A stretch of DNA of 48,055 nucleotides from Candidatus Omnitrophota bacterium. Lineage in GTDB: Bacteria > Omnitrophota > Gorgyraeia > Gygaellales > JBFMBJ01. The notes beneath the pieces are model-generated. The model was not told the DNA's origin. It worked only from the letters and a program-made list of their open reading frames with translations, and searched no databases. Where the stretch lies: NCBI GenBank assembly GCA_040755235.1, contig JBFMBJ010000001.1:1-48055 (forward strand). Reading direction: 5' to 3'. Shown one piece after another: positions 1-48,055 of the stretch; within the stretch, counting starts at the first letter, position 1; each line of letters opens with the position of its first letter. Both the position numbers and the translations under genes were made by a program.

Positions 1-1
1 A

Positions 2-565
2 TATAGGTTTGACGGCAAGAGAATAGTAGTCGGTAGGGTTGAAAACGGCATTCTCAATAAAGGACAATCTATCAAAGCGCTACCCAGTAACCAGAATACA
101 AAAATTAAATCTATAGAGGTGTTTTTGAAAGAAAGCGTCAGAAGCTACCCGGGAGAAAGCATAGGGATTACTACTGAAGACGCCATATTTTTAGAGAGGG
201 GTAATGTAATTTGTGAGCAAGGAAAAGAACCAATTTTGACTGATAATTTCCAGGCCAATGTTTTTTGGATGGCAAAAAACAACTTTGATAAAAACGAGAG
301 AATCACATTAAGGTGCGCGACACAAGAGATTAGTTGTAGGGTAGAAAGGATAGAGGAAAGGATAGATTCTTCATCCCTTGAGGTAATAGAAAAAGATGCA
401 AATGAATTAAGATATCTTGAAGTAGGTAAGGTTATTATAAAGACTAAAAAGCCCATAGCCATAAAGGCTTTTAATGAAATGCAGGAATTGGGCAGGTTTG
501 TATTTGTGCATAATGATAACGTTTGCGCCGGCGGGATTATTACTGGAGTAGAGAGTAGAAAGTAG
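2..565 (+). CDS. cysN: Sulfate adenylyltransferase subunit 1 (CysN-type GTPase), C-terminal part; 5' end lies outside the window
   Basis: The frame is open from nt 2 (YRFDGKRIVVGRVENGILNKGQSIKALPS...). EF-Tu-like domain II/III pattern as in CysN: VFWMAK...LRCATQE...GRFVFV...VCAGGII. The stop TAG 563-565 lies inside the heptad array. Confidence 0.7.
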   Translation, partial: YRFDGKRIVVGRVENGILNKGQSIKALPSNQNTKIKSIEVFLKESVRSYPGESIGITTEDAIFLERGNVICEQGKEPILTDNFQANVFWMAKNNFDKNERITLRCATQEISCRVERIEERIDSSSLEVIEKDANELRYLEVGKVIIKTKKPIAIKAFNEMQELGRFVFVHNDNVCAGGIITGVESRK

Positions 566-576
566 CAAGTAGCGAG
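549..576. repeat. Heptad array TAGAGAG TAGAAAG TAGCAAG TAGCGAG (left flank of 4HB cassette 1)
   Basis: Four consecutive TAGNNAG units. The 7-nt period places TAG in all three + strand frames (549, 556, 563, 570). Confidence 0.9.
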
Positions 577-942
577 ATGGAAAGAAAACCAATAAAAAGC
601 GTTGAAGATTTTGAAGTTTAGCAAAAAGCTGTTGGATTATTCGAAGCTTTTTTAGAAGAAGATTTACCTATATTGAAACAGAATTTTGCTGGGAGGGCTT
701 TAGCGAATAATCAGTTAAGGAGCCTCGATTCTATATGCGCCAATATGGAAGAAGGTTACGAAAGAAAATCAGACAAAGAAATAAAAAATTTCTTTAGAAT
801 ATCTAAGGGCTCAACAGGAGAAGCAAGAGGAAGATATAAAAGATTAAAGAAAATATTACCGGAACAAATAATAAATAAACGCGTAGCTGTTCTAAATGAG
901 ATTAGAGCAATGCTTGAAGCTTTAATTAATAAATGGAAATAA
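577..942 (+). pseudogene. Four-helix-bundle protein (23S rRNA intervening-sequence protein / Avd-like family) with one in-frame TAG
   Basis: ATG 577 gives MERKPIKSVEDFEV, then TAG at 619-621, then QKAVGLFEAF...SICANMEEGYERKS...FFRISKGSTGEA in the same frame. The stop replaces the Tyr of the LEVYQ motif seen in the intact paralogs at 12996 and 14589. The ORF track only shows the TTG-started tail 673-942. Confidence 0.75.
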
Positions 943-944
943 AT

Positions 945-972
945 CTCTCTACTCTCTACTTGCTACTCGCTA
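945..972. repeat. Heptad array CTCTCTA CTCTCTA CTTGCTA CTCGCTA (right flank of 4HB cassette 1)
   Basis: Every unit is the reverse complement of TAGNNAG, so TAG falls in all three - strand frames. It forms a 23/28 imperfect inverted repeat with 549-576. Confidence 0.9.
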
Positions 973-993
973 CTTTTTTAAGAGTTTATACAT

Positions 994-2283
994 ATGGCTT
1001 ATGACACAAAAAGGACCTTTGTATTAGGCATAGATGGTTTTCCTTGTTCTTTTTTAAATGATAAATTAATCCAGGAAAAAATGCCGAAGCTTGCAAGATT
1101 ATGTAATGATAATTCCGGAAAGAGGATGAATTCCGTATATCCCACTGTTTCCTCAGTAGCCTGGACTACCTTTGCCACAGGCAAAAACCCAGCCGGGCAT
1201 AATATCTTCGGATTTGTGGACCGAACCCCTAATCCGTTTCAGATAGAAATCCCTACTGCACGAAGTAGAGGCGCTAAAACAATATGGCAGGAATTATCGC
1301 AAGTAGGGAAAAGGGTAATCGTAATAAATGTGCCCTTGACATATCCGCCAGAGAAAGTAAATGGTATTCTTACATCCTGTTTTTTGTGCACAGACATTTC
1401 CAAATCGTCATATCCTGAACGTTTCTCATCTTACCTCAAAGAAAAGGGGTATGTTATCGATGTAGATGCCAGCCTAGCCAGAGAGAATAAAAGAAAATTT
1501 ATGGACGATCTTTTCTTAGCAATGGATAAGCGTTTTGAGGTTACATTCGAATTAATGGAAAAAGAAAAGTGGGATTATTTTCAATTGCACATTATGGAAA
1601 CTGATAGGTTATTTCATTTTCTTTGGAATGACCTTCTAATGCAAGGCGAATACTATTTGGAGATTATAAATTTCCTTGGAAAATTAGATCAATATATCGA
1701 TAGACTCCAGGATAGTCTTTCTGATAAAGACCGGTTTATTATGCTTTCAGACCACGGTTTCTGCGCCACTAAATATGAAGTTCAATTGAATCGTTGGTTA
1801 GAGCGAGAAGGGTTACTAAAATTTGAAAATGGAAGCGATAGATTAGTTGACTACCATAAGGATTCACTTTGTTATTCGCTTTTGCCAGGCAGGATTTTTG
1901 TTAACTTAAAGGGGAGAGAAGAAAAAGGGACTGTTAAAGAAAGCGAATACGATTACATAAGAGGAGAAATTAGACAAAAACTCCTTAATTTTGCAGATCC
2001 GACATCAGGGGAAAAGATTATTGATAAGGTCCTTTTTCGCGAAGAGATTTATTCAGGTCCTTATATTGAAAATGCGGCTGATATTATTGCCCACCCTAAA
2101 AGAGGGTATGACTTGAAAGGAAGAATGGGAAATATTGAGACATTTGAAAAATCTCATATTAATGGAATGCATACCTATGATGATGCATTCATTGCTGCAA
2201 AAAATTTAAATATTGATTCAGTTTCATCTATTCAAGATATAAAGGATTTAATTTTGAGGGATTTATTAAATGGGTCAGAATAA
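994..2283 (+). CDS. Alkaline-phosphatase superfamily protein, type I phosphodiesterase / nucleotide pyrophosphatase-like
   Basis: GIDGFP metal-site Asp, YPTVSSVAWTTFATGKNPAGHNIFGF nucleophile region, and MLSDHGF motif. Confidence 0.7.
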   Translation: MAYDTKRTFVLGIDGFPCSFLNDKLIQEKMPKLARLCNDNSGKRMNSVYPTVSSVAWTTFATGKNPAGHNIFGFVDRTPNPFQIEIPTARSRGAKTIWQELSQVGKRVIVINVPLTYPPEKVNGILTSCFLCTDISKSSYPERFSSYLKEKGYVIDVDASLARENKRKFMDDLFLAMDKRFEVTFELMEKEKWDYFQLHIMETDRLFHFLWNDLLMQGEYYLEIINFLGKLDQYIDRLQDSLSDKDRFIMLSDHGFCATKYEVQLNRWLEREGLLKFENGSDRLVDYHKDSLCYSLLPGRIFVNLKGREEKGTVKESEYDYIRGEIRQKLLNFADPTSGEKIIDKVLFREEIYSGPYIENAADIIAHPKRGYDLKGRMGNIETFEKSHINGMHTYDDAFIAAKNLNIDSVSSIQDIKDLILRDLLNGSE

Positions 2284-4003
2284 GCCGAGAGTCATAGTAA
2301 TCGGATTAGATGGGGCAACATGGACAAATTTAAAACCATGGATGGGACAAGGATTATTACCTAATCTGAAATTCTTAGTAGATAACGGCGTAAATGGCGA
2401 ACTTAAATCAACTATACCTCCGCAATCAGCCCTTGCTTGGTCATCATTTATGACTGGAGTAAATCCAGGTAAGCATGGAATATTTGGCTTTGTTAAACCG
2501 TTCAAAGATAAACGTTACGAAACAGAGATAGTGACTTCTAGTGACATGAAGACAAAAACCATTTTTGAAATACTCTCAGATAATAAAAAGATATCTGGAG
2601 TAATAAACTTACCTATTACTTATCCACCACTTAAAATCAATGGATTTATGGTTAGTTGCGGTCTCACTACGCCGAGCGTAAATTGTAATTTTACCTATCC
2701 AGATGACCTTTTTGAAAAAAATAGGATAGAGAGAAAAGAATATATTCTTAGTTTAAGGTGGAAGAAATATTCTGAAAAACAAAAAGATAAGTTCTTTTCA
2801 GATTTAATTAAATGCGAAGGAAAAAGAAAAGAAGTGAGTTTTAAGCTTATGAATAAATATGACTGGGATTTGTTTGTAGTTGTATTCGGAGGAACCGATT
2901 GGCTTCAACATTTTTGTTGGCATTATATTGATCCTAAACATTCTAAATATAATCAAGTTGAAGCTAATAAATTCCTTCCTACTATAATAAAATATTATAC
3001 AAAAATAGATTCCATTATTGGAGAGTTTATAAGTCTTGTGGATGAAAATACATCTCTATTTATAATTTCTGACCATGGTTTTGGACCGAGGGAGAAAAGG
3101 ATTGATCTTCATAAATTACTTGAGAACGGAGGGTTTTTGCATTATAGGAAAATGTCTCGTCTGTCAGATGCTTTAGAGAAGAAAGTTAATGCAGCAATTA
3201 ATAAGATAAGGGGCACTTTGCATCGCCACTCTTTTCTTTATAGAAAAGGTAAGGTATTTGCTAAAATAATATATCGTAAGATAAAAGCAAAAACATTAAA
3301 AAATGATTTGCCCAAAGAAAATAGTAAGAGGATTCGGCCAGACATAGAAAGTTCTTACCTACGTAAGATAAATTGGCAAAGAACGTTTTTTTACTCTGGG
3401 TACCCAGATGATACTGGCTATATAAATCTTAAAGGGAGGGAACCCGAAGGAATAATAAATTCAAACGAAGAATATCAGCAAGTAAGAGAGAGGGTTATTA
3501 ATCTTATAGATAGTCTATCCAATCCGGAAAACGGGCGTAAATTGAAAGTAAAAATTTATAAAGGGGAGGAGATTTATAAAGGACCTTATGCGCGAAATGG
3601 TTACGATCTATGTTTTGATATAGAAGATGAAACTTACGATTTACGTTGTGCTGCTAATTTGAAAAATATTTTTAATGATATTAAAACAGCAACTGGTAAA
3701 CATACAAGAGATGGTATCATACTTTGCTATGGGAAAAACTTTAAAAAAGAATATTGTATAAAAGGTGCTCAGATATTAGATATAGCCCCAACCATTTTCT
3801 ACCTTCTCGGCGTTCCTCTTCCTGATTATTTTGACGGTAAGGTGTTAAAAGACGCTATTAGTAATGAATATTTAATTTATAACCCGATCGAACAACAAAA
3901 AATATTTAATGAAAATACTCTAACGGAAAGAGATAATAACACTTTAAATGAGGAAGACACAAGTAAAGTAAAAAAACGCTTAGCAGATTTAGGTTACATA
4001 TAA
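2270..4003 (+). CDS. Alkaline-phosphatase superfamily protein, type I phosphodiesterase-like (paralog of 994-2283 with a large insertion)
   Basis: VIGLDGATW, PPQSALAWSSFMTGVNPGKHGIFGF and IISDHGFG motifs. It overlaps the upstream gene by 14 nt. Confidence 0.7.
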   Translation: MGQNKPRVIVIGLDGATWTNLKPWMGQGLLPNLKFLVDNGVNGELKSTIPPQSALAWSSFMTGVNPGKHGIFGFVKPFKDKRYETEIVTSSDMKTKTIFEILSDNKKISGVINLPITYPPLKINGFMVSCGLTTPSVNCNFTYPDDLFEKNRIERKEYILSLRWKKYSEKQKDKFFSDLIKCEGKRKEVSFKLMNKYDWDLFVVVFGGTDWLQHFCWHYIDPKHSKYNQVEANKFLPTIIKYYTKIDSIIGEFISLVDENTSLFIISDHGFGPREKRIDLHKLLENGGFLHYRKMSRLSDALEKKVNAAINKIRGTLHRHSFLYRKGKVFAKIIYRKIKAKTLKNDLPKENSKRIRPDIESSYLRKINWQRTFFYSGYPDDTGYINLKGREPEGIINSNEEYQQVRERVINLIDSLSNPENGRKLKVKIYKGEEIYKGPYARNGYDLCFDIEDETYDLRCAANLKNIFNDIKTATGKHTRDGIILCYGKNFKKEYCIKGAQILDIAPTIFYLLGVPLPDYFDGKVLKDAISNEYLIYNPIEQQKIFNENTLTERDNNTLNEEDTSKVKKRLADLGYI

Positions 4004-4028
4004 GAAGAATTTAATACGAATGTGAACG

Positions 4029-5231
4029 ATGGAAGAGATAATTGACAAGTTACTTGGATCAAGGCTTAAAAAAACACAGTTTTTATTTCTGCCAGAAGAG
4101 AAATCTAACTTAGATTATGAAAAGGCTCAAGATGAATTCATTGATTATTACAGTAGAGTAGGAGGAGTTTGTTCAATATATAAATATGGAAAAGTTTCTG
4201 TTTGTGGGCTATCAGACATGGATTTTATTGTCGTTTTAGATGACAATTATAGACATAGATATGGAGTCCGATATGATATAAATTATTTTTCTCCATTAAC
4301 TCAATATTTATTGATACATCCACAATTATTTATAAGCAAGAGTCTTATGAAAAATATAGTTTTTTTTGTAGATACTTCAAATTTACAAAAGATATGGGGT
4401 GAAGAAATTATTTTTGAACAACCTACTGAACAAGAATTAAAAGCAATTGCTATCTTATTGCAGATAGATGGATTTATCTTAAGTTTACCTAAATTGGTTT
4501 TAAAACCTTTACTTGAGGAAAAAATAAATTTGAGAGCTATGATTGCAAATATAAATAGGATTAAATATGCTATTGGTAGATTAGAAAGGATCACTAATAA
4601 AAAAAATGAGATTTATAGTATTTTTGTAGAAGATTTTAGTTTATTTAGGAATTCATGGCTTAGAAACAGTAAAGATGAAAATTTAAAGTTGTTAATTATT
4701 TATCTAAAAAAGGCAATAAAAATCATTTATTCATTGATTAAGGACTTCAGCGAGGCTTTAGATAAAGAAAATTACTATAGTAGCGTATTTAAGAATCCTA
4801 GCAGACTTAATATCGGTTTTAAAGTTGCGGAAGATGTCACTTATTTTGAAAAAGACTGGGATGCATCTGGCAGTTTTAATAGTACAATAAATTTATTTTT
4901 TCAATCAAGAAGATATATGCAATTTTTACCCCTAAATTTTTCTTATCACTTATTTCAGTATACGAAAATTAATAATAAGTTCGCAAATTATATAAAGGAA
5001 AGACTATTCTTAAATCAAGATTTAGATATTAAAAGTAATAATCAATTAGAGATTAAAAAGGCAGAACTTATAAATAAGCATATTGAATTTTTAGAGAATG
5101 GCAGAATTGATGGAAATGCAATTTTCTGCCATCTGGGTTATCGTAGCAATATCAAAAGATTTCCTGGTGAATATAGATACAGCAATTATAAACGCTGGAT
5201 TGAGAGAAGATTAAATTTCATAAAGAGTTAA
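4029..5231 (+). CDS. Hypothetical protein with a possible Pol-beta-type nucleotidyltransferase motif
   Basis: A long ORF inside the operon. KYGKVSVCGLSDMDFIVVLDD resembles the G[SG]...DxD nucleotidyltransferase signature. No other family was recognised. Confidence 0.35.
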   Translation: MEEIIDKLLGSRLKKTQFLFLPEEKSNLDYEKAQDEFIDYYSRVGGVCSIYKYGKVSVCGLSDMDFIVVLDDNYRHRYGVRYDINYFSPLTQYLLIHPQLFISKSLMKNIVFFVDTSNLQKIWGEEIIFEQPTEQELKAIAILLQIDGFILSLPKLVLKPLLEEKINLRAMIANINRIKYAIGRLERITNKKNEIYSIFVEDFSLFRNSWLRNSKDENLKLLIIYLKKAIKIIYSLIKDFSEALDKENYYSSVFKNPSRLNIGFKVAEDVTYFEKDWDASGSFNSTINLFFQSRRYMQFLPLNFSYHLFQYTKINNKFANYIKERLFLNQDLDIKSNNQLEIKKAELINKHIEFLENGRIDGNAIFCHLGYRSNIKRFPGEYRYSNYKRWIERRLNFIKS

Positions 5232-5236
5232 AAGAT

Positions 5237-6415
5237 ATGGGGCATATTTCGTTATCAGAAGTTATAGTAATGGCCGCGCAAAGACAATTGTTCTTACAGA
5301 ATGAAGATGGAGGTGTGCCTCCTGGAACTAATGGGCCATGGAAAGACATAGATACTCCAGTGAGGAATACAGCTCATTGGGCTTTAATCTACTATAAAGC
5401 CTATACTATCTCGAAAGAAAATCGTTTTTTAGAGGCTTCCTTATCTGCCTGTAATTACCTTACTTCTAATAAAAGTAGACCAAATAAAGTTTCTTTTTAC
5501 TGTCTGCTGACCAAAAATAGGCCTCCGGAAAATGGTCTGATTGGGCAGGCTTGGGCTGTTGAGCCATTAATTTTTATTGGGCAAGATTTAAAGATACAAG
5601 GCTACCTAGAAACTGCGAGAGAAATATTATTGAAACATTGGTATGAGCCAAAATTGCATTTATGGCGCATTCTTCATATCGACGGCAAGATTGGAACAGT
5701 TTGTCAAACATTTAATCAGCAATTATGGTTTGCTACTATGAATTTGATTCTTGGCAAGATAACAAATGATGAAAGTATCTTAATGCATTCACGAGATTTC
5801 TTTAAAAACCTTAAAAGAAATATAAGATTTTTAAAAAAGGGGCTAATTAGACATAGGATTCCAGAGCATTTAGTAAGCGATGTAAGATCGTTTACATCTT
5901 TTAATATTAAAAAAATTTTTAATAAAAAAAATATTAAAGAAAAATATACTGCAGAAATTCTAAGAGAACGTTCTGTTGGCTATTTACCTTTTAATCTTTA
6001 TGCATTGTCTTTGGCATACAGCAATGCTCCAGAAGAAGAGTGGTGGGGCAATAGCTGGTATAGAAAGATTATTTTAGAAATAATCCAATGCATTCAAAGT
6101 AACAGATTTATTGAAGAGTCTTACAAAAACCCTTATGCTTGGAGATATAACCCGTTTGGTTTTGAGATAGCTTATTCGCTTAATGCTTTTCGAAATTTTT
6201 TAAATATTCCTTTAAGTTTTGATGTTTTGAGTTTTTGGGTTAGCAGACAGTTAGAGATGCATTGGGATTCTTCCAGTGGCCTAATGAATAAAAATACAAC
6301 CGATCCAATAACATTGTCCGCCAGGCTTTACGAAGCAACGCGATTACCTAACGTTGGATTGAATTTTAATAGTAGCTTAGGAGTGGATAATGTACAACTT
6401 GTTAAACATAAATAA
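5237..6415 (+). CDS. Hypothetical protein, possibly an (alpha/alpha)6-toroid fold (AGE / six-hairpin-like)
   Basis: A long ORF. EDGGVPPGTNGPWKDIDTPVRNTAHWALIYYKAY...FLEASLSACNYL and GLIGQAWAVEPL resemble toroid-repeat enzymes. The similarity is weak. Confidence 0.3.
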   Translation: MGHISLSEVIVMAAQRQLFLQNEDGGVPPGTNGPWKDIDTPVRNTAHWALIYYKAYTISKENRFLEASLSACNYLTSNKSRPNKVSFYCLLTKNRPPENGLIGQAWAVEPLIFIGQDLKIQGYLETAREILLKHWYEPKLHLWRILHIDGKIGTVCQTFNQQLWFATMNLILGKITNDESILMHSRDFFKNLKRNIRFLKKGLIRHRIPEHLVSDVRSFTSFNIKKIFNKKNIKEKYTAEILRERSVGYLPFNLYALSLAYSNAPEEEWWGNSWYRKIILEIIQCIQSNRFIEESYKNPYAWRYNPFGFEIAYSLNAFRNFLNIPLSFDVLSFWVSRQLEMHWDSSSGLMNKNTTDPITLSARLYEATRLPNVGLNFNSSLGVDNVQLVKHK

Positions 6416-6421
6416 ATTCTG

Positions 6422-7396
6422 ATGAAAACATTTAATTACCAAATAGAAGTTGATTGGCATATTAACGATTTTTGTAACTTCAATTGTATCTATTGCTTTG
6501 ATGCGCATGAAAAAAATGATGCCTTTATTGGCTTAGGAGATATGCCTAAAATCGTAGATGCCTTTAATAACTCGGGGCATGTTTGGTTAATCGGGATGAC
6601 AGGAGGTGAGCCTTTTTTTGTTCCTCATTTTATTGATTTATGCCTTAAACTTACAAAAAACCACTTCATAAGTATTAATACAAATTTAAGCCACAAGGAC
6701 ATTATCCTATTTGCAGAATATACAAATCCTGAAAAAGTTACTTCTGTCCATTGTAGCTTGCATATTCAGGAAAGAGAAAGACTTAATCTCGTTACAGATT
6801 TTATAAATAAATTTAAATTATTACAAAAAAAAGGGTTTAATGTTTTTGTTTCCTATTTGCTTTATCCACATTTGATAAAGAGATTCATAAAGGATTATGA
6901 ATGTTTTAAATCGGAAGGGATTATTCTTATGCCGAAAGTCTTCCGAGGAAACTGTGCAAGGTTTGAATTTATTGACTCAAAGATATTTAGTAAAATTAGG
7001 AATTTTTTCGGTAGTACTTATCCACAAGCCTATTCGTCAAAACAAAGAGAGATAATTAACCGTTTTATGGATAGGAGCATAGATGATTGGAAGACTGCCG
7101 TAAAGGCTGAGAGTGATTTACAAAAAGAAAGACTATCCGATATATGGTTCGACCGTTTTTTTGTTAATGGCCCCCCAAATTTTAAAGGAAAATTTTGTGA
7201 AGCTGGCAAAAAATTTGTGGTTATGAATACTATGGGTGATATATACCGATGCCACAGTCAGAAGGATTATCTTGGCAATATTTTTATTGAGCAGATAAAA
7301 CTATATGACAAAATAAAGCAGTGTATAGTTAGTAAATGTGGATGTCCAGCCTTCGGGTATAAGTATATTTTAGAAAAAAATAACAGTTATGCATAA
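6422..7396 (+). CDS. Radical SAM protein with a Cys-rich (SPASM-like) C-terminus
   Basis: CNFNCIYC is a CxxxCxxC cluster near the N-terminus. GGEPF motif present. C-terminal CEAGKK...YRCHS...CIVSKCGCP. Confidence 0.75.
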   Translation: MKTFNYQIEVDWHINDFCNFNCIYCFDAHEKNDAFIGLGDMPKIVDAFNNSGHVWLIGMTGGEPFFVPHFIDLCLKLTKNHFISINTNLSHKDIILFAEYTNPEKVTSVHCSLHIQERERLNLVTDFINKFKLLQKKGFNVFVSYLLYPHLIKRFIKDYECFKSEGIILMPKVFRGNCARFEFIDSKIFSKIRNFFGSTYPQAYSSKQREIINRFMDRSIDDWKTAVKAESDLQKERLSDIWFDRFFVNGPPNFKGKFCEAGKKFVVMNTMGDIYRCHSQKDYLGNIFIEQIKLYDKIKQCIVSKCGCPAFGYKYILEKNNSYA

Positions 7397-8330
7397 CCGA
7401 TTAGAAGAAAAGAAAATTATTAGTGTAATTGTGGCAACCTATAATCGTTGCCAGAATCTAAGGAATACATTAGACAGTATCTTATTCCAAGACATCACCG
7501 GGGATTTTGACTTCGAAATAATTGTCGTAGATAATAATTCTAACGATAAAACTAAAAATGTAATTGAGTATTATAGGCCTAAATTTGCTGGGAGATTGAA
7601 ATATCTCTTTGAGCCAAGGCAAGGTAAATCTTTTGCCTTAAACAAGGGAAGAGAAGAAGCAAAAGGAGAGATAATTGCTTTTACTGATGATGACTGTATA
7701 GTTAACAAAGATTGGCTAAAAAATATAAATGAAGTTTTTAAAATAAAGAATATTGATGTTCTAAGTGGCAGGGTTGAGCCGTTATTTGTGAGTCCTAAAC
7801 CTAGGTGGCTCAATGTGGATAAAATGAGGGGTCCTATTGTCTATCATCATCTGAGCGACGTGTATATAGAAAATGATAAAAAGAAAGTACGCACGTGTGG
7901 TTCTAATTTAAGTATCAAGAGGAATTCTTTCTATAAATTTGGTGGCTTTACTTATTTTGGAAGAGGCCAGGATTCTGAGCTTGGTAATAGATGGGCTAAA
8001 TTAGGTGCGAAGATTGCATATGATCCTAATCCAGTTGTTTATCATTATACGCCTGCTTCAAGATTAACTAAAAATTATTTTAGAAAGTGGTATTTCTTAT
8101 GCGGAAAACATAATTCAATGTTCGATAGGGAAGAATATACACAAGGCAGATGCTTTTTATGGATTCCATTATGGATTTATAAAAAACTGTTAATGAGCAT
8201 ATTAAGTTTTTTGAAATCGTTAAAATTAAGTAAAAGCGAAATTTTTTCTAACGAAATTTGGTTTTGGTTTACTCTTGGCGAGATATGTGGCTGTCTTGGA
8301 TTTAAAAAACTTTTAGAAGATTTAAGATAA
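7389..8330 (+). CDS. Family 2 glycosyltransferase
   Basis: ISVIVATYNRCQNLRNTLDSILFQ...IIVVDNNSNDKT and FTDDDC (DxD). Confidence 0.85.
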   Translation: MHNRLEEKKIISVIVATYNRCQNLRNTLDSILFQDITGDFDFEIIVVDNNSNDKTKNVIEYYRPKFAGRLKYLFEPRQGKSFALNKGREEAKGEIIAFTDDDCIVNKDWLKNINEVFKIKNIDVLSGRVEPLFVSPKPRWLNVDKMRGPIVYHHLSDVYIENDKKKVRTCGSNLSIKRNSFYKFGGFTYFGRGQDSELGNRWAKLGAKIAYDPNPVVYHYTPASRLTKNYFRKWYFLCGKHNSMFDREEYTQGRCFLWIPLWIYKKLLMSILSFLKSLKLSKSEIFSNEIWFWFTLGEICGCLGFKKLLEDLR

Positions 8331-8355
8331 GATGTATTAAAAAGTCAAAAGTTAT

Positions 8356-10413
8356 ATGGTTTTAACAAAAATTAGTGTAATTATCCCAACATATAATCGA
8401 GAAAATTACCTTAGAGAGGCAATTGATAGCGTATTGGAACAGACCTATCAAGATTTTGAGATTATTATTGTTGATGACGGTTCAAGCGATAACACTAAGG
8501 ATCTGGTAGCAAGCTATATTCTACGATATAAGCAGAAAATAAGGTATTTTTATCAAAAAAATAAAGGGCAGAGTGCAGCTATCAACATTGGCATAAGAGA
8601 ATCAAACGGAGAATATATCGCGTTTTTAGATAGTGATGATATTTGGCTTCCACAAAAAATTGAGAAATATTTGCAGCTTTTTGAAGAGAATCCAGAAATT
8701 TCTTTAATTGCAGGGCGTATGCAAGTTATTGATGGACAAGGCAATTATAAAATTGGAGTGCTTAAGCCAAAAATAATTCCAGGAAACGATGTTAGAAGTT
8801 TACTGGAGCAAGGAAGCTGTTCAACTTCCTCTATTATGGCAAAACGATGTGTGTTTGAGAATATTTTGTTTGACGAAAATCTTTTGAAAGTCGCAGATTT
8901 AGATTTCACTATTAGAGTAGCCAGGGGATATAAAATTTTAAACATTGATGACGCATTGACTCTTTATCGGGAGCATGAAATAAATTCCTTGCATAATGTT
9001 GAAATTTCACTAATAAACCAAATTAAATTTTGGGAAAAGGCAAGGAAAGAGTATAGGAATGCTGTTAAAGATAAACTATATTTACAAAAACTTGCCGAGT
9101 TAAATTATTTACTTTCAGTTGAATATTTTAAAAAAAATAAATTCAGATTAAGCAGATCTAAATGTATGGAAGCATTAAGGCGTAATCATTTCTTGGGAAA
9201 AATTTTTTGGACGAAAAAAGACTCATATCTCTCTAAGGTTTTTAAGCTAATTAAGCCTTACGGTTTGTTCTTTATCAATATCTTTCTATCAATATTTCAG
9301 TTAAATAAAACAAACAAGGAATTGGCTATACTTTTTTATGAACCATCTTCTGGATTTGGAGGTTCCGCAGGCATGTTAGCCAATATTATGGACTATTTAA
9401 CTGCTGAAAAATTTAGATCAACCATTGTAATTAAAAACTTTGGAATGCAAATTGAAAAAATTAAAAAAGGTGAAATCATAAGACTGAAAAATTACAAGGG
9501 CATCTTAAGAATTATTTATGAAGTTGTTGACTTGGTTTCTATAATTAGAACTAAGAAGATTTCTTTAGTTCACATTAACACCAATATAATTACAGGTATT
9601 CCAGCGATTTTGGCTGCGAAATTAACTGGAAAGCCATGCATTTGCCATCTTCGCGAGACGAGGAAGTTGATTAAAAGAGAAAGGTTATTCGCTAAATGGA
9701 TTGATAAATTTATTGTATTGAATAATGATGCTCACGAGATATATAGCAAAGATATAGCGGCAGATAAAATAAATCTTATTTATGATGGAATTAATACTTG
9801 TGAAAAGGTCTTAAAAGGCAATTTTAGGCAAGAATTTAACCTTAATTCTAATTCGTTAATAGGAGTAATAGGAAGAGTTATAGAAGGCAAGGGTCAAAAA
9901 GAATTTATTTTAGCAGCAAAAGAAGTTTTAAAAATTAGACCTTCGACAAAATTTGTTATAGTCGGAGAGGCTAAGGGTGGCATCGATAATTATTATAATG
10001 AGGTAAAAGAGCTAGTAAAAAGTGAAAGGTTAGATAAAAACATAATTTTCACTGGGTGGAGAAATGATGTTAATAGTATTATAGTTGACCTGGATATTAT
10101 TGTCCAATCTACTACTACTTTTCCCGAGGGTTTTGGTTTGACTTGTATAGAAGCCATGACGCTAGAAAAGCCCGTAATCGCTACAAAAGTTCCAGGTCCT
10201 TCTGATATAGTTGTCGATGGCAAGACTGGATTTTTAGTGCCAATGGGTGATATTAAAGCAATGGCAGAAAAGATGATTTACTTATTAGATAATCCGGATG
10301 TGGCAAGAAAAATGGGTGAGGCAGGCAAGAAAAGGACAGAAGAACTATTTGATATTAAAAAGCAGGTTAAAAAGGTTGAAGCGATTTATGAAGAACTTCT
10401 TAACCGCAGATGA
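8356..10413 (+). CDS. Bifunctional glycosyltransferase (N-terminal GT2 fused to C-terminal GT4)
   Basis: The N-terminus has ISVIIPTYNRENYLREAIDSVLEQ...IIIVDDGSSDNT and LDSDD. The C-terminus has EGFGLTCIEAMTLEKPVIATKVPGPSDIVVDGKTGFLVP (GT4 E-x7-E region). Confidence 0.8.
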   Translation: MVLTKISVIIPTYNRENYLREAIDSVLEQTYQDFEIIIVDDGSSDNTKDLVASYILRYKQKIRYFYQKNKGQSAAINIGIRESNGEYIAFLDSDDIWLPQKIEKYLQLFEENPEISLIAGRMQVIDGQGNYKIGVLKPKIIPGNDVRSLLEQGSCSTSSIMAKRCVFENILFDENLLKVADLDFTIRVARGYKILNIDDALTLYREHEINSLHNVEISLINQIKFWEKARKEYRNAVKDKLYLQKLAELNYLLSVEYFKKNKFRLSRSKCMEALRRNHFLGKIFWTKKDSYLSKVFKLIKPYGLFFINIFLSIFQLNKTNKELAILFYEPSSGFGGSAGMLANIMDYLTAEKFRSTIVIKNFGMQIEKIKKGEIIRLKNYKGILRIIYEVVDLVSIIRTKKISLVHINTNIITGIPAILAAKLTGKPCICHLRETRKLIKRERLFAKWIDKFIVLNNDAHEIYSKDIAADKINLIYDGINTCEKVLKGNFRQEFNLNSNSLIGVIGRVIEGKGQKEFILAAKEVLKIRPSTKFVIVGEAKGGIDNYYNEVKELVKSERLDKNIIFTGWRNDVNSIIVDLDIIVQSTTTFPEGFGLTCIEAMTLEKPVIATKVPGPSDIVVDGKTGFLVPMGDIKAMAEKMIYLLDNPDVARKMGEAGKKRTEELFDIKKQVKKVEAIYEELLNRR

Positions 10414-10482
10414 TCATCCCTCGACAGGCTCGGGATCCTTCGCTGATGGATACTGAGCAAAATCGAAGGACAGACAAAAACT

Positions 10483-12909
10483 ATGACTAAGATTTGTTTC
10501 ATAATTGATAATTTAAAGATAGCGGGTGCGCAGAGGCATCTTTTAAGATTGACCAAAGGATTAACCAACAGGGGGTATTCTCCAGAGGTTATTTCCCTTG
10601 GCATTAATGATGAAAATTTAATTAAAGAGATAAAGGCGCCATTGGCTACATTTAAAATGGATTGTATCTGGAGGATGAGTTTTTGGCTGAATTTTATACA
10701 GTTAATTAAATTTATTTCTAAGCAAAGGCCGGTAATAGTCCATACTTACCTTAATACTTCTAATGTCTTTGGGGTTTTATCTGCTAAAATTGCTAAGGTT
10801 CCCATTATTTTCTCCTCGCGCAGAGATTTAGGCCAATTCCGCTCGAGGTTAATTGGCTTGTTAGAGCGTTTTACTGCACATCTTAGCGATAAAGTTGTTT
10901 GTGTTTCCAATGCTGTTCAAAATCATGTTATTGATTCAGAGCGAATTAGTAGAGAGAAAACGGCTGTTATATATAATGGAGTAGACGTAGATAGTTTGCG
11001 AGTTAACGAGTTGACGAGTTGGCGAGTTAGAAAAGAAATCGGAATAGGTGAAAATGAATTAGCAGTTGGAATGATAGCGACGATGGACAGGGAAGAAAAG
11101 GGGCATAAGGAATTCATTGAAGCAGCGGGTTTGGTTGTAAAAGAAATTCCGAACGTCAAATTTCTGCTTATCGGCGACGGTTTTCTTCGTCAAAAGTTAG
11201 AAAACGCAATACGTGATACCTGCCTTGCCGGCAGGCAGGCGCATGACGCAATACGAGGCAAAGTTTTATTTCTTGGTAAACGTAACGGCATACCAGAATT
11301 ATTATCCACAATGGATGTGTCGGTGAACGCTTCATATTCAGAAGGAATGTCCAATACAATTTTAGAGTCTATGGCAGCTGGAGTGCCAGTAGTAGCTACA
11401 GCAATAGATGGCAATCTCGAAACTGTCAAAAGCTTACAGTTTGATTACAGTGATTTAGATAAAGATTACAGTGATAAAAATTGTGCAACTGGGATACTCG
11501 TGCCGCCAAAAGAGCCACAAGCTATGGCAAAAGCTATTATAAAGATACTTAAAGATAAGGAATTAGCTGTGAAGATGGGTGAAAACGCGAGGCGATTAGT
11601 TTACGAAAAATTCTCTCTTGAAACAATGGTGAATAATTACGCTAAACTTTATCAAGATTTATCCGCGCCAATCCGCGTCCAAAACAATCCGCGCCAATCC
11701 GCGTCCACAGTGGGTTATATCGTTTCTCTTTTTCCCTGTTGGTCAGAAACCTTTATCTTAAATGAAATAATAGAGTTAAAGAGAAAAGGTATTGAAGTGA
11801 CTATATTCTCTATAAGAAAAGATTTGGAAGCATTTATTCAAGAGAAGTCAAAACTGCTTATAAAAAATACAATATATCCAGAAAAGCCAGGTGTATTTAG
11901 GTCATTTGTATTTTGGGCTGTAAGAAAACCAGTGACATTGCTTTCAATTTTCTGGTTGGTTGTCAGTAAAAGATATTCAAGCTCAAAAGTTCTACTTAAG
12001 AACATCTGGTGTATTTTTGTCGGTTGCTACTTTGCTACTATTGTAAAAAAAGAGAATATCAAAAACCTCCATGCACATTTTGCAACCTACCCAACTTTAG
12101 TAGCTTTGGTCATATCAAGATTGACTAAGATTAGTTATACTTTTACCAATCATGCTCATGACATATTCTTAGAAAAAGCTCTTTTAAAAGAAAAATCCAG
12201 AGATGCAAAAGCCATAGTTGCTATCTCAAATTATAATAAGCAATATCTGGATAATATTTGTCAAAATGGAGTTATAGATAAGACGCACGTCATTCATTGC
12301 GGCTTAGATTTAGCTGAATTTGTTAATTTAAACGTCAAGCATAAAGATAATACGATTTTGAGTATCGGCAGATTAACCAAAATGAAGGGTTTTGAATATC
12401 TTATTAAAGCTTGCAATCAAATTAAAAATCGCCTGCCTGTCCAATGCCGCATAATTGGCGATGGTCCTTTGAATGATGAATTGGAAAGGTTAATTATTAA
12501 TTTAGGAGTAAGGAGTAGCGTAAAATTAAAAGGGGTAACGGACAACAGTGAGATTAAGCAATTATTACAGGAAAGTGCTGTATTTATCATGTCCAGCGTC
12601 TGGGATGAGCAGGATGGCCAAGATGGCATCCCGATCGTATTAATGGAGGCAATGGCAGCAGGCGTGCCGGTGATAGGTTCAAATATTTCAGGCATACCCG
12701 AATTGATCCAGGATGGTCAGACAGGGCTGTTGGTTGAGCCAGGCAATGTTGTAGATTTGGCAAAGAAGATTGAGCTTTTGTTGAACGATAAAGATTTGCA
12801 GGCTCGCTTAGCTAAAGCAGGCAGGCGTAAGGTTGAAGAGGAATTTGATATTCATAAGAGTGTAGAGAAGCTAATTGAGGTATTTAACTTATCGAGCTGT
12901 CATACATAG
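10483..12909 (+). CDS. Two GT4 glycosyltransferase modules in one ORF (tandem fusion through a repeat linker)
   Basis: Module 1 has SEGMSNTILESMAAGVPVVATAIDGNLE. Module 2 starts like a complete WcaL-type GT (VGYIVSLFPCWSETFILNEIIELKRKGIEV) and has DGIPIVLMEAMAAGVPVIGSNISGIPELIQDGQTGLLV. The junction is the 21-nt direct repeat at 11661-11707. An in-frame GTG at 11710 could be an internal start. Confidence 0.8.
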   Translation: MTKICFIIDNLKIAGAQRHLLRLTKGLTNRGYSPEVISLGINDENLIKEIKAPLATFKMDCIWRMSFWLNFIQLIKFISKQRPVIVHTYLNTSNVFGVLSAKIAKVPIIFSSRRDLGQFRSRLIGLLERFTAHLSDKVVCVSNAVQNHVIDSERISREKTAVIYNGVDVDSLRVNELTSWRVRKEIGIGENELAVGMIATMDREEKGHKEFIEAAGLVVKEIPNVKFLLIGDGFLRQKLENAIRDTCLAGRQAHDAIRGKVLFLGKRNGIPELLSTMDVSVNASYSEGMSNTILESMAAGVPVVATAIDGNLETVKSLQFDYSDLDKDYSDKNCATGILVPPKEPQAMAKAIIKILKDKELAVKMGENARRLVYEKFSLETMVNNYAKLYQDLSAPIRVQNNPRQSASTVGYIVSLFPCWSETFILNEIIELKRKGIEVTIFSIRKDLEAFIQEKSKLLIKNTIYPEKPGVFRSFVFWAVRKPVTLLSIFWLVVSKRYSSSKVLLKNIWCIFVGCYFATIVKKENIKNLHAHFATYPTLVALVISRLTKISYTFTNHAHDIFLEKALLKEKSRDAKAIVAISNYNKQYLDNICQNGVIDKTHVIHCGLDLAEFVNLNVKHKDNTILSIGRLTKMKGFEYLIKACNQIKNRLPVQCRIIGDGPLNDELERLIINLGVRSSVKLKGVTDNSEIKQLLQESAVFIMSSVWDEQDGQDGIPIVLMEAMAAGVPVIGSNISGIPELIQDGQTGLLVEPGNVVDLAKKIELLLNDKDLQARLAKAGRRKVEEEFDIHKSVEKLIEVFNLSSCHT
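10993..11030. repeat. In-frame octamer array (NNCGAGTT x4), copy a
   Basis: agtttgcgagttaacgagttgacgagttggcgagttag encodes SLRVNELTSWRVR. It is 35/38 identical to 13945-13982 in a paralogous GT4, whereas the flanking coding DNA is much less similar. Confidence 0.85.
11204..11255. repeat. In-frame ACGCAATACG pair (42-nt spacing) around a GC-rich hairpin
   Basis: acgcaatacg occurs at 11204-11213 and 11246-11255. The central cctgcc-ttgcc-ggcagg lies at 11219-11235. The segment encodes AIRDTCLAGRQAHDAIRG in a GT4 linker that is normally shorter. Confidence 0.8.
11443..11475. repeat. In-frame GATTACAGTGAT direct repeat, 21-nt period
   Basis: Perfect 12-mers at 11443-11454 and 11464-11475 encode DYSD twice, inside the GT4 E...G loop. 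The reverse complement atcactgtaatc occurs at 18878-18889. Confidence 0.85.
11661..11707. repeat. Perfect 21-nt direct repeat (atccgcgccaatccgcgtcca x2, 5-nt spacer) at the GT4-GT4 junction
   Basis: Units at 11661-11681 and 11687-11707. Each unit is itself two ATCCGCGNCA decamers. The region is translated as SAPIRVQNNPRQSAS. Confidence 0.9.
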
Positions 12910-12991
12910 TCATAGGTAGTCATAAAATGGTCATACAATTGTAAAAGATACTATAAGTATATTGTAATAAATAGTCATACATTGTAAAAAG
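12899..12991. repeat. GTCATA array (left flank of 4HB cassette 2)
   Basis: GTCATA at 12899, 12909, 12919, 12930 (10-11 nt phasing) and 12974. gtcatacaattgtaaaag and gtcatacattgtaaaaag are near duplicates. Stops occur in all three + frames, and the stop of the upstream GT (12907) lies inside the array. Confidence 0.85.
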
Positions 12992-12995
12992 GAGA

Positions 12996-13385
12996 ATGGA
13001 ATTGGCGGGAGATATAAGAGATTTTGATGATTTGGAAGTATATCAGCTGGCTTTAGAATTGGCAGATTGGATATATGATTTAACAAGCAATTTTCCTAGT
13101 GAAGAAAGGTTCAATGTTACCTCGCAGATAAGGGATGCTGCAACTTCAATTGGCGCAAATATAGCCGAAGGCTATGGTCGGTTTCACTATAAAGAAAACA
13201 TTCAATTTTGTAGACAAGCAAGAGGCTCTTTATCTGAGACAAAGCACTTTATGATTTTTAGCAATAAACGCAAGTATATTTCTGATGATATTTACAAAGA
13301 ATTTTTACAAAAATACAAGCAATTACAAATAAAAATTAACAATTATATTAATTCAATTGGTAAGAAGAATAGTGACGATGTATGA
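12996..13385 (+). CDS. Four-helix-bundle protein (23S rRNA IVS protein / Avd-like family)
   Basis: DFDDLEVYQLALEL..., RDAATSIGANIAEGYGRFHYKENIQFCRQARGSLSETKH. SD aaaggag lies 5 nt upstream. Confidence 0.85.
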   Translation: MELAGDIRDFDDLEVYQLALELADWIYDLTSNFPSEERFNVTSQIRDAATSIGANIAEGYGRFHYKENIQFCRQARGSLSETKHFMIFSNKRKYISDDIYKEFLQKYKQLQIKINNYINSIGKKNSDDV

Positions 13386-13417
13386 CAACATTTGACAATG
13401 GTATGACAATATATGAC
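13381..13417. repeat. TATGAC array (right flank of 4HB cassette 2; inverse of the GTCATA array)
   Basis: TATGAC at 13381, 13402 and 13412, plus TTTGAC at 13391 (10-11 nt phasing). The 4HB stop TGA 13383-13385 lies in the first unit. Confidence 0.85.
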
Positions 13418-14548
13418 GATTCACGTGCTTCGGCGCGAAAAATTAACATCCTGCACGTGATTTGGTCCTTAGAAAAAGGCGGCGCGGAAAGATTCTTGGT
13501 TTTGCTGGTTAAAAATTTTGACCAAAGCCGTTTCAATTCCATTGTTTGTTGCCTTAATTGGAAAGGCGAATGGGCAAGCGAACTTGAGGAAAAAGGAATC
13601 AAGGTTATTGCCTTAAATAAAAAAGGTAAGTTCGACATCTGTGTAATCTATAGAATAATCTGTGTAATCAGACAATATAAAATTGATATTGTAAATACTC
13701 ATCTTTGGGCAGCAGATTGCTTAGGAAGGGTTGCGGCTATTTTTGGGGGAGTGCCCATAATTATAAGCACAGTCCAAAATGTAGATATCTGGAAGAAGTT
13801 TTGGCATAAAATCATAGATAAGATGTTGGCGAACCGAACAACCAAATTTATTGCAGTTTCAAAAGCAGTTAAGGAGTTTTTGATTAATACAGAAAAGATT
13901 CCTGAAGAAAAAATTGAGATAATACCGAATGCGATTGATGCAGAAAGTTTGCGAGTTAACGAGTTGGCGGGTTTGCGAGTTAGAGAAGATTTAGGGATTA
14001 AAAACGAAGAGATAGTGCTGACTGTAATTGGAAGATTGGTTGAACAAAAGGGCCATAAATATTTGTTTGAAGCCTTGAGTATGCTGGATGGCAGGTATAG
14101 AGTGAAATTACTGGTGGTTGGTGATGGGCCGCTTAGAGAAAGTTTACAGTTTAAAGTTAACAGTTTACAGTTAGAGAATAAAATTCAATTCTTAGGGCAG
14201 AGAAGAGACATGGCAGAAATATTTAATGCGAGTGATGGTGTGATTTTGCCTTCGCTTTATGAGGGGTTGCCTGTAAGCATTTTAGAGGCGATGGCTGTTG
14301 GTAAGCCTGTAATCGCAACAGATGTTGGCGGCACTTGCGAACTTGTTAAAGATGGAGAAACTGGATTTTTGGCACAAGCAAAAAACAGCAAAAGCTTAGC
14401 ATCTAATATAGAAAAACTTTTAACTTCACCAGATAAAGGAAAAAAAATGGGAGAGAGAGGCAAGGAATTGGTTAATAATGCCTTTTCTATACAGGCTATA
14501 GTTAAAAAAACAGCAGATTTATATCTCTCACTTCTCGGTAACGGTTAG
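13382..14548 (+). CDS. Family 4 glycosyltransferase
   Basis: INILHVIWSLEKGGAE..., YEGLPVSILEAMAVGKPVIATDVGGTCELVKDGETGFL. The first ~15 codons (MTTFDNGMTIYDD) are a translation of the TATGAC array, so the true start is probably downstream (ATG 13403 or later). Confidence 0.8.
   Translation: MTTFDNGMTIYDDSRASARKINILHVIWSLEKGGAERFLVLLVKNFDQSRFNSIVCCLNWKGEWASELEEKGIKVIALNKKGKFDICVIYRIICVIRQYKIDIVNTHLWAADCLGRVAAIFGGVPIIISTVQNVDIWKKFWHKIIDKMLANRTTKFIAVSKAVKEFLINTEKIPEEKIEIIPNAIDAESLRVNELAGLRVREDLGIKNEEIVLTVIGRLVEQKGHKYLFEALSMLDGRYRVKLLVVGDGPLRESLQFKVNSLQLENKIQFLGQRRDMAEIFNASDGVILPSLYEGLPVSILEAMAVGKPVIATDVGGTCELVKDGETGFLAQAKNSKSLASNIEKLLTSPDKGKKMGERGKELVNNAFSIQAIVKKTADLYLSLLGNG
13637..13669. repeat. 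In-frame ATCTGTGTAATC direct repeat, 21-nt period
   Basis: Perfect 12-mers at 13637-13648 and 13658-13669 encode ICVIYRIICVI. Confidence 0.85.
13945..13982. repeat. In-frame octamer array (NNCGAGTT-type), copy b
   Basis: agtttgcgagttaacgagttggcgggtttgcgagttag encodes SLRVNELAGLRVR. It is 35/38 identical to 10993-11030. Confidence 0.85.
14141..14172. repeat. In-frame AGTTTACAGTT direct repeat, 21-nt period
   Basis: Units at 14141-14151 and 14162-14172 encode SLQFKVNSLQL. They share the TTACAG core with 11433-11475. Confidence 0.8.
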
Positions 14549-14581
14549 GGTAACGAAGCCAGTATCGGTAAGGGTAATGGC
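14535..14581. repeat. Flank A of 4HB cassette 3 (GGTAACG/GGTAAGG-type low-complexity array)
   Basis: tcggtaacggttagggtaacgaagccagtatcggtaagggtaatggc. It contains the GT stop TAG 14546-14548 and stops in all + frames. An inverted copy lies at 18716-18763. Confidence 0.85.
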
Positions 14582-14588
14582 AAAGTAA

Positions 14589-14984
14589 ATGGAAAATAAA
14601 AAACGAATAACAAGTTTTAAAGATTTAGAAGTATACCAGAATAGCTACAGAGCTATGCTAAGTGTAATGAAAGAGATTGTTCCGAAATTACCCGAGAGAG
14701 AAAAATACGACTTGGTAGATCAATTGAGTAGAGCCTGTAAGTCAATACCCAGATTGATAGCAGAAGGTTATGCTAAGCGGCACCAAAAGGCAGGTTTCCA
14801 GAAATATATTGATGATGCGATGAGCGAGTCTAATGAAATGGTTGTTAGTTTAAGCGAGTCGCGAGATATATACTTTAATTATATAGATGTGAAACAGTGC
14901 GATGAATTAATTGATATTTATGATAAGACAGGCAGGCAGCTTTATAAATTAGCTGAAAGTTGGACAAATTTTAAAAGACGATAG
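14589..14984 (+). CDS. Four-helix-bundle protein (23S rRNA IVS protein / Avd-like family)
   Basis: SFKDLEVYQNSYRA..., LSRACKSIPRLIAEGYAKRHQKAGFQKYIDDAMSESNE. Confidence 0.85.
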   Translation: MENKKRITSFKDLEVYQNSYRAMLSVMKEIVPKLPEREKYDLVDQLSRACKSIPRLIAEGYAKRHQKAGFQKYIDDAMSESNEMVVSLSESRDIYFNYIDVKQCDELIDIYDKTGRQLYKLAESWTNFKRR

Positions 14985-15040
14985 ACGTAACCCAAGGACG
15001 AAACGGGCATCCTAACCTTAACCTAAAAACGTTGCCATAA
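14983..15040. repeat. Flank B of 4HB cassette 3
   Basis: agacgtaacccaaggacgaaacgggcatcctaaccttaacctaaaaacgttgccataa. Its reverse complement matches 18579-18636 at 54/58 positions. Confidence 0.9.
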
Positions 15041-15057
15041 CGTATAGTGGTATTCAC

Positions 15058-16293
15058 ATGAAAAGGACAATACTCGCTTTATTTATTCTCTATCTACCGT
15101 TTCAATTACGGCTGCCTCAGATTCCGATAATTAATACTTTGAATTTCTTTCTTATTCTATTATTTTTGATTTTACTTTTTGACAGAAAACCTAATTCTGC
15201 TGCCTTGAGTATTGATATTCCGCTTTTATTATTTTTATTTATATGGATTGCTTCATTTGCACATACATTAGCTTATCCACCGGGAATATGGAAATATCCA
15301 GTTGCTGTTGACTTTAAAAGATTAATTTCACTTCCTTTGGCATATTTTGTATCCAGCCGTTGCATAAAAACAAAAAAAGAATTGAATTTTGTTTTTTTTA
15401 TGATACTTTTAAGTCTGGGCTTGGTTGCGCTACATACTTGGAAAAGCGGTATGTTAGCAGGTCCTCATTATGCTGATTTTAAGAGGTCATCGGGTCCTTT
15501 TGGCGAAGGTTTTAAAGGAGCTGATATTGCCGGTGGTTTTTTGGCAATATTTACGCCTTTTTTGCTTTCATATTCGATTTTTACTAAAAAAAGAATAGAA
15601 AAAATAGCTGGTTTTTTGGGATTAGGTATTTGTATTATGGCACTTTTTGCTACTTATTCCCGCGGTTCCATTGCAGCTTTACTTATTGCTGTGCTTATAA
15701 TGATTTTATCTTCATTAAAACATTTTTTTAAAACTTCTAAGATTTCAACAATGATAATATTGATAACTTTTATTGGACTTGGATTAACGTGGGAACGTTG
15801 GGTTCCTCAGTCTATTATTCATAGGATAGAGGGAACAACAGCGCAGGAAGAGTCTTATGGCGGGGAATTACCCCTTGATGAAAGTTCGCAAGGTAGGATT
15901 AAGAAATGGGAAGTGGGCATAGAAGTATTTCGGATGAATCCTATATTTGGTGTTGGATTTAAAATACCAGAATTTGTTCTTAAGTCAGATACTCACAATT
16001 CTTTTATCCAGATTGCAGCGGAAATGGGCATTTTTGGTTTTCTTGTATTTCTTTTATTTCTTCTAAGCATATTTATAAAGACAAAATCATTATTAAAGAC
16101 CGAATATGTTTGGTTGGGAGTTGGTTTTATTGGCTGTCTGATTGCTTTTATAATTGTGAATATGTTTTATAGTAATTTTTTTAGAGATACTGTGGTAGGA
16201 ACCTTTTGGGTCTTATTGGGGTTGTTGGTGAGTGCGAAGAAGTTAAGTGAGGCAAATGAAGACATAAGTTATGGAGCTCATAGAGCGACATAA
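15058..16293 (+). CDS. O-antigen ligase / polymerase-like membrane protein (Wzy_C family)
   Basis: Polytopic hydrophobic protein with YSRGSIAALLIAVLIM and DTHNSFIQIAAEMGIFGF, typical of the O-antigen ligase domain. Confidence 0.75.
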   Translation: MKRTILALFILYLPFQLRLPQIPIINTLNFFLILLFLILLFDRKPNSAALSIDIPLLLFLFIWIASFAHTLAYPPGIWKYPVAVDFKRLISLPLAYFVSSRCIKTKKELNFVFFMILLSLGLVALHTWKSGMLAGPHYADFKRSSGPFGEGFKGADIAGGFLAIFTPFLLSYSIFTKKRIEKIAGFLGLGICIMALFATYSRGSIAALLIAVLIMILSSLKHFFKTSKISTMIILITFIGLGLTWERWVPQSIIHRIEGTTAQEESYGGELPLDESSQGRIKKWEVGIEVFRMNPIFGVGFKIPEFVLKSDTHNSFIQIAAEMGIFGFLVFLLFLLSIFIKTKSLLKTEYVWLGVGFIGCLIAFIIVNMFYSNFFRDTVVGTFWVLLGLLVSAKKLSEANEDISYGAHRAT

Positions 16294-16311
16294 CTTATTT
16301 GTCTGAATTTG

Positions 16312-16326
16312 TCCCGCCCTTTTGGC
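16312..16326. repeat. Left arm of a perfect 15-bp inverted repeat around the GIY-YIG gene
   Basis: tcccgcccttttggc is the exact reverse complement of 16601-16615. Confidence 0.95.
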
Positions 16327-16337
16327 TGGAGGTAGGT

Positions 16338-16595
16338 ATGCATTATATTTATTTGTTAAAAAGCGAGAAAGACAACTATATTTATATTGGCAATACCAAT
16401 GATTTAGAAAGAAGATTGGTTGAGCATAATAGCGCTAACAATACAGCTACTAAGAAGCATAGACCTTTTAAATTAGTTTATTACGAAGCTTATTTAGATA
16501 AGAGGGATGCTTTAGATAGAGAAAATAAATTAAAACATCACGGAAGCGTTATTGGACATCTGAAGAAACGATTAAAATATAGTTTATCTTGTTAA
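16338..16595 (+). CDS. Small stand-alone GIY-YIG (URI-domain) nuclease family protein
   Basis: HYIYLLKSEKDNYIYIGNTNDLERRLVEHNS. SD ggagg at 16328-16332. The ORF-track start (TTG 16299) only adds a translation of the left IR arm. Confidence 0.85.
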   Translation: MHYIYLLKSEKDNYIYIGNTNDLERRLVEHNSANNTATKKHRPFKLVYYEAYLDKRDALDRENKLKHHGSVIGHLKKRLKYSLSC

Positions 16596-16600
16596 ATTTC

Positions 16601-16615
16601 GCCAAAAGGGCGGGA
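16601..16615. repeat. Right arm of the perfect 15-bp inverted repeat around the GIY-YIG gene
   Basis: gccaaaagggcggga, 5 nt after the TAA stop. Confidence 0.95.
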
Positions 16616-16628
16616 TTAATTCGTAGAC

Positions 16629-16685
16629 GCTCCGACATAGCGTCGGAGCTACAATTTACGAAAGCAATAGCGAATCGTAAATTGT
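16629..16685 (+). other. Two adjacent perfect hairpins (8-bp stem with 5-nt loop; 11-bp stem with 13-nt loop)
   Basis: gctccgac-atagc-gtcggagc (16629-16649) and acaatttacga-N13-tcgtaaattgt (16651-16685). There is no U-tract, so they are not classical terminators. Confidence 0.6.
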
Positions 16686-16707
16686 CTACTCATTAAGGGG
16701 GTGTCAA

Positions 16708-18543
16708 ATGAACAAAATAAAAGTTTTTAGTGGTTGCTTGTTTGTTTTATTGTTAAGTGTTTTTATTGGTACGGTAAATGCACAGGATACTGCAGTAAGG
16801 ACTGCGCCGGCTAATGTGCAGGAGAGAACTGCAGTCAGGACTCCTACAGCCACTTCACAAACCAGCACTGCTGTCAGGACCTCTCCGGTCACTCCGCAAG
16901 CATATACTGCTGAGAGGGATATTCCGATTAGTTCGCAAATTGAAAGCAGTATTAGAACTTTCTACGTAGATGGATTATCTGGGAGTGATACTACAGGCAA
17001 CGGTTCATCTTCTAAACCTTGGAAAACTATTAAATTTGCTGTAAACAAACTTGCGCCAGGTGATGTGCTTTCTATTATGGGAGGTATATACAAAGAGCGC
17101 ATAACTATTACAAAAAGTGGGAGCGATACGGGTCGGATTACTATTGGTGCTTTCGGCAATGGAGAAGTTATTATTGATTGCTCTCCGAAGATCGGAGAAT
17201 GGACGCCATACACCGAAACTACAATCAAAGGAATTTATAAAGCAACCTGTTCCTTTAAGCCCACTGCTGTAGTTGTGAACGAACAGCCAATTTTTCCTGC
17301 CTTTTCTCTCACTGATATTAAAGAAAATGAATGGTATTACAATGCCACTTTAAAGATTATTTATCTTTATCCCAAAGCAGGGATTATACCTACGAATTCC
17401 AATGTCGGCGTGATTTCTGATGACCAGTATAGCGACGGGATACTTATTAATAATGCTCATTACATCACTCTTTATGGCCTGACAGTTCGATATGCAGGAG
17501 GAAGAGGAATATCTATTTTAGGAAATTACACTGAAATCAGGAGATGTAATGTGAAATTTAACGGCCATACCGGTATAAACATTTTTGCTTACGGAACTAC
17601 AAGATCTACTGACACTATTGTAGCAGACAATAATATCTATCACAATTTTTTAAGGAACTGGCCGCGCGGACGTTATAAATGGGGCGGTTGGGGAGGCGGC
17701 GCAATTAGTCACGGAACGCCTAAAACACAATATATTAATAATGTTTCACATAAAAATGGTGGAGAGGGACTGCTTGCCTATCGCGGAAGCGCTGGTGGGA
17801 CTGTTTGGAAAAATAACATTGTCTATGATAACTGGAGCGTTAATATTTACATAGATAATCAACCAAATGGCCTAATCGATGGAAATATAATTTTTAGCAG
17901 CGAGCCGGACACACACGATTTGTACCATAATGGTGATACAAATCCAGGAGATAATAGTAATTTAAAACGACTAAGGCCCCAGGGAATTATGACCGCCGAT
18001 GAAAAATACGGCGTAACTCCAACCGCAACTTTAAATAATGTGCGCATTATCAATAATACTATTGTTAATTGCCGAAAGGGTATTGACCACTATGCAAGCG
18101 CGCCTGGGTCTGGTTTGAAAAATGTTTATGTAGGTAATAACACTATAGTCGTTCCCAACGCTACCTCAATTGGAGAACCTTTTAGTGGGTTAAAAGTACC
18201 TTACAATAGTGGTAATAACCTGAACGTGGTTTTTGAGAATAATCGCATATACGCCACCAATGCAAGCGCATATCTGCTATATCTGGGAACTGATCCGAAA
18301 GTTACAACAGTATCTGCCATGACTCTTAAGGATTTAACTTTTAAGGGCAACACTTGGTATCACGCAACGCGGCCAAAGGCTTTTCACGTTGGTCCGACTT
18401 ACCATACAACTTATGATTTTGATTTTAATGGTTGGCACAATATTTGTAAAACTAACTGCATAGCCGATGTGTATAAAAATATCGCTACGCTGATTCAGCC
18501 GATATTAGACAGGATAGCATCAATTAAAGCAACTTATAAATAG
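16708..18543 (+). CDS. Secreted right-handed parallel beta-helix protein (pectate-lyase fold; polysaccharide lyase/hydrolase-like)
   Basis: Signal peptide LLLSVFIGTVNA, TAVRT-type low-complexity repeats, then beta-helix turns (RCNVKFNGHTGINIF, DNNIYHN, NNIVYDNWSVNIYIDN, NNTIVNC). Confidence 0.7.
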   Translation: MNKIKVFSGCLFVLLLSVFIGTVNAQDTAVRTAPANVQERTAVRTPTATSQTSTAVRTSPVTPQAYTAERDIPISSQIESSIRTFYVDGLSGSDTTGNGSSSKPWKTIKFAVNKLAPGDVLSIMGGIYKERITITKSGSDTGRITIGAFGNGEVIIDCSPKIGEWTPYTETTIKGIYKATCSFKPTAVVVNEQPIFPAFSLTDIKENEWYYNATLKIIYLYPKAGIIPTNSNVGVISDDQYSDGILINNAHYITLYGLTVRYAGGRGISILGNYTEIRRCNVKFNGHTGINIFAYGTTRSTDTIVADNNIYHNFLRNWPRGRYKWGGWGGGAISHGTPKTQYINNVSHKNGGEGLLAYRGSAGGTVWKNNIVYDNWSVNIYIDNQPNGLIDGNIIFSSEPDTHDLYHNGDTNPGDNSNLKRLRPQGIMTADEKYGVTPTATLNNVRIINNTIVNCRKGIDHYASAPGSGLKNVYVGNNTIVVPNATSIGEPFSGLKVPYNSGNNLNVVFENNRIYATNASAYLLYLGTDPKVTTVSAMTLKDLTFKGNTWYHATRPKAFHVGPTYHTTYDFDFNGWHNICKTNCIADVYKNIATLIQPILDRIASIKATYK

Positions 18544-18578
18544 GGCGTCACAGCCGCCTGTCGTGTACTACTTCACAA

Positions 18579-18636
18579 TTATGGCAACGTTTTTAGGTTA
18601 CGGTTAGGATGCCAGTTTCGTGGTTGGGTTACGTCT
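18579..18636. repeat. Inverted copy of flank B
   Basis: ttatggcaacgtttttaggttacggttaggatgccagtttcgtggttgggttacgtct is the reverse complement of 14983-15040 at 54/58 positions. Confidence 0.9.
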
Positions 18637-18715
18637 TTCGTATTGAGAAAAATTATTCTAACTGCATTAATTTCAAGAATGTTGATTGCTTTTAAGCTTT
18701 ATATTTTTTCACGTA
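18637..18715 (-). pseudogene. Decayed remnant of a four-helix-bundle gene (about 20 N-terminal codons with a stop, the rest deleted)
   Basis: The minus strand reads gtgaaaaaatataaagcttaaaagcaatcaacattcttgaaattaatgcag. This aligns with the 5' end of 14589 (atggaaaataaaaaacgaataacaagttttaaagatttagaagtataccag). It sits between the inverted copies of flanks A and B. Confidence 0.55.
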
Positions 18716-18763
18716 GCCGTTACCTTAAACCGATACCGGCTTCGTTACCCTTGCCGTTACCGA
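18716..18763. repeat. Inverted copy of flank A
   Basis: gccgttaccttaaaccgataccggcttcgttacccttgccgttaccga is the reverse complement of 14535-14581, with a few mismatches and a 1-nt indel. Confidence 0.85.
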
Positions 18764-18891
18764 AATACTGAAGAACTACACTTCGGCAGGCAAGTTCCGC
18801 CCTTGATTGCAGAGATTAATAAAAACAGATTACTACGATTAAAACTAGAGAATGTAATCTCTGGAATCTTATGAAAAATCACTGTAATCAT

Positions 18892-19596
18892 ATGTTAAAA
18901 ATCTTAATGTATCATTCTGTCGGTTCGCTGAACTTAAGCGAAGTCGGCACAGAGCTTTATTCTGTCTCTGAAGAGAACTTCCGTCAGCAAATGAATTTTT
19001 TGCGCAATGCGCACGACGCAATACACAATACGCTAATAACCTTCGATGACGGCCTCCTCGACAACTACACAACTGCTTTTCCGATTCTTAAGGAGTTTGA
19101 CATTAAAGCATATTTTTTTATTCTAACTTCTAAGGTCAGGGAAGAGGGGTACATGAATTGGGAACAGATTAAGGAGTTGCATAATGCAGGCATGACAATT
19201 GGTTCACACGGGATGACGCACAGACTTTTAACTGAATTAAGCGAGAATGAATTATATTATGAATTATCCCAGTCTAAGAAAATACTTGAAGATAATTTAA
19301 GCCAACCTGTTGAGAATTTTTCAATTCCCAGAGGATTTTGTAATAAAAGAATAGAAGAAGCAGCAAAGAAAATTGGCTACAAAGCAATTTTTACTTCTAA
19401 TATCAAGGATAACAATGGGTTTAGAATCGGCAGAATCCCGGTAAAACGCGATTGGGATCTTAATCATTTTAAAAGTGTTTTGAATAATGGACTGTCTCCA
19501 AGAGAAAAAGTGGAGGAATTTGTTAAGCGTATAAGCAAGGAATTCCTCGGCGCAAGGGTTTACGATAAGATTAGGAGTAGGATTCTTAGTAGATAA
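18892..19596 (+). CDS. Polysaccharide deacetylase (NodB homology domain)
   Basis: ILMYHSV, ITFDDGLLDNY, GSHGMTH. The start was moved to ATG 18892 because the 7 upstream codons translate a repeat. Confidence 0.8.
   Translation: MLKILMYHSVGSLNLSEVGTELYSVSEENFRQQMNFLRNAHDAIHNTLITFDDGLLDNYTTAFPILKEFDIKAYFFILTSKVREEGYMNWEQIKELHNAGMTIGSHGMTHRLLTELSENELYYELSQSKKILEDNLSQPVENFSIPRGFCNKRIEEAAKKIGYKAIFTSNIKDNNGFRIGRIPVKRDWDLNHFKSVLNNGLSPREKVEEFVKRISKEFLGARVYDKIRSRILSR
19002..19033. repeat. In-frame copy of the GCGCAATRCGCACGACGCA...CAATACG dispersed repeat
   Basis: 27/32 identical to the intergenic copy at 23597-23628. It encodes RNAHDAIHNTL. The same AHDAI peptide is encoded at 11236-11256 in a GT4. 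Confidence 0.8.
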
Positions 19597-19598
19597 GA

Positions 19599-19646
19599 GT
19601 CATAAGTAGTCATAAGGTAGTCATACAATGGTCATAAATTGTCATA
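19599..19646. repeat. GTCATA array (left flank of the toxin-antitoxin cassette)
   Basis: GTCATA at 19599, 19609, 19620, 19631 and 19641 (10-11 nt phasing). It is visibly alignable with 12909-12945. Confidence 0.9.
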
Positions 19647-19711
19647 CGATTGTATGAGGCGAGCGTTACATAAATTCAGACTCGATATCTTAAAAATCCT
19701 TACTTTCGTCC

Positions 19712-19740
19712 TTGACGATTTCCTTACTTTGTGCTATACT
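19712..19740 (+). promoter_or_regulatory. Sigma-70-type promoter of the AbrB/toxin pair
   Basis: TTGACG (19712-19717), 17-nt spacer, TATACT (19735-19740). tccttacttt is directly repeated at 19697 and 19721 and is a possible operator. Confidence 0.6.
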
Positions 19741-19761
19741 TGTTACTGGAGGTGAACAAAG

Positions 19762-20022
19762 ATGACAATTACAATGACAGCAAAGAATCAAATAACCATA
19801 CCTAAGAAGATCACAAATGCTTTGGGCTTAGGGAAGGGGTCTATGTTCGAGGTAGAGGTCTCTAGAGATGGGATAGAGCTTATTCCTCTGGAGACAAAAG
19901 AAAGGCAGTTCACAGATGAGGAATACGTGAAATTAGAGACCCTTGCAGCCAAAGAAAAGGGGAAAGAAAAACATGTAACAAAAAGGTTCATCGATAATTT
20001 AAAAAAGGGAAAATCTAATTAA
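19762..20022 (+). CDS. AbrB/MazE/SpoVT-family antitoxin
   Basis: MTAKNQITIPKKITNALGLGKGSMFEVEV (swapped-hairpin motif). It overlaps the downstream gene by 1 nt (TAATG). Confidence 0.75.
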   Translation: MTITMTAKNQITIPKKITNALGLGKGSMFEVEVSRDGIELIPLETKERQFTDEEYVKLETLAAKEKGKEKHVTKRFIDNLKKGKSN

Positions 20023-20330
20023 TGTCTTTACGCCTTTATTACAGGCCTTCTTTTAAAAGAAGCATCAAGCGTTTAGGATATGAACAGAAGAAAACAGTAG
20101 GACTGATAATTGAATCTTTAGCTGTTTATTATTCTCGTGAGTGTAATCTGCTAGAGGCACAAAAGATAGCACCACGATTTTTTTATAAACAACTAAGAAA
20201 GCCCTATTATGAAGCCGGTATCGAAGGAACCATCCGAGTGATTATAAGACGAGAGGGTGAAAATTGTATTGTAGTATTAGCCGGGAATCATGACCAAATA
20301 AAACAATTTCTGGCCAGCGTACAGTGTTGA
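20022..20330 (+). CDS. Putative type II toxin (RelE/ParE-like small basic protein)
   Basis: Size, position after the AbrB antitoxin and translational coupling support the call. YRPSFKRSIKRLGYEQKKTVGLIIESL resembles RelE/ParE N-termini. The family assignment is tentative. Confidence 0.5.
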   Translation: MSLRLYYRPSFKRSIKRLGYEQKKTVGLIIESLAVYYSRECNLLEAQKIAPRFFYKQLRKPYYEAGIEGTIRVIIRREGENCIVVLAGNHDQIKQFLASVQC

Positions 20331-20373
20331 AGAAGTACTGCCAAAGGATAAAATAACCCCTCAGAAATCTCCC

Positions 20374-20412
20374 CATGACAATCTTGTGACAACAATATGA
20401 CAACCTTATGAC
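20374..20412. repeat. (C/T)ATGAC array (right flank of the toxin-antitoxin cassette)
   Basis: catgaca at 20374, tgtgac at 20385, tatgac at 20396 and 20407 (11-nt phasing). It is alignable with 13381-13417. Confidence 0.85.
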
Positions 20413-20421
20413 AATATATCG

Positions 20422-21537
20422 ATGAAAGTTCTCTTTTACATTTCTCTCGCAACCATTCTCTACACCTACATCGGCTATCCTTTAACCATATATTTGTTAA
20501 GTTTGGTTATAAATAAGCCGGTTAAGAAAGGTGAGATCTACCCGGCTGTTTCTATGCTAATTGCTGCTTATAATGAAGAAAAATATATTGAGGAGAAAAT
20601 TGAATCAATTTTAGCGCTGGATTATCCTACGGAAAAAATTGAAATCTTGATTGGTTCAGACGGCTCTGTTGATAAAACCGATGAAATAGTATCAAAGTTT
20701 GTAAACAATCGCTTAAGCCTTTTTCGGCAACAGATAAGAGAGGGGAAGCCGTTGGTATTAAATTCTTTGGTATCCCATGCTAAAAACGAAATATTAGTTT
20801 TTTCCGACGCGAGGCAAAGATTGGATAAAAATTGCCTGAAGCATTTAGTAGTTAACTTTAGCGATAAGACCATTGGATCGGTGAGTGCGCAATTAATTTT
20901 CCAGGATGATGGAGGAAATAAAGGGATAGGACTATATTGGAATTATGAAAAATTTATCCGTAATAGTGAATCGAAATTAGCTTCAATGTTAGGCGCAACA
21001 GGTGCTTTATATGCAATCAGGAAAGAATTGTTCACCTTACTGCCTGAAAACTTAATTTTAGATGACGTTTATATTCCTTTAAAAGTTGTCGAGAAAAATT
21101 ATCGAGCAATTTTTGAGCCCAGGGCAATAATTTATGACCATATTGCGGAAAGTCCTAAAGGCGAGTTTTTGAGAAAAGTTAGAACCTTGGCTGGTAATTT
21201 TCAAATTTTCGGCCTTCTAAAAGGCCTGTTTAACCCTTTTAAAAGCTCGGTTGCTTTTCAGCTCTTTTCACATAAGTTTTTGCGGCTTACGGTGCCTTAT
21301 TTATTAGTCTGTCTTTTTATATCTAATATATTTATTTTGAATAATGCCTTTTTAAAAACTTTCTTTTATTTACAGGTTATTTTTTATTCCTTAGCTTTTT
21401 TCGGAATATTTATAAAACGCACCAGTAAACTGATAGATATCGCTAATATGTTTTGCGTAATGAACTGGGCAGCTGTGGTTGGATTATATGGATTTTTAAC
21501 TCATAAACAGGAAGTGGCGTGGGAGAAAACGAGTTAG
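20422..21537 (+). CDS. Membrane-anchored family 2 glycosyltransferase (processive-synthase-like)
   Basis: N-terminal TM segment, SMLIAAYNEEKYIEEKIESILALDYP...GSDGSVDKT, VFSDARQ, and C-terminal TM helices. Confidence 0.8.
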   Translation: MKVLFYISLATILYTYIGYPLTIYLLSLVINKPVKKGEIYPAVSMLIAAYNEEKYIEEKIESILALDYPTEKIEILIGSDGSVDKTDEIVSKFVNNRLSLFRQQIREGKPLVLNSLVSHAKNEILVFSDARQRLDKNCLKHLVVNFSDKTIGSVSAQLIFQDDGGNKGIGLYWNYEKFIRNSESKLASMLGATGALYAIRKELFTLLPENLILDDVYIPLKVVEKNYRAIFEPRAIIYDHIAESPKGEFLRKVRTLAGNFQIFGLLKGLFNPFKSSVAFQLFSHKFLRLTVPYLLVCLFISNIFILNNAFLKTFFYLQVIFYSLAFFGIFIKRTSKLIDIANMFCVMNWAAVVGLYGFLTHKQEVAWEKTS

Positions 21538-21571
21538 GAACGAGGGACGAGAGGCGATGGACGAAAGGCGG
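21526..21571. repeat. ACGAG-type octamer-like array straddling the GT2 stop
   Basis: aaacgagttaggaacgagggacgagaggcgatggacgaaaggcgg. It shares the aacgagtt unit with 10993-11030 and 13945-13982. Confidence 0.7.
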
Positions 21572-21760
21572 AAAACAAAATGCCTGACTATCTTACTAAA
21601 ATAGAGTATACTCCAATTTAGTAATACCAATTTGGAGTTTAATCTGGATAAAAAATCTGAAAAGAATACTTGATATAAAGCTTCCCCGGCGACAATCAGC
21701 GTTTTTATAGGGAGATAGAAAGAGAATCGACATCATATAAACTTTAATGGCAAAATTTTC

Positions 21761-21794
21761 TTGACAAAATAATCCCTTATGGTAATTTATTACC
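21761..21794 (+). promoter_or_regulatory. Possible sigma-70 promoter with an overlapping palindrome upstream of the MNT/HEPN pair
   Basis: TTGACA (21761-21766), 16-nt spacer, TAATTT. GGTAAT-TT-ATTACC palindrome at 21781-21794. Confidence 0.35.
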
Positions 21795-21811
21795 ATAAAC
21801 ATGGTGAAAAC

Positions 21812-22357
21812 ATGATATCTTTACGTTCAAAAGTGGCAATAAAATTACTGGATTATTATTTCCTTAATCCTGATGCTAAACATTATATCAATGAATTGGC
21901 GAGGACTTTAGACCTTGATCCTAAAAATACCGAAACTAAGCTTAAGGAATTCGAAAAAAAAGGCATTTTTAAAAGTGAATTCCGCGGTAAAGAAAGGTAT
22001 TTTTTCTTAGCAAAGGATAGCCCCGTTTTAGAGCATTACCGCCAGATTTTCCTGAAGACTTATGGTATAGAGAAGAGGCTTAAAGATACGCTACGAGGTA
22101 TTAAGGGACTTAAGGAGGCATATCTATTTGGCTCATACGCAACCAATAAGATGGATTTTTCAAGCGATATTGATATCTTGGCCATCGGTTCGCACTCTGT
22201 TTTGGAATTACAGAGGATGATTGTTAAGTTACAGAAGGATACAGACAGAGAAGTCAATGTAATGAATTTAAGCCTCAAGGAATTTGAGGTAAAGAAAAAA
22301 AAGAAAGACCCTTTTATAACCAATGTCTTTAAAACCAAGACTATAAGGATCGTATGA
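21812..22357 (+). CDS. Nucleotidyltransferase (MNT-type) with an N-terminal winged-helix domain
   Basis: HYINELARTL... wHTH-like N-terminus. AYLFGSYATNKMDFSSDIDILAIG is the G[SG]-x(n)-DxD NTase motif. The start was moved to ATG 21812. Confidence 0.75.
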   Translation: MISLRSKVAIKLLDYYFLNPDAKHYINELARTLDLDPKNTETKLKEFEKKGIFKSEFRGKERYFFLAKDSPVLEHYRQIFLKTYGIEKRLKDTLRGIKGLKEAYLFGSYATNKMDFSSDIDILAIGSHSVLELQRMIVKLQKDTDREVNVMNLSLKEFEVKKKKKDPFITNVFKTKTIRIV

Positions 22358-22751
22358 TTAATTTTGAAAGTCAATACTTTCAAAAATTGGCATTTCATTT
22401 AAAGAAAAACAAATTGAACAATTCTTAAAGTCTGCCTTACATGACATTAAGATTGCCGAAACATCTGATATTCCGGATGTTATTTTTAAATTCAGTTATG
22501 ATGCTTTGTTAAAATTAGGCATTGCGTTAATTGCAAAGAAGGGTTATAGAGTGAGAAGCGCAACAGGCCATCATATTAAGATATTAGAGAAACTTAGTCA
22601 GATACTTAAAGAAGAAGATATTATTGTTCTTGGCAATAAGATGCGTCAGGAACGCAATATTAATCTTTATGATGGCGGCTTTGTAGTAGGGGAAAAAGAC
22701 ATCCGGGAGTATCTAATTTTTGTAAAAAGTATTTTCAAAAAAGGTAATTGA
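22354..22751 (+). CDS. HEPN-domain protein, reading frame broken near the 5' end (-1 shift at an A5 run)
   Basis: ATG 22354 overlaps the MNT stop (ATGA) and reads MINFESQYFQK. The HEPN-like sequence IGISFKEKQIEQFLKSALHDIKIAE...GHHIKILEKL continues in the -1 frame from 22386. That frame has no ATG/GTG/TTG before 22506. Confidence 0.55.
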
Positions 22752-22753
22752 AA

Positions 22754-23566
22754 ATGAATAAAGCTAACATTGGTAAATTAGTAGCATTAGCTGGATTAAC
22801 TGCGCTTGCCTACATTCCTACCTTTGCCTGGATGATTGGCAGATGGACTGCCAAAGATACATATTACAGCCATGGTTTTTTAGTGCCATTAATTAGTATT
22901 TTTTTAATTTGGCAAAAGAGGCAAGATTTAAAGAAACTAAAGATTAAGCCTTCTAATCTTGGCTGGGTATTTTTTGGCTCTGGTATATTAATTCATGCGA
23001 TAAGCGCGTTATGGAGAGTGTATTTCTCGTCGGGATTTTCTTTAATTATAGTTCTAATCGGGCTGGTTTTATTATTTTTAGGCAAGGAATTTTTAAAAGA
23101 AACTTTATTCGCAATACTTTTCTTCGCCTTTATGATTCCTTTACCTCTGGTTGCTATTGCCAACATAAGTTTTAAACTAAAAATTTTTGCCGCTAAAATT
23201 TCAACCGTTATCATTAATAAATTAGGCGTTCCGGCAATAAGAGACGGCAGTGTGATAAAAACAATGCATTCTTATTTGGTAGTAGAGGACCCTTGCTCTG
23301 GGATAAGAAGCTTAATTGCTCTTATTGCCCTGGGTGCATTGATGGCATATTTTAGTAACATTTCCAAGCTTAAAAAGACAATTCTTTTTATATCCTCAAT
23401 TCCTATCGCAATCGCAACAAACGTAATCAGGATAGTTACTTTGTCGTTAGTAAGTGAAATGTATGGAGCGAAATTAGCAACCGGTACATTTCATAATATA
23501 ATGGGTGTTTTGGTTTTTGTCTTTGCATTTATTGGTCTGGCCTTGATAGCCAAGATCCTGGAGTAG
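22754..23566 (+). CDS. Exosortase (EpsH/Xrt family transpeptidase)
   Basis: YYSHGFLVPLISIFLIW, catalytic-Cys motif EDPCSGIRSL, NVIRIVTL, and multiple TM helices. Confidence 0.9.
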   Translation: MNKANIGKLVALAGLTALAYIPTFAWMIGRWTAKDTYYSHGFLVPLISIFLIWQKRQDLKKLKIKPSNLGWVFFGSGILIHAISALWRVYFSSGFSLIIVLIGLVLLFLGKEFLKETLFAILFFAFMIPLPLVAIANISFKLKIFAAKISTVIINKLGVPAIRDGSVIKTMHSYLVVEDPCSGIRSLIALIALGALMAYFSNISKLKKTILFISSIPIAIATNVIRIVTLSLVSEMYGAKLATGTFHNIMGVLVFVFAFIGLALIAKILE

Positions 23567-23569
23567 TAG

Positions 23570-23630
23570 CATATCGTGTATAGCGTATTGAGTATTGCGC
23601 AATACGCACGACGCACAACGCAATACGAAA
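23570..23630. repeat. Cargo-less palindromic element of the CGTATTG / CAATACG family
   Basis: The left half is cgtattgagtattgcg and the right half is cgcaatacgcacgacgcacaacgcaatacg. The central perfect 14-bp palindrome gtattgcgcaatac lies at 23592-23605. Confidence 0.85.
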
Positions 23631-23643
23631 ACATGAAGAAAAT

Positions 23644-24267
23644 ATGAACCAGAAATCTTTTATTTTTGTAATCATAATTCTGATTGTCGTCGGAATTATG
23701 AGTCTAGCTTCATACTTGCCGACGAGGACCGATGCTGCCTTGAAAGTTAAGGTAGAGAATTTCCCCAAAGAAATCGGCGAATGGAAAGGTGTAGATATTC
23801 CTGTTTCCGAACAGGATTACGCAATTTTGGAAACCAGAAATCTTTTTGTGAGGAATTACAAAGACAAAAAGGACGAGTCAGTATATTTATACGTAATTTA
23901 TTCTGAAGATAACCGTAAAGTAAGCCATCCACCGGAAATCTGCCTTTTAGGTAGTGGAATGACCATAGTTAATAAATCCACGGTTAGAATATCAAATCTT
24001 GTAAAGGCAATTAAATTAATTGTTGAAAAAAAATATGTGCAGGAGATGGTTGTCTATTGGTTTAAAGCAGGCAATCTTTATACTGAGAATTATCTTAAGC
24101 AGCAACTCAAAATTGTTACTGACCGCATGTTGAGAAAGAGGACCTCAGGTGCTCTTATCAGAATTTCTACAGTGATGAAAGAGAATGAGCGAGAGGAGAC
24201 TTCTTTAGAATTGATTAAAAGGTTTGCCGCCCAAATCCAACCGCTGCTGCCCGAATACGTTCCCTAA
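23644..24267 (+). CDS. EpsI-family exosortase-associated protein
   Basis: N-terminal anchor, FPKEIGEWKGVDIPVSEQDYAILE...VYLYVIYSEDNRKVSHPPEICLLGSGM. It lies directly after the exosortase gene. Confidence 0.8.
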   Translation: MNQKSFIFVIIILIVVGIMSLASYLPTRTDAALKVKVENFPKEIGEWKGVDIPVSEQDYAILETRNLFVRNYKDKKDESVYLYVIYSEDNRKVSHPPEICLLGSGMTIVNKSTVRISNLVKAIKLIVEKKYVQEMVVYWFKAGNLYTENYLKQQLKIVTDRMLRKRTSGALIRISTVMKENEREETSLELIKRFAAQIQPLLPEYVP

Positions 24268-24541
24268 TCCCTCCTAACATTAACTCGTAAACTTAATCCA
24301 AAAGTGTTGAAAAAGATAGAATTTGTATTTAAATTTGTCAATTCTTTAACTCATTAATTATCAATAGGTTACACAAAAAATAGCAAACTCTTAACTTTAG
24401 TGTTGCTTTTAGTGAACAAATAAATATGTAATAAAAAAATTTTTTGCTGGCAAAATTTATTGTCTTATTTATCTTTGTTATAACCACTTCAAATTAAATA
24501 AGTTAAAAAACATAAAAAAAGTTTTTATTTTATTCTGAAAT

Positions 24542-24557
24542 TGGCATAAAAAATGCT
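24542..24557 (+). promoter_or_regulatory. Candidate sigma-54 (-24/-12) promoter
   Basis: TGGCAT-aaaaa-ATGCT has the canonical GG-N10-GC spacing (consensus TGGCAC-N5-TTGCW). It lies at the end of a 300-nt AT-rich gap. rpoN and a GAFTGA-containing EBP are encoded in the same locus. Confidence 0.5.
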
Positions 24558-24571
24558 TATATATTATTGTA

Positions 24572-25450
24572 ATGAAATATTCTTATACCAAACTCCCCAA
24601 CTTATTCAGAAAAACAATAGTATTTTTACTATTTGTTGTAACCTTTTTATTAGTAGGGCCTTCCTTAAGAGATAGCTTAACCTACGCTGTTACTTATTTT
24701 GATAATCCTAAAATTTCTTCAGAGCATTTAGAACTTCCTTATCTCTCTGAACCCATCAGCCCGGCGCCTCCTGTTCGTCAAAAATCACACGCTCCGGAAC
24801 CCAGTAGTTTATTTTTAATATTGGGTGGAATGGGCACAATGATTGTCCGATTTGCCCAAAAGAGTTTTCAGAAATTTAAAAGGGCTTTTGACGTTATTTT
24901 ATCCCTTGTTGGCTTAACTATTGCCTCGCCTGTAATTTTGTTGTCTGCGTTTTTAATTAGAGCAAATTCAAAAGGCCCTATAATTTATAAGCAGAATAGG
25001 GTGGGTAGGAATGGCAAAATTTTCAAAATTTATAAACTGAGAACAATGAGATTAGATGCGGAAAAAGACACTGGCGCAGTTTGGGCAAAAAAAGATGACC
25101 CGCGTGTAACTTCTGTCGGCAGGATTTTAAGGCAACTTCATATTGATGAAATTCCACAGTTATTAAATGTATTGAAAGGCGAGATGAGTATCGTTGGACC
25201 GCGTCCGGAGCGGCCAGAATTAGTTAGGGATTTAAAAGTGCTTATCCGCGATTATGAAAAACGTCTTTTGATAAAACCAGGCATTACTGGTCTGGCTCAA
25301 GTTTGGCATAAGTACGATGAAACAATTGACGATGTAAAAAAGAAAATTAAATACGACATTTTATATCTCAAAAAAATGTGCTGGCTAGTTGATTTGCGCA
25401 TCCTTATGCAAACCGTTGTGGTAGTACTTACTGGCAGAGGGGCAAGATAA
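24572..25450 (+). CDS. Polyprenyl-phosphate sugar phosphotransferase (bacterial sugar transferase, PglC/WbaP C-terminal type) with an unusual ~90-aa N-terminal extension
   Basis: KRAFDVILSLVGL...SPVILLSAFLIRANSKGPIIYKQNRVGRNGKIFKIYKLRTM...IDEIPQLLNVLKGEMSIVGPRPERPE. The extension carries a TM segment and APEPSSLFLILGGMGTMIVRF. An alternative start exists at the MIVRF ATG. Confidence 0.85.
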   Translation: MKYSYTKLPNLFRKTIVFLLFVVTFLLVGPSLRDSLTYAVTYFDNPKISSEHLELPYLSEPISPAPPVRQKSHAPEPSSLFLILGGMGTMIVRFAQKSFQKFKRAFDVILSLVGLTIASPVILLSAFLIRANSKGPIIYKQNRVGRNGKIFKIYKLRTMRLDAEKDTGAVWAKKDDPRVTSVGRILRQLHIDEIPQLLNVLKGEMSIVGPRPERPELVRDLKVLIRDYEKRLLIKPGITGLAQVWHKYDETIDDVKKKIKYDILYLKKMCWLVDLRILMQTVVVVLTGRGAR

Positions 25451-26061
25451 TGAGAAAAATAATTGTGTTAGGGATAATAAGTTTAATAATTAGTTTATAT
25501 GGTGTAAATCTTTCATATGCCGTGCCGCCGCCATCTTCCTTTTTGGATTTTATTAACTTGTCAGGCAGCTATTTACAATTGCAAGATGGGACATATCTTT
25601 ATTCTTATACTTTGAGTGCAGGTGCTGCTTATGGAACGCCAGGTTCAGGTTTGAGCCATTGGTGGCTTGAACTTTTAGAAGAAAAAATCCCTACCCTAAG
25701 TAATTTTAATCCTGATGATCCTAATTCCACTGATGACGTGGAGACATATTTTAATGAAAATCACGGGCCTTCTGGCTTATTTACTACTTTAGGCAATCCC
25801 TTTAATGGCTTTCATTATGGAGCGAAATGGGATTATGAAGATTTAATTACTTATTCTTTTATAAGTACTCATGGTCCGGTGTTAGATGAATATGGAAATG
25901 TAGATTTTGGGGCGTATTCTTGGATGGCTAAAGGTGGTCAATATTACGATTTTGGCACAACCTTAGGACCAAACGGGATAATCCCTGAACCGGCAACAAT
26001 GTCACTTCTAGGATTAGGATTAATTGGCTTACTCCGGCTTAAAAAGAAGAAAAATAGATGA
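25450..26061 (+). CDS. PEP-CTERM sorting-domain protein
   Basis: Signal peptide, then C-terminal IPEPATMSLLGLGLIGLLRLKKKKNR. Confidence 0.9.
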   Translation: MRKIIVLGIISLIISLYGVNLSYAVPPPSSFLDFINLSGSYLQLQDGTYLYSYTLSAGAAYGTPGSGLSHWWLELLEEKIPTLSNFNPDDPNSTDDVETYFNENHGPSGLFTTLGNPFNGFHYGAKWDYEDLITYSFISTHGPVLDEYGNVDFGAYSWMAKGGQYYDFGTTLGPNGIIPEPATMSLLGLGLIGLLRLKKKKNR

Positions 26062-26783
26062 AAAAGATTTTCTTTTTATATCTTATTGTTTTATTTTTAT
26101 CATTTTCCCAGCCAGCATTTGCCTATTTTATTGGTAACGAAATAACTACCTTAAATGGCATATATGGTTCATCTTGGGATGGTTCGAGCAATGAATTATG
26201 GGATGTCTTATCTGCAAACGGTTACACTGCTTTAGCGAATGATGTCCAAACCGATGTCTCAGGGGGGACGCCGTCTTCAAATTATCACGTTTACAAGAAT
26301 ACCTATTGGAAATCTGCCGGCTATTATTCTTTAATGGTTGATGAGGTTGCTGCCTATTCTCCTTATAGCAGTTTTGGTTGGTATATAAAAAATCATTCTG
26401 GTGACGTAGGCGATCTCAGCAAAACTACCTGGGGTGAGATTTTTTCAGGAGCAAATTCACAAGGCGCTACATTTGGTTTTTTTAATCCGAACGAAATAGG
26501 TTTTTGGATTAATCCTAACGGAGCTTCGGGCCTTTATTATTTTACTGATACTTCTCTTAATGGAGGAGATTTACAAGCCCTGGTGTTTTCTTTAAATGGA
26601 TATGGTGGTTTTGGTGATGACTACTTAATTGCTTTGGAAGACTTAAAATTTTCCGGATGGACGGACAATGATTTTCAAGATATGATTATCCGGCTTCGTC
26701 CAATTATTCCTGAGCCTGGCACAATGTCACTTTTGGGGTTAGGTTTGTTAGGAGTATTTGGTTTTAGAAAGAAGAGAAGTTAA
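26058..26783 (+). CDS. PEP-CTERM sorting-domain protein with a DUF4114-like segment
   Basis: Signal peptide ending in AFA. DNDFQDMIIRL motif. C-terminal IPEPGTMSLLGLGLLGVFGFRKKRS. Confidence 0.9.
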   Translation: MKKIFFLYLIVLFLSFSQPAFAYFIGNEITTLNGIYGSSWDGSSNELWDVLSANGYTALANDVQTDVSGGTPSSNYHVYKNTYWKSAGYYSLMVDEVAAYSPYSSFGWYIKNHSGDVGDLSKTTWGEIFSGANSQGATFGFFNPNEIGFWINPNGASGLYYFTDTSLNGGDLQALVFSLNGYGGFGDDYLIALEDLKFSGWTDNDFQDMIIRLRPIIPEPGTMSLLGLGLLGVFGFRKKRS

Positions 26784-26815
26784 TAAAATCTAAATAAGGG
26801 AGGTGAAAAAAATAA

Positions 26816-27391
26816 ATGAAAACCGTAAAAATATTGACGGTAGTTTTTGGTATGCTGCTCATGTTTGGTACGTTAGCCAATGCAGGTATCGTAGATGTTA
26901 TAGAGTATCCAACGGGTTATTTTGCTCCGGGTGCTACTACTTCTTCGCCGTATTATCGCTGGTGGGATGAAGATTGGGGTTGGGCTCATAATCCAATCGC
27001 AGGCTCGATAACAACTGCAGAGCTAAGTATCAGCGCCTATGATGTTGATGCTCCCAGTGAAGTTGATAATATCTATGCCTGGGAAAATGGTGGCTGGACG
27101 CTATTAGGCAACCTTGCTGGCTTGAATAATGATTGGGGATATACAACCTTTAATCTTGGTTCTGAATTCTTTGATGAAATTGCAGCAGGTCTTCAGGTTT
27201 ATATGGACATAGACACAACTCATACTTATAACTATTGGGCAGTGACTCTTGCAAAATCAGCACTTTCAATTAACGGTGGAACAATACCTCCTCCGTGTCC
27301 GGGTTGTGGAGTTATTCCTGAGCCAGCAACAATGTCATTGTTAGGTTTTGGTGTTTTGGGTTTGTTTGGTTTAAGAAGGAAGAGAAGTTAG
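26816..27391 (+). CDS. PEP-CTERM sorting-domain protein
   Basis: SD gggaggtg. Signal peptide ...TLANA. C-terminal IPEPATMSLLGFGVLGLFGLRRKRS. Confidence 0.9.
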   Translation: MKTVKILTVVFGMLLMFGTLANAGIVDVIEYPTGYFAPGATTSSPYYRWWDEDWGWAHNPIAGSITTAELSISAYDVDAPSEVDNIYAWENGGWTLLGNLAGLNNDWGYTTFNLGSEFFDEIAAGLQVYMDIDTTHTYNYWAVTLAKSALSINGGTIPPPCPGCGVIPEPATMSLLGFGVLGLFGLRRKRS

Positions 27392-27396
27392 TTGAA

Positions 27397-27435
27397 CACG
27401 AATTCTCACGAATTACACACTAATTTTCACGAATT
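27397..27435. repeat. CACGAATT x3 intergenic motif array
   Basis: cacgaatt at 27397, 27407 and 27428 (spacings of 10 and 21 nt). Confidence 0.8.
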
Positions 27436-27487
27436 ATCAGCGAGTTTAAAAAGCCACGGAGATTTCAAAAGAAGGAGGTGAAAAAGA

Positions 27488-28141
27488 ATGAAGAAAGGTC
27501 TAATATGTTTAGCAATACTCCTGGGCGTTGGTATGTTTCTATCTATGCAAACAACAGCATCAGCTTGGATAGAAATAACTGATCCTCTGCTAATAGGAGG
27601 AATAGTTTATGCTCCTGGTTCTAATCTACCAGGTGAACCATTGACAACAGTGGTTGTTGCTCCTACTGGCTCGGTTACAATCGGTTCCTTTGCTCTGGAA
27701 GGAGATTCTCAGCCTATAGGTTGGAAAGGAATTGGAGTGCCACTTGCTCCATTAGGTTATGCCCCTGGTTATCAGTTCGCATTTGATGATAGTTTCCTTA
27801 CTTGGGATTCCAGTTACTACGATGAATTTTACGGAGTCCTTACTCAGGGAGACTACATCTGGAACGGCGGTTTAGTGTTGGGTGGTTTTACTTTTGGCGG
27901 TCTCACTGAAGGTGGATTGGAGGGTATAAATAATCCTTGGCAGATGCAGGGCAGTTTTTTGGTTGACCCTAACTATGATTATTTCTTGAATATAGTTCTT
28001 CGCACGTCATATGATGAACAACTACCTTCTTGGGGACTATTCAGCGATGTGTCAGTTCAGGTCATCCCTGAGCCGGCAACATTGTCATTGTTAGGATTTG
28101 GCGTTTTGGGATTATTTGGCTTAAGGAGGAAAAAATCCTAG
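27488..28141 (+). CDS. PEP-CTERM sorting-domain protein
   Basis: SD aaggaggtg. Signal peptide ...TTASA. C-terminal IPEPATLSLLGFGVLGLFGLRRKKS. Confidence 0.9.
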   Translation: MKKGLICLAILLGVGMFLSMQTTASAWIEITDPLLIGGIVYAPGSNLPGEPLTTVVVAPTGSVTIGSFALEGDSQPIGWKGIGVPLAPLGYAPGYQFAFDDSFLTWDSSYYDEFYGVLTQGDYIWNGGLVLGGFTFGGLTEGGLEGINNPWQMQGSFLVDPNYDYFLNIVLRTSYDEQLPSWGLFSDVSVQVIPEPATLSLLGFGVLGLFGLRRKKS

Positions 28142-28169
28142 GTTTTTTCTTTTAAAAATAATCTTATAA

Positions 28170-28238
28170 TGCCCCCTAATCAAGGTGCATTTTCGAAAAT
28201 GTGAAAAAGAGGGGGCAAATCTGAAAATGGTTTGCCCC
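28170..28238 (+). promoter_or_regulatory. Two mutually exclusive 8-bp hairpins in the leader of the small PEP-CTERM lipoprotein gene
   Basis: TGCCCCCT (28170-28177) pairs with AGGGGGCA (28210-28217). GGGGCAAA (28212-28219) pairs with TTTGCCCC (28231-28238). The two stems share the GGGGCA segment. Confidence 0.45.
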
Positions 28239-28263
28239 ATACTTTCAAAAAAGGTGAAATTTA

Positions 28264-28566
28264 ATGATAACTAAGAAAGTTTTATCTATCTGCGTTATTG
28301 GCTTAGTTACCTTTGCCTTAACTGGCTGTTTAGGCGGAGGCGGTGGCGGCGGTTCGTCATCAGGCGGGTCCTCATCCGGGATTAGTTCTTCATCTTTTGT
28401 AAGCAGCTCTGCTCCGAGCGTAAGCGCTCCTGAACCAGGCAGCTCAGCTCCCGAAACGCCTTCAACAGTAGTTGCTGTGCATAATCCCGAACCAAGCAGC
28501 ATTCTACTATTGGGTAGTGGTTTACTCGGATTGGCTTTAGCAAGACGCAGAAAGCATAAAAAATAG
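28264..28566 (+). CDS. Small Gly/Ser-rich protein with both a lipobox and a PEP-CTERM domain
   Basis: LVTFALTGC lipobox, GGGGGGGSSSGGSSSG tract, and C-terminal NPEPSSILLLGSGLLGLALARRRKHKK. Confidence 0.8.
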   Translation: MITKKVLSICVIGLVTFALTGCLGGGGGGGSSSGGSSSGISSSSFVSSSAPSVSAPEPGSSAPETPSTVVAVHNPEPSSILLLGSGLLGLALARRRKHKK

Positions 28567-28592
28567 ACAAAATAGGCAATTATTAGTGTTGG

Positions 28593-28630
28593 CAATATAT
28601 TCGTAACTAAAATGAATATATTGGTTTTTG
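28593..28630 (+). terminator. Rho-independent terminator candidate
   Basis: caatatattc-N11-gaatatattg is a perfect 10-bp stem followed by gtttttg. The stem is AT-rich. Confidence 0.5.
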
Positions 28631-28633
28631 TGC

Positions 28634-28662
28634 TTGACACATTTGTATAGAGTTGCTATAAT
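28634..28662 (+). promoter_or_regulatory. Consensus sigma-70 promoter of the regulatory operon
   Basis: TTGACA (28634-28639), 17-nt spacer, TATAAT (28657-28662). Confidence 0.65.
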
Positions 28663-28707
28663 TATGTCTCTTTTACAAACAAAACCCCATCAACTAAACC
28701 TAAATGA

Positions 28708-29586
28708 ATGGCGTCACAAGAGACATCCTTTCCAGTTGTAAAAAAAGTCTACCGAGATAGTTTTCTTTTTCTTAAGAATACCCCCATCTTTTTTTATCCC
28801 TACCTTATTTTAATCTTTTTAGAAGTTTTTAGTTTGCTTGTTTTATTCTTAATTCCGAGAGCACCCCTGAACACAATTCTTGGGCCAATAATAAGAGTTA
28901 AATGGGGAGAGCGGTTTTTACATTATCCTTTTAATTTCCTTTTATTGCCTAAATTGGCTTCTTACACAAGGATGGTTCTGACAGTTGTATTCGGTTCTTT
29001 GCTAACCGGTATAGCTGTATCTATAGCTACCGATGGCTTCAATAATAAAAAACCAAAATTAGGACGGTCTTTTATAGTTTCTGTGAAAAAATATATCTTT
29101 ATTTTTATTGTTATTTCTTTAATTAATTTTGCCTGGTTTTTTATAGGTAAGTTTATCCCTAATTCTTTAACGAAATATTTCATTGCTGGCCATACTCGTC
29201 TCTTATTTATAAATTATAAATTGTGGCAGGGTCCGATAGTTGCAGGTATAAATTTCTTGTTTGCTATTATTATTCAGTCACTTTTTATTTACATCATACC
29301 AGTTTTTATTATTGAAAATAAAAAGTTCTTTCCTTCCATTATCAGCGCATTAAGATTCTTTGCTCTTCACCTTAAAACCACCTTAACCTTTGTATTATTG
29401 CCGATGTTAACTTATATCGTGATCATTGTTCTAAATTATAACAATCTATTTTTGATGGAAAAGTTTTTCCCCGAAATTATTTTATTAGTTATATTGCTTA
29501 GTACCTTGCTCATTAATTTGGTCATAGATCCGTTAATTACGGCCTCAACAACACTGTTTTATTTGAATAGGAGAGAGGGCAAATAG
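28708..29586 (+). CDS. Polytopic membrane protein of unknown function
   Basis: About 6-7 hydrophobic helices and no recognisable motif. It is the first gene after the consensus promoter. Confidence 0.5.
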   Translation: MASQETSFPVVKKVYRDSFLFLKNTPIFFYPYLILIFLEVFSLLVLFLIPRAPLNTILGPIIRVKWGERFLHYPFNFLLLPKLASYTRMVLTVVFGSLLTGIAVSIATDGFNNKKPKLGRSFIVSVKKYIFIFIVISLINFAWFFIGKFIPNSLTKYFIAGHTRLLFINYKLWQGPIVAGINFLFAIIIQSLFIYIIPVFIIENKKFFPSIISALRFFALHLKTTLTFVLLPMLTYIVIIVLNYNNLFLMEKFFPEIILLVILLSTLLINLVIDPLITASTTLFYLNRREGK

Positions 29587-29588
29587 TC

Positions 29589-30431
29589 ATGAAAAGTTTT
29601 ACCTACCTAATCACCCTCATTCTTACCTGTGTTTTTCTCGCTGGTTGCGGTAATGACCAATATTCCATCGAAAAGCAATATTATTGGGCACAAAAAAGGG
29701 CCGCAAAAATTTTTAAGAATCCGGCTGCCTCACCGCCACGAGAGCTGGAAAAGGTGGTAGGAATCTTAAATAATTTCATCCGAAACTATCCGAAAAATAA
29801 GTTAGCGCTTCAGGCAGAATTTGATATTGCCCGGCTTTATATAACCAAGGAAGAATATGATAAAGCAAGGCTACAACTGCGCTCGATAGTCAATAAATAC
29901 AATGAACTTAAGGATATTTGCGCTGAAGCAACATTTTTAATTGGCAATTCCTATCAGATAGAGGACAAATGGAACCTTGCTTTAGAGCAATATAAAAAGA
30001 TTATGCAAGATTATCCGGCAACCTTAAGGGGTTTGGATATCCCCGTTTATATTGCCCAGTATTACAAAATTAAATATCAGCCGGATAAAATGCTGGCTGC
30101 TTTCTATGAGGCAATAAACCATTATAAGGGCTTGGCTCTTAAGTATCCTAAGTCAGTGCTTGCTTATCAGGCAGAGATGTTAGTGTCTAGTTGTTATGCA
30201 GCGCTTAAGGATTGGAATAATGTAATAAATAGTCTCAATACAGTGATAGAAAATTATAAGGATAAGATTAAGGCGGACGGAATTTTAATGCAGATAGCTT
30301 TTATCTACTCTAAAGAGCTTAAAGATAAAGCTAAAGAAAAGGAAATTTTAGAACGCTTAATCAGGGATTATCCGAAGAGTAAGCTGGTTAAACGAGCGAC
30401 GGTTTTATTAGAGGAGCTGGAAAAGAGATGA
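29589..30431 (+). CDS. TPR-repeat lipoprotein (BamD/YfiO-like; short PrsT-like)
   Basis: Lipobox VFLAGC. Repeated A..Y/L..A TPR-like helices (ALQAEFDIARLYITKEEYDKARLQL, AEATFLIGNSYQIEDKWNLALEQYKKIM). Confidence 0.6.
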   Translation: MKSFTYLITLILTCVFLAGCGNDQYSIEKQYYWAQKRAAKIFKNPAASPPRELEKVVGILNNFIRNYPKNKLALQAEFDIARLYITKEEYDKARLQLRSIVNKYNELKDICAEATFLIGNSYQIEDKWNLALEQYKKIMQDYPATLRGLDIPVYIAQYYKIKYQPDKMLAAFYEAINHYKGLALKYPKSVLAYQAEMLVSSCYAALKDWNNVINSLNTVIENYKDKIKADGILMQIAFIYSKELKDKAKEKEILERLIRDYPKSKLVKRATVLLEELEKR

Positions 30432-31630
30432 GCGAGATAAAATTTACGAAAGAAGAAACAAATAATTTTTTAAAGAACTTTTTGAATACCGCGCTCAGGG
30501 AAATGATGTCTGTTTTAGGCGCCGGCTGTGGTTCTTTGTTTTTGTTTGATTCTGATAGCAGCGAATTAGTTTTAGACTCATTTTTTAATTCAGAGAACAT
30601 TAATTTAGCAGGGTTAAAATATAGGATAGGAGAGGGGATTTCCGGCAAAGTCGTAGACATAAAAAAACCGATTTTAGTCAGGGATATCAATAAAGACTTA
30701 CGCTTCCAGAGGAATGGTTTTGCTCACTATAAGACAAATTCTTTTATTTCTATACCGCTTTTTAACTCTGAAGGCCTCTTAGGCCTAATAAATTTAGCAG
30801 ATAAGTCAAACGGTGAGCCATTTTCCGAACAAGACTTAACTTGTGCTGTTTCAATAGCTAAATATGCCTGTTTAGTTGTGGATAATTTTAAGAGCCAGAG
30901 CCAGCTTAAACAAGAAAAAGAAAATTTTGATAAACAAAAAAATATATTGGAGACATACGCTTCCGCTGGCAAACTTGCGGCCGGCTTAGCACACGAGATA
31001 AACAATCCTTTAGACGGCATTATCCGCTATGTAAATATATTGCTCAATCAGATAGATGATAACTCTACCAGCCGGGAATACCTTTTAGAAGTGAAGAGCG
31101 GACTGGGGAGGATTGCGAATATAATAAAGTCACTCTTGGAATTTTCCTCTCAGATTAATTCAAATACTAAATCTGCTAGAAAATATGTAGATTTAGATGT
31201 AATGATTGATGATGCTATAGAGACATTGAGAGATAGGTGTAAAGACAACATAAAAATTAAAAAATATTATAAAAGGGATTTAGCGCCTATTTTAGATTTA
31301 GGTTTGCAGCACGTAATTATCAATTTAGTAAAAAATGCAATAGATGCAATGGCAAACGGTGGGACATTAGAAATTACAACTGATATTAATGATTCTGATG
31401 TGAAGATTATCTTCAAAGATACCGGCGTAGGTATTTGCGAAGATACAGCCAAGAAAATATTTGAACCGTTTTTTACAACCAAGAGCGCTGACAAAGGCAC
31501 CGGCTTAGGCCTTTCAATATGCCGAGAGATTGTTTACAAATACTCAGGGAGAATTGATTTGCATAGTTTGCCGGGAAAAGGTTCTACCTTTACCATCATT
31601 GTTCCTAAGGCACACCTAAAGAATGAATAA
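30428..31630 (+). CDS. Cytoplasmic GAF-domain sensor histidine kinase
   Basis: GAF-like N-terminus, H-box [10 protein letters not shown]-box [10 protein letters not shown]-boxes DTGVGI and GTGLGLS. Confidence 0.85.
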
Positions 31631-33038
31631 TACAAGTTCTAACCGAAGGCATATTTTAGTTGTTGATGACGAGCCTCTGGTAAGGAGGTCTCTAAGTGAA
31701 TTCCTTACATTGGAGGGCTATGCTGTAAGTAATGCCAGCAATGCCAAGGAAGCACTCAACTTATTAAAAGACTATACCGCTGATATTATTATTACTGATA
31801 TAAAGATGCCTGAAATGGATGGCATTAATTTATTAAAAAACATGAAAGAGCTTTACCCACAGACGCCGGTTATAGTTATAACTGGTTACGGTAGCATAGA
31901 AAGCGCTGTAGAAGCAATGAAACAAGGTGCTTATGACTATATAACCAAACCAATCGTGGACTCTGAAATAAAGATTATAATTGAGCGTCTTATCAAAGAG
32001 AACCAAATTGTAGAAGAGAATATCAGACTTAAAGAGCAGCTTTCTTCGACGAAAAAAGAGCGTTTTCTAAATATTGTGGGCCGTGATGAAAAGATGCAAA
32101 AGATTTATAATCTGATTGAGGCAATATCCAATACTCGGGCCACTGTTCTTATTCATGGTGAAAGCGGAACAGGAAAGCGTCTGGTCGCCCATGCAATACA
32201 TAAATTTAATCCCGAGGAAGCGGAAAAGCCGTTTGTAGAAGTAAGTTGCGGTGCATTAACCGAGACATTATTGGAAAGTGAGTTATTTGGCCATGTAAAA
32301 GGCGCTTTTACAGGCGCGATAAAAGAAAAAAAAGGCCGTTTTGAATTAGCAGATACCGGCACCATATTTTTAGATGAAATCGATGCCTTTTCACCAGCGC
32401 TGCAGGTAAAATTGCTGAGAGTGCTTCAGGAGGGCGAATTCGAGCGTGTAGGAGACAATAAAACTGTTAAAGTGGATGTACGGGTAATTTCTGCCACCAA
32501 TCAAAATTTAGAAAACTTGATTAGCCAGGGTAAATTCAGAAAAGATTTATATTATCGGCTTAATATCATTTCCATAGAACTTCCGCCGCTACGAGAGCGA
32601 AAGACGGATATCCCCTTATTAGTTGATGATTTTATAGAAAAACATTTAAAACACACTAGTAAAAAGATTGAAGGCTTATCAGCTGACGCCATTGATACGC
32701 TGATTAATTATAATTGGCCGGGTAATGTCAGAGAATTAGAGAATGTCATTGAACGAGCAATAATTTTAGCCAAGAAGCCAATAATAACCTTGGAAGATTT
32801 TCCTGATTTTTTGCGCTCGTTAGATAAGAATAAATTAAAAGAAAACGAAGTTTTGATTCCTGGCAACGGCTCTAAATTAAAACAGGCGTTAAGGTCTCCT
32901 GAGAGAGATTTAATTTTAAAAGCGCTTCATTCTTCAGATGGGAATAAGAATAAGGCAGCTGAAATCTTAGGTATAAACCGCACCACTCTTTATAAAAAGA
33001 TGCGTAGTTACGGCTTGCTAAAGAATAATAAGCAATAA
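31623..33038 (+). CDS. Sigma-54-dependent response regulator (NtrC family; PrsR-like)
   Basis: REC domain (VVDDEP...TDIKMPEMDG), AAA+ Walker A GESGTGK, GAFTGA sigma-54 contact loop, and C-terminal Fis-type HTH (AAEILGINRTTLYKKM). Confidence 0.9.
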   Translation: MNNTSSNRRHILVVDDEPLVRRSLSEFLTLEGYAVSNASNAKEALNLLKDYTADIIITDIKMPEMDGINLLKNMKELYPQTPVIVITGYGSIESAVEAMKQGAYDYITKPIVDSEIKIIIERLIKENQIVEENIRLKEQLSSTKKERFLNIVGRDEKMQKIYNLIEAISNTRATVLIHGESGTGKRLVAHAIHKFNPEEAEKPFVEVSCGALTETLLESELFGHVKGAFTGAIKEKKGRFELADTGTIFLDEIDAFSPALQVKLLRVLQEGEFERVGDNKTVKVDVRVISATNQNLENLISQGKFRKDLYYRLNIISIELPPLRERKTDIPLLVDDFIEKHLKHTSKKIEGLSADAIDTLINYNWPGNVRELENVIERAIILAKKPIITLEDFPDFLRSLDKNKLKENEVLIPGNGSKLKQALRSPERDLILKALHSSDGNKNKAAEILGINRTTLYKKMRSYGLLKNNKQ

Positions 33039-33039
33039 A

Positions 33040-34053
33040 ATGCAAAATAATCCTAAGCCACGGAAGTCAGTGCCGGCTTTAAAAGATTTAATTAACGTTG
33101 AGGCCTGGCAGGATATTCAGGATAACTTTTCTTTAGTAACCGGAATTGATATTCGATTAATAGACTCAAAAGGCAATCCTCTTATCCGCCGTAGTAATCA
33201 TTCCTCCGCATTATGTTCTGATTATTCCCCAATAGCACAAACAGTAAAAGAGAAGGTCTGTGTAGATTGCCTGCCTACGTTCTTAGGAGGCAACGGCGTA
33301 GTAGACCGTAATTTGAGTTTTTCCTGTATTCCTGGTTTAGACAATTTTATCGTTCCTTTAAGCATAGAGAATGAGGTGCTTGGCTATATCCTAATGGGGC
33401 CTGTTATTTTAGTTATGCGCAAGACCAAAGAACAATATTCTCAGATTGCGGAATCACTAAATGTTGATTTAGAAGAACTCTGGAGTGCTATTTTAGAGTT
33501 AAAAGTGATTTCTTTTCATGGCGCGCAATCAATGCTGGAATTGGTTAAAGATGTAGGTGAATACATTGTAAATTTGGCTTATAGAGATTACATGAAAGAA
33601 GAAGGGGTTAGTTTTAAGCTTAGCACCGTAAAATTACATAAGATATTAGAACTATTGTTAGATGTGGCATTTGAAATAACCGGCGCAGATATTGGCTCAG
33701 TGATGTTAGTTGATAAAAAATCTGATGAACTTTCTATAAAAGCTAGCCGAGGAATTTCAGATGATATCGTTGCGAGGACCCGGGTTAAGCTGGGTAGCAG
33801 GATTTCCGGTTTAGCAGCAAGGGAAGGGGAGGCATTTTTAATCGATAAAGCCTTAAAAGATAACCGAATTAGTCGCTATCTTGAGAGGCCGTCTTTAAAT
33901 TCTTCGATGGTCGTTCCGCTTAAATTAAAAGACACAGTAGTGGGAGTTATGAATTTGGCAATTCTTTCTACCTCACCTAACAAGTTCAGCCAGGACGGCT
34001 TAGAATTGATGCGTAAACTTGCGGACTTGGCAACTGTAGCAATTCCCACCTAA
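33040..34053 (+). CDS. PocR-type sensory domain plus GAF domain protein (no output domain)
   Basis: WQDIQDNFSLVTGIDIRLIDSKGNPL is PocR-like. The C-terminal part is GAF-like (ADIGSVMLVD...SIKASRGI...MVVPLKLKDTVVGVMNL). Confidence 0.6.
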   Translation: MQNNPKPRKSVPALKDLINVEAWQDIQDNFSLVTGIDIRLIDSKGNPLIRRSNHSSALCSDYSPIAQTVKEKVCVDCLPTFLGGNGVVDRNLSFSCIPGLDNFIVPLSIENEVLGYILMGPVILVMRKTKEQYSQIAESLNVDLEELWSAILELKVISFHGAQSMLELVKDVGEYIVNLAYRDYMKEEGVSFKLSTVKLHKILELLLDVAFEITGADIGSVMLVDKKSDELSIKASRGISDDIVARTRVKLGSRISGLAAREGEAFLIDKALKDNRISRYLERPSLNSSMVVPLKLKDTVVGVMNLAILSTSPNKFSQDGLELMRKLADLATVAIPT

Positions 34054-35429
34054 TCTATTTTCCTAAAGCTTGAGGCGGGTATTTTTAATTCTTCGCGGTA
34101 TTTTGCAATTGTACGCCTCGAGATGTCTAATTTTCTTTCCTCATTTAAAACCTTAGTAATAGCCTGATCGCTTAACGGTTTCTTCCTATTTTCCTGCTGG
34201 ATTAAATCTTTTATAAGGTGCTTAATGGCAGTTGAGGATATTGTCTCGCCATTTTTATCATGAATGTGGCTTGCAAAGAAATCCTTTAATGCCACAATGC
34301 CGCAAGGAATCTTAGCGTATTTATTCATTATTGCCCGACAGACGGTTGTTTCGTGAACATTCAGTTTGGCTGCTATATCTTTAAAAGTTAAGGGTTTCAA
34401 ACAGGAAAGGTCAGTTTTAATTGCCTCATTTTGAATTTCCACAATTGATTCGACAATATTTCTAAGAGTTGAATGTCTTCTTGAAATGGCACGCAGTAAT
34501 TCTATGGCGCTACGTAATTTCAGCGTTAAAAATTCTCTTGTTTTCTGGTCCAGATCTGGATTCTTTAGCATGTTGCGATAGGTTTTGTTGATACGCAAAG
34601 TCGGCATATATTCGTTGTTTATGGTTATCTTTAATTCATCAGCCTCAGGTTCAATTATAATGTCCGGAATAATATATTGCGGCTGTTCTGCGCTATAATT
34701 TCTGCCTGGCTTTGGGTCTAATTGGAGTATCTTTTTAACTAAAGGTTCAACAGTTTCTAAAGGTATACCTAAAGACTTGGCAATAACATTAAATCTTTTC
34801 TTTGCAACGTCTTCCAAGTGGTTTTCTATAATTTTTTCTAATAGTGGGTCAGGCTCTTTTGACATATTTATCTGTATAAGAAGGCATTCAGAGATTGACC
34901 TTGCGCCAACACCATGCGGCTCAAATTGTTGTATTAGATAAAGCGTATTTTGTACCTTTTCAACTGCTAAATTTAAACTACTGGCTATTTCTTCTAACTT
35001 GGCTTTCAAGTAGCCATTTTCGTCAATATTGCCTATTATTTCCTGGCCAACCTTAAATTCTTCTTCCGAAGTGCTGAATATGCCTAATTGTCTTAAGAGG
35101 ATCTCTTGTAAGTTCATTTCTTTGCTGATAAGGGTAGCCTGCAGGTCAGTATTGATAAGACTGTCTTTTGCAACATATTTGGATTGGCCATAATAATAGC
35201 CATCATCAGCATCAAAAGTAGAGAGGGGGTCTGTAGTTTTTTCTACTCGAGGGTTAACTTTCACTATTATTGTTTCCTGAGGCCGGGTTTCTTCTAATGT
35301 AGGATTGTTTTCAAGTTCCTGGCTAACCATATCCTTAAGTTCAGGTAAAGGTAAGGTAAGCACTTTTAATGACTGCTGCATCTGGGCAGCCATAACTCTT
35401 TTAAGTTCTAATTTCTGTCTTAACTCCAT
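34050..35429 (-). CDS. rpoN: RNA polymerase sigma-54 factor
   Basis: MELRQKLELKRVMAAQMQQSLKVLTLPLPELKDMVSQELENNPTLEE region I. HTH and RpoN box ISRRTIAKYRE at the C-terminus. Confidence 0.95.
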   Translation of the reverse strand: MELRQKLELKRVMAAQMQQSLKVLTLPLPELKDMVSQELENNPTLEETRPQETIIVKVNPRVEKTTDPLSTFDADDGYYYGQSKYVAKDSLINTDLQATLISKEMNLQEILLRQLGIFSTSEEEFKVGQEIIGNIDENGYLKAKLEEIASSLNLAVEKVQNTLYLIQQFEPHGVGARSISECLLIQINMSKEPDPLLEKIIENHLEDVAKKRFNVIAKSLGIPLETVEPLVKKILQLDPKPGRNYSAEQPQYIIPDIIIEPEADELKITINNEYMPTLRINKTYRNMLKNPDLDQKTREFLTLKLRSAIELLRAISRRHSTLRNIVESIVEIQNEAIKTDLSCLKPLTFKDIAAKLNVHETTVCRAIMNKYAKIPCGIVALKDFFASHIHDKNGETISSTAIKHLIKDLIQQENRKKPLSDQAITKVLNEERKLDISRRTIAKYREELKIPASSFRKID

Positions 35430-35493
35430 AAGTGATTAAATTATAACACAAAAACTTAGTCCTGCAACGAAATTAAAATTAATGCATTTCTTA

Positions 35494-35522
35494 TTGACAG
35501 AATTTCTGTTTAAATATAAAAT
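35494..35522 (+). promoter_or_regulatory. Sigma-70-type promoter candidate
   Basis: TTGACA (35494-35499), 17-nt spacer, TAAAAT (35517-35522). Confidence 0.5.
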
Positions 35523-35551
35523 ATAATTATGAGTAAGCACTCAAAATAAAT

Positions 35552-35926
35552 ACGGGGTATTTTTTAAAGACGAAACCGCGCGGCAGGCCAAAGAAACAAA
35601 AAATTGTTCATATAAAGCCAAAAATCACTCAATTTAGCCCCAGGGGCAAGCCAGGAAGGCCTGATGAAGTAGAGCTTGAAATTGAGGAATTTGAGGCCCT
35701 AAGATTGGCTGATTTTCAAGGCAAACCCCAAATTGAGGCAGCCAAATCAATGGCTATAAGCCAACAGACTTTTAGCCGCATCCTTAAAAAGGCAAGAAAA
35801 AAGACAGCGGAGGGACTTTTGCTTGGAAAAAGGATTAGCATACGAAGTTCTAGTGTTAAACCTGTCAAAGAGGTTCAAGAACACGTCAGATTGTCCAGTC
35901 CTGTAATTCATTTATCCAATCCTTAA
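35552..35926 (+). CDS. DUF134 (UPF0251) small DNA-binding protein; start codon unresolved
   Basis: The open frame reads KTKPRGRPKKQKIVHIKPKITQFSPRGKPGRPDEVELEIEEFEALRLADFQGKPQIEAAKSMAISQQTFSRILKKARKK, matching the DUF134 pattern from its N-terminus. No ATG/GTG/TTG precedes 35705. Confidence 0.6.
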   Translation, partial: TGYFLKTKPRGRPKKQKIVHIKPKITQFSPRGKPGRPDEVELEIEEFEALRLADFQGKPQIEAAKSMAISQQTFSRILKKARKKTAEGLLLGKRISIRSSSVKPVKEVQEHVRLSSPVIHLSNP

Positions 35927-36175
35927 TTTATCCAAATAATCACGCTCAGATTGATTAATCCATACTTATAAACTGTATTTTGGCCCATATTTGATTATTG
36001 CGCAACTTCCTATAATATATATTATGTTAACTTCGATATATGTAAGAATATTGGCATAACATATTGGAATATAATGAGTTGAAGAAAAATAAAAATAACC
36101 TGTGGACAACTCATTTTAAACTTACCTGGACTTACTTTGGTTTTTACTTAATTACTGTAGGGTTGTTACGCGGAT

Positions 36176-37180
36176 TTAAGGAGTTATAGAAGGTTTAATA
36201 TTTACGCCTGCAAAACGGTCTAATCCATGCTCATCCTGTGTCCAGCCGTTTTTAAGGCCATATAAAGCCATTTCTGCCTTGGCCACCTCATATTCTTCCC
36301 TTGTGATTTTACGTGCCAATATGGGGTCATTTTCGGCTTTAAAACAGGGAAAATACTGGCTCATCAGAGAAATATGCACTTCTTTAGACACTTCTTTGGA
36401 TAGGAATTCCATAATTTCTGAGGTTCCGGAGAGGTTGTTTGGCAGGACTAAATGTCTGATAATAAGCCCTCGCTGGATTATGCCTTTTTCATCAATTTGG
36501 GCATTGCCAACCTGCCTGAACATTTCTTTTATGGCAAGGCGGTTATAAAATGGGTATTTTGGCGCACCTGAGTATTTCAGAGCGGTTTTCTCATCACTAT
36601 AGCGCATATCAGGCAAATATATGTCAATAACGCCATCAAATAACACCAGGGTTTCTATAGAATCATAACCTCCGGTATTATATACAAGCGGTATGTTTAA
36701 ACCCATAGGTATTGCAAGGTAAATTGCCTTTAAAATCTGGCTAGCTACATGGGTTGGGCTGACAAAATTAATATTATGACAGCCCATATGTTGGAGTTCC
36801 AACATTATCTTAGCCAGGTCTTCGGGCTCGGTTTCTGAGCCGCCTCCCCCCTGACTAAATTCATAATTTTGGCAGTATATACAACTCATATTGCAATTAG
36901 CAAAGAATATTGTTCCAGAGCCGCGAGTCCCTGAAATTGGCGGCTCTTCGCCATGGTGATTTAGCCAACTATAGACCTTAGGCAGGGCCCCAGTTTTGCA
37001 TACCCCCCTCTTATCTTCTAGTCTATTTACGTGGCAATTATGCGGGCAAAGTGTGCAATTTTCAAGGATCTTGTAGGCATTCTTTATGCGTTTTTCAAAT
37101 TCTTGTTTACTATTTTGGTAAAGATTAATGTATAATAATTTTTCCATTTTCGACATTAAAACTAAGTTTTCTACCATCAA
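36176..37180 (-). CDS. Radical SAM protein, PflX-type (pyruvate formate-lyase activase-like, COG1313)
   Basis: CTLCPHNCHVNRLEDKRGVCK N-terminal Cys motif plus CNMSCIYC (CxxxCxxC). The true start may be Met9 or Met12 (37156 or 37147). Confidence 0.75.
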   Translation of the reverse strand: MMVENLVLMSKMEKLLYINLYQNSKQEFEKRIKNAYKILENCTLCPHNCHVNRLEDKRGVCKTGALPKVYSWLNHHGEEPPISGTRGSGTIFFANCNMSCIYCQNYEFSQGGGGSETEPEDLAKIMLELQHMGCHNINFVSPTHVASQILKAIYLAIPMGLNIPLVYNTGGYDSIETLVLFDGVIDIYLPDMRYSDEKTALKYSGAPKYPFYNRLAIKEMFRQVGNAQIDEKGIIQRGLIIRHLVLPNNLSGTSEIMEFLSKEVSKEVHISLMSQYFPCFKAENDPILARKITREEYEVAKAEMALYGLKNGWTQDEHGLDRFAGVNIKPSITP

Positions 37181-37694
37181 TTGTCTCTACGTCAAACACA
37201 ATATATTCATTATCGAAGATAGCATCATCACCACCTACTATCCTAAATCCTAAAACTTTCTTTAAAATATTATAATGAGAAACAGTCCTTTCAACGTTAT
37301 CTTCTTTACCTGCAATATCTAACGTAGAGTATTCTTTAATTAACAAACCCCCATTATAAAATGCAATAGCTAAATCTTCTTTAGTTGCTTTACTACCTTG
37401 CGGCCATGGGCCGAATCTTACCACTGTTGCACAATCATCCAATAAATAAATTTCCTGACTATACCAGTTATAAGTAGACATAAGTTGTTCGGTTTTGTTT
37501 TCAGGGTAAACACGGTATATAGACGTTTCGCCTTCTTGCCCGTAAGAATTAGTAGGAATACACTTAGCAGAACATTTGCCATATTCAGAATATTTCTTAT
37601 ATTCAAAATTTTGCCGTTCTTTGTCAGCCCAAGATAAATTATTAAAATCAAAAAATAGAACAAAAAGTAATAAAAAAATTACTCTTTTATTCAT
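37125..37694 (-). CDS. Exported hypothetical protein
   Basis: Signal-like N-terminus VIFLLLFVLFFDF. No family recognised. Overlaps both neighbours. Confidence 0.5.
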   Translation of the reverse strand: MNKRVIFLLLFVLFFDFNNLSWADKERQNFEYKKYSEYGKCSAKCIPTNSYGQEGETSIYRVYPENKTEQLMSTYNWYSQEIYLLDDCATVVRFGPWPQGSKATKEDLAIAFYNGGLLIKEYSTLDIAGKEDNVERTVSHYNILKKVLGFRIVGGDDAIFDNEYIVFDVETIDGRKLSFNVENGKIIIH

Positions 37695-38154
37695 TTTGTC
37701 TCCTTTCTATGAGCATCTCTTTGCTTATGACCTTTTCTTTTTCAACATCAAATATTAGATACGAGCCCTTAATCCTTCCCCACCAGACCTCAATATATAA
37801 CAATTTTTCATTTATCCATTTGGCTTTCGGGGCATAGTTATTATGATCTATAAGTTTGATCTGGATAAGATAATCTTTTTCATTATATATTTTTAAGGTA
37901 GTTGACCAGGGATCATCTTTCAGATAATCAGGCAAACTGAGCACAAACCAATGTGCCTTATTTGGAGAAAATTGTTTTTCAGGCACATTAATATTTAGAG
38001 GTTGATGATTTATTTGTATTCGCTGTTCAAAATTATTCTCAAATTCTGTATGATAAATCCGCGGCAAGGTTTCGCTTCGGCTGACTGCCAGCGAATTGAC
38101 AATAATTAGCATAATAACAGTTAAAAAAAATATTTTTAAAAGATAGGTTGGCAT
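37687..38154 (-). CDS. Exported hypothetical protein
   Basis: Signal-like N-terminus. No family recognised. Confidence 0.5.
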   Translation of the reverse strand: MPTYLLKIFFLTVIMLIIVNSLAVSRSETLPRIYHTEFENNFEQRIQINHQPLNINVPEKQFSPNKAHWFVLSLPDYLKDDPWSTTLKIYNEKDYLIQIKLIDHNNYAPKAKWINEKLLYIEVWWGRIKGSYLIFDVEKEKVISKEMLIERRQNE

Positions 38155-38157
38155 TAA

Positions 38158-39201
38158 CTAAGCGTTATTCCAGTTTTTTTGTATATTATATGTTGGGTGA
38201 AGTTTAAAATTTTGTTTTACGTTCTCTATAGCTTCTCCGATTAGGCCGTTTGTGGAGTAATCTCCCAAGCCATCTTGTCCTAAATAATATAGATAACCGA
38301 TGTCTTGCGGTTGAAGGCCCATTAATCTTGCTCCAACTCCATCAGCTTTTAACGCATCAATTGAGCTTATTGCCGCCTGTAGTGATACAGAAAACCCATC
38401 TACAGGCCCATTGCCATCCATACAGTTAAAGGCATCTAATATCACTAAATCAGGCCAGGTAACCTTCGCCAGATTAAATACATTTTTATGAATTACCTTT
38501 GTAGCCTTAATATAAGAAACAGACTTTTTAAAAATAAAATTTACTAGATTGGGCATTCTCCTTCTCATCCAGGAAATTGCCGAGGTGGGAATATAAGTGA
38601 ATACAGTCTTAGCATTGGGCGCGCTGGGAGTGCGTAGTCCATGAAGCAGAGATTTGTCTGCCTGTTTAATTACCCCAGCCATATTTTTTATACCAAATGT
38701 GGCTATTGCATAATTGTGCGTCTTTGGTATGGCGATAGATATTCTATAATCAAAATCAAAAAAATGCTTTATTATTTTTATTGTTTCCTGACCAGCTATG
38801 GACATAATTGGAATTTCAAAAAAATCGTTAAAGTCCTCTATACACTCCAATCTGACATTTTTGTATTTTTTTATTAAATTAAAATATCCAAATTTCTCAA
38901 AAACTTGGCGTGTGGATATTTTTTCATAATATGCGCTGCCACTACCTTCAAGGATGGTAAACCTGCTTTGGTGAAGCTCTTTAAAGTTTTCCAGTAAAAA
39001 GTCTATGGTTGCTTCTACTGTTTCTGCATTTGTGTTAGCAATTTCGTTATTCGTAGCAGTCAAATTAGGTTTTATTAAGATATTTTTTTTACCACGAATA
39101 TTATCCAAATCTGGCTTTATTAGCTCTAGACTCTTGGCTATATTCTTATATCTTTGCGGCCCTTTTACAAGTGAGACTTTTCTATGGGAATTGTTAATCA
39201 T
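38158..39201 (-). CDS. DUF362 domain protein
   Basis: ILIKPNLTATNNEIANTNAETVEATIDFL matches the KPN... start of DUF362. Size also fits. Confidence 0.6.
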   Translation of the reverse strand: MINNSHRKVSLVKGPQRYKNIAKSLELIKPDLDNIRGKKNILIKPNLTATNNEIANTNAETVEATIDFLLENFKELHQSRFTILEGSGSAYYEKISTRQVFEKFGYFNLIKKYKNVRLECIEDFNDFFEIPIMSIAGQETIKIIKHFFDFDYRISIAIPKTHNYAIATFGIKNMAGVIKQADKSLLHGLRTPSAPNAKTVFTYIPTSAISWMRRRMPNLVNFIFKKSVSYIKATKVIHKNVFNLAKVTWPDLVILDAFNCMDGNGPVDGFSVSLQAAISSIDALKADGVGARLMGLQPQDIGYLYYLGQDGLGDYSTNGLIGEAIENVKQNFKLHPTYNIQKNWNNA

Positions 39202-39207
39202 CGTTAT

Positions 39208-39996
39208 TTATTTAAGGATTCTCTTCTTCATCAATCCTAAGCTTAAATAAGTGCAAATCAGTGCCAAGCTAGAAAGCCAAACCAGCTCTAACATTTGAAT
39301 CTGATGGAATCTGCCCAGGCTAATGTTGCGTACTACTGAAACCAGGAAGGTCAATGGCAACGCTTGGGCAATATATCGCGCCCATAAAGGCAATGAAGAA
39401 ATTGGGAAAAACACACCGCTAAAAAGAAACATCGGCGTAATAAATAAAAATACCGGAAAGTTAAACATTTCTATGTTTTTTACAATTGCGGTAAAACACA
39501 TCCCTAAGCTGGAAAATGTCAAGCCAGTCAAAAAGGCAATCGGCAGCATTATTAAACCTGCCTGCCAGCTAACAAGGCCCCAAATAAAGGCAATGGCAAG
39601 CATAATTGCGCCGGCCATCAGCGCTTTTGTGGCTCCCCAAATAATCTCTCCAAAAATGACATCTTCCAGCATTAGCGGCGTTGAAAGGATTGCATCATAG
39701 GTTTTTTGAAAATACATCCTGACAAAGGAAGCATAGGTTGTTTCGAAGAATCCGTGGTTCATTATTGTGGTTGCCACCAGGCCCGGTGCAATAAATTTTA
39801 GATAGGATATTTTAACCCCTTCATAAACAACGTCAGGCACTAAATTTCCTAAGCCAATGCCGAAAGCGATCAAGTACAATAATGGCTCTAAGAGCGGCGG
39901 GATAAAATTTACTTTCCATGTCGCTTTATATACATCAAAGTTTCTTTGCCATACCCGCCAGGAACGCCAGCTGATATTTTTTAGAATTGTTTTCAT
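39208..39996 (-). CDS. ABC-2 type exporter permease
   Basis: Six predicted TM helices and a position immediately after the ATPase gene. Confidence 0.75.
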   Translation of the reverse strand: MKTILKNISWRSWRVWQRNFDVYKATWKVNFIPPLLEPLLYLIAFGIGLGNLVPDVVYEGVKISYLKFIAPGLVATTIMNHGFFETTYASFVRMYFQKTYDAILSTPLMLEDVIFGEIIWGATKALMAGAIMLAIAFIWGLVSWQAGLIMLPIAFLTGLTFSSLGMCFTAIVKNIEMFNFPVFLFITPMFLFSGVFFPISSLPLWARYIAQALPLTFLVSVVRNISLGRFHQIQMLELVWLSSLALICTYLSLGLMKKRILK

Positions 39997-40914
39997 TTAG
40001 AGCTCTCTAAGTTCTCTGCCGGTAAGTTTTAAAAATACATCTTCTAAGTTTGCCATACGCAAAGAGCAAGAACCTTCACCAAATTTTCTAGAGATCTCCT
40101 GCCATAGGTTAGGAAGCCCATTTCCATATATAAAATAATGTGTTTGAGTTTTTTCGTAATTAAGGTTTTTTGCTTTTAAAAAAGATTCTATCTCTTGATT
40201 AATTGATGCAATTTCAATAACTACCTCGCCCATATATTTTTCAATCAATGCCTTAGGAGAGCCTTCTGCAATAATCTTTCCTTTATCCATAATTAAAATT
40301 CTATCGCAAAGATGGGATGCCTCTTCCATATAGTGCGTGGTTATTAAGATTGTAGTCCCTTCGCTTTTTAATTTATGCAGGCTTTCCCATATTTGATGGC
40401 GAGATTGCGGATCAAGGCCAGTTGTTGGTTCATCAAGTATTAGAAGTTCGGGTTTATTAAGTAAAGACCGGGCTATAATAAGCCGGTGTTTCATTCCGCT
40501 TGAAAGCTCATCTATGCGCGCCTTTCTTTTTGATAAAAGTCCCATAAACTTCAACAATTCTTCGCTACGTTCATTGGCAACTTTACCTACAATATCAAAA
40601 TATCTGGCAAAAACACGTAAGTTATCTTCTACTTTTAAGTCGGGGTCAAGATTATCTTCTTGAGGGCATACTCCGATATTTCTTTTAATGAAACGCGGAT
40701 AAGTTTTTGCATCTTTTCCTAAAACTTCAAGTTTTCCGCTACTTGATTCCAAAAAACAGGAAATCATCTTAATGGTTGTGGTTTTTCCAGCACCGTTTGG
40801 CCCCAAAAGACCGAAGCATTCCTGTTGATTGACTGAGAAGTCTATATTATCAACTGCGCTAAGATTTCCAAAAGCTTTTGACAGCCCTTTAGCTTTTACT
40901 ATTAAGTTGTTCAT
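39997..40914 (-). CDS. ABC transporter ATP-binding protein (DrrA/ABC-2 type)
   Basis: Walker A GPNGAGKTT, signature LSSGMKHR, Walker B LILDEPTTGLD. Confidence 0.9.
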   Translation of the reverse strand: MNNLIVKAKGLSKAFGNLSAVDNIDFSVNQQECFGLLGPNGAGKTTTIKMISCFLESSSGKLEVLGKDAKTYPRFIKRNIGVCPQEDNLDPDLKVEDNLRVFARYFDIVGKVANERSEELLKFMGLLSKRKARIDELSSGMKHRLIIARSLLNKPELLILDEPTTGLDPQSRHQIWESLHKLKSEGTTILITTHYMEEASHLCDRILIMDKGKIIAEGSPKALIEKYMGEVVIEIASINQEIESFLKAKNLNYEKTQTHYFIYGNGLPNLWQEISRKFGEGSCSLRMANLEDVFLKLTGRELREL

Positions 40915-40935
40915 TTTGTGATACCCTAACTAATA

Positions 40936-40983
40936 CAACAAGGCTAGGTAAAATAATAATTATTATAAATCCTAGCCTTGTTG
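40936..40983 (-). terminator. 13-bp perfect hairpin between the anti-sigma gene and the ABC genes (terminator or attenuator candidate)
   Basis: caacaaggctagg-N22-cctagccttgttg. The T-run on the minus strand is weak. Confidence 0.4.
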
Positions 40984-40991
40984 AAACACGA

Positions 40992-42320
40992 TTAATCGCG
41001 TTTTGTTAACTTAGCAATAAAGTATTTTATTGCCAAGATTAACCCTGCGACAACTAATACCCAGAAACCGATAATTACTGCAACCGGTATAGCGGCGGCC
41101 AAAAACTTGACAGTATTAATTGCCGTAGCAAGCGCCTTTTCCTTGATAATACGTTTGCTTTCCTTAAGTGCCTTTGCTGAAATAACAGGTTCATAAAAAT
41201 TAACTGTTATCGTTGTAAATGACACAGCATTGTTAAGTGTCTCGATTTTATTCTTGAGGTCTTCGATATTTCTTAAGACCGGGCTTAATTCTGATTCAAT
41301 TCTCATTGCCTCAGGAATTGTAGCCTTTCTATTACGCAGCGCCTCTAACATTTTTTCATAGACAATTTTTGCTGTCTCTAAGCGCGACTTAAGATTTGCA
41401 TATTCCTGGCTTACGTCTTTGCTGTCAGATGTGCTATTTGTGACCTTGCCTAAATTGGCTAACTTTTCTAACGCAGTGGTAAATTTATCCTTAGGAATTC
41501 GCATAGTCACAGTGCCAGCTTCTCTGCCTTCATTATTCTTATAGAAATTAGATTGGGATATATATCCACCTAATTCCTGGCACAATTTAGTTATATTCTG
41601 ATATGCCTGTTTGCCGTTGTCGACTTCAAGGCTTATATTGCCAGTGCGAATAACTAAATCACTTTCACTCGTAGCAGGCAGAACCGGCTGGACTATGATG
41701 ATTGAGCCTTCTTCGCCAGGAACGTCTGGTAAAACATTGCCTCCGTCGTCTATTCGTCCTTGTCTCTTATAATTATAATCTCGGTCTCCAGCTCCAGCTG
41801 TTAACTCTCCTCTAGTAGCATATTTATACATCTTTTCACGTCCTGAAAGCGATGCTGACATCTCAGATTTTCTCATACCGCTATAACCAGGTTCTTCACC
41901 ACTAAAAATAGCCCTAATATCATCTTTTGGACTTTTTAATCTTTCATTTATACCTCTTTGCGTATGAGGTATCATAAAATTTAAAACAAATGCTAACGCT
42001 AAAATTCCCACCAATGCTCCGGATGGGATTAATATTGCCAAATGTTTTCTTTTCATTGTAACTCGCCCCCTTTTAAGTTCCCAATTAACAATTGAATTGG
42101 TCACAGAGCCCTCAAAACCTCTTTCTAAGTCAGGAGCCTGCCATGTCTTTAATTCTTTAGAAATCAAACGTAATTTATCTAATTCCTGAGCGCAAGCAAT
42201 ACAATCTTTTAGATGCTCTTCTATTTTTATTTTCTCTCTGTCAGAAAGTTGATTGTCTAAATAACCGCTTAATTGTGAAATAACATGGCGATTAAACATT
42301 GTAACCTCCAAATTCATCAA
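40992..42320 (-). CDS. Anti-sigma factor (zf-HC2) with one TM segment and an extracytoplasmic DUF4349 domain
   Basis: HLKDCIACAQELDKL zinc-finger. DUF4349-like ISLEVDNGKQAYQNI...GTVTMRIPKDKF...coiled coil...C-terminal TM. The likely start is Met8 (42299). Confidence 0.75.
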   Translation of the reverse strand: MMNLEVTMFNRHVISQLSGYLDNQLSDREKIKIEEHLKDCIACAQELDKLRLISKELKTWQAPDLERGFEGSVTNSIVNWELKRGRVTMKRKHLAILIPSGALVGILALAFVLNFMIPHTQRGINERLKSPKDDIRAIFSGEEPGYSGMRKSEMSASLSGREKMYKYATRGELTAGAGDRDYNYKRQGRIDDGGNVLPDVPGEEGSIIIVQPVLPATSESDLVIRTGNISLEVDNGKQAYQNITKLCQELGGYISQSNFYKNNEGREAGTVTMRIPKDKFTTALEKLANLGKVTNSTSDSKDVSQEYANLKSRLETAKIVYEKMLEALRNRKATIPEAMRIESELSPVLRNIEDLKNKIETLNNAVSFTTITVNFYEPVISAKALKESKRIIKEKALATAINTVKFLAAAIPVAVIIGFWVLVVAGLILAIKYFIAKLTKRD

Positions 42321-42876
42321 GCAATGGAAGTAATTTGTCTTTAAGGTTCATTCTTGCTCTGTGTATTATTGTTTTAACTGCACCAAGTGAAATTTTTAAT
42401 ACTTTTGCAATTTCCTGGTAGTCTAAATTTTCAAATTCGCGTAAAATCAAAGCTTCTTTTTGGAGAAAAGGAAGGCTTTGAATGCATTTTCTTAAAATTT
42501 CTGACATCTCTGAATTTGAAGTTACTTCTTGCGGAGAAGGATCAGAGCTTTGGACGTCAGCCAATTCATTTTCTTTATCTTCTTTTCGAGGCCAAAGCGC
42601 AAGGCGCCAATTTTTGCGCCGCCTCGAAACATATATGTTATGGGCAATGCTAAATATCCAAGTGGATAGCTTAGCAGTTGGCTTGTAGGCAAGCTTATAT
42701 TGGTGTAGTCTTAGGAAAACTTCCTGTGTTATATCCTCTGCTTCGCAAGCGTTTAAGCTTAAGCGGAAGGCAAAGTGATAAACCGGGTTTTTAAATCTTC
42801 TTAAGAGCTCATCCATGGCTTGTGCCTCTCCTTCTTGGTACTTTAGCATTACCTCTTGGTCTGTTAAGCTCTGCAT
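42292..42876 (-). CDS. ECF-type RNA polymerase sigma factor
   Basis: Region 2 AEDITQEVFLRL. Region 4 DYQEIAKVLKISLGAVKTIIHRARMNLK. Confidence 0.9.
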   Translation of the reverse strand: MQSLTDQEVMLKYQEGEAQAMDELLRRFKNPVYHFAFRLSLNACEAEDITQEVFLRLHQYKLAYKPTAKLSTWIFSIAHNIYVSRRRKNWRLALWPRKEDKENELADVQSSDPSPQEVTSNSEMSEILRKCIQSLPFLQKEALILREFENLDYQEIAKVLKISLGAVKTIIHRARMNLKDKLLPLLDEFGGYNV

Positions 42877-42945
42877 TTAACCCTTCCTTCTCTCCGCTTA
42901 CTTAAACGCACGAAATGCGAAAAAGTTTCATTAAAATATTAAAAA

Positions 42946-42978
42946 TTCATAACATATTGTAATTATTGATGTTATGAA
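42946..42978 (-). terminator. AT-rich 10-bp hairpin followed by a T-run on the minus strand
   Basis: ttcataacat-N13-atgttatgaa. The minus strand continues with tttttaata. Confidence 0.4.
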
Positions 42979-43076
42979 AAATTAATTTTGCGTAAAATGT
43001 GCCTTTATAGCCACGAATTTAGAGCAAAAGACTAAAGTGTTGATCTTTTTAAGCCTTATCTGTGTTAATCTGCGTT

Positions 43077-43580
43077 TTAAATGATGCCCTGTCCCATCAG
43101 GGTAATCGGTTTGAAATCCTTAATTTCTAAAAGTTGCCATCTTTTATCCTGCTTAATTAATTTTAACATCAATTTTCCCTGCTCTTTTTCTAAAATAAAT
43201 TCTTTCTGCCCACCTTTGTTTAAGCCGAAAATAATTCCTTCAATTTCTATGCTTGCATTTAGTTTATCTTGTTCTAATTTTATATCCATTTTATCAATTT
43301 GGATGAATAATTCTTGGTAATACCTAAATGTTTCTCTGGTTAGATATATTAAGGTTTGTTTATCATTAGCGTATTTATCTTTGTAATCATCTGAAATCAT
43401 CCCGATACAAGCGAGTATGTCTTGTTTTTCAAGCGCTCTTTTTCCCTGTAAAACAAACTTCTGCACTCTACCCTTTTCTCCTTCAAGAATTCCCTTAACA
43501 ATAGGTAAGAAAATGCTTAAAGCTAATGCGGCTACAATTGTCCAAATATATATTTTGTAATTCTCCTTAAGATTAATCAT
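43077..43580 (-). CDS. Membrane-anchored hypothetical protein
   Basis: N-terminal TM segment. No motif recognised. Confidence 0.45.
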   Translation of the reverse strand: MINLKENYKIYIWTIVAALALSIFLPIVKGILEGEKGRVQKFVLQGKRALEKQDILACIGMISDDYKDKYANDKQTLIYLTRETFRYYQELFIQIDKMDIKLEQDKLNASIEIEGIIFGLNKGGQKEFILEKEQGKLMLKLIKQDKRWQLLEIKDFKPITLMGQGII

Positions 43581-44548
43581 CGTATAAATTTACCTTTAGT
43601 CAGTGCCTCGGTTAATACTTGACCACAGATTTTATTCCCAATTTCATTAAAATGCCCATTTTCTAATCTGACAGCTTGTCCTCTCTCTTGTGCTTCTAAG
43701 ATTGCTCTTGGCACCTCTTCGATAAAATTAACGCCATTTTTTTTAAAGATTCTCCTAAATTCCTGAAAAAAAGGCTGGCTATCGTCAACAGCAAAAGCAA
43801 TCAAAGGAGTTTTACCGACTCTTTTATTTAATTTTGAAATTATTTCATCTGTAATTTTAGCCGCCTCTCTAAAATCTTCGAAATCAGTCCCCTTTTCATA
43901 AATCTCTTTTTCTACGCATCCGCTCAATAATCCTTTTTCTGTTAATATTCCAGATAGCCTACAGATTCGATTAAGGACAGTTAGAAAAAATCTGGAGTGT
44001 GCCAAAAACATTTTTATATTTCCATTAAGCGGATAACGATATTCTAATTTTCCATTTATCAGGTAAGGCCTGACCTTAAAATCATTATAGAATAAGCTTT
44101 TAGTTTCAAGTTTCCAAGAATTATTAATAAAATCATTATCGCAGACCTGTAAAACAACCAAATTCGGTTTTACTTTATCAAAATATTTGTCTAGGGCAAG
44201 ATATTCCTGTAACGAGCCGTATGCGCCACCCCCATAAACAAATATTTCTGCATCAAGTTTGTCTTTAATTATGGAATAATACATATACTTTTCTTCAATC
44301 CTAGAGCCGTTAGTGAAAGAGTCGCCAATAAAGAAAATCTTAAACTTTTTACTGTTTGGGTCCCCCCAGATTAATTTCCCGTTCCAGCCAAGCTCTGACT
44401 CATGATAATAGGCAATTGATCTAAAAAAAGGAATATGACGTAAGTAGGCATGATATGTTCGTATTGCTATTTCCAATGCCAAAAAAACCAAAAAAAGAGA
44501 ACCTAATAAAATCAGGGCTTTAGTTGAAAACCTTTCTTTCATGCTCAT
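43577..44548 (-). CDS. SGNH/GDSL-like hydrolase, membrane-anchored
   Basis: N-terminal TM segment. FFIGDSFTNGS (block I GDS). VLQVCDNDF. Confidence 0.6.
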   Translation of the reverse strand: MSMKERFSTKALILLGSLFLVFLALEIAIRTYHAYLRHIPFFRSIAYYHESELGWNGKLIWGDPNSKKFKIFFIGDSFTNGSRIEEKYMYYSIIKDKLDAEIFVYGGGAYGSLQEYLALDKYFDKVKPNLVVLQVCDNDFINNSWKLETKSLFYNDFKVRPYLINGKLEYRYPLNGNIKMFLAHSRFFLTVLNRICRLSGILTEKGLLSGCVEKEIYEKGTDFEDFREAAKITDEIISKLNKRVGKTPLIAFAVDDSQPFFQEFRRIFKKNGVNFIEEVPRAILEAQERGQAVRLENGHFNEIGNKICGQVLTEALTKGKFIR

Positions 44549-45612
44549 TTAATTTTTATAGACTCTTCTGTAAATCTAATTATTTTATTCATCATCTTAA
44601 CTGTTTCTACAGGATGTTTGCCGACCGCGGTTTCAGCAGAAAGCATTACGTAGTCAGTACCATCGATAATAGCATTTGCAACATCGGTTACTTCAGCCCG
44701 CGTCGGACGAATATGCTCGGTCATACTTTCTAACATCTGGGTGGCTGTAATTACAAATTTCTTTCTTTGGTTACATTTTTTAATAATAAGTTTCTGTATA
44801 ATCGGGATTTCATAGATAGGCAAAGACACTCCCATATCTCCACGCGCAATCATAATACCATCAGATACGTTCAATATCTCATCTATGTTTTTAATCCCCT
44901 CCCTATTTTCAATTTTAGCAATTAATTGGCAGTTAAATCCTTTATTATTTATGAATTTTCTTACATTTAAGATATCCTGCTTGTTTCTGACAAAGGATTG
45001 AGCGATAAAATCCACTTTTTCTTTTATTCCAAACTCTATATCTTTTTTGTCTTTATCTGTTAAGTTTTTAAATTTTAAATTCACATCCGGGATATTTACT
45101 CCTTTATTTTCTTTTAACAATCCTGGCACTACTACCTCAGTTTTAATATAATTCTTAGAGGCAGACTTCACTTTTAAGGCTATATTTCCATCATCTATAT
45201 AGACAAAACTGCCCGCCTTTATGTCTTTTAATGGGCCCATATAGTCAAAAGGTATAAGATCTTTTTTGCCCGCCTTTTCATTATTGCTTAACAGTAATAT
45301 CTCGCGCTTTTTGAGCTCGATTTGTTTATCTTCTCCCGCCTTTTGCGGGATCCCGCCTTTAACTTTAATGTCTGAGCGGGAGAATTTGCCTATTCTTATC
45401 CGGTAGCCTTCTAAATCCTGCAAGATTCTAATATGGCGTCTATATTTTTTATTTAGGCTCCGTATTAAATCTGTTCGTTTTTTATGCTCAAATATACTGC
45501 CATGGGAAAAGTTAAGCCTTACAACATCCATGCCAGATACCATCATATTTCTTAATATGGCGGGGTGGCTGGTGGCAGGACCTAAAGTACAGATTATTTT
45601 TGTCTTAACCAT
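44545..45612 (-). CDS. pyk: Pyruvate kinase, A and B domains only (no C-terminal regulatory domain)
   Basis: KTKIICTLGPAT, MDVVRLNFSHG, KIENREGI, MIARGDMGV, ATQMLESM, and RPTRAEVTDVANAIIDGTDYVMLSAETA. The ORF stops about 10 residues after the A domain. Confidence 0.9.
   Translation of the reverse strand: MVKTKIICTLGPATSHPAILRNMMVSGMDVVRLNFSHGSIFEHKKRTDLIRSLNKKYRRHIRILQDLEGYRIRIGKFSRSDIKVKGGIPQKAGEDKQIELKKREILLLSNNEKAGKKDLIPFDYMGPLKDIKAGSFVYIDDGNIALKVKSASKNYIKTEVVVPGLLKENKGVNIPDVNLKFKNLTDKDKKDIEFGIKEKVDFIAQSFVRNKQDILNVRKFINNKGFNCQLIAKIENREGIKNIDEILNVSDGIMIARGDMGVSLPIYEIPIIQKLIIKKCNQRKKFVITATQMLESMTEHIRPTRAEVTDVANAIIDGTDYVMLSAETAVGKHPVETVKMMNKIIRFTEESIKIK
45334..45356. repeat. In-frame palindromic element inside pyk
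   Basis: tcccgc-ctttt-gcggga-tcccgc. gcgggatcccgc is a perfect 12-bp palindrome. The segment encodes KGGIPQKAGE. The motif tcccgcctttt resembles the GIY-YIG IR arm tcccgcccttttggc, and a third copy gcccgccttttc lies at 45268-45279. Confidence 0.75.
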
Positions 45613-45875
45613 TATTTTGTTATGTTTTCTAACTCTTTAGAACGCTCAAGCATTTGCTTATTAATGTCTTCAACTTTTTTTCTACTGGAGTCTAGAATAG
45701 ATTTGTAATTTGGTGTGTTAGGGTCTGCTTCGGAAGATATTTTATTCAAACTTTCAGAAGGCGCTGAAAACTTAAAATAAATATTAAATGAAATTATGAC
45801 TAGAATAAAAATTATAGCTAAAGTCAAAAGCAAACCCAATAAACTTAAGAAGCCAGATTCTGGATTCTTAGTCAT
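45612..45875 (-). CDS. Small membrane protein, unknown function
   Basis: One TM helix. Tightly packed within the operon. Confidence 0.4.
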   Translation of the reverse strand: MTKNPESGFLSLLGLLLTLAIIFILVIISFNIYFKFSAPSESLNKISSEADPNTPNYKSILDSSRKKVEDINKQMLERSKELENITK

Positions 45876-45877
45876 AA

Positions 45878-46114
45878 TTATTTTATAAACAAATAGGTAA
45901 GAGTAATTAAAGAGATGATTATGAGAGATAGGCCCATAATCCTGGTATTTCTGATTTCTTTTTTTAAGGACACTGGCTCAATGCGCCAATTAATTAACAA
46001 ATAAAACTTCTTTTGGATTTCAATGCTTAAGGCAGGTTTATTGAATAGGAATAACCCAATAACTATGCTAAAGGCAGAAGTTAATATTAAGATTATTAAA
46101 AATAGAGCTTCCAT
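45878..46114 (-). CDS. Small membrane protein, unknown function
   Basis: Two TM helices. Confidence 0.4.
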   Translation of the reverse strand: MEALFLIILILTSAFSIVIGLFLFNKPALSIEIQKKFYLLINWRIEPVSLKKEIRNTRIMGLSLIIISLITLTYLFIK

Positions 46115-46116
46115 TT

Positions 46117-47094
46117 TTAGGGAAGTAAAACCACCTTTAATGATTTTTTTGCCTCGGTTACTATTTTAAATCCCTTCTGAATATCTGCTAATGCAAACTT
46201 ATGCGTTATTAGACCATTAATATTTATAGTTTTGTTTTTAATTATCTCTAAAGCCTCTTTCAAGTCTGCTGGTGCAGCGCCATAGCTTGAAGTAATGGTT
46301 ATTTCATTTCTCCAGAAGAAAGCGGTTGGAATTTCTATATAATTTTGCGGCACTGCAAACAATAATATTATACCTTTTCTATCTATACAGTTAAAGGCAG
46401 TTTTTATGGCTTCGCCTGCGCCAGTGGAGACTATTATTCTTTCTGCTTTTACGTTTAAATTTCCTCTGGCATCAATTGTTTTATCAGCGCCGAATTCCTT
46501 AGCTTTTTTAAGCCGGTAAGCGTCTATGTCAGTGGCGATAACTTTTGCGCCTTTTAATTTTGCTAAGCAGATGTTTAATAAACCCGAGACCCCGCTTCCT
46601 AATACTAAGACTGTATGCCTCTTGTTTATGTTAATTAGCCGGATAGCCCTTATAGCGCAAGCCAAAGGTTCTATCATCGTAGCTTCTTCGTAAGATACAT
46701 TTTCAGGCAAGATATAAGTGCCGTAATCTACATTTAACTTTGGCACTCTGATAAATTCGCTATATCCACCAGGTTCATAATTGCCATCATGCAAGGTTTG
46801 GCAGGCAGTATGATTACCTTCTTTGCAATATTTACACTTATTGCAAGGAACGTGGTGGCTTACGAAAACTCTTCGGCCAATTTTAAATTTTTTTGATTTA
46901 GTTTCTATTATATCGCCACTTATCTCGTGGCCTAAAATGCGCGGTGCTTTTTTTATTCTATACCACTCTATAACATCAGTGCCACAAATACCCGATGCCT
47001 TTACTTTAACAAGAATTTCTCCATCATTTATCTTTGGCTTTGGTAAATCTTGTATTCTGATATCGTTGTTATTGTAGTAGACGGCGACCTTCAT
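46117..47094 (-). CDS. Zinc-dependent medium-chain alcohol / polyol dehydrogenase
   Basis: GICGTDV, GHEISGDI, structural-Zn CNKCKYCKEGNHTAC, and Rossmann VLGSGVSGL. Confidence 0.85.
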   Translation of the reverse strand: MKVAVYYNNNDIRIQDLPKPKINDGEILVKVKASGICGTDVIEWYRIKKAPRILGHEISGDIIETKSKKFKIGRRVFVSHHVPCNKCKYCKEGNHTACQTLHDGNYEPGGYSEFIRVPKLNVDYGTYILPENVSYEEATMIEPLACAIRAIRLININKRHTVLVLGSGVSGLLNICLAKLKGAKVIATDIDAYRLKKAKEFGADKTIDARGNLNVKAERIIVSTGAGEAIKTAFNCIDRKGIILLFAVPQNYIEIPTAFFWRNEITITSSYGAAPADLKEALEIIKNKTININGLITHKFALADIQKGFKIVTEAKKSLKVVLLP

Positions 47095-47864
47095 CTTTTA
47101 TAGAGCCTATATGCCTCATTTACAGAAACCCCTTCATGTACAATTGCCTTGACTGCTTTAATCATTCCTATCGGATTATCTGATTGGAAGATATTTCTTC
47201 CCATATCTACTCCACTAGCACCTGCTTTAATTGCATTTGCTGCCATTTCCAATGCAGCCTTTTCTTCTATCTTTTTACCGCCGGCAATAACTACCGGAAT
47301 CTTTCCGCAAGCCTCAACTACCTCTTGAAAGTTGTCGCAATAATAAGTTTTAACCATATGGCAGCCTATTTCTACGCATATTCTACAGGCCAAAGCGAGA
47401 TAACGCGCGTCTCTAACCATTTCTTTTCCAACAGCTGTCACCGCTAAAACGGGTATACCATACCTTTCGCCTTCATTGACAATTTTGCTTAAATTCTCAA
47501 TCGTCTGCTTTTCAAATTCTCCACCGATATATACAGAGCAGGTTATACTGGATGCATTTATCCTGATTGCATCTTCTATTGAGGTAGTAATTATTTCATT
47601 GGAGAGTTCTTTTAAAATACTTTGTCCGCCCGAAACCCTTAATATTACTGGTATATTGAGTTCTGGATTAATCCAGTTTCTCAGAGCCCCTCGGGTTATC
47701 ATTAAGGCATCTGCATAAGGCAGAAGCGGTTTAACAGTTTCACCCAGATTTCTTAATCCGCTTGTCGGGCCCTGAAAATAACCATGGTCTACGGCAAGCA
47801 TTACACAGCGGCCGGTTTTAGGATTAACTATTCTCGATAATCTATTTTTCATTCCCCAATCCAT
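47091..47864 (-). CDS. Class I aldolase of the DhnA/FbaB/LsrF (DeoC/LacD) family
   Basis: LAVDHGYFQGP, ADALMITRG, Schiff-base Lys context HMVKTYY, and GRNIFQ. Confidence 0.8.
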   Translation of the reverse strand: MDWGMKNRLSRIVNPKTGRCVMLAVDHGYFQGPTSGLRNLGETVKPLLPYADALMITRGALRNWINPELNIPVILRVSGGQSILKELSNEIITTSIEDAIRINASSITCSVYIGGEFEKQTIENLSKIVNEGERYGIPVLAVTAVGKEMVRDARYLALACRICVEIGCHMVKTYYCDNFQEVVEACGKIPVVIAGGKKIEEKAALEMAANAIKAGASGVDMGRNIFQSDNPIGMIKAVKAIVHEGVSVNEAYRLYKR

Positions 47865-47957
47865 ATTTGCCCTCCTTTAATGAGCAGATAACTTATGGAG
47901 CGTGAAACGCGACATAAGTCATAGCGAGGCGTCTGCGAATTAAACCCAGCACTAATT

Positions 47958-48055
47958 TTACAGCTCAAGCGACCTCTTAAGTCTGTTTTTAAGATGGGCT
48001 CTTGCTTGCCCATAGTGTTTTAATTTTCTTTCTCTATCTCTGGCGTCTAATTCAG
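47958..48055 (-). CDS. Second GIY-YIG family gene, C-terminal 32 codons only (5' end outside the window)
   Basis: The minus strand reads ELDARDRERKLKHYGQARAHLKNRLKRSLEL*. Compare DALDRENKLKHHGSVIGHLKKRLKYSLSC* in the gene at 16338-16595. Confidence 0.65.
   Translation of the reverse strand, partial: ELDARDRERKLKHYGQARAHLKNRLKRSLEL

Follow-up and report, generated by a model that had tools for sequence, protein, structure and literature searches.

The closest known systems to the locus studied here are the Ssn nucleases with their CCCGC-stem hairpin repeats, described in 2025, and the unexplained GIY-YIG insertions in CPR rRNA, described in 2024. The Ssn family (CDD cd10448) consists of site-specific nucleases that cleave only single-stranded DNA (ssDNA) and are associated with hairpin repeats of the NTS/SRM type (Chenal et al. 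2025, Nat Commun, PMC11893778). These enzymes bind CCCGC-stem hairpins in ssDNA and cut beside the hairpin, and the NTS-ssnA-NTS arrangement was considered insertion-sequence-like by the authors (PMC11893778). The SRM motif is oriented (HGTCWY N0-2 YYVSBRH ...), with a conserved 5' GTC (PMC11893778). In CPR bacteria, rRNA genes are interrupted by 'insertion sequences' that carry a GIY-YIG ORF but are not introns (Tsurumaki et al. 2024, J Bacteriol, PMC11270868; Brown et al. 2015, cited there). These insertions match neither group I nor group II introns, occupy non-conserved sites and were placed 'outside the context of homing' (PMC11270868). Intervening sequences (IVS) with an ORF are found in the 23S rRNA of Coxiella burnetii and Leptospira, where the product is the S23p / 23S_rRNA_IVP four-helix-bundle protein (PMC4990558).

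Here, we analyzed a GIY-YIG gene enclosed by an inverted repeat (IR) in the window, which is the entire 48,055-bp contig of an Omnitrophota MAG (G+C 35.6%).

Organization of the cassette in the window

The core of the cassette has the following features.

16312..16326, + strand: TCCCGCCCTTTTGGC, the left IR arm of the cassette; pairing continues outward to 16305 across an internal loop
16330..16334, + strand: Shine–Dalgarno (SD) sequence GGAGG of the GIY-YIG ORF, in the loop, 3 nt past the stem; position kept in close relatives
16338..16595, + strand: GIY-YIG nuclease ORF, 85 aa, single domain (PF01541), with the family-specific C-terminus KLKHHGSVIGHLKKRLKYSL
16601..16615, + strand: GCCAAAAGGGCGGGA, the right IR arm of the cassette; pairing continues to 16622

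The arms are perfect 15-bp reverse complements, and the pairing extends to 22 nt if two mismatches are allowed (16305-16326 / 16601-16622). Only tGGAGGtaggt, the ORF and 5 nt lie between them, just as a previous sequence-only reading of this DNA had described. The copy is located in the spacer between two protein-coding genes of an EPS locus, outside rRNA. The MFE fold of the region formed the long-range IR stem (-143.6 kcal/mol, z = -8.1), and the 22-bp stem with its 2-nt internal loop is compatible with RNase III excision, which in IVS elements proceeds without religation. The geometry had been likened to that of 4HB cassettes, and each of the three PF05635 ORFs of the window proved to be IR-bracketed as well.

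In the whole window, this is the only perfect IR of at least 15 nt within 800 nt. Shuffling of the window yielded some perfect 15-mer IR (within 800 nt) in 13 of 100 cases, while around 1e-7 matches are expected by chance for the G+C-rich arm. As evidence against a chance origin, the IR length alone is marginal; its conservation in 70 of 76 homologous loci settles the question.

Several known element types were considered. The arm has no further copy in the window at up to 3 mismatches, which rules out a common REP element in the contig. A terminator or attenuator was ruled out by the lack of a T-run after the stem and by the loop of 274 nt. An integron attC cassette was rejected too, as the IR surrounds the ORF rather than trailing it, and there is no GTTRRRY core. 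Rfam searches with the arms and modules gave no known RNA family; the window had no match at the gathering threshold, and the segment 16200-16750 had none at E values up to 5.

The nuclease

The ORF matched PF01541 at 67.5 bits (cut-off 22.6; E = 1.3e-18). A second, weak Pfam match (T5orf172, PF10544) overlapped the first. The nearest solved structures are the UPF0213 proteins 1zg2 and 1ywl, and also Slx1. The catalytic domain makes up the whole protein, and a DNA-binding domain is absent. We found 153 close homologues. Residues Y5, Y16, G18, R26, H30, E50 and E62 were invariant among 39 sequences, and the conserved Tyr, Tyr, Arg, His and Glu may have catalytic roles by analogy with I-TevI and UvrC.

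Strong purifying selection acts on the ORF: dN/dS was 0.076 relative to the orthologous copy in locus L083, and it ranged from 0.03 to 0.12 in other same-site orthologues. The window protein shares 32-38% identity over residues 3-66, the catalytic core, with homologues of Azospirillum and Rhizobium, which are flanked by hairpins of the GTCATCCCCGCGAAGGCGGGGATCC type (SRM). Between lineages, the C-terminus of the protein and the inner IR sequence vary in step. NCBIfam contains no specific family for the nuclease. IMG/VR contained no relatives, giving no sign of a phage origin, and the plasmid relatives were distant only (<42% identity) and UPF0213- or Ssn-like; SRM-flanked proteins for comparison came from among them. 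An exact-protein look-up found no identical proteins for the GIY-YIG ORF or for the gene beside the second copy described below.

Conservation of the inverted repeat and insertion sites

Other GIY-YIG copies also have flanking IRs, a point that the sequence-only reading had proposed to check. A perfect IR of at least 10 bp directly surrounded the ORF in the 70 loci mentioned above. The median IR length was 16 bp, whereas shuffled controls had a mean of 6.4 and a maximum of 11. The carriers among the 76 loci were Omnitrophota, Patescibacteria, Planctomycetota, Elusimicrobia, Balneolaceae, Moraxella and Porticoccus. The outer IR core is conserved as CCC[C/A]GC / GC[G/T]GGG, with CCC[C/A]GC[C/A]C... 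as the family consensus of the left arm. Across the loci, 93% of the cells were paired, and both sides changed in 18 of the 20 pairs. The covariation score was 0.72 as compared with 0.18 in shuffles, and pairs 3, 4, 6 and 7 were nearly invariant. Mismatches in the stem, read on the sense strand, were G·T/T·G in 47 cases and A·C/C·A in 8.

The family resides mostly inside rRNA and RNase P RNA genes, which had been overlooked before. All 36 copies inside structured RNA genes (25 in 16S or 23S rRNA and 11 in RNase P RNA) lie on the strand of the host RNA gene, although these 36 sense insertions represent only ~14 independent sites. The insertion sites include at least 5 in SSU, at least 6 in LSU and 2 in RNase P RNA, together with tRNA flanks and many operon spacers. 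The cassette orientation is always sense within a host transcription unit (16S/23S rRNA, RNase P RNA, tRNA flanks, operon spacers). The relatives of Moraxella and Porticoccus are inserted at ~position 540 of 23S rRNA. From a comparison with E. coli 23S, this position is probably helix 25, one of the known IVS sites (PMC4990558). Intron matches in the related loci fell elsewhere in those rRNA genes, not at the cassette; the underlying Rfam scan covered the related loci other than L064, L066, L069, L070 and L079.

The covariation, the excess of G·T over A·C mismatches and the 36 of 36 sense insertions show that the stem is selected on the sense strand, and they point to selection in the transcript, as in a 23S rRNA intervening sequence. 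Along with the z value of the fold, they support the earlier proposal that the stem loops out the nuclease gene at the transcript level. An excess of G·T is also expected for a strand-specific ssDNA hairpin.

Terminal hairpin modules

In the Omnitrophota form, the cassette is flanked by further structured elements.

16254..16310, + strand: left terminal hairpin module, AAAT-GA-AGAC, inner hairpin 16264-16298, GTCT-GA-ATTT; seen in the sequence and predicted in the MFE fold
16616..16696, + strand: right terminal hairpin module, TTAAT-TC-GTAG ... CTAC-TC-ATTAA, with two nested hairpins; the closing stem covaries
16695..16710, + strand: SD-like AAGGGGG (16695-16701) directly at the end of the module, then the start codon of the downstream beta-helix gene (ATG, 16708-16710); from the sequence and a comparison of copies

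The inner hairpin of the left module consists of ATAAGTTATG, the loop GAGCTCATAGAGCGA and CATAACTTAT. This module is of the reverse-complement type of the right module, and the upstream Wzy-like ORF ends inside it, with its final 13 codons and its stop codon (16291-16293). Its architecture recurred, with compensatory changes, in ~15 Omnitrophota-type loci. The nested hairpins of the right module are located at 16629-16649 (GCTCCGAC/GTCGGAGC) and 16651-16685 (ACAATTTACG/CGTAAATTGT), the former being missing in the orthologous copy of L083. The closing stem of the right module varied across loci as TTAAT/ATTAA, TCAAT/ATTGA and TAAAT/ATTTA, followed by GCAG/CTGC, GCGC/GCGC, GACC/GGTC and others.

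The complete Omnitrophota unit comprises the IR, the ORF and two inverted hairpin modules of ~55-80 nt each, and it spans ~445 nt with the SD-like right end included (16254-16701 in the window). The outer ends of the modules coincide with the stop codon of the upstream gene and the SD of the downstream gene. Similarity between copies in unrelated contexts begins at AAATGA in the left module and ends at TCATTAA(A)GGGG, and AGGAG immediately adjoins CTCATTRA in 12 of 20 loci. Both results support, but do not prove, the earlier suggestion that the element may carry the ribosome-binding region of the next gene.

A second, truncated copy

The window end cuts a second GIY-YIG paralogue, as had been noticed previously.

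47958..48055, - strand: second GIY-YIG paralogue, C-terminal 31 codons and stop (...RERKLKHYGQARAHLKNRLKRSLEL*), cut by the contig end
47944..47957, - strand: right IR arm of the second copy, AATTAGTGCTGGGT (a CCCAGCAC variant), seen in the sequence
47870..47943, - strand: right hairpin module of the second copy, TTAAT-TC-GCAG ... CTGC-TC-ATTAA (47943-47877), then the SD AGGAGGG (47876-47870), likewise seen in the sequence

The next gene begins with an ATG at 47864. The similar downstream segments previously seen behind both copies were recovered: the window contains exactly two instances each of TTAATTCGYAGACG and CTCATTAARGGRG, one behind each copy. These segments had not been recognized as two inverted copies of a hairpin module. 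The partner arm of the second copy must lie beyond the contig end. The question of whether this copy has an equivalent IR was answered through its lineage. It belongs to a sister lineage with full-length relatives (77-79 aa) in metagenomes, and ~24 of 27 relatives were flanked by ACCCAGCACTAATTTT ... AAAATTAGTGCTGGGT, the matching IR.

Evidence for mobility

Copies with 84-86% protein identity were found in three unrelated contexts, namely an EPS locus, an ExbB/ExbD locus and a hemerythrin locus, so that the ~445-nt unit occurs in at least three gene contexts. At one site, the cassette was present in one member and left a deletion remnant in the other. Gene-less derivatives exist in related loci, and complete small hairpins of the cassette-IR type occur only in this form. 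Several diverged nuclease lineages occurred within one contig or genome. One MAG contributed several loci (L009, L034, L060, L064 with two copies, L069). Many cassette loci were cut at contig ends.

Terminal inverted repeats of the IS/transposon type are present, in the form of the IR and the inverted modules. We found no target-site duplication overall, the median flanking direct repeat being 6 nt, which does not exceed that of shuffles. The cassette contains no recognized transposase family; its only ORF is the GIY-YIG domain. Retention at one site was also seen. The Balneolaceae keep the cassette at the same RNase P RNA site, and the EPS loci of the window and L083 share a nuclease with 84% aa identity as compared with 62-65% aa for the neighbours.

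Interpretation and alternative explanations

With the above results in hand, we consider the window feature to be one copy of a widespread, mostly unrecognized family of hairpin-bounded selfish cassettes, with a probability of about 0.6. The core cassette would be a promoter-less, small, single-domain GIY-YIG gene with its own SD in the loop of a 15-25-bp IR. At the RNA level, a host promoter would transcribe the cassette, and the IR would fold as a roughly two-turn helix extruding the ORF from the host RNA. By analogy with the 23S rRNA intervening sequences, host RNA folding or operon expression would stay unharmed. The stem would probably be cut by RNase III, and the nuclease would be translated from the loop. 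At the DNA level, the nuclease may recognize its own IR hairpin in ssDNA, as the Ssn nucleases do, and such recognition could help the cassette to spread or to be retained, with no duplication of the target site. The mobility mechanism, the RNase III processing, the nuclease activity and its substrate are inferred. GIY-YIG enzymes hydrolyze DNA and are not known to carry out strand transfer, by which a copy could reach a new site; this speaks against the mobility part of the reading.

As a tentative extension, to which we give somewhat less than an even chance, the cassettes may form a mobile-element class of their own, the 'hairpin cassettes'. In such an element, the gene for an Ssn-like ssDNA nuclease would sit within the hairpin that the enzyme recognizes, and this hairpin would double as an RNA stem that keeps the insertion phenotypically silent in the manner of an IVS, with no ribozyme. 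It would have invaded rRNA, RNase P RNA, tRNA flanks, a pilin leader and operon spacers in several phyla. The Omnitrophota modules would deliver a stop codon upstream and a ribosome-binding site downstream, making operon insertion non-polar.

The strongest competitor of the selfish cassette, though an unlikely one, is an immobile, domesticated Ssn-like host nuclease. Its IR and modules would be its own regulatory or target sites, serving autoregulation or the control of incoming ssDNA, like SsnA/NTS in Neisseria, and the stem would merely stabilize or process the mRNA. The strong purifying selection is expected under this reading, and a host-level role was demonstrated for SsnA. The long same-site retention in the Balneolaceae RNase P RNA genes and in the two diverged EPS loci, where the nuclease is better conserved than its neighbours, and the dN/dS below 0.1, also fit a domesticated gene and speak against mobility. 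A resident gene fits poorly with ~14 unrelated insertion sites, essential rRNA helices among them, and with near-identical units with sharp boundaries in unrelated contexts. The deletion and gene-less derivatives and the several diverged lineages per contig or genome are likewise at odds with it.

A purely DNA-level transposon seems improbable. The IR and modules would then be terminal inverted repeats, the nuclease would act as the transposase, and pairing in the transcript would be incidental. The conserved outer IR sequence, the TIR-like modules that are inverted copies of each other, and the multiple copies in varied contexts are in line with this. The missing target-site duplication, the 47:8 excess of G·T mismatches on the sense strand and the uniform sense orientation in RNA genes are not. 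The inner IR covaries freely, which fits a structure rather than a sequence read by a protein, and GIY-YIG is not a known transposase chemistry. Even less can be said for a classical homing endonuclease, in which the ORF would have entered a hairpin or intron that was already there and would spread by cleaving one conserved target in alleles that lack it; we regard this as very improbable. GIY-YIG is the classical fold of such enzymes, and hairpins that have the same arms but no gene might represent empty sites. Against this, Rfam detected neither a group I nor a group II intron at the cassette or near it, and the protein is a catalytic domain alone. The insertion sites have no sequence in common, which is also what Tsurumaki et al. 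concluded about the copies in CPR rRNA (PMC11270868). The last rival, a palindrome that arose by chance or a plain terminator or attenuator separating two EPS genes, is already refuted. The perfect 15-mer repeats found in some window shuffles are offset by the chance expectation for the G+C-rich arm, by the absent T-run and long loop, and by the same covarying IR around homologues that include other phyla.

The selfish-cassette reading joins two separate observations, the Ssn nuclease/hairpin-repeat pairs and the CPR rRNA 'insertion sequences', and ties both to a 30-year-old puzzle, the origin of rRNA intervening sequences. It suggests one mechanism for all three, in which a hairpin is read by the nuclease as DNA and by the cell as RNA. 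The precise element boundaries and the cultured carriers (Balneola sp. EhC07 with an RNase P RNA insert, Moraxella caviae CCUG 355 and Porticoccus sp. W117) make the idea directly testable. The cassettes also explain recurrent annotation artefacts, such as ORFs running into element arms, contig breaks, and poor Rfam matches of RNase P RNA in insert-carrying loci. The matched nuclease/hairpin lineages would widen the toolbox of sequence-specific ssDNA nucleases.

Comparison with known systems

The cassette shares the GIY-YIG catalytic domain and a selfish lifestyle with the homing endonucleases I-TevI and Seg, but it lacks a DNA-binding domain, an intron and a conserved target site. The RAYT/REPtron and IS200/IS605 systems resemble it in that inverted repeats able to form hairpins flank a small nuclease gene, target-site duplications are lacking and hairpin derivatives without the gene occur. 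They act on single-stranded hairpin DNA, which for the cassette is a proposal. Their HUH/Y1 transposase works through a covalent intermediate, in contrast to the hydrolytic GIY-YIG enzyme. We know of no dependence of these systems on sense transcription, nor of their residence in structured RNA genes.

The probable relation to the Ssn nucleases and to IVS elements had been overlooked in the sequence-only reading. Like the 85-aa cassette protein, the Ssn nucleases are single-domain GIY-YIG proteins of ~85-95 aa, and the cassette protein has the 32-38% core identity given above with SRM-flanked homologues. In both systems, the gene is bracketed by inverted-repeat sequence with the stem core (T)CCC(C/A)G.../...C(G/T)GGG(A) (compare NTS ATTCCCGCG..CGCGGGAAT and the Azospirillum hairpin ATCCCCGCGAAGGCGGGGAT), and each protein variant goes with a matching repeat variant. 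The arrangement differs, since the cassette gene lies within one split hairpin and the Ssn gene between complete small hairpins. Two observations speak against the Ssn link. The conserved 5' GTCWY beside the hairpin, needed by SRM, is not conserved in the cassette family: the left arm is preceded by host-specific sequence, GTCTGAATTTG stands ahead of TCCCGCCC in the window but 8 nt too far away for SRM, and most loci lack any GTC. The C-terminal third differs from that of the SRM-flanked Ssn-like proteins (KLKHHGSVIGHLKKRL in the cassette vs KKWNRDWKIRLIE). Unlike Ssn, the cassettes occur in Omnitrophota, CPR, Balneolaceae and other hosts, and the 48-kb contig has no dispersed repeat cloud. 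Within rRNA, RNase P RNA and operons they are sense-oriented, and there is evidence that the stem pairs at the RNA level; PMC11893778 mentions nothing of the kind.

The CPR rRNA insertions are probably the same elements as the cassette family. Their description contains no flanking IR (the term 'inverted repeat' is absent from the text), and it does not include the RNase P RNA, tRNA-flank and operon copies, the non-CPR occurrence or the relation to Ssn (Tsurumaki et al. 2024, PMC11270868).

Compared with IVS elements, the cassette carries a nuclease instead of a four-helix-bundle protein, its IR has a conserved sequence core, and the Omnitrophota form has extra terminal modules. The window copy lies in an mRNA spacer, not at an rRNA helix tip. 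The two share terminal IRs that form a 20-28-bp stem replacing a helix tip, with the ORF in the loop, and both lack a ribozyme and are sporadically distributed. The Moraxella and Porticoccus relatives of the cassette probably share the ~540 insertion site with IVS elements, and the window itself holds three IVS-protein cassettes of the same geometry.

The cassette in the window

In the window, the whole contig of a Candidatus Omnitrophota MAG (48,055 bp, 35.6% G+C), the sequence-only reading had placed a GIY-YIG ORF and its SD inside an exact 15-bp inverted repeat (IR). Both arms were confirmed as exact reverse complements. A second copy, truncated by the contig end, and two segments shared downstream of both copies were likewise present as described.

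Features of the cassette and its flanks in the window
16254-16310: left module
16312-16326: left IR arm, TCCCGCCCTTTTGGC, exact reverse complement of the right arm
16338-16595: 85-codon ORF; tGGAGGtaggt before it, 5 nt after it and nothing else between the arms
16601-16615: right IR arm, GCCAAAAGGGCGGGA, exact reverse complement of the left arm
16616-16696: right module
16695-16701: SD-like AAGGGGG
16708: ATG of the next gene

The ORF matched the GIY-YIG domain (PF01541, 67.5 bits, cut-off 22.6). IR pairing reaches 22 nt if one 2-nt internal loop is allowed (16305-16326/16601-16622). This was the only perfect IR of at least 15 nt within 800 nt in the whole window; some 15-mer IR occurred in 13 of 100 shuffled windows, so the length by itself is weak evidence. 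The expected number of matches for the G+C-rich arm was ~1e-7, and the feature is real and non-random. Folding, which had been proposed from the sequence, yielded for 16245-16712 the long-range IR stem together with both flanking hairpins (-143.6 kcal/mol, z = -8.1). Same-site orthologue pairs of the nuclease ORF gave dN/dS values of 0.03-0.12, and the window copy against that of L083, a fetched locus bearing a relative, gave 0.076; both indicate a functional ORF.

The inverted repeat as a family character

The window protein had 153 close relatives, with an unusually conserved C-terminus (KLKHHGSVIGHLKKRLKNSL); Y5, Y16, G18, R26, H30, E50 and E62 were invariant in the GIY-YIG relatives. We sampled 80 loci, one genome per species, from Omnitrophota, Patescibacteria/CPR, Planctomycetota-labelled MAGs, Elusimicrobia, Balneolaceae, Moraxella caviae and Porticoccus. 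A perfect IR of at least 10 bp surrounded the ORF in 70 of the 76 loci with enough flank (median 16 bp; shuffled controls, mean 6.4 and maximum 11).

The arms were aligned from the outer ends of the IR. Paired cells made up 93%, a value inflated by aligning on the pairing diagonal, and both sides had changed in 18 of 20 pairs, a count unaffected by this choice. The covariation score was 0.72, with shuffles scoring 0.18 and slid partners no more than 0.19. The outer pairs, C-C-C-[C/A]-G-C, were nearly invariant, so the IR comprises a base under sequence constraint and a shaft under structure constraint.

After the fragment of copy 2, the second paralogue (…RERKLKHYGQARAHLKNRLKRSLEL*), come AAAATTAGTGCTGGGT and a standard right module, in that order. 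Scanning metagenomes for its lineage retrieved proteins of 77-79 aa, and about 24 of 27 GIY-YIG loci of this lineage were flanked by ACCCAGCACTAATTTT ... AAAATTAGTGCTGGGT and the same modules. The equivalent repeat expected for copy 2 was thus found in its relatives, and its own left arm is almost certainly located just past the end of the contig.

Between lineages, the residues that follow KLKH[H/Y]G varied in concert with arm positions 7-12. Specific recognition would be expected to give such paired changes; shared descent confounds this reading.

Protein segment after KLKH[H/Y]G and the accompanying arm variant
SVIGHLKKRL: CCCGCCCTTTT
KGxAELKKR: CCGCACCTT
QGIRRLKERL: CCGCACATAA
QARxHLKNRL: CCAGCACTAATT

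Selection of the stem in the transcript

Stem mismatches comprised 47 G·T/T·G and 8 A·C/C·A, where mismatches common to related loci are included, which lowers the effective count and keeps the direction. This excess points to the sense strand, since a duplex or two-strand constraint would give equal numbers. The cassette lay within or abutting an RNA gene in 36 loci (16S rRNA 15, 23S rRNA 10, RNase P RNA 11), and the ORF was on the strand of the RNA gene in 36/36; they amount to about 14 independent sites, which gives a p of ~1e-4 and not 2^-36. The cassette is obligately sense in its host transcript. Mismatch bias, orientation and fold together point to selection of the IR stem in the sense-strand transcript. 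The ORF has its own SD in the loop and depends on host transcription.

From the flanks, we take the RNase P RNA insertion sites to be the helix directly 5' of GAGGAAAGUCCGG (P3) and a second site just 5' of ACAGAAUUCGGCUUA. The 16S rRNA insertions presumably occupy several variable-helix tips, and the Moraxella and Porticoccus 23S rRNA insertion, at about position 540, corresponds in our assignment against the E. coli sequence to helix 25. Helix 25 is among the known sites of rRNA intervening sequences (IVS) (PMC4990558).

One or the other RNase P RNA signature, GAGGAAAGUCCGG or ACAGAAUUCGGCUUA, was seen in the flanks of CPR copies L004-L006, L027, L048, L073 and L077; in those of them that were scanned, Rfam RNase P models stayed below threshold. 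Such inserts probably cause standard annotation to miss RNase P RNA genes.

A larger unit in Omnitrophota

About 20 loci shared one layout, running from the upstream stop codon to the downstream ATG.

Layout of the Omnitrophota unit
1: stop codon of the upstream gene
2: left module, AA[A/G]T-GA-NNNN, inner hairpin ACTTAYGGAGC...CRTAAGT, NNNN-GA-A[C/T]TT
3: IR arm, SD, ORF, second IR arm
4: right module, TYAAT-TC-NNNN, at least one inner hairpin, NNNN-TC-ATTRA
5: AGGAG, then the downstream ATG

In type, the left module is the reverse complement of the right. The closing stems of both covary (TTAAT/ATTAA, TCAAT/ATTGA, TAAAT/ATTTA; further GCAG/CTGC, GCGC/GCGC, GACC/GGTC, GGCC/GGCC) around conserved 2x2 internal loops, GA/GA on the left and TC/TC on the right. 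Orthologous copies also showed compensatory changes in the module hairpins (ATAAGTTAT/ATAACTTAT versus ATAACTTAT/ATAAGTTAT). In the window, the last 13 codons of the upstream Wzy-like ORF and its stop codon (16291-16293) lie in the left module. In a five-way alignment across differing contexts, similarity started exactly at AAATGA and stopped at TCATTAA(A)GGGG; these sharp limits define a transposed unit of ~445 nt, SD-like run included. The Omnitrophota form is a larger unit and apparently a mobile one.

Directly before the left module, AAGTGAGGC (16245-16253) matches AAGT-GA-GGCC, an alternative form of the module's 5' end in other loci, and could be left over from an earlier module end. A small hairpin type, GCTCCGAC/GTCGGAGC, is nested in the right module (16629-16649) and missing from the orthologous copy in L083; a second nested type consists of gene-less mini-hairpins bearing the cassette's own arms. 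With nested sites also in L017, L064, L012:2150-2200 and the right modules of L088 and L103 (coordinates local to each locus), insertion of one palindrome into another appears to be the norm.

Turnover and proposed mechanism

Close relatives of the window protein (84-86% aa) occurred in L083 to L087 (L083, L084, L085, L086, L087). L083 is the orthologous EPS locus, ordered GT4, Wzy, cassette, beta-helix, with 62% protein identity to the window for Wzy, 65% for the GT and 84% aa for the nuclease. ExbB/ExbD adjoins the cassette in L084, L085 and L086, and in L087 it follows a hemerythrin gene. A second, diverged cassette stands in L085 between ExbD and a rubrerythrin gene; at the same site in L084 the left module is reduced to its first 26 nt, and the ATG comes immediately after, so the two loci form a pair of presence and deletion. 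In this remnant (L084:1660-1700 versus L085:1600-2060), the loop GGAGCG sits 7 nt upstream of the downstream ATG and can serve as that gene's SD after cassette loss. A gene-less version with both modules was found (L026:2985-3240), along with many gene-less hairpins of 40-130 nt with cassette arms in rRNA and RNase P RNA. One MAG (JBDRHJ01) yielded L009, L034, L060, L064 (two copies) and L069. Many cassette loci were cut by contig ends. We found no systematic target-site duplication around the cassettes and no relatives among viral contigs.

The IR is thus conserved, covarying and sense-selected, the ORF functional, and the unit sharply limited in unrelated contexts, with loss and gene-less derivatives. 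In the mechanism that we propose, the IR stem would extrude the cassette from the host RNA and probably be cut by RNase III, the modules would render operon insertion non-polar by supplying a stop codon and an SD, and the nuclease may act, as Ssn does, on the IR hairpin in ssDNA. Insertions lay at the apex of host palindromes, either RNA-gene helix tips or the centre of other modules (L012, L088), which suggests hairpin loops in ssDNA as the candidate target; selection alone could yield the same picture. The main rival, in which the nuclease has been domesticated, would account for its long vertical retention and for its being better conserved (84% aa) than its neighbours (62-65% aa); we regard it as unlikely and favor the mobile cassette.

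Further observations on cassettes and neighbors

Three 23S_rRNA_IVP ORFs (PF05635, four-helix bundle, 4HB) lie between EPS genes, within IRs built of short tandem units of the GTAGAGA/GTAGCAA, GTCATAC and GGTAACG types; the Coxiella IVS carries similar heptamer repeats upstream of its ORF.

4HB ORFs in the window
577-942: first ORF, in-frame TAG at 619-621
12996-13385: second ORF
14589-14984: third ORF

The TAG falls at the W of the family's LEVWQKA motif, so the first ORF (577-942) is probably a pseudogene. The GT4 glycosyltransferase, as annotated, begins with ~25 codons (MTTFDNGMTIYDD...; 13382-13456) that come from the right IR arm of the second cassette; the real start is probably downstream, because the L083 orthologue begins at the position aligned to residue 26. 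Between GT and Wzy, L083 has no 4HB cassette (L083:1600-1703 versus window 14549-15057) and has in its place a palindromic spacer without a gene, made up of CGCAATAC-type units. The 4HB cassettes therefore show presence/absence polymorphism. A palindrome of similar units is also present in the window at 23572-23625.

In two CPR genomes (L037:139-864, L057:3001-3672), the GIY-YIG ORF has no stop codon and continues in frame across the right IR arm (encoding KNGAG) into a type IV pilin-like protein (G|FTLIELLVV); in L037 a duplicate of the pilin leader (MKKLCPKSLGFT) is retained upstream. Cleavage by prepilin peptidase might in principle free both parts, which would neutralize the insertion at the protein level. 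A complete tRNA gene is enclosed by an IR with family arms (CCCCGCACCAAAA...TTTTGGTGCGGGG) at L014:3321-3440, and several cassettes (L014, L020, L023, L036 flanks) abut tRNA 5' ends, the first 8-9 nt of the tRNA being duplicated upstream. L059:2930-3290 lacks an IR and has a 23-bp direct repeat that takes in the tRNA 5' end. Elsewhere in the window, a MazE/AbrB-type antitoxin ORF (PF04014) precedes, and overlaps by 1 nt, a 102-aa ORF without a Pfam match (19762-20330), likely a toxin-antitoxin pair inside the EPS region, and a spacer-less 24+24-nt hairpin, CAACAAGGCTAGGTAAAATAATAA/TTATTATAAATCCTAGCCTTGTTG (40936-40983, 83% complementary), stands between two minus-strand genes.

Comparison with known systems

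Ssn proteins (cd10448) are single-domain GIY-YIG proteins of ~94 aa that bind a hairpin repeat, CGTCATTCCCGCGMAVGCGGGAATCYRG, in ssDNA only and cut beside it; such repeats typically flank ssn genes, and NTS-ssnA-NTS has been likened to an insertion sequence (Chenal et al. 2025, PMC11893778). We found an Azospirillum homologue between sufB and sufC with flanking GTCATCCCCGCGAAGGCGGGGATCC pairs and a Rhizobium homologue flanked by ATCCCAGGG...CCCTGGGAT. They share 32-38% identity with the window protein over the catalytic core, and their stem cores match both cassette arm variants (CCCCGC, CCCAG). Unlike in Ssn systems, the cassette gene is inside the hairpin, the conserved 5' GTCWY is absent, the C-terminus of the protein differs and the habitat is RNA genes and operons.

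In the searchable open literature, whose coverage is incomplete, we found no description of the IR, the RNase P RNA copies, the Omnitrophota modules or a link between Ssn and the CPR insertions. CPR rRNA insertions have been described as containing GIY-YIG ORFs, as not being introns and as not homing-like (Tsurumaki et al. 2024, PMC11270868), whereas the flanking IR that marks the cassette family goes unreported there. IVS elements have a terminal IR stem with the ORF in the loop and are excised by RNase III (PMC4990558), and the cassette has the same geometry. The cassette is a member of a large family that appears to link Ssn nucleases with CPR rRNA insertions and IVS elements.

What the first reader, a model, noticed from the sequence alone, without database searches (positions are those of the whole stretch)
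19002..19033. The same ~32-nt repeat is coding in two unrelated enzymes and intergenic elsewhere
gcgcaatgcgcacgacgcaatacacaatacgc lies inside the polysaccharide deacetylase gene and encodes RNAHDAIHNTL just before the catalytic TFDDG. It matches gcgcaatacgcacgacgcacaacgcaatacga (23597-23628, intergenic) at 27/32 positions. A shorter version, gcgcatgacgcaatacgagg, lies at 11236-11256 in a GT4, where it also encodes AHDAIRG. The segment between the MYHSV and TFDDG motifs appears shorter than is usual for NodB-type deacetylases. This suggests replacement by the repeat rather than a simple insertion.
Basis: partly seen in the sequence, partly recalled or inferred. Interest (0 to 1): 0.6.

Follow-up and report, generated by a model that had tools for sequence, protein, structure and literature searches.

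The report
Dispersed 7-base repeat read inside enzymes
The 32-base repeat is a short run of 7-base units from a repeat family that fills gene spacers and also sits, read in frame, in loops of ordinary enzymes in this and many other bacteria, so it shows how repeat DNA can rewrite small parts of proteins.

Summary
19002-19033 and 23597-23628 match at 27/32. Simulated windows gave 1 such pair in 12, against 6 in the real window.

Both copies are degenerate tandem heptamer arrays of the form (CGCAATA/CGCACGA)n. The intergenic copy is the right arm of a two-armed module that fills the spacer between the exosortase gene and the DUF3485 gene. The GT4 copy lies in a 9-residue insertion that also holds a dispersed GC palindrome.

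The genome has an excess of period-7 arrays. 19 of 89 lie deep inside long open frames, and Pfam names ordinary enzyme families such as LeuRS, PheS and HisRS for 13 of the 15 frames scanned.

The core 22-mer occurs at 120 or more places across several phyla and in 19 of 401 Omnitrophota, against 0 for a reversed control.

In the deacetylase family the array sits in a hypervariable linker. The four rows with this array type are not one clade (AU p 8e-76). In LeuRS, arrays replace a loop without changing its length. MutS was found in 9 of 71 genomes of the order.

My reading is a dispersed heptamer-repeat family spread by templated copying and tolerated in permissive linkers. This scan noted the same general phenomenon earlier on other DNA.

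The parts
19000..19033 (+). In-frame heptamer array in the deacetylase gene. It reads TTG CGCAATG CGCACGA CGCAATA CACAATA CGC and encodes L-RNAHDAIHNT.
   Evidence: 24/28 match to (CGCAATA)4; period-7 self-match 0.62; other periods 0.37 or less.
18892..19596 (+). Polysaccharide deacetylase gene (P0003, 234 aa). The array-coded residues are R38-L48, just before T50-F-D-D-G54.
   Evidence: PF01522, E 8.5e-28. Homologues at 50-61% identity. D52, D53, H106 and H110 are invariant in A1. The AF2 model has pLDDT 89.3; residues 38-48 form a helix end and a short helix before strand 47-51.
23597..23628 (+). Right arm of the intergenic module. It reads CGCAATA CGCACGA CGCACAA CGCAATA CGA, is A/C-rich on the sense strand, and ends 15 bases before the ATG at 23644.
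23572..23599 (-). Left arm of the module. Read on the minus strand it is CGCAATA CTCAATA CGCTATA CACGATA. It starts just after the stop codon at 23566, and the two arms meet at TTGCGCAA.
   Evidence: 24/28. The same left-arm word GCGTATTGAGTATTGCG, with at most 1 mismatch, lies upstream of the element in 6 of 74 foreign loci and downstream in 0.
11204..11258 (+). In-frame module in the GT4 gene. It comprises the array ACGCAATACGTGATA, the GC palindrome CCTGCCTTGCCGGCAGGCAGG (11219-11239) and the array CGCATGA CGCAATA CGAGG. It encodes NAIRDTCLAGRQAHDAIRG.
   Evidence: The gene is 9 residues longer here than 28 of 29 phylum homologues. The palindrome belongs to a dispersed family: GCAGGCAGG occurs 20 times against 1.2 expected.
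10483..12909 (+). Double-domain GT4 glycosyltransferase gene (P0002, 808 aa) that hosts the module.
   Evidence: PF00534, PF13439 and related families.
22748..23566 (+). Exosortase (EpsH-type) gene lying upstream of the intergenic module.
   Evidence: PF09721, E 2.1e-63.
23644..24267 (+). DUF3485 gene lying downstream of the intergenic module.
   Evidence: PF11984, E 8.2e-38.

Best explanation
The 32-mer is one copy of a dispersed family of short tandem arrays of 7-base units, here (CGCAATA/CGCACGA)n. It is not a mobile 32-base unit, and it is not a conserved peptide motif.

What is shown:
- Such arrays are in strong excess in this genome.
- Most lie in spacers. They are often paired: a G/T-rich arm after a stop codon and an A/C-rich arm just before the next start.
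- A sizeable minority are read through, in frame, in variable loops and linkers of ordinary and essential enzymes.
- The deacetylase copy occupies a hypervariable linker between helix 1 and the TFDDG strand.
- The GT4 copy is part of a hairpin-plus-array module in a known variable slot.
- The intergenic copy fills the spacer between the exosortase gene and the DUF3485 gene.

What is inferred:
- Arrays are written into permissive places, and kept alike within a genome, by templated copying between arrays (ectopic conversion or template switching) together with slippage.
- This is made easier in a lineage that mostly lacks MutS-type mismatch repair.
- Selection only keeps copies that preserve frame and length where these matter.
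- The encoded peptide is a tolerated passenger with no catalytic role.
- The spacer copies may also affect the mRNA next to start codons, but that is not shown.
For: Heptamer structure and arms:
- Both window copies match (CGCAATA)4 at 24/28, and an inverted arm is present.

Genome-wide excess:
- Four-unit windows with at least 85% self-match number 25 for period 7. Periods 5, 6 and 8-11 give 0-4, and shuffles give 0-1.
- 64 of 89 arrays lie wholly or partly outside crude ORF calls that cover 92% of the genome.
- 19 of 89 lie at least 40 codons inside long frames. Pfam confirms POR_N, PheS, MnmE, Asd, LeuRS, AIRS, HisRS and others for 13 of 15 frames scanned.

The family is specific and widespread:
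By record titles, the 80 loci listed in the table are about 48 Planctomycetota, 19 Omnitrophota, 5 Atribacterota, 5 Bacteroidota and others.
- 19 of 401 Omnitrophota carry it with at most 1 mismatch, against 0 of 401 for the reversed control.
- Flanks are unrelated, and only about 30 bases are conserved.

Coding use in all three frames:
- 10 of 81 hits lie inside long frames, all in sense, reading RNTHDAIR, TQYARRNT or NAIRTTQY.

Units are genome-specific:
- (CACAGTC)n occurs at 7 or more loci of G061, all inside long frames. These include its deacetylase and LeuRS. It is absent from G000, G157 and G228.

Slots are conserved while content turns over:
- Deacetylase linkers carry period-7 or period-8 arrays of different units in 10 of 31 rows at 46% identity or more.
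- The LeuRS loop is in register, without an extra segment, in 29 of 30 orthologues, yet it is a period-7 array in 8 of 30, each with its own unit.

Not one vertical origin:
- The four CGCAATA-type deacetylase rows need 4 changes on the tree, and the AU test rejects one clade (p 8e-76).

Repair background:
- MutS and MutL were not found in G000.
- MutS was found in 9 of 71 genomes of the order, 9 of 54 among high-quality ones, and was not found in G061.
Against: - No enzyme or template for copying was found. There is no Y1 transposase and no reverse transcriptase in G000, but the genome is only 75.7% complete.
- In G000 the CGCAATA type occurs only at the three or four sites of this one window, which is thin support for spread within this genome.
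- G233 has MutS and still carries arrays in genes.
- Identity of a 22-mer across phyla could reflect selection on a function rather than copying.
- Some odd-phylum hits may be binning errors. L141 is nearly identical to L132.
- My gene calls are crude ORF calls.
- The names of proteins in L116-L184 are my reading of motifs and were not tool-tested.
Confidence: 0.55

Rival explanations
1. Pure in-place growth. Each array arose where it lies, by replication slippage of a local seed in a repair-poor lineage. Nothing is copied between sites.
For: - Heptanucleotide simple-sequence repeats are a known mutational excess in bacteria (Mrazek 2007, as summarised in the introduction of PMC4679880; abstract of PMC4692102).
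- MutS was found in 9 of 71 genomes of the order.
- Unit order and number differ between near-identical loci: L132 against L141, and L126 against L156.
- Earlier scan notes reached this reading on other genomes.
Against: - A +7 or -7 step breaks the frame in essential genes, yet in LeuRS arrays fill a loop with no added segment.
- The same compound 22-mer, with unlike neighbouring units, recurs at 120 or more places with unrelated flanks. The reversed control found 0 in 401 genomes.
- One unit type dominates many loci of one genome.
- The same array type sits in the same slot in non-sister deacetylases.
Confidence: 0.2
2. A functional RNA or DNA signal. The arrays are cis-acting sites next to start codons, for example binding sites for a cold-shock, S1-like or four-helix-bundle protein, or an intercistronic hairpin. 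The coding copies are then incidental.
For: - Of 57 usable non-coding hits, 28 have a co-oriented ORF start within 40 bases downstream, against 11 on the reverse strand (p 0.009). 13 hits end 4-6 bases from the start codon.
- The window copy ends 15 bases before the ATG of the DUF3485 gene.
- TAACTGA heptamers show the same placement, and a translational role was proposed for them (PMC4679880, abstract).
- The exact sequence is kept across phyla.
- 7 of 10 four-helix-bundle genes in G000 are flanked by arrays.
Against: - Predicted folds are no better than shuffles: z -1.5, -0.6 and +0.4.
- The two arms keep conserved mismatches rather than compensating changes.
- No Rfam family matches.
- Only 19 of 401 genomes of the phylum carry the element.
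- Copies inside enzymes in all three frames are hard to explain by a start-codon signal.
Confidence: 0.15
3. A miniature mobile element, of the REP, MITE or RPE kind, moved by a dedicated transposase or a similar enzyme.
For: - It is dispersed, two-armed and sometimes accompanied by a GC palindrome.
- It is inserted in frame in housekeeping genes, as recalled for Rickettsia palindromic elements.
- Its distribution among genomes is patchy.
Against: - No conserved ends or target duplications were seen, and only the array itself is conserved.
- No Y1/RAYT transposase was found in G000.
- There were no hits in 2.9 million viral contigs.
- Replacement without length change in LeuRS does not fit cut-and-paste insertion.
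- A four-helix-bundle gene lies next to the element in only 1 of 80 foreign loci.
Confidence: 0.07
4. A chance resemblance, or a conserved functional peptide (AHDAI) shared by the two enzymes.
For: The AHDAI register is the same in the deacetylase and in GT4. The AF2 model places the segment in ordered helix with high confidence.
Against: - The match exceeds chance.
- Most homologues lack the peptide.
- Relatives with the same DNA array encode different peptides, for example RNTQYTIHNTQ.
- Elsewhere the same DNA is read in two other frames.
Confidence: 0.03

Closest known systems
TAACTGA heptamer direct repeats of marine Beggiatoaceae, Cyanobacteria and Bacteroidetes (MacGregor 2015, PMC4679880; I read the abstract, the introduction and section 15)
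   Same: Both are short tandem arrays of one heptamer that are mostly intergenic and lie within a few bases upstream of start codons. Both are scattered across distant phyla with no known vector. Both sometimes occur inside ORFs, at the periphery of proteins.
   Different: The unit differs and is compound here (CGCAATA/CGCACGA). The present element has no stop codon in any of the six frames. It is read through in the middle of conserved enzymes in all three frames. It is often paired with an inverted arm.
GGGNATC-type heptamer repeats of Xanthomonas and Nostoc (Rehm 2015, PMC4692102; abstract only)
   Same: Both are heptamer arrays with a preference for about four units, lying between co-directional ORFs. 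[quoted passage not shown]
   Different: The arrays here have no G-tracts, so a quadruplex is not expected (my inference, not tested). [quoted passage not shown]
Heptanucleotide long simple-sequence repeats of prokaryotes (Mrazek et al. 2007; known to me only through the summary in PMC4679880) and STRR repeats of heterocystous cyanobacteria (recalled)
   Same: Both show a general excess of period-7 tandem repeats, and slippage has been proposed as the cause.
   Different: Here particular compound units recur exactly across phyla. Arrays also occupy conserved protein slots without any change in length.
Rickettsia palindromic elements, RPE (Ogata et al. 2000; recalled, not read here)
   Same: Both are dispersed palindromic repeat DNA found in frame inside housekeeping genes at permissive sites, with no known transposase.
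   Different: As I recall, RPEs are about 100-150 bases long, are not tandem heptamers, and are confined to Rickettsia. The resemblance is in how the elements behave, not in family membership.
Tandem repeats of Borg elements that create disordered protein regions (recalled, not read here)
   Same: Both are tandem repeats found between genes and in frame within genes.
   Different: As I recall, genic Borg repeats have unit lengths divisible by three and are perfect. Here the units are 7 bases and degenerate.

Membership tests
Dispersed heptanucleotide repeat arrays (LSSR/STRR/TAACTGA kind) | Tandem head-to-tail units of 7 bases, about 3-5 units long. | tested here: met
   Both window copies match (CGCAATA)4 at 24/28. 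Period-7 self-match is 0.62, against 0.37 or less for other periods. TRF calls period 7 at 23598-23627.
Dispersed heptanucleotide repeat arrays (LSSR/STRR/TAACTGA kind) | Genome-wide excess of period 7 over neighbouring periods. | tested here: met
   25 windows for period 7, against 0-4 for periods 5, 6 and 8-11, and 0-1 in shuffles.
Dispersed heptanucleotide repeat arrays (LSSR/STRR/TAACTGA kind) | Over-representation in spacers, close to start or stop codons of co-directional genes. | tested here: met
   64 of 89 arrays lie outside, or at the edge of, ORF calls covering 92% of the genome. Across foreign loci, 28 of 57 have a co-oriented start within 40 bases, against 11 in the reverse control.
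Dispersed heptanucleotide repeat arrays (LSSR/STRR/TAACTGA kind) | Unit number or order varies between close relatives. | tested here: inconclusive
   Seen by eye in two near-identical pairs: L132/L141 and L126/L156. No strains of this organism were compared.
REP elements with RAYT transposase | A Y1 (RAYT) transposase gene in the genome. | tested here: not met
   PF01797 was not found in G000, which is 75.7% complete. The control search hit 6 of 14 genomes.
REP elements with RAYT transposase | A conserved GTAG or CGTC tag at one end of the palindrome (known to me from the search-listing abstract of PMC3733652 only). | not tested
   I made no systematic check. No such tag is evident in the consensus.
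Rickettsia palindromic elements | A long (about 100-150 base) palindromic unit of fixed sequence (recalled). | tested here: not met
   Only about 30 bases are conserved, and flanks are unrelated.
Rickettsia palindromic elements | In-frame copies inside housekeeping genes. | tested here: met
Diversity-generating retroelement target | A reverse transcriptase gene and a template repeat. | tested here: not met
   PF00078 was not found in G000, and no longer template copy was seen. The genome is incomplete.
Phase-variation (contingency) repeat | Perfect repeats whose gain or loss switches a gene on or off. | tested here: not met
   The units are degenerate. The arrays sit in frame in essential enzymes such as LeuRS, PheS and HisRS, where an off state would be lethal (inference).
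NodB-type polysaccharide deacetylase (host gene) | A PF01522 domain with the TFDDG aspartates and the two histidines. | tested here: met
   PF01522, E 8.5e-28. D52, D53, H106 and H110 are invariant in A1. Solved relatives include 6dq3 and 4wcj.

The most novel reading that the evidence does not exclude
A trans-acting, template-guided copying process writes genome-specific 7-base arrays into permissive DNA, including loops of essential enzymes, while preserving length. It might be linked to the array-flanked four-helix-bundle (Avd-like) genes and to the loss of mismatch repair. Under this reading, the CGCAATA/CGCACGA compound unit is shared by Planctomycetota, Omnitrophota, Atribacterota and Bacteroidota because the template itself moves between phyla. 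That would be a previously unrecognised way of rewriting short stretches of proteins and operon spacers.
Probability: 0.12. Interest if true: 0.85.

Novelty: new variant of a known kind. Interest (0 to 1): 0.58.

Why it matters
If short repeat arrays are copied into conserved slots of enzymes and spacers, they are a steady source of new peptide linkers and new 5' leaders in small-genome, uncultured bacteria. They would also be a source of error for alignment, phylogeny and gene calling in these groups.

The exact recurrence of one compound unit across phyla, and the replacement of a LeuRS loop without any length change, are hard to reconcile with plain slippage. Together they make the old question of why heptamer repeats abound in bacteria directly testable, through strain comparisons and binding or reporter assays.

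Tried and rejected
- RNA structure: folds of 23560-23640, 18980-19060 and 11196-11266 were no better than shuffles (z -1.51, -0.64, +0.41).
- Rfam: nothing at gathering score over the whole window. The only hit near the intergenic copy was a snoRNA at E 7.6.
- Link between this element and four-helix-bundle genes in other genomes: phmmer found 1 hit in 80 loci, and my two remembered motifs found none among 94 candidate ORFs. I dropped this as a general link, although in G000 7 of 10 such genes are flanked by arrays of other units.
- Viral origin: 0 hits in viral contigs.
- Transposase or reverse transcriptase in G000: none found.
- Literature: a search for 'Omnitrophota' plus 'heptamer' gave 0 papers. 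'Omnitrophota' plus 'tandem repeats' gave 2, of which 1 was listed, and its title and abstract start do not bear on this. An exact-string search for an 11-base part of the element gave 4 unrelated papers. A five-term search listed nothing on in-frame heptamers in housekeeping genes.
- Earlier scan findings searched by sequence gave nothing.
- A low-threshold TRF run called period 6 more often than period 7 (1003 against 524). I set this aside because the threshold was loose and the genome is AT-rich, and used the stricter self-match count instead.

Full report
**1. The observation**

The three sequences are present as quoted. 19002-19033 and 23597-23628 share 27 of 32 bases. No other place in the 1.39-Mb, 230-contig assembly (34% G+C) comes within 8 mismatches, except the inverted partner beside the intergenic copy.

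An all-against-all count of direct 32-mer pairs at 27/32 or better gave 6 in the window. Twelve first-order Markov simulations gave 1 in total. The GT4 string lies at 11239-11258, about 3 bases from the stated start, and is read in the same register, A-H-D-A-I.

**2. What the 32-mer is**

Both copies are degenerate tandem arrays of a 7-base unit.
- The deacetylase copy reads CGCAATG CGCACGA CGCAATA CACAATA CGC.
- The intergenic copy reads CGCAATA CGCACGA CGCACAA CGCAATA CGA.

Each matches (CGCAATA)4 at 24/28.

Immediately to the left of the intergenic copy, the minus strand carries a third array: CGCAATA CTCAATA CGCTATA CACGATA, also 24/28. The 77-base spacer between the stop of the exosortase gene (23566) and the start of the DUF3485 gene (23644) is therefore almost wholly a two-armed module. 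The G/T-rich arm comes first and the A/C-rich arm comes second.

Its predicted RNA fold is not better than shuffles (-19.5 kcal/mol, z -1.5).

**3. The genome is full of such arrays**

Windows of four units with at least 85% self-match number 25 for period 7. Periods 5, 6 and 8-11 give 0-4, and shuffles give 0-1.

At a looser cut (16 of 21) there are 89 arrays.
- 64 lie outside, or at the edge of, crude ORF calls that cover 92% of the genome.
- 19 lie at least 40 codons inside long frames.
- Of the 15 frames outside the window that I scanned, Pfam names a family for 13. These include pyruvate-ferredoxin oxidoreductase, PheS, a GltD-like oxidoreductase, MnmE, NAD(P)H-hydrate dehydratase, aspartate-semialdehyde dehydrogenase, LeuRS, an AIR-synthase-type protein and HisRS.
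- In 12 of the 19 the sense strand is the A/C-rich one, in 3 it is the other strand, and 4 are ambiguous.

Unit types are many, for example CGCAAAG, AAATCCG, CAAAACT and ACGACGA.

**4. The deacetylase slot**

The gene (P0003, 234 aa, PF01522) has many Omnitrophota-named homologues at 50-61% identity. In the alignment, the stretch between the helix 'F..QM.YL' and 'ITFDDG' is the only hypervariable part.

Distant homologues and the solved chain 6dq3_A have a canonical stretch there of about 25-31 residues, 'L..nGY..vsl.el...'. Close relatives have lost that stretch, and some have only 8-10 residues, such as 'LRGKDVVI'.

Among 31 rows at 46% identity or more, 10 carry period-7 or period-8 DNA arrays of different units in that slot. 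Examples:
- (CGCAAAA)n in L033.
- (GTACACG)n in L045.
- (CGACAACG)n in L032.
- Several arrays together in L002 and L006.

L086 is only 39% identical, yet it has CGCAATA CGCACGA CGCAATA CGAGAT, encoding LRNTHDAIRD. P0004 and P0116 have LRNTHNAIHDTK and LRNTQYTIHNTQ, which are what related arrays would encode. I did not see their DNA.

On a tree of 57 rows built without the linker columns, the four CGCAATA-type rows need four changes. The AU test rejects holding them together (lnL difference 172.5, p 8e-76).

The AF2 model (pLDDT 89.3) puts R38-L48 at the end of helix 27-39 and in a short helix 41-45, before strand 47-51. The catalytic D52, D53, H106 and H110 are kept.

**5. The GT4 slot**

Against 29 phylum homologues, the window's GT4 is 9 residues longer between 'GDG..L' and 'v.F.G' than 28 of them; the 29th, L251, also has an insert there.

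The extra DNA is a module of three parts:
- ACGCAATACGTGATA.
- The palindrome CCTGCCTTGCCGGCAGGCAGG.
- CGCATGA CGCAATA CGAGG.

That palindrome is itself dispersed. GCAGGCAGG occurs 20 times against 1.2 expected. Full palindromes lie at six or more loci, several of them flanked by heptamer arrays.

The second GT4 of the window (13382-14548) has a (CAGTTTA)n array in the same slot.

**6. The element outside this genome**

By record titles, the 80 loci listed in the table are about 48 Planctomycetota, 19 Omnitrophota, 5 Atribacterota, 5 Bacteroidota, and one each of Aegiribacteria, Clostridia and an unnamed bacterium.

In a sample of 401 Omnitrophota, 19 carry it with at most one mismatch, at 1-11 copies each. 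The reversed control found 0. Viral contigs gave 0.

Only about 30 bases are conserved, and flanks are unrelated.

Of the 81 hits:
- 58 have a co-oriented ORF start within 150 bases downstream, and 13 of these end 4-6 bases from the start codon.
- Among 57 non-coding hits with full flanks, 28 have a co-oriented start within 40 bases downstream, against 11 in the reverse-strand control (p 0.009; the loci are not all independent).
- 25 have an inverted arm upstream.
- 6 of 74 have the very left-arm word of the window upstream, and 0 have it downstream.
- 10 lie inside long frames, all in sense. Four read RNTHDAIR or RNTHDAQQ, five read TQYARRNT or a near form, and one reads NAIRTTQY.

The host proteins of those 10 look to me like AlaRS, DNA polymerase I, KdsB, MurE, YggS, a MiaB-like enzyme and a GltD-like enzyme. 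That is my reading of motifs and was not tool-tested.

The element has no stop codon in any of the six frames (my reading of the sequence).

**7. Genome-specific units in conserved slots**

In G061 (96% complete), (CACAGTC)n lies at seven or more loci. All are inside long frames in sense, and they include its GT4, its deacetylase and its LeuRS. The search found none in G000, G157 or G228.

In 30 Omnitrophota LeuRS orthologues, the loop between 'MRIVI' and 'EAYEGDG' is in register, without an extra segment, in 29. In 8 of the 30 its DNA is a period-7 array (self-match 0.5 or more), each with its own unit:
- AAATCCG in G000.
- CACAGTC in G061.
- CTATCGA, ACCAACG and ACCATCG in three others.

Two more orthologues look array-like by eye. 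This is replacement without change of length, which single-unit slippage cannot produce in an essential gene.

**8. Context that bears on mechanism**

G000 shows no MutS or MutL domain, though it is only 75.7% complete. In its order, MutS was found in 9 of 71 genomes (9 of 54 high-quality ones) and was not found in G061. G233 has MutS and still has arrays.

G000 has 10 PF05635 four-helix-bundle genes, and 7 are flanked on both sides by period-7 or period-8 arrays. Only 4 of 400 random 160-base segments reach the cut.

No Y1 transposase or reverse transcriptase was found.

**9. Reading**

Shown:
- The 32-mer is a member of a dispersed heptamer-array family.
- Coding copies sit in variable slots and are read through.
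- The same compound unit recurs across phyla.
- Unit types are genome-specific.
- The array type in the deacetylase slot is not inherited as one clade.

Inferred:
- Arrays are propagated and kept alike by templated copying between arrays, together with slippage. This would be helped by weak mismatch repair, which normally blocks recombination between unlike short repeats (established knowledge of MutS/MutL).
- Selection then filters for frame and length.
- A role of the spacer copies in translation or mRNA handling remains possible, as proposed for TAACTGA repeats (PMC4679880, abstract), but it has no support here beyond position and orientation.

**10. Comparison and novelty**

Heptamer repeat excess and heptamer arrays next to start and stop codons are in print. 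I read the abstract, introduction and section 15 of PMC4679880, and the abstract of PMC4692102. Mrazek 2007 is known to me only through the former.

This scan has noted in-frame heptamer arrays in several other lineages. Some of those notes favoured in-place slippage.

What this report adds:
- A particular compound unit shared exactly across phyla.
- Its use in all three reading frames.
- Conserved slots whose content turns over without length change.
- A tree test against a single origin.

My searches of the held library found no paper on this in Omnitrophota. Papers outside that library were not searched.

Noticed in passing
window 14138-14173: A (CAGTTTA)n heptamer array is read in frame (…SLQFKVNSLQLENK…) in the second GT4 gene (13382-14548). 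It sits in the same GDG-to-FLG slot that holds the module in the first GT4.
   Followed up: partly
window 10981-11020 and 13934-13973: Two GT4 genes share a 29/32 stretch, AGTTTGCGAGTTAACGAGTTG(A/G)CG(A/G)GTT. It looks like a period-8 array, TTRACGAG, read in frame after the NGVD motif.
   Followed up: no
window 12906-12945, 13373-13417 and 19596-19635: GTCATA-type short-period arrays lie just after the stop codons of the GT4 and deacetylase genes, and the two copies match at 28/32. The first, together with an inverted partner at 13373-13417, brackets a PF05635 four-helix-bundle gene (12996-13385, E 4e-35).
   Followed up: partly
window 546-576 and 945-974: The inverted heptamer arms (GAGTAGA)n and (CTCTCTA)n bracket a PF05635 gene (604-918) that has an in-frame TAG. 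Across G000, 7 of 10 PF05635 genes are flanked on both sides by period-7 or period-8 arrays.
   Followed up: partly
window 11219-11239; G000 C58:3963, C61:6787, C159:380, C195:852, C59:4092: A dispersed 20-base GC palindrome, CCTGCCTGCCGGCAGGCAGG, is often flanked by heptamer arrays. GCAGGCAGG occurs 20 times against 1.2 expected. Similar words lie beside arrays in L002 and L308 of other Omnitrophota.
   Followed up: partly
window 25981-28100: Three paralogous small genes share a near-identical stretch encoding I-P-E-P-A-T-(M/L)-S-L-L-G, which reads like PEP-CTERM sorting signals. They are in the same window as an exosortase gene.
   Followed up: no
whole genome G000 and its order: MutS (PF00488) and MutL (PF01119) domains were not found in G000, which is 75.7% complete. 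MutS was found in only 9 of 71 genomes of the order (9 of 54 high-quality ones).
   Followed up: partly
L261-L272 (G061) and L262 (G233): G061 carries (CACAGTC)n in frame in seven or more genes. It also has further arrays, (CAGCCAT)n and (CACAGAT)n, in large ORFs. G233 carries a two-armed array module inside what reads like the carbamoyl-phosphate synthase large subunit.
   Followed up: partly
window 19762-20330: A MazE-type antitoxin gene (PF04014) is followed by a 102-residue ORF with no Pfam hit. The pair is wedged between the deacetylase and a GT2 gene of the polysaccharide operon.
   Followed up: no

Follow-up and report, generated by a model that had tools for sequence, protein, structure and literature searches.

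A toxin-antitoxin module between GTCATA-type foldback arms cognate to four helix bundle genes in an Omnitrophota EPS operon

The window, i.e., the whole stretch of DNA that was analysed, is a 48-kb contig (48,055 nt) of a Candidatus Omnitrophota bacterium. Cassette B is found in its EPS operon between a polysaccharide deacetylase gene and a GT2 gene, and consists of a toxin-antitoxin (TA) module with a spacer on each side, enclosed by two arms of phased hexamers. Its features are:

19599..19658, + strand: left arm, five GTCATA units with a period of 10-11, then the apex CGATTG
19652-19657, + strand: first inverted unit of the left arm, GTATGA, directly 3′ of the apex
19659..19689, + strand: 5′ spacer from the arm to the TA unit, starting with GCGAGCG
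19690..19761, + strand: TA promoter and putative operator region, its layout kept in the homologous modules L241, L251, L261, L262 and L263
19762..20022, + strand: antitoxin of 86 aa, its DNA-binding domain of the SpoVT-AbrB/MazE type
20022..20330, + strand: toxin of 102 aa, a probable member of the RelE/ParE superfamily, with an ATG that overlaps the antitoxin TAA stop (TAATG)
20331..20373, + strand: 3′ spacer from the toxin stop to the right arm, beyond the end of homology to other TA modules
20374..20419, + strand: right arm, units CATGAC, TGTGAC, TATGAC and TATGAC with an 11-bp period

The GTCATA units of the left arm start at 19599, 19609, 19620, 19631 and 19641 (spacing 10/11/11/10). In the right arm the phase is 11 bp, with CATGAC at 20374, TGTGAC at 20385 and the reverse complement of GTCATA at 20396 and 20407, and 2 nt separate the end of the arm from the GT2 start codon (ATG). 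When the sequences are read side by side, the left apex with its first inverted unit resembles the centre of two empty hairpins, L017 and L011, and the GCGAGCG at the start of the 5′ spacer is a motif also found after TATGAC units elsewhere in the GTCATA family. No homology links the 5′ spacer to the DNA upstream of homologous TA modules. A tblastn search of cassette B at relaxed settings detected no significant remnant of a four helix bundle (4HB) gene.

A promoter scan places the sigma-70 promoter of the TA module, TTGACG-17-TATACT, at 19712-19740, with the -35 at 19712-19717 and the -10 TATACT, preceded by TG, at 19735-19740; this promoter is kept in all homologous modules read. Two direct repeats of TCCTTACTTT (19697-19706 and 19721-19730) lie around the -35 and are likely the TA operators. 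The antitoxin follows an SD, GGAGGT, at 19748-19753, and matches PF04014 (2.3e-8, above the gathering score) and the AbrB family model TIGR01439 (1.1e-11). The toxin has no match to Pfam and NCBIfam models. Its profile finds RelE3 (3bpq_B) in the PDB at a sub-significant E of 0.18. An AF2 model of low pLDDT (64) has Foldseek matches (best E 0.024, probability 0.90, TM 0.40-0.48) that, at the top, are almost all RelE/YoeB/HigB/YafQ/ParE. As judged from this model and the sub-significant matches, the toxin probably belongs to the RelE/ParE superfamily. The initial annotation had proposed, from the letters alone, five phased GTCATA units at 19599-19646, a right array of (C/T)ATGAC/TGTGAC units at 20374-20412, the near-consensus promoter, an AbrB-type antitoxin and a translationally coupled toxin. 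Each of these is borne out, the right array having four units.

The TA module is a conserved autonomous unit with a distribution separate from that of the arms. The toxin has 354 homologs, and the 120 listed of these are 68-88% identical; the antitoxin-toxin pair is kept together in L241-L264. Homologs lacking GTCATA arms are found in six independent other contexts, where the unit resides in TA/defence islands, and at a sigma-54|radical-SAM locus the module shows a presence/absence polymorphism. Homology among the modules extends from the operator repeats exactly to the stop codon. No TA homolog is present among 360 array-selected loci. An exact-protein look-up gave no match for the toxin or the GT2 protein of the window, and the contig is represented there by the 4HB-2 protein P0267.

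The arms of cassette B have counterparts in cassette A, which lies between two GT genes and holds a 4HB gene:

12898..12991, + strand: left arm, four GTCATA units, apex CAATTGTA and a duplicated unit-plus-apex segment
12996..13385, + strand: 4HB-A gene (PF05635, 4e-35; TIGR02436, 1.2e-32), the usual cargo of GTCA-type arms
13373..13420, + strand: right arm, TATGAC/TTTGAC units

The duplicated segment (12925-12947 and 12969-12991) has the same layout in the orthologous cassette L393. Coding and arm sequences overlap: the TAG stop of the upstream GT gene (12907-12909) is inside the left arm, the TGA stop of 4HB-A falls in the first TATGAC unit of the right arm, and the right arm contains in-frame ATG codons of the downstream GT gene.

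The arms of cassettes A and B are homologous, around unrelated cargos. Alignment of the two left arms over 45 columns, with 40 of 43 aligned positions identical, scores 61, as compared with 17.9 ± 2.9 in dinucleotide shuffles (z 14.7; 0/1000 as good), and the right arms align with a z of 9.3. The earlier proposal that the arms can be aligned thus stands under formal alignment. Within cassette B the left arm aligns with the reverse complement of the right arm (z 10.7). GTCATA hexamers occur 36 times in the window (17.6 ± 3.8 in shuffles) and the phased double unit six times (0.21 expected), the latter only at cassettes A and B. That the arrays are generic intergenic sequence between EPS genes, a possibility that the initial annotation had itself raised, does not hold. 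As RNA the arms fold strongly, at -41.2 kcal/mol for B (z -6.7) and -29.7 kcal/mol for A (z -4.25). The arms were also considered as promoters, given their TTGTCA/TACAAT-like hexamers. This was rejected, as the spacing is wrong and a scan gives only weak 9/12 matches in the arms.

Four further elements are found in the contig:

546..975, + strand: third cassette, 4HB gene at 577-945, inverted AGTAG-type arrays of 7-8-bp units
14540..15043, + strand: second cassette, 4HB-2 gene at 14589-14984, GGTAAC/GGTTAG-type inverted arms
16305..16622, + strand: GIY-YIG gene (ATG 16338 to 16595) between 22-nt inverted repeats
18567..18765, - strand: gene-less short GGTAAC-type copy, both arms homologous to 14540-15043

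Thus three 4HB genes with three different arm families reside in one 20-kb stretch. The arms of the second cassette (14540-14588 and 14985-15043) belong to a family other than the GTCATA type, and the short copy repeats them in inverted orientation around an AT-rich interior of ~95 bp. The arrays of the third cassette are at 546-576 and 946-975; its 4HB gene has an in-frame TAG and matches PF05635 at 1.9e-13 after the stop is replaced. The GIY-YIG repeats (16305-16326 and 16601-16622) are 91% complementary. A PF05635 ORF is inside cassettes A, 2 and 3, and is absent from cassette B. No further copies of the GGTAAC-arm or GIY-YIG-arm motifs were found in the fetched loci, and neither rRNA nor any other Rfam family is present in the window. 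A Pfam scan of ~45 ORFs of the window detected no recombinase domain, in agreement with the earlier statement that neither an integrase nor a transposase is visible, and the contig encodes no mobilising enzyme.

Each 4HB lineage examined has its own cognate arm family, and GTCA-type arms are those of one PF05635 lineage. In Omnitrophota and Planctomycetota, relatives of 4HB-A with 66-91% identity are found at unrelated sites and have arms of the GTCA type there. Three of these were found through a protein search, not through the DNA pattern: one is between a Wzy and a GT4 gene (L385), one between purC and clpB in Planctomycetota (L394), and one is syntenic with the window (L393). Cassettes of the 4HB-A type occur in further contexts at L284 and L382. 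Relatives of 4HB-2 have GGTNAC arms at guaB|dnaE and mlaF|mlaD; two of the three arm families of the contig are therefore found again elsewhere, each with its own 4HB lineage. In the 4HB-2 family the arms are under selection. They are 78-92% identical, as compared with 53-58% at third codon positions (synonymous sites), and an alignment that includes the short copy at 18567..18765 shows a conserved stem of ~30 pairs in which two pairs are changed on both sides. An incidental 4HB gene (L014) has GTCAC/GTGAC arms. For 12 of 15 unique 4HB genes the inverted-repeat score of the flanks exceeds the 95th percentile of control ORFs. Thousands of genes are annotated as "four helix bundle protein" with no context given, and literature searches on PF05635/TIGR02436/S23p turned up no account of such genes in repeat-flanked cassettes elsewhere than in rRNA.

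A survey covered ~128 unique arrays of the GTCATA type sampled from genomes and metagenomes. Most are empty hairpins or solo arrays next to ordinary genes. The only recurrent cargo is the 4HB gene, found on the inner side of the arrays at 7 unique loci and on the outer side at 1, and there is no second TA within GTCATA-type arms in this survey. A Phd-PIN module that follows two GTCATACAATTG units (L291/L354) was considered as such and rejected; a partner arm is missing and the -35/-10 of the module itself are overlapped by the units, and the case is therefore taken as an operator-like coincidence. Empty hairpins of ~90 bp are common, as are solo arrays. The hairpins are present in Omnitrophota MAG234 (L011, L017) and in Bacteroidia and metagenomes (L077, L269, L278, L309, L334, L338), and Bacteroidota have long solo arrays of up to 24 units with neither partner arm nor cargo. 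Unit number ranges from 3 to 24 across the arrays. In RNA folding, some hairpins pair only through their hexamers and leave the spacers open, a pattern compatible both with DNA sites for protein binding and with an RNA stem. The sense-strand stem is better than the antisense stem in 8 of 12 cassettes, a comparison meant as a test of RNA-level selection and not significant. At viral-contig loci that match the array pattern, at least 120 in number (L121-L240), tblastn detected no homolog of the TA, GIY-YIG or MNT proteins of the window. No TSD is visible at ten junctions read, and the outer junctions of cassettes A and B, L393, L385, L284, L382, L017 and L011 show no direct repeat. However, no GTCATA or GGTAAC element yielded both an empty and a filled version of one site; the element ends thus lack the definition that an empty site would give, and a short TSD may be present.

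On balance we think it probable, if only just, that these are foldback elements with a cognate 4HB gene, and that a TA unit was captured in one GTCATA copy. Such an element would have two inverted arms, in each of which a short unit is repeated a few times in phase (in this case GTCATA, every 10-11 bp). In the standard form an SD and a 4HB ORF of ~125 codons would fill the space between the arms. The elements would occupy tiny gaps between co-oriented operon genes, and would also exist as the ~90-bp empty hairpins and solo arrays. Cassette A would then be a GTCATA copy with the 4HB gene, and cassette B a copy with an autonomous type II TA unit of ~640 bp. For cassette B itself, the most likely origin is a single event in which a 4HB-type foldback element captured a TA module, because its arms are cognate to 4HB, the TA unit is autonomous, and TA homologs are absent from the 360 array-selected loci. 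The TA unit may have inserted just beyond the apex of an empty GTCATA hairpin, in its right half; apex and first inverted unit are still present in the left arm of cassette B. Another possibility is that the TA unit replaced a 4HB gene. In the operon transcript the arms would pair into a long imperfect stem. By analogy with S23p-type rRNA IVS, RNase III would cut this stem, which would make the insert tolerable within an operon. The TA genes would be expressed and autoregulated from their own promoter, as its sequence suggests.

Other explanations were weighed. One is a cargo-agnostic cassette system, in which the phased GTCATA units at both ends are bound by a recombinase or transposase from elsewhere in the genome, which moves whatever DNA they enclose; the empty hairpins would be MITE-like deletion derivatives, and the 4HB protein might be a specificity factor, with cassette B non-autonomous and served in trans by A. 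Hexamers in helical phase, with opposite orientation in the two arms, are like multi-site transposon ends, and the hairpins that pair through hexamers only, the presence of one cassette type at unrelated sites in different phyla, the gene-less short copies, and the shared arms of A and B in one contig all speak for it. However, no recombinase is found in the contig, no TSD is visible at the ten junctions, and every other loaded element carries 4HB. Moreover, three arm families per 20 kb would need three enzymes, or else a helical-bundle protein of 125 aa as the sole specificity determinant, for which we know of no catalytic motif or precedent. We regard a cargo-agnostic system as unlikely. The initial annotation had read cassette B in a similar manner, as a cassette or insertion-site system with swappable cargo. 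Homologous arm pairs around unrelated cargos remain of this proposal, but a general system was an overstatement, since the inventory of ~128 arrays gives 4HB as the only recurrent cargo and no second TA in arms. The TA module is instead an exception in a 4HB-specific element family, because 4HB is the only recurrent cargo, the arm families are lineage-bound, and the TA unit is outside arms elsewhere. The element family of cassette B is neither integron-like nor a general cassette system.

The arrays could also be host intergenic repeats, minisatellite- or REP-like, so that the arms belong to the host and not to the cargo; being fragile or recombinogenic, they would be sites where 4HB, TA and GIY-YIG genes land independently. 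Most sampled arrays are indeed solo or empty beside ordinary genes, their unit number varies as slippage predicts, the TA unit interrupts the hairpin just past the apex with its own spacers on both sides, and a palindrome centre holds the GIY-YIG gene as well. Yet the arm family follows the 4HB lineage across hosts and sites, the 4HB ORF spans from arm to arm with stop codons within arm units, the arms are far better kept than the synonymous sites of the enclosed gene, and 4HB is on the inner side of the arrays at 7 loci as opposed to 1 on the outer side. A host origin of the arms is thus held to be quite improbable. Repeated DNA motifs are known targets of AbrB/MazE antitoxins, and phasing of such repeats suits cooperative binding; the GTCATA arrays might in this way be operators of the TA module. 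However, the same arm type flanks a 4HB gene that has no antitoxin, and GTCATA arrays are absent from all TA homologs read, which keep the two TCCTTACTTT repeats around the -35 instead. These comparative TA data are strongly against arrays as antitoxin operators, and this role, which we give almost no credence, was rejected.

The capture reading can be extended, although we hold the extension to be doubtful. PF05635 genes with cognate periodic arms would be widespread mobile foldback cassettes of ~0.5 kb that have gone undescribed, with the 4HB protein as the factor that recognises the arms and acts on DNA or RNA. Possibly they have invaded operon gaps across Omnitrophota, Planctomycetota and Bacteroidota, the S23p IVS being a special case, and the arms alone might suffice for maintenance or mobilisation in trans. 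If so, cassette B is a non-autonomous copy with foreign cargo, 6 kb from the matching 4HB-A cassette. As a natural experiment, cassette B suggests that GTCATA arms can hold DNA other than a 4HB gene. Should the TA capture be no more than an isolated accident, this particular case is a curiosity and the general element family is worth more. The 4HB foldback cassettes are apparently a compact, mobile and little-studied class, which accounts for a kind of conspicuous phased repeat in the intergenic DNA of Omnitrophota and Bacteroidota. The EPS/exosortase operon is a case of how six small selfish inserts can be tolerated, and 4HB genes that travel with lineage-specific arms inside ordinary operons and leave empty hairpins make an old IVS puzzle testable.

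Several known systems share parts of this architecture. Integron cassettes are likewise small, mostly promoterless genes beside imperfect palindromes, co-oriented with their neighbours, and TA cassettes are the promoter-bearing exception among them. However, the arms here are two half-palindromes that flank the gene rather than one attC at its 3′ side; they have GTCATA/TATGAC units and neither R″/L″/L′/R′ boxes nor a GTTRRRY core. The cassettes are single and scattered in the EPS operon, not arrayed, there is no IntI or attI, and the ~45 ORFs of the 48-kb contig include no tyrosine recombinase. An integron identity was rejected on arm structure and Pfam scans, and the absence of an attC-like site, claimed earlier, is confirmed. 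With transposons and MITEs the elements share terminal inverted repeats and copies at different genomic sites; no cognate transposase is in the window. Correia/NEMIS elements (RNase III-cut MITEs of Neisseria) and REP/BIME are also short palindromic intergenic repeats, co-transcribed and in many copies. In contrast, Correia elements are free of cargo and are bounded by defined TIRs with a TA target duplication, while REPs go together with RAYT transposases; phased hexamer arrays and a cognate gene are lacking in both. The foldback (FB) elements of Drosophila have long inverted terminal repeats made of short tandem subrepeats in variable number, with a unique central segment present or absent and most copies devoid of coding capacity. 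They are eukaryotic and much larger, and the likeness is architectural only, with no homology implied.

The module itself is like type II TA systems of the AbrB/MazE and RelE/ParE kind in its upstream SpoVT-AbrB antitoxin and overlapping small toxin ORF, its own promoter with repeated motifs, its occurrence in TA islands and its presence/absence polymorphism. It differs in a toxin that no Pfam or NCBIfam model matches and whose modelled RelE-like fold is weakly supported, and in its unusual place between foldback arms within an EPS operon.

S23p-type IVS of 23S rRNA are known from Leptospira and Coxiella (Ralph and McClelland, 1993; PMC4990558). The S23p-encoding IVS is the closest known analogue of the cassette B element. 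These IVS have an S23p ORF and terminal inverted repeats, and are excised by RNase III (PMC4990558). Like the cassettes described here, they are ~0.45-0.75 kb in length, with terminal inverted repeats as a stem around an ORF of the PF05635 family; repeats able to form a stem that encloses the cargo are present in our cassettes. Both are inserted in sense orientation into a transcribed unit, and are sporadic, horizontally spread and with no known mobility enzyme. However, the elements described here are found between protein-coding operon genes, whereas IVS reside in rRNA helices; each arm here is an array with an internal periodicity, of 6-11-bp units, and cassette B holds a TA module in place of the PF05635 ORF.

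Two cassettes in the window have arms made of phased GTCATA units, one around a four-helix-bundle gene of PF05635 (4HB-A; cassette A, 12898-13420) and one around a toxin-antitoxin (TA) module (cassette B, 19599-20419). In cassette B, GTCATA is found at 19599, 19609, 19620, 19631 and 19641, and the right arm displays CATGAC, TGTGAC, TATGAC and TATGAC in 11-bp steps from 20374 to 20412, as the initial annotation had described. The hexamer occurs 36 times in the window (shuffles 17.6 +/- 3.8), and the phased double unit six times, with 0.21 expected, only around 12899-13417 and 19599-20412. The window contains an exosortase/PEP-CTERM EPS locus, and because of the hexamer excess and the confinement of double units to the two cassettes, the arrays are not generic spacer of this operon, a possibility raised at the outset.

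That the arms of A and B can be aligned, as previously proposed, was borne out by formal local alignment. The two left arms score 61 (dinucleotide shuffles 17.9 +/- 2.9; z 14.7), with identity at 40 of 43 aligned positions and none of 1000 shuffles equally good, and the two right arms align with z 9.3. Weaker alignments come from pairing the left arm of a cassette with the reverse complement of its own right arm (z 5.8 for A and 10.7 for B). The arms of A and B are thus homologous and have kept left and right identity, beyond the common hexamer. The arms of B are about as similar to those of L393, a locus syntenic with the window, and of L017, from Omnitrophota MAG234, as to those of A; thus B belongs to the Omnitrophota subfamily and is not a fresh copy of A. 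Stop codons of upstream genes lie inside the left arms of three cassettes (12907-12909, 14546-14548 and 563-565), the first TATGAC unit supplies the TGA that ends 4HB-A (13383-13385), and TATGAC units also contain ATG codons that are candidate starts for the downstream GT gene (13382/13403). In left arm B, TAA/TAG close all three frames.

The cargo of cassette B agrees with the earlier description of an AbrB-type antitoxin and a coupled toxin under their own promoter:

19712-19740, promoter TTGACG-17-TATACT, with TG ahead of the second hexamer
19762-20022, antitoxin ORF, SpoVT-AbrB/MazE domain (PF04014 at 2.3e-8, TIGR01439 at 1.1e-11)
20022-20330, toxin ORF, its start overlapping the antitoxin stop (TAATG)

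Two TCCTTACTTT repeats stand on either side of the -35 hexamer. The toxin ORF has no match in Pfam or NCBIfam, and its family profile reaches RelE3 (3bpq_B) at E 0.18. An AlphaFold model from 18 sequences, of modest quality (pLDDT 64), gives a Foldseek list consisting nearly entirely of RelE, YoeB, HigB, YafQ and ParE toxins, the best match having E 0.024, probability 0.90 and TM 0.40-0.48. The toxin is here called RelE/ParE-like, as a tentative assignment.

GTCATA-array pairs were then inventoried. A first scan for three phased units, with one genome per species, revealed many unrelated tandem repeats and one coherent family with units GTCATAC-RRT-N. Omnitrophota MAG234 (L011, L017) has two cargo-free hairpins of ~90 bp, each with a left array, a CAATTG apex and an abutting inverted array; the same cargo-free hairpin is found in Bacteroidia (L077), and a Bacteroidales contig (L070) has a 4HB gene with eight units on one side and seven on the other. 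A more specific pattern yielded 120 further loci from metagenomes, all of the GTCATAC-RRT-N family. The ~128 unique arrays are mostly solo arrays or empty hairpins adjoining ordinary genes, and a PF05635-type 4HB is the one gene that recurs on the inner side (7 unique loci, versus 1 on the outer side). The inventory suggested initially finds the 4HB gene recurring as cargo. Homologs of the window's TA, GIY-YIG or MNT genes are absent from all 360 array-selected loci. Two of the 4HB genes, from L284 and L382, are close relatives of 4HB-A (phmmer 1e-66 and 7e-61), one ahead of an epimerase gene and the other behind a GspE-like gene, and both have the same tight layout of arm, CAATTGT(A), Shine-Dalgarno, ORF and arm. 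A Phd-PIN TA (L354 140-200, identical to L291) has no partner arm and was set aside as a look-alike; its promoter region is TTGACAATTGTCATACAATTGTCATACAATTG, with two GTCATACAATTG units forming an operator-like palindrome over -35/-10. A GTCATA hairpin sub-family with a conserved ~30-nt loop (CAGCATTTGTAATGCAGTTAGAAAA) recurs in many metagenome contigs (L283, L289, L299, L315, L337, L366, L370, L371, L374, L375, L379).

The TA module itself is found elsewhere without arms. The toxin has 354 homologs; among the 120 matches listed, identity is 68-88% and those named are Omnitrophota or related candidates. In six independent contexts whose DNA was examined, the promoter, both TCCTTACTTT repeats, antitoxin and toxin are conserved as a block, with homology to the window beginning some ten bases ahead of the first repeat and ending at the toxin stop codon, and no GTCATA arrays are present. 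Neighbors are other TA pairs, Fic, AbiEii, AAA_14/DUF4143 and, once, a tyrosine recombinase fragment. In two Omnitrophota loci (L251 2300-3303 and L263 1320-7257) the module lies inside same-strand TA/defence gene runs with PIN, RelB/YafQ, HigB-HTH, Fic, AbiEii and AAA_14/DUF4143, in L251 directly after a 145-aa tyrosine-recombinase fragment. In L262 a close homolog of the window TA plus an HTH gene lies between DUF134 and radical-SAM genes, next to rpoN. The window has the same neighborhood at 34050-37180 without a TA module (35842-35999 against L262 2504-3677, syntenic, 86-88% identity on both sides); this site is "empty" in the window, whose TA is in the EPS locus. Conservation of the block without arms, together with presence or absence at the L262 site, shows that the TA is an autonomous, variably present unit and that the GTCATA cassette is not its normal habitat.

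The apex of the hairpin, along with the first inverted unit, survives in left arm B (GTCATACGATTGTATGA, 19641-19657). Beyond it are an unrelated stretch of ~31 bp, the TA unit and a second unrelated stretch, of ~43 bp, before the remainder of the right arm. Such a layout would result if an empty GTCATA hairpin had taken up the TA unit immediately beyond its apex. Alternatively the TA may have replaced a 4HB gene between the arms, but no 4HB remnant is detectable in cassette B. Capture of the TA between GTCATA arms is real but appears to be a single event. Of greater interest is the element family brought to light by it.

Since a search by DNA pattern carries ascertainment bias, 4HB proteins were also used as queries. 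The genes and loci concerned are:

4HB-2, 14589-14984, arms of another family (GGTAAC/GGTTAG type)
Third 4HB, 577-945, in-frame TAG at codon 15, inverted arrays of AGTAG-type units (7-8 bp) at 546-576 and 946-975
L393, 4HB-A homolog, 91% identity, syntenic with the window
L385, 4HB-A homolog, 76%, between Wzy and a GT4 gene, units GTCATA/GTCAAA
L394 (Planctomycetota), 4HB-A homolog, 66%, between purC and clpB, units GTCAAG/TTGAC

Homologs of 4HB-A are found in several phyla with 62-77% identity, and the three with DNA examined (L393, L385, L394) all have GTCA-type arms. Homologs of 4HB-2 at guaB/dnaE (L395) and mlaF/mlaD (L405) have the same GGTAAC-type arms as 4HB-2. An incidental 4HB in an unrelated locus (L014) has GTCAC/GTGAC arms. 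Each arm family is cognate to its 4HB lineage. Scored for inverted repeats in their flanks, 12 of the 15 unique 4HB genes lie above the 95th percentile of controls (580 ORFs). Copies of the GGTAAC family share 78-92% identity in their noncoding arms and only 53-58% at third codon positions, and the four copies have a common stem of ~30 pairs in which two pairs are changed on both sides. Conservation beyond third codon positions and the shared stem indicate that these arms are under selection and travel with their gene. A gene-less GGTAAC-armed copy of ~200 bp (18567-18765), inverted relative to the 4HB-2 cassette (14540-15043), looks like a MITE-like derivative. The stop codon of the ORF upstream of the third 4HB falls inside its left array.

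All loaded window cassettes are co-oriented with the operon, and in all protein-derived contexts the 4HB is co-oriented with both neighbors, which fits dependence on read-through transcription. RNA folding of the arms gives -41.2 kcal/mol for B (z -6.7) and -29.7 for A (z -4.25). By analogy with the S23p-type intervening sequences (IVS) of rRNA, we propose that the arms may pair into a stem within the EPS transcript and that processing of this stem would render the insert harmless to the operon. The sense stem is better than the antisense in only 8 of 12 cases, and in some hairpins pairing is limited to the hexamers, which would equally suit a DNA-binding protein.

Other inserts are present in the window. 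Inverted repeats of 22 nt (span 16305-16622) with a perfect 15-bp core (TCCCGCCCTTTTGGC / GCCAAAAGGGCGGGA) enclose the gene of a small GIY-YIG nuclease (ATG 16338 to 16595), and a further GC-rich hairpin follows (16626-16650); no further copies were found in the other loci compared. A second TA-like insert in the operon of cassette B (21540-22750) has an MNT-type wHTH-nucleotidyltransferase (21779-22357), a HEPN-like ORF, possibly frameshifted at its start (~22400-22750), and, near 21763, a TTGACA promoter of its own. On the left side only it has a periodic GGACGA(R)AGGCG array (21540-21575), with no partner arm seen. An interspersed repeat family (…AGATTACGGTGATTAAA…AATCTCTGGAATCTTAT…) is common to window 18790-18872 and Omnitrophota MAG234, which has two copies inside 1 kb (L017 5490-5560 and 6400-6495).

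The cassette system with swapped cargo proposed initially survives as homologous arms with different cargo, but it is not one of integron cassettes, from which these elements differ in having no attC architecture, IntI or array, and its TA case appears singular. With MITEs and transposons they have inverted repeats and multiple sites in common, but no target duplication is visible, and Pfam on ~45 ORFs gave no transposase in the contig, nor an integrase, in agreement with the initial annotation. No paper was found that describes PF05635 genes in operons as cassettes flanked by repeats. The internally periodic arms resemble those of eukaryotic foldback elements, in architecture only. Insertions in rRNA of CPR bacteria also contain PF05635 and GIY-YIG ORFs. 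The known elements in which terminal inverted repeats enclose a PF05635 ORF are the IVS of 23S rRNA; RNase III cuts their stem, and how they move is unexplained (PMC4990558). The window's elements match S23p-type IVS in ORF family and in inverted-repeat architecture, but not in the rRNA location.

Follow-up and report, generated by a model that had tools for sequence, protein, structure and literature searches.

A PEP-CTERM-like sorting module ahead of the catalytic domain of an exosortase-linked priming sugar transferase in Omnitrophota

The locus described here poses the question of why an enzyme that primes glycan synthesis should carry, upstream of its catalytic domain, what resembles the PEP-CTERM signal of exosortase substrates. 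The link between exosortases and exopolysaccharide has rested since 2006 on gene neighbourhood, and where PEP-CTERM proteins are cut, what accepts them and what becomes of them are largely inferred (PMC1569441; bioRxiv 10.64898/2025.12.21.693542). The searchable literature yielded no account of a sorting signal fused to a priming enzyme, and the proteins that carry this box have source names that are either 'sugar transferase' or generic. All coordinates below refer to the window, the whole stretch of 48,055 nucleotides that was analysed.

The transferase and its N-terminal extension

The open reading frame at 24572..25450 (plus strand) encodes a PEP-box-bearing monotopic phosphoglycosyl transferase of 292 residues. 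Enzymes of the PglC type are recognised by a re-entrant helix that opens with Lys-Arg and breaks at Ser-Pro, by an Asp-Glu dyad and by a PRP motif. The catalytic unit is complete over residues 103-292 (24878..25447, plus strand; PF02397 and PglC structure alignment), with S119-P120 in the re-entrant helix, the dyad D192-E193 and P210-R211-P212. KRAFDV, the point at which the preliminary description had a PglC-type domain begin behind a basic cluster, proves to be the start of the Bac_transf domain PF02397, which matches residues 103-286 with E=1.2e-65 and 220.9 bits against a cutoff of 27. The PglC structures 8e37 and 8g1n align to residues 102-290, from PglC residue 10 onward, with the catalytic-motif residues in register with those of 8e37; K103, R104, P120, D192, E193 and P210-R211-P212 are invariant across 72 orthologs. 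Two models of larger priming transferases stay below their cutoffs: TIGR03013 (258.5 bits against 393.35) aligns only through profile positions 249-443 of 443, and TIGR03025 (284.4 bits against 295.55) through its last 195 positions. Judged by its sequence, the protein is a minimal PglC-type polyprenyl-phosphate sugar-1-phosphate transferase.

Ahead of this enzyme lies an extension whose topology and signal-peptide character we assessed from hydropathy, charge counts, the -3/-1 rule and AF2 secondary structure. Residues 1-31 (24572..24664, plus strand) comprise a basic N-tail with 4 K/R and a hydrophobic segment that could serve as signal anchor or as the h-region of a signal peptide; the hydrophobic stretch, IVFLLFVVTFLLVGPSL, covers residues 16-32, with a hydropathy maximum of 2.81 at residues 16-30, and AF2 models a helix over residues 10-33. 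It is followed by a loop of 47 residues with 8 Pro, 4 K/R and 6 D/E, much as the preliminary description had it when it spoke of a signal anchor and a Pro-rich segment of about 45 residues. The first part of this loop is a conserved motif, LRDSLTYAVTYFDNPK (residues 32-47; 24665..24712, plus strand), in which F38 is kept in 65/71 orthologs and A39 in 69/71. By rule only, A39 fits the -1 position of a predicted signal peptidase I site (T/S-F-A / V-T-Y-F-D), and the homologous position in a second subfamily of these enzymes has a canonical A-W-A/T signal-peptide site. Residues 1-47 may include a signal peptide: the n-region is basic, the hydrophobic segment has 17 residues, and a possible T-F-A/V site comes 11 residues later. 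The remainder, a variable Pro-containing periplasmic linker (residues 48-69; 24713..24778, plus strand), is the least conserved segment of the protein and differs in length between lineages, with merely ~9-14 residues from the apparent signal-peptide site to PEP in divergent members; AF2 pLDDT is below 50 at residues 39-60.

The linker ends at the PEP box, QKSHAPEPS (residues 70-78; 24779..24805, plus strand, with the PEP codons at 24794-24802), in which HAPEPSS occupies residues 73-79 and P75-E76-P77 forms the Pro-Glu-Pro motif. Next come 15 hydrophobic or small residues and then RFAQKSFQKFKR. The second transmembrane helix of the protein (TM2), a Gly-rich segment that we place at residues 79-92, SLFLILGGMGTMIV (24806..24847, plus strand), begins in the AF2 model at residue 77, directly past PEP; residues 78-92, SSLFLILGGMGTMIV, have a hydropathy maximum of 1.6 and correspond to the Gly-rich helix of about 14 residues that is expected of PEP-CTERM. 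The cytoplasmic cluster RFAQKSFQKFKR (residues 93-104; 24848..24883, plus strand) has 5 K/R and no D/E and qualifies as a PEP-CTERM basic cluster, albeit with looser spacing than the usual RRRK, and it leads into KR, the first residues of the enzyme's re-entrant helix. All three elements stand ahead of the catalytic domain where the preliminary description had placed them, and its topology, with PEP outside and the basic cluster and enzyme inside, agrees with the start of the AF2 helix and with the charge layout (4 K/R inside, a net-acidic loop outside, 5 K/R inside).

Profile models recognise the box at modest scores. When the 104-residue extension is scanned alone, TIGR02595 (NCBIfam) gives 18.0 bits against a cutoff of 16, with its match beginning at residue 74, and it gives 18-22 bits in 9/10 diverse family members; with the full-length protein no match to it is listed at E<=0.01. 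The Pfam PEP-CTERM model PF07589 gives 16.9-17.7 bits on residues 74-90, under its gathering score of 20.7, but matches 63/69 orthologous extensions at E<=0.1, with higher scores in other family members and a best E-value of 2.3e-6, and a precomputed PF07589+PF02397 architecture is already attached to about a quarter of the second subfamily. The signal, at residues 73-104 of 292, is not C-terminal, since 188 residues (the whole enzyme) follow the basic cluster. The preliminary description had pointed to the C-terminus of a neighbouring substrate as a close likeness, and among the five substrate tails encoded downstream the nearest is indeed NPEPSSILLLGSGLLGLALARRRKHKK, which is identical to the enzyme box at 9/27 positions, against 6-8 for the others (n=5). 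Taken at the level of sequence, the resemblance of the enzyme box to PEP-CTERM is greater than chance.

Genetic linkage and selection on the module

The transferase lies 1 kb downstream of an exosortase gene (22748..23566, plus strand; 272 residues; TIGR02602, TIGR04178, PF09721), which places an exosortase in the same genome as the putative signal. This protein scores 166.2 bits with TIGR02602 (cutoff 105.55) and 67 bits with the signature TIGR04178 (cutoff 23), and remains below the cutoff of the XrtA model TIGR03109 (188.1 bits against 208). Between the two genes is an EpsI-family exosortase partner of 207 residues (23644..24267, plus strand; TIGR02914, 111 bits against a cutoff of 42.8; PF11984). 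Downstream, spanning 25450..28141 on the plus strand, are four PEP-CTERM substrate genes (25450-26061, 26058-26783, 26816-27391 and 27488-28141), the tails of which read [IV]IPEP[AG]T[ML]SLLG. The residues immediately before PEP are K-S-[HR]-A in the enzyme box and [VI]-[IV] in these large substrates. The tail nearest to the enzyme box belongs to a fifth gene (28264..28566, plus strand), encoding a small Gly/Ser-rich PEP-CTERM protein of 100 residues with a lipobox-like LTGC, and counterparts of it occur in loci L003, L005, L007, L009 and L012. Beyond it are an unannotated polytopic membrane protein of 292 residues (28708-29586, plus strand), for which a comparison with family models gave no match, and a TPR/BamD-like lipoprotein (29589-30431, plus strand; TPR and YfiO models); this pair (28708-30431) recurs downstream of substrate genes in L003/L004, L007 and L013. 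A regulatory block (30428..35429), also present in L003 and L007, consists of a histidine kinase (30428-31630), a sigma-54 response regulator (31623-33038), a PocR-GAF protein (33040-34053) and rpoN on the minus strand (34050-35429).

The order exosortase, EpsI, boxed transferase and one to five PEP-CTERM genes is found in the window and in nine other distinct loci (L001/L002, L003/L004, L005, L007, L009, L010, L011, L012 and L014). In L008 the EpsI gene is at a contig edge, and the sole exception with enough flank is the short contig L013, which has no exosortase in its 2.2 kb upstream. Comparison of these loci supports a genetic tie between the PEP-CTERM-type module and exosortase.

The preliminary description had suggested comparing the N-terminal extensions of orthologous transferases, and the comparison bears out the module. 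Enzymes with the box fall into two Omnitrophota subfamilies with at least 120 orthologs each, or 240 among the matches listed; the 120 listed orthologs of the protein described here have 267-316 residues and 59-91% identity. A PEP-type box occurs in 240/240 listed orthologs, each time exactly 25 residues from KRxxD, and conservation of length and frame across them rules out a gene-call or frameshift artefact. The PEP box (3.44 bits per column), TM2 (3.05) and the basic cluster (3.58) are comparable to the catalytic domain (3.55) and stand far above the linker (1.48), and conservation of the box matches that of the active site: A74 and P75 are each kept in 71/72 orthologs, E76 in 72/72 and P77 in 62/72, G86 is invariant, and R93, F99, K103 and R104 vary rarely or not at all among the aligned orthologs. 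Residues 70-104 differ from those of the closest ortholog (L006, 91% identical) by 10 synonymous changes and 1 non-synonymous change, with a dN/dS of 0.015 against 0.048 for the catalytic domain, and are under purifying selection. These patterns support a module that is translated and strongly selected.

The third residue of the motif is less constrained in the enzyme than in the proteins around it. PEA, PEL, PEF or AEP replaces PEP in 16/120 members of the first subfamily and SEP does so in 3/120 of the second, about 8% of the members listed, whereas PEP is kept in 32/32 neighbouring substrates (Fisher p=0.03). We found no co-variation of this residue between the enzyme and its neighbouring substrates, because L003 pairs a PEF enzyme with PEP substrates; to judge from that locus, the motif of the enzyme may not need to be catalytically competent.

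An exhaustive search with a profile of the extension retrieved only 34 proteins among 1.84 billion representatives, and nearly all matches long enough to judge run on into the transferase. The exceptions are two proteins that diverge right past the basic cluster and P0144, a stand-alone PEP-CTERM protein of 105 residues (E=8.7e-5) on a contig of only 1.3 kb; given P0144, it is plausible that the extension arose when a small PEP-CTERM gene became joined to the transferase. The box is absent from the other transferases inspected (Streptococcus, Paenibacillus, Desulfovibrio, Butyrivibrio, Flavipsychrobacter and others). Scanning a genome collection with a consensus peptide yielded the extension in 5/80 loci, in Omnitrophota MAGs and one MAG labelled Planctomycetales; the rest were generic transferases matching KGPVIYKQ, and the taxonomic range is a lower bound because they swamped the scan. 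A 5-mer word-index search with the extension alone, a short and variable query, gave no match, and the family was found by full-length and profile searches.

The start of translation at this locus

A competing proposal in the preliminary description was that translation starts at the ATG of MIVRF (Met90), so that the motif is never made. The Shine-Dalgarno-like gggtgga cited ahead of that codon is present. As a family-wide reading, however, the internal start fails because most orthologs have Ile or Val in place of Met90 (Met in 30/72, Ile in 30/72), and the ratio of synonymous to non-synonymous differences in the box likewise led us to reject it. The part of the proposal that survives concerns this locus only. 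A sigma-54-type promoter, TTGGCATAAAAAATGCT, is predicted at 24541..24557 (plus strand), with GG at 24543-24544 and GC at 24555-24556, and the usual -12 spacing puts the predicted +1 at ~24568; the corresponding motif, TTGGCA[TC]-N5-[AT]TGCT, precedes the orthologous gene in 10/13 loci scanned. Alignment with L006 reveals an 84-nt deletion in the window, with its junction at ~24601/24602, which removed the end of the ancestral leader, the start codon and about 12 codons. Codons 1-10 of the present frame stem from the former 5' leader, which is also the source of the ATG at 24572, some 4 nt away from the predicted sigma-54 +1.

With the ancestral start lost to this deletion, an internal start keeps some standing at this one locus. 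Independently of what applies to the family, translation might now begin at M87 or M90 (or at TTG, L84) and give a plain PglC-like enzyme, the extension being unmade; we regard this as doubtful. In its favour are the deletion itself, an ATG at 24572 that has no Shine-Dalgarno sequence and lies so close to the predicted +1, GGTGGA 9 nt ahead of ATG(M90), and the retention of the whole PglC unit in any product from M87 or M90. GGTGGA, however, codes for conserved G85 and invariant G86, and coding therefore suffices to explain it, while an SD-like motif precedes only about half of the genes in the window. Bacteria can translate leaderless and near-leaderless AUG mRNAs, and transcription from epsI might run on into the gene, as a search of 24268-24571 gave no terminator. 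Moreover, no stop codon interrupts the frame after 24572, the N-tail formed by the deletion still has the 4 K/R that a signal n-region should have, and residues 32-104 are under purifying selection relative to L006, although that selection may predate the deletion.

A priming enzyme as a possible exosortase client

On balance we favour a reading in which the transferase, with its complete N-terminal sorting module, is a client of the exosortase, bound and probably cleaved by it, such that priming is coupled to sorting. The module would begin with a Sec signal or membrane anchor, continue through a short linker in the periplasm to PEP on the outer side of the membrane, cross the membrane in a Gly-rich helix of 15 residues and end in a cytoplasmic basic cluster, and the neighbouring exosortase would recognise it as it does its substrates, which would make the priming enzyme an exosortase client. 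The exosortase would bind the module and most likely cut at the PEP box, removing a small, dispensable N-terminal piece and leaving the helix and the enzyme in the membrane next to the exosortase. Whether the module is cleaved or only bound, initiation of the lipid-linked glycan would become coupled to protein sorting physically and temporally. In the most speculative step, the glycolipid made by the enzyme may be the acceptor that the sorting reaction needs. Cleavage with release or transfer of the N-terminal piece, which the preliminary description had put forward, is something we infer from the precedent of HVO_0405 alone. Since that piece is short, length-variable and poorly conserved, selection on the extension probably serves the enzyme side rather than cargo. 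Counting against a client are the distance of the module from the C-terminus, the PF07589 score of 16.9 bits (under Pfam's 20.7), and the residue-by-residue conservation of TM2 and the basic segment, unlike ordinary PEP-CTERM tails, which could reflect a role within the enzyme instead of exosortase recognition. The relaxed motif of some orthologs, the missing exosortase in the 2.2 kb upstream at L013 and the uncertain start codon in this genome weigh on the same side.

That same conservation is what a stable protein-protein interface would produce, and it would suit a module that merely mimics a substrate, tethering the priming enzyme to exosortase/EpsI or competing with substrates and never being cleaved. 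The relaxed third residue, which is never seen in the 32/32 neighbouring substrates, the K-S-[HR]-A ahead of PEP in place of the [VI]-[IV] of large substrates, and a would-be cargo that is trivially small in several lineages all lean in this direction, and we treat it as a minor but serious possibility. However, A74, P75 and E76 are essentially invariant, as in true substrates, no sequence feature marks the site as uncleavable, and the related ArtA is reported to cut an internal signal ahead of a long cytoplasmic domain (PMC6098224). It is improbable, in our judgement, that the module is unrelated to exosortase, with the first two helices an ordinary topogenic hairpin, the PEP-like sequence a helix cap or interface, and only the operon shared. 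Extra N-terminal helices are common among phosphoglycosyl transferases, the HMM scores are modest (17-22 bits), and packing on the re-entrant helix could account for the conservation of TM2; but the three-part anatomy fits the PEP-CTERM definition down to the length and Gly-richness of the helix, 9/10 members pass TIGR02595, and the extension profile is confined to the exosortase-linked clade among the 1.84 billion representatives, with the box absent from transferases outside exosortase loci and a stand-alone PEP-CTERM protein, P0144, fitting the same profile.

Sorting signals normally serve the part in front of them, and that logic would make the N-terminal peptide of ~37 residues (VTYFD...HAPEP), once cut by signal peptidase and exosortase, the product, a signal or primer that is either freed or fixed to the envelope, with the enzyme a mere carrier. 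The motif behind the signal peptidase site is kept in both subfamilies ([VI]TYFD and T[LV]SF[VI]K), but conservation is lowest in the linker (1.48 bits), the length of which also varies, several lineages have only ~9-14 residues between the apparent signal peptide and PEP, and making a whole enzyme molecule for each copy of a peptide would be expensive; we consider this very improbable. An extension of the favoured client reading, to which we give rather little credence, is that the priming transferase serves the exosortase as a regulatory substrate built into the system, in which the enzyme is licensed or positioned once its PEP box has been cut or captured, and that the polyprenyl-linked glycan started by the enzyme is the acceptor onto which the exosortase moves PEP-CTERM proteins. 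If true, it would provide the first sequence-level clue to the target of exosortase attachment, and the enzyme would be a natural reporter with a stable C-terminal fragment that reveals the scissile bond.

A phylum-wide, strongly selected fusion of signal and enzyme amounts to 'Rosetta-stone' evidence for direct physical coupling. It would also have practical value: the C-terminal cleavage product of ordinary substrates is a tiny helix that is lost, whereas the boxed enzyme, if cleaved, would leave a stable product of ~24.5 kDa as a readout of exosortase activity, from which catalytic residues, EpsI dependence and the scissile bond could be determined by western blot and N-terminal sequencing. 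HVO_0405 is reported to have played such a reporter role for archaeosortase A (PMC6098224). Functional internal signals of this kind would escape PEP-CTERM detectors that demand a C-terminal position.

Among known systems, PglC (PF02397; 8e37, 8g1n) shares the complete catalytic unit, with an alignment that starts at the opening KR of the re-entrant helix, but itself begins only a few residues ahead of that helix, whereas the protein described here has 100 additional N-terminal residues and two membrane crossings. The TIGR03013 (EpsB_2) and TIGR03025 proteins are likewise priming sugar transferases tied to exosortase loci, with a homologous C-terminal catalytic domain, but are of ~445 residues and have a multi-helix N-terminal domain that is lacking here. 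The PEP-CTERM/EpsH-XrtA system (PMC1569441) offers a close likeness to the module, with a probable N-terminal secretion signal in the transferase, a PEP motif, a Gly-rich helix of ~14-15 residues and a basic cluster, and the gene context is similar too, with exosortase, EpsI, polysaccharide genes and a sigma-54 two-component regulator adjoining. In that system the hydrophobic stretch has 14 residues, the domain is followed by a median of 3 residues (fewer than 10 in 87%), and rare non-terminal matches were judged probably non-functional by Haft et al. 2006 (PMC1569441). The transferase differs in having an internal signal, a tiny exported part and a cytoplasmic enzyme of 188 residues behind it, and its TM2 and basic segment are conserved residue by residue while the third motif residue is relaxed (~8%), unlike PEP-CTERM tails.

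A precedent for an internal signal comes from Haloferax volcanii, where ArtA, an archaeosortase of the same superfamily, is reported to cut the centrally placed PGF signal of HVO_0405, with both fragments detected (Abdul Halim et al. 2017, as described in PMC6098224 and PMC7157517). On that account HVO_0405 likewise combines a mid-protein sorting signal of the exosortase/archaeosortase superfamily with a long cytoplasmic domain behind it; its layout arose by gene fusion, and its cleavage was demonstrated experimentally, the long C-terminal fragment easing detection. By the same account its NifU-domain fusion is strain-specific and apparently accidental, and the real cargo is the N-terminal domain. 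In Omnitrophota, by contrast, the layout is conserved over two large subfamilies, the signal is followed by an enzyme that acts in the same pathway and preceded by no more than a vestige, the motif is PEP instead of PGF, and the sorting enzyme is a bacterial exosortase. Cleavage of HVO_0405 depends on PssA and PssD, two enzymes of lipid synthesis that co-localise with ArtA (PMC7157517), and here the analogy is with a sorting transpeptidase that needs, neighbours and co-localises with the makers of a membrane-lipid-linked molecule. Their lipid is archaetidylethanolamine and not a polyprenyl-linked sugar, and the coupling is achieved through gene neighbourhood and co-localisation without a sorting signal on the enzyme, but ArtA with PssA/PssD (PMC7157517) provides a model for how the synthase of a lipid-linked sugar might be tied to an exosortase.

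A PEP-CTERM-type module on a priming transferase

The priming sugar transferase at 24572-25450 on the forward strand (292 residues) carries a PEP box upstream of its catalytic domain, and we call it the boxed transferase. By its Bac_transf domain (PF02397, residues 103-286, 220.9 bits) it is a PglC-type member, and it is not a member of TIGR03013. In sequence alignment, residue 102 onward matches PglC (8e37, 8g1n) from PglC residue 10 with E ~1e-33, PglC being a minimal enzyme of solved structure, and so everything N-terminal to this extends a PglC-type unit that is complete without it. Five parts make up the extension: a basic tail with four K/R; a hydrophobic segment of 17 residues (hydropathy peak 2.81); a net-acidic loop of 47 residues with eight prolines; HAPEPSS with a run of 15 hydrophobic or Gly residues after it; and RFAQKSFQKFKR, with five K/R and no acidic residues. 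An AlphaFold2 model built with 72 orthologs (mean pLDDT 78.5) has a helix at residues 10-33, disorder at 34-76 and a second helix from residue 77, directly after PEP. The positive-inside charge distribution places PEP on the outer side of the membrane, with the basic cluster and the enzyme on the inner side, in keeping with the self-consistent topology proposed in the preliminary description. The first hydrophobic segment is followed (24665-24712, residues 32-47) by a motif that reads [TS]FA[VI]TYFD in subfamily 1, the Omnitrophota ortholog group of the window protein, and AWAT[LV]SF[VI]K in a second group, subfamily 2; it is compatible with a putative signal peptidase I site, and residues past the putative cut are conserved as well.

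A full-length search returned at least 120 orthologs of 267-316 aa at query coverage of 87-100%, the named ones all from Omnitrophota, and the box is present in all subfamily 1 orthologs among the matches listed. When conservation was measured per column on the alignment of 72 orthologs, the PEP box (3.44 bits), the helix after it (TM2, 3.05) and the basic segment (3.58) ranked with the catalytic domain (3.55), against 1.48 bits for the linker; A74 and P75 are each kept in 71 of the 72, and E76, G86, F99, K103 and R104 are invariant. The motif region is under purifying selection: against the closest ortholog (locus L006, 91% identity), residues 70-104 differ by ten synonymous changes and one non-synonymous change, with a dN/dS of 0.015, compared with 0.048 for the catalytic domain. 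The Pfam PEP-CTERM model matches 63 of 69 extensions at E<=0.1 (best E 2.3e-6), and the window protein lies below that model's threshold (16.9-17.7 against 20.7 bits). TIGR02595 (NCBIfam, cutoff 16) gives 18.0 bits on the window's extension scanned alone and 18-22 bits in nine of ten diverse family members.

A profile of the extension alone found 34 matches among 1.84 billion representative proteins. Nearly all those of sufficient length run on into the transferase, the short ones being truncated copies. Two diverge after the basic cluster, and one (P0144, L090:271-588, E=8.7e-5) is a stand-alone PEP-CTERM protein of 105 aa, consisting of a signal peptide, a short linker and then TKAPEPATMILVVAGLGGLLILRKKFKK, which may be what is left of the unfused form. 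The divergent matches define subfamily 2, with at least 120 further orthologs (Omnitrophota where named), in which the box is [KR][AST]RAPEP[STAG]T..LFG[SG]G and signal peptides are canonical (…T-A-W-A|T-L-S-F-V-K); about a quarter of this subfamily already carries the precomputed PF07589+PF02397 architecture. From the motif to KRxxD, which opens the enzyme, the spacing is exactly 25 residues in all 240 listed sequences, while in the more divergent members P0146, P0150 and P0134 only some 9-14 residues separate the apparent signal-peptide site from PEP. The box is absent from the other transferases inspected, compared as proteins rather than by locus, from Streptococcus, Paenibacillus, Desulfovibrio, Butyrivibrio, Flavipsychrobacter, Terracidiphilus and a Vampirovibrionales MAG. 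Comparison across the family thus shows, at the level of sequence, a PEP-CTERM-type module that is complete, translated and under selection, held in fixed register with the enzyme and confined to an exosortase-linked clade.

Translation start in this genome

The preliminary description had allowed that translation might begin at the Met of MIVRF (M90), with the motif never made. As a start common to the family this fails, since the position is Met in 30 of 72 orthologs and Ile in another 30, which excludes a conserved internal start. The window does, nevertheless, depart from its relatives. Aligned with the upstream region of L006 it is short of 84 nt, with the junction at ~24601/24602, and in L006 this segment spans the last part of the leader, the start codon and roughly the first 12 codons (MSYKTKNRFSRA…); the L006 N-terminus fits the family consensus, so that the window represents the derived state, though the deletion could be an assembly artefact. 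The ATG at 24572 falls in sequence that is leader in L006 and has been recruited from it. With C(-12) at 24556, transcription is predicted to start at ~24568, giving a leader of 4 nt where those of orthologs measure 16-130 nt, and the PEP box lies upstream of each of the next in-frame starts, TTG (L84), ATG (M87) and ATG (M90). For this genome only, an internal start that leaves the motif unmade is perhaps a rather improbable reading. It is likely that the extension continues to be made, the transcript being near-leaderless or the product of read-through, because the reading frame is open, four K/R remain in the new tail, an SD-like motif precedes only about half of the window's genes, and no terminator was found between epsI and the transferase gene.

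The exosortase locus

The neighbours are as originally described. The exosortase (22748-23566) passes the generic and signature models and scores 188 bits with XrtA against a cutoff of 208; EpsI follows at 23644-24267, and five PEP-CTERM genes occupy 25450-28566. The order GT2, exosortase (~270 aa), EpsI (~206 aa), boxed transferase and one to five PEP-CTERM genes is found in the window and in the related loci L001/L002, L003/L004, L005, L007, L009, L010, L011, L012 and L014, while in L008 EpsI lies at the contig edge. The sole exception is L013, with 2.2 kb of other sequence upstream of the boxed transferase, and even there a PEP-CTERM gene and two companion genes are kept downstream. In the window these companions are a polytopic membrane protein of 292 aa with no family match (28708-29586) and a TPR/BamD/YbgF-like lipoprotein (29589-30431); the pair follows the substrate genes in L003/L004, L007 and L013 as well, and probably represents parts of this exosortase system that have yet to be characterised.

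Of 13 loci scanned, 10 have a sigma-54-type promoter, TTGGCA[TC]-N5-[AT]TGCT, ahead of the transferase gene, the window's copy being TTGGCATAAAAAATGCT at 24541-24557, and genes for a histidine kinase, a sigma-54 response regulator, a PocR-GAF protein and RpoN lie just downstream in the window and its relatives. This agrees with the known dependence of PEP-CTERM genes on RpoN (PMC9850573). Just upstream of the promoter, an A-rich block (AAAAAACATAAAAAAAGTTTTT, 24500-24525) common to L006, L003 and L001 could be a regulator or IHF site.

The last of the substrate array (28264-28566, 100 aa) has a lipobox-like LTGC and a Gly/Ser-rich body, and is kept at the array end in L003, L005, L007, L009 and L012. 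Its tail, [HV]-N-PEP-SS-[IM]LLLGSG, is the most similar to the transferase box, and before processing the protein would have an anchor at each end. A large polysaccharide locus takes up the upstream half of the window (994-19596), encoding two type I phosphodiesterase-family proteins, a radical SAM protein, a Wzy_C protein, a beta-helix protein, a polysaccharide deacetylase and GT2 and GT4 enzymes, including GT2-GT4 and double-GT4 fusions; Pfam gives no match for two of its ORFs, of 390-400 aa (4029-5231 and 5237-6415). Genes for 23S_rRNA_IVP-family four-helix-bundle proteins (12996-13385, 14589-14984) are scattered among the glycosyltransferase genes and recur, in differing positions, in L005 and L007. 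Two toxin-antitoxin-like pairs interrupt the polysaccharide/exosortase cluster, a MazE-like antitoxin with a 102-aa partner (19762-20330) just upstream of GT2, and a nucleotidyltransferase (NTP_transf_2, weak MntA match) with an 81-aa partner (21779-22751) just upstream of the exosortase.

Possible roles of the module and known systems

We infer that the adjacent exosortase would recognise the module on the priming transferase. We favour binding followed by cleavage, which would remove a small N-terminal piece and leave the helix and enzyme in the membrane, since the nearest experimental precedent is positive and the A-P-E core of the box is as invariant as in real substrates. In that precedent, archaeosortase A cleaves HVO_0405, a fusion protein, at its centrally placed PGF signal, and both of the resulting fragments can be detected (PMC6098224). 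Binding without cleavage is possible: the third motif residue is relaxed, with PEA, PEL, PEF, AEP or SEP in 19 of 240 listed orthologs, whereas neighbouring substrates keep PEP in 32 of 32 (p=0.03 for the contrast), L003 shows no co-variation of the motif, and the conservation of TM2 and the basic segment extends to individual residues. That the module has nothing to do with the exosortase is unlikely, given that it is translated, selected, matched by PEP-CTERM models and confined to one clade in an exosortase-linked gene context.

Whether bound or cleaved, the module would tie the enzyme that initiates a lipid-linked glycan to the sorting machine. Export of the N-terminal piece is a poor candidate for the selected function, since this putative cargo is short and variable, with poor conservation. 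PssA and PssD, enzymes of lipid synthesis, are needed for ArtA-dependent cleavage and co-localise with ArtA (PMC7157517), and by analogy it is reasonable, if speculative, that the exosortase reaction uses the glycolipid begun by the boxed transferase as its acceptor or requires it beforehand.

A search of the openly accessible literature on exosortase or PEP-CTERM with sugar or phosphoglycosyl transferases, undecaprenyl or Omnitrophota found no description of this arrangement. The module has the sequence features that define PEP-CTERM but not the defining C-terminal position, and for this reason we do not class the boxed transferase as an ordinary PEP-CTERM protein. Haft et al. (2006) noted rare non-terminal matches and, as these were more variable, took them to be probably without function (PMC1569441); the internal module of the transferase is the opposite, being conserved. 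The transferase family previously tied to XrtA systems is TIGR03013, outside which the boxed transferase falls. HVO_0405 is the closest functional precedent, but its layout is a strain-specific accident, while the boxed transferase has a conserved architecture in which the signal is joined to an enzyme of the same pathway. It represents a conserved and unexpected link in the exosortase system, and offers a ready-made reporter with which that link can be tested.
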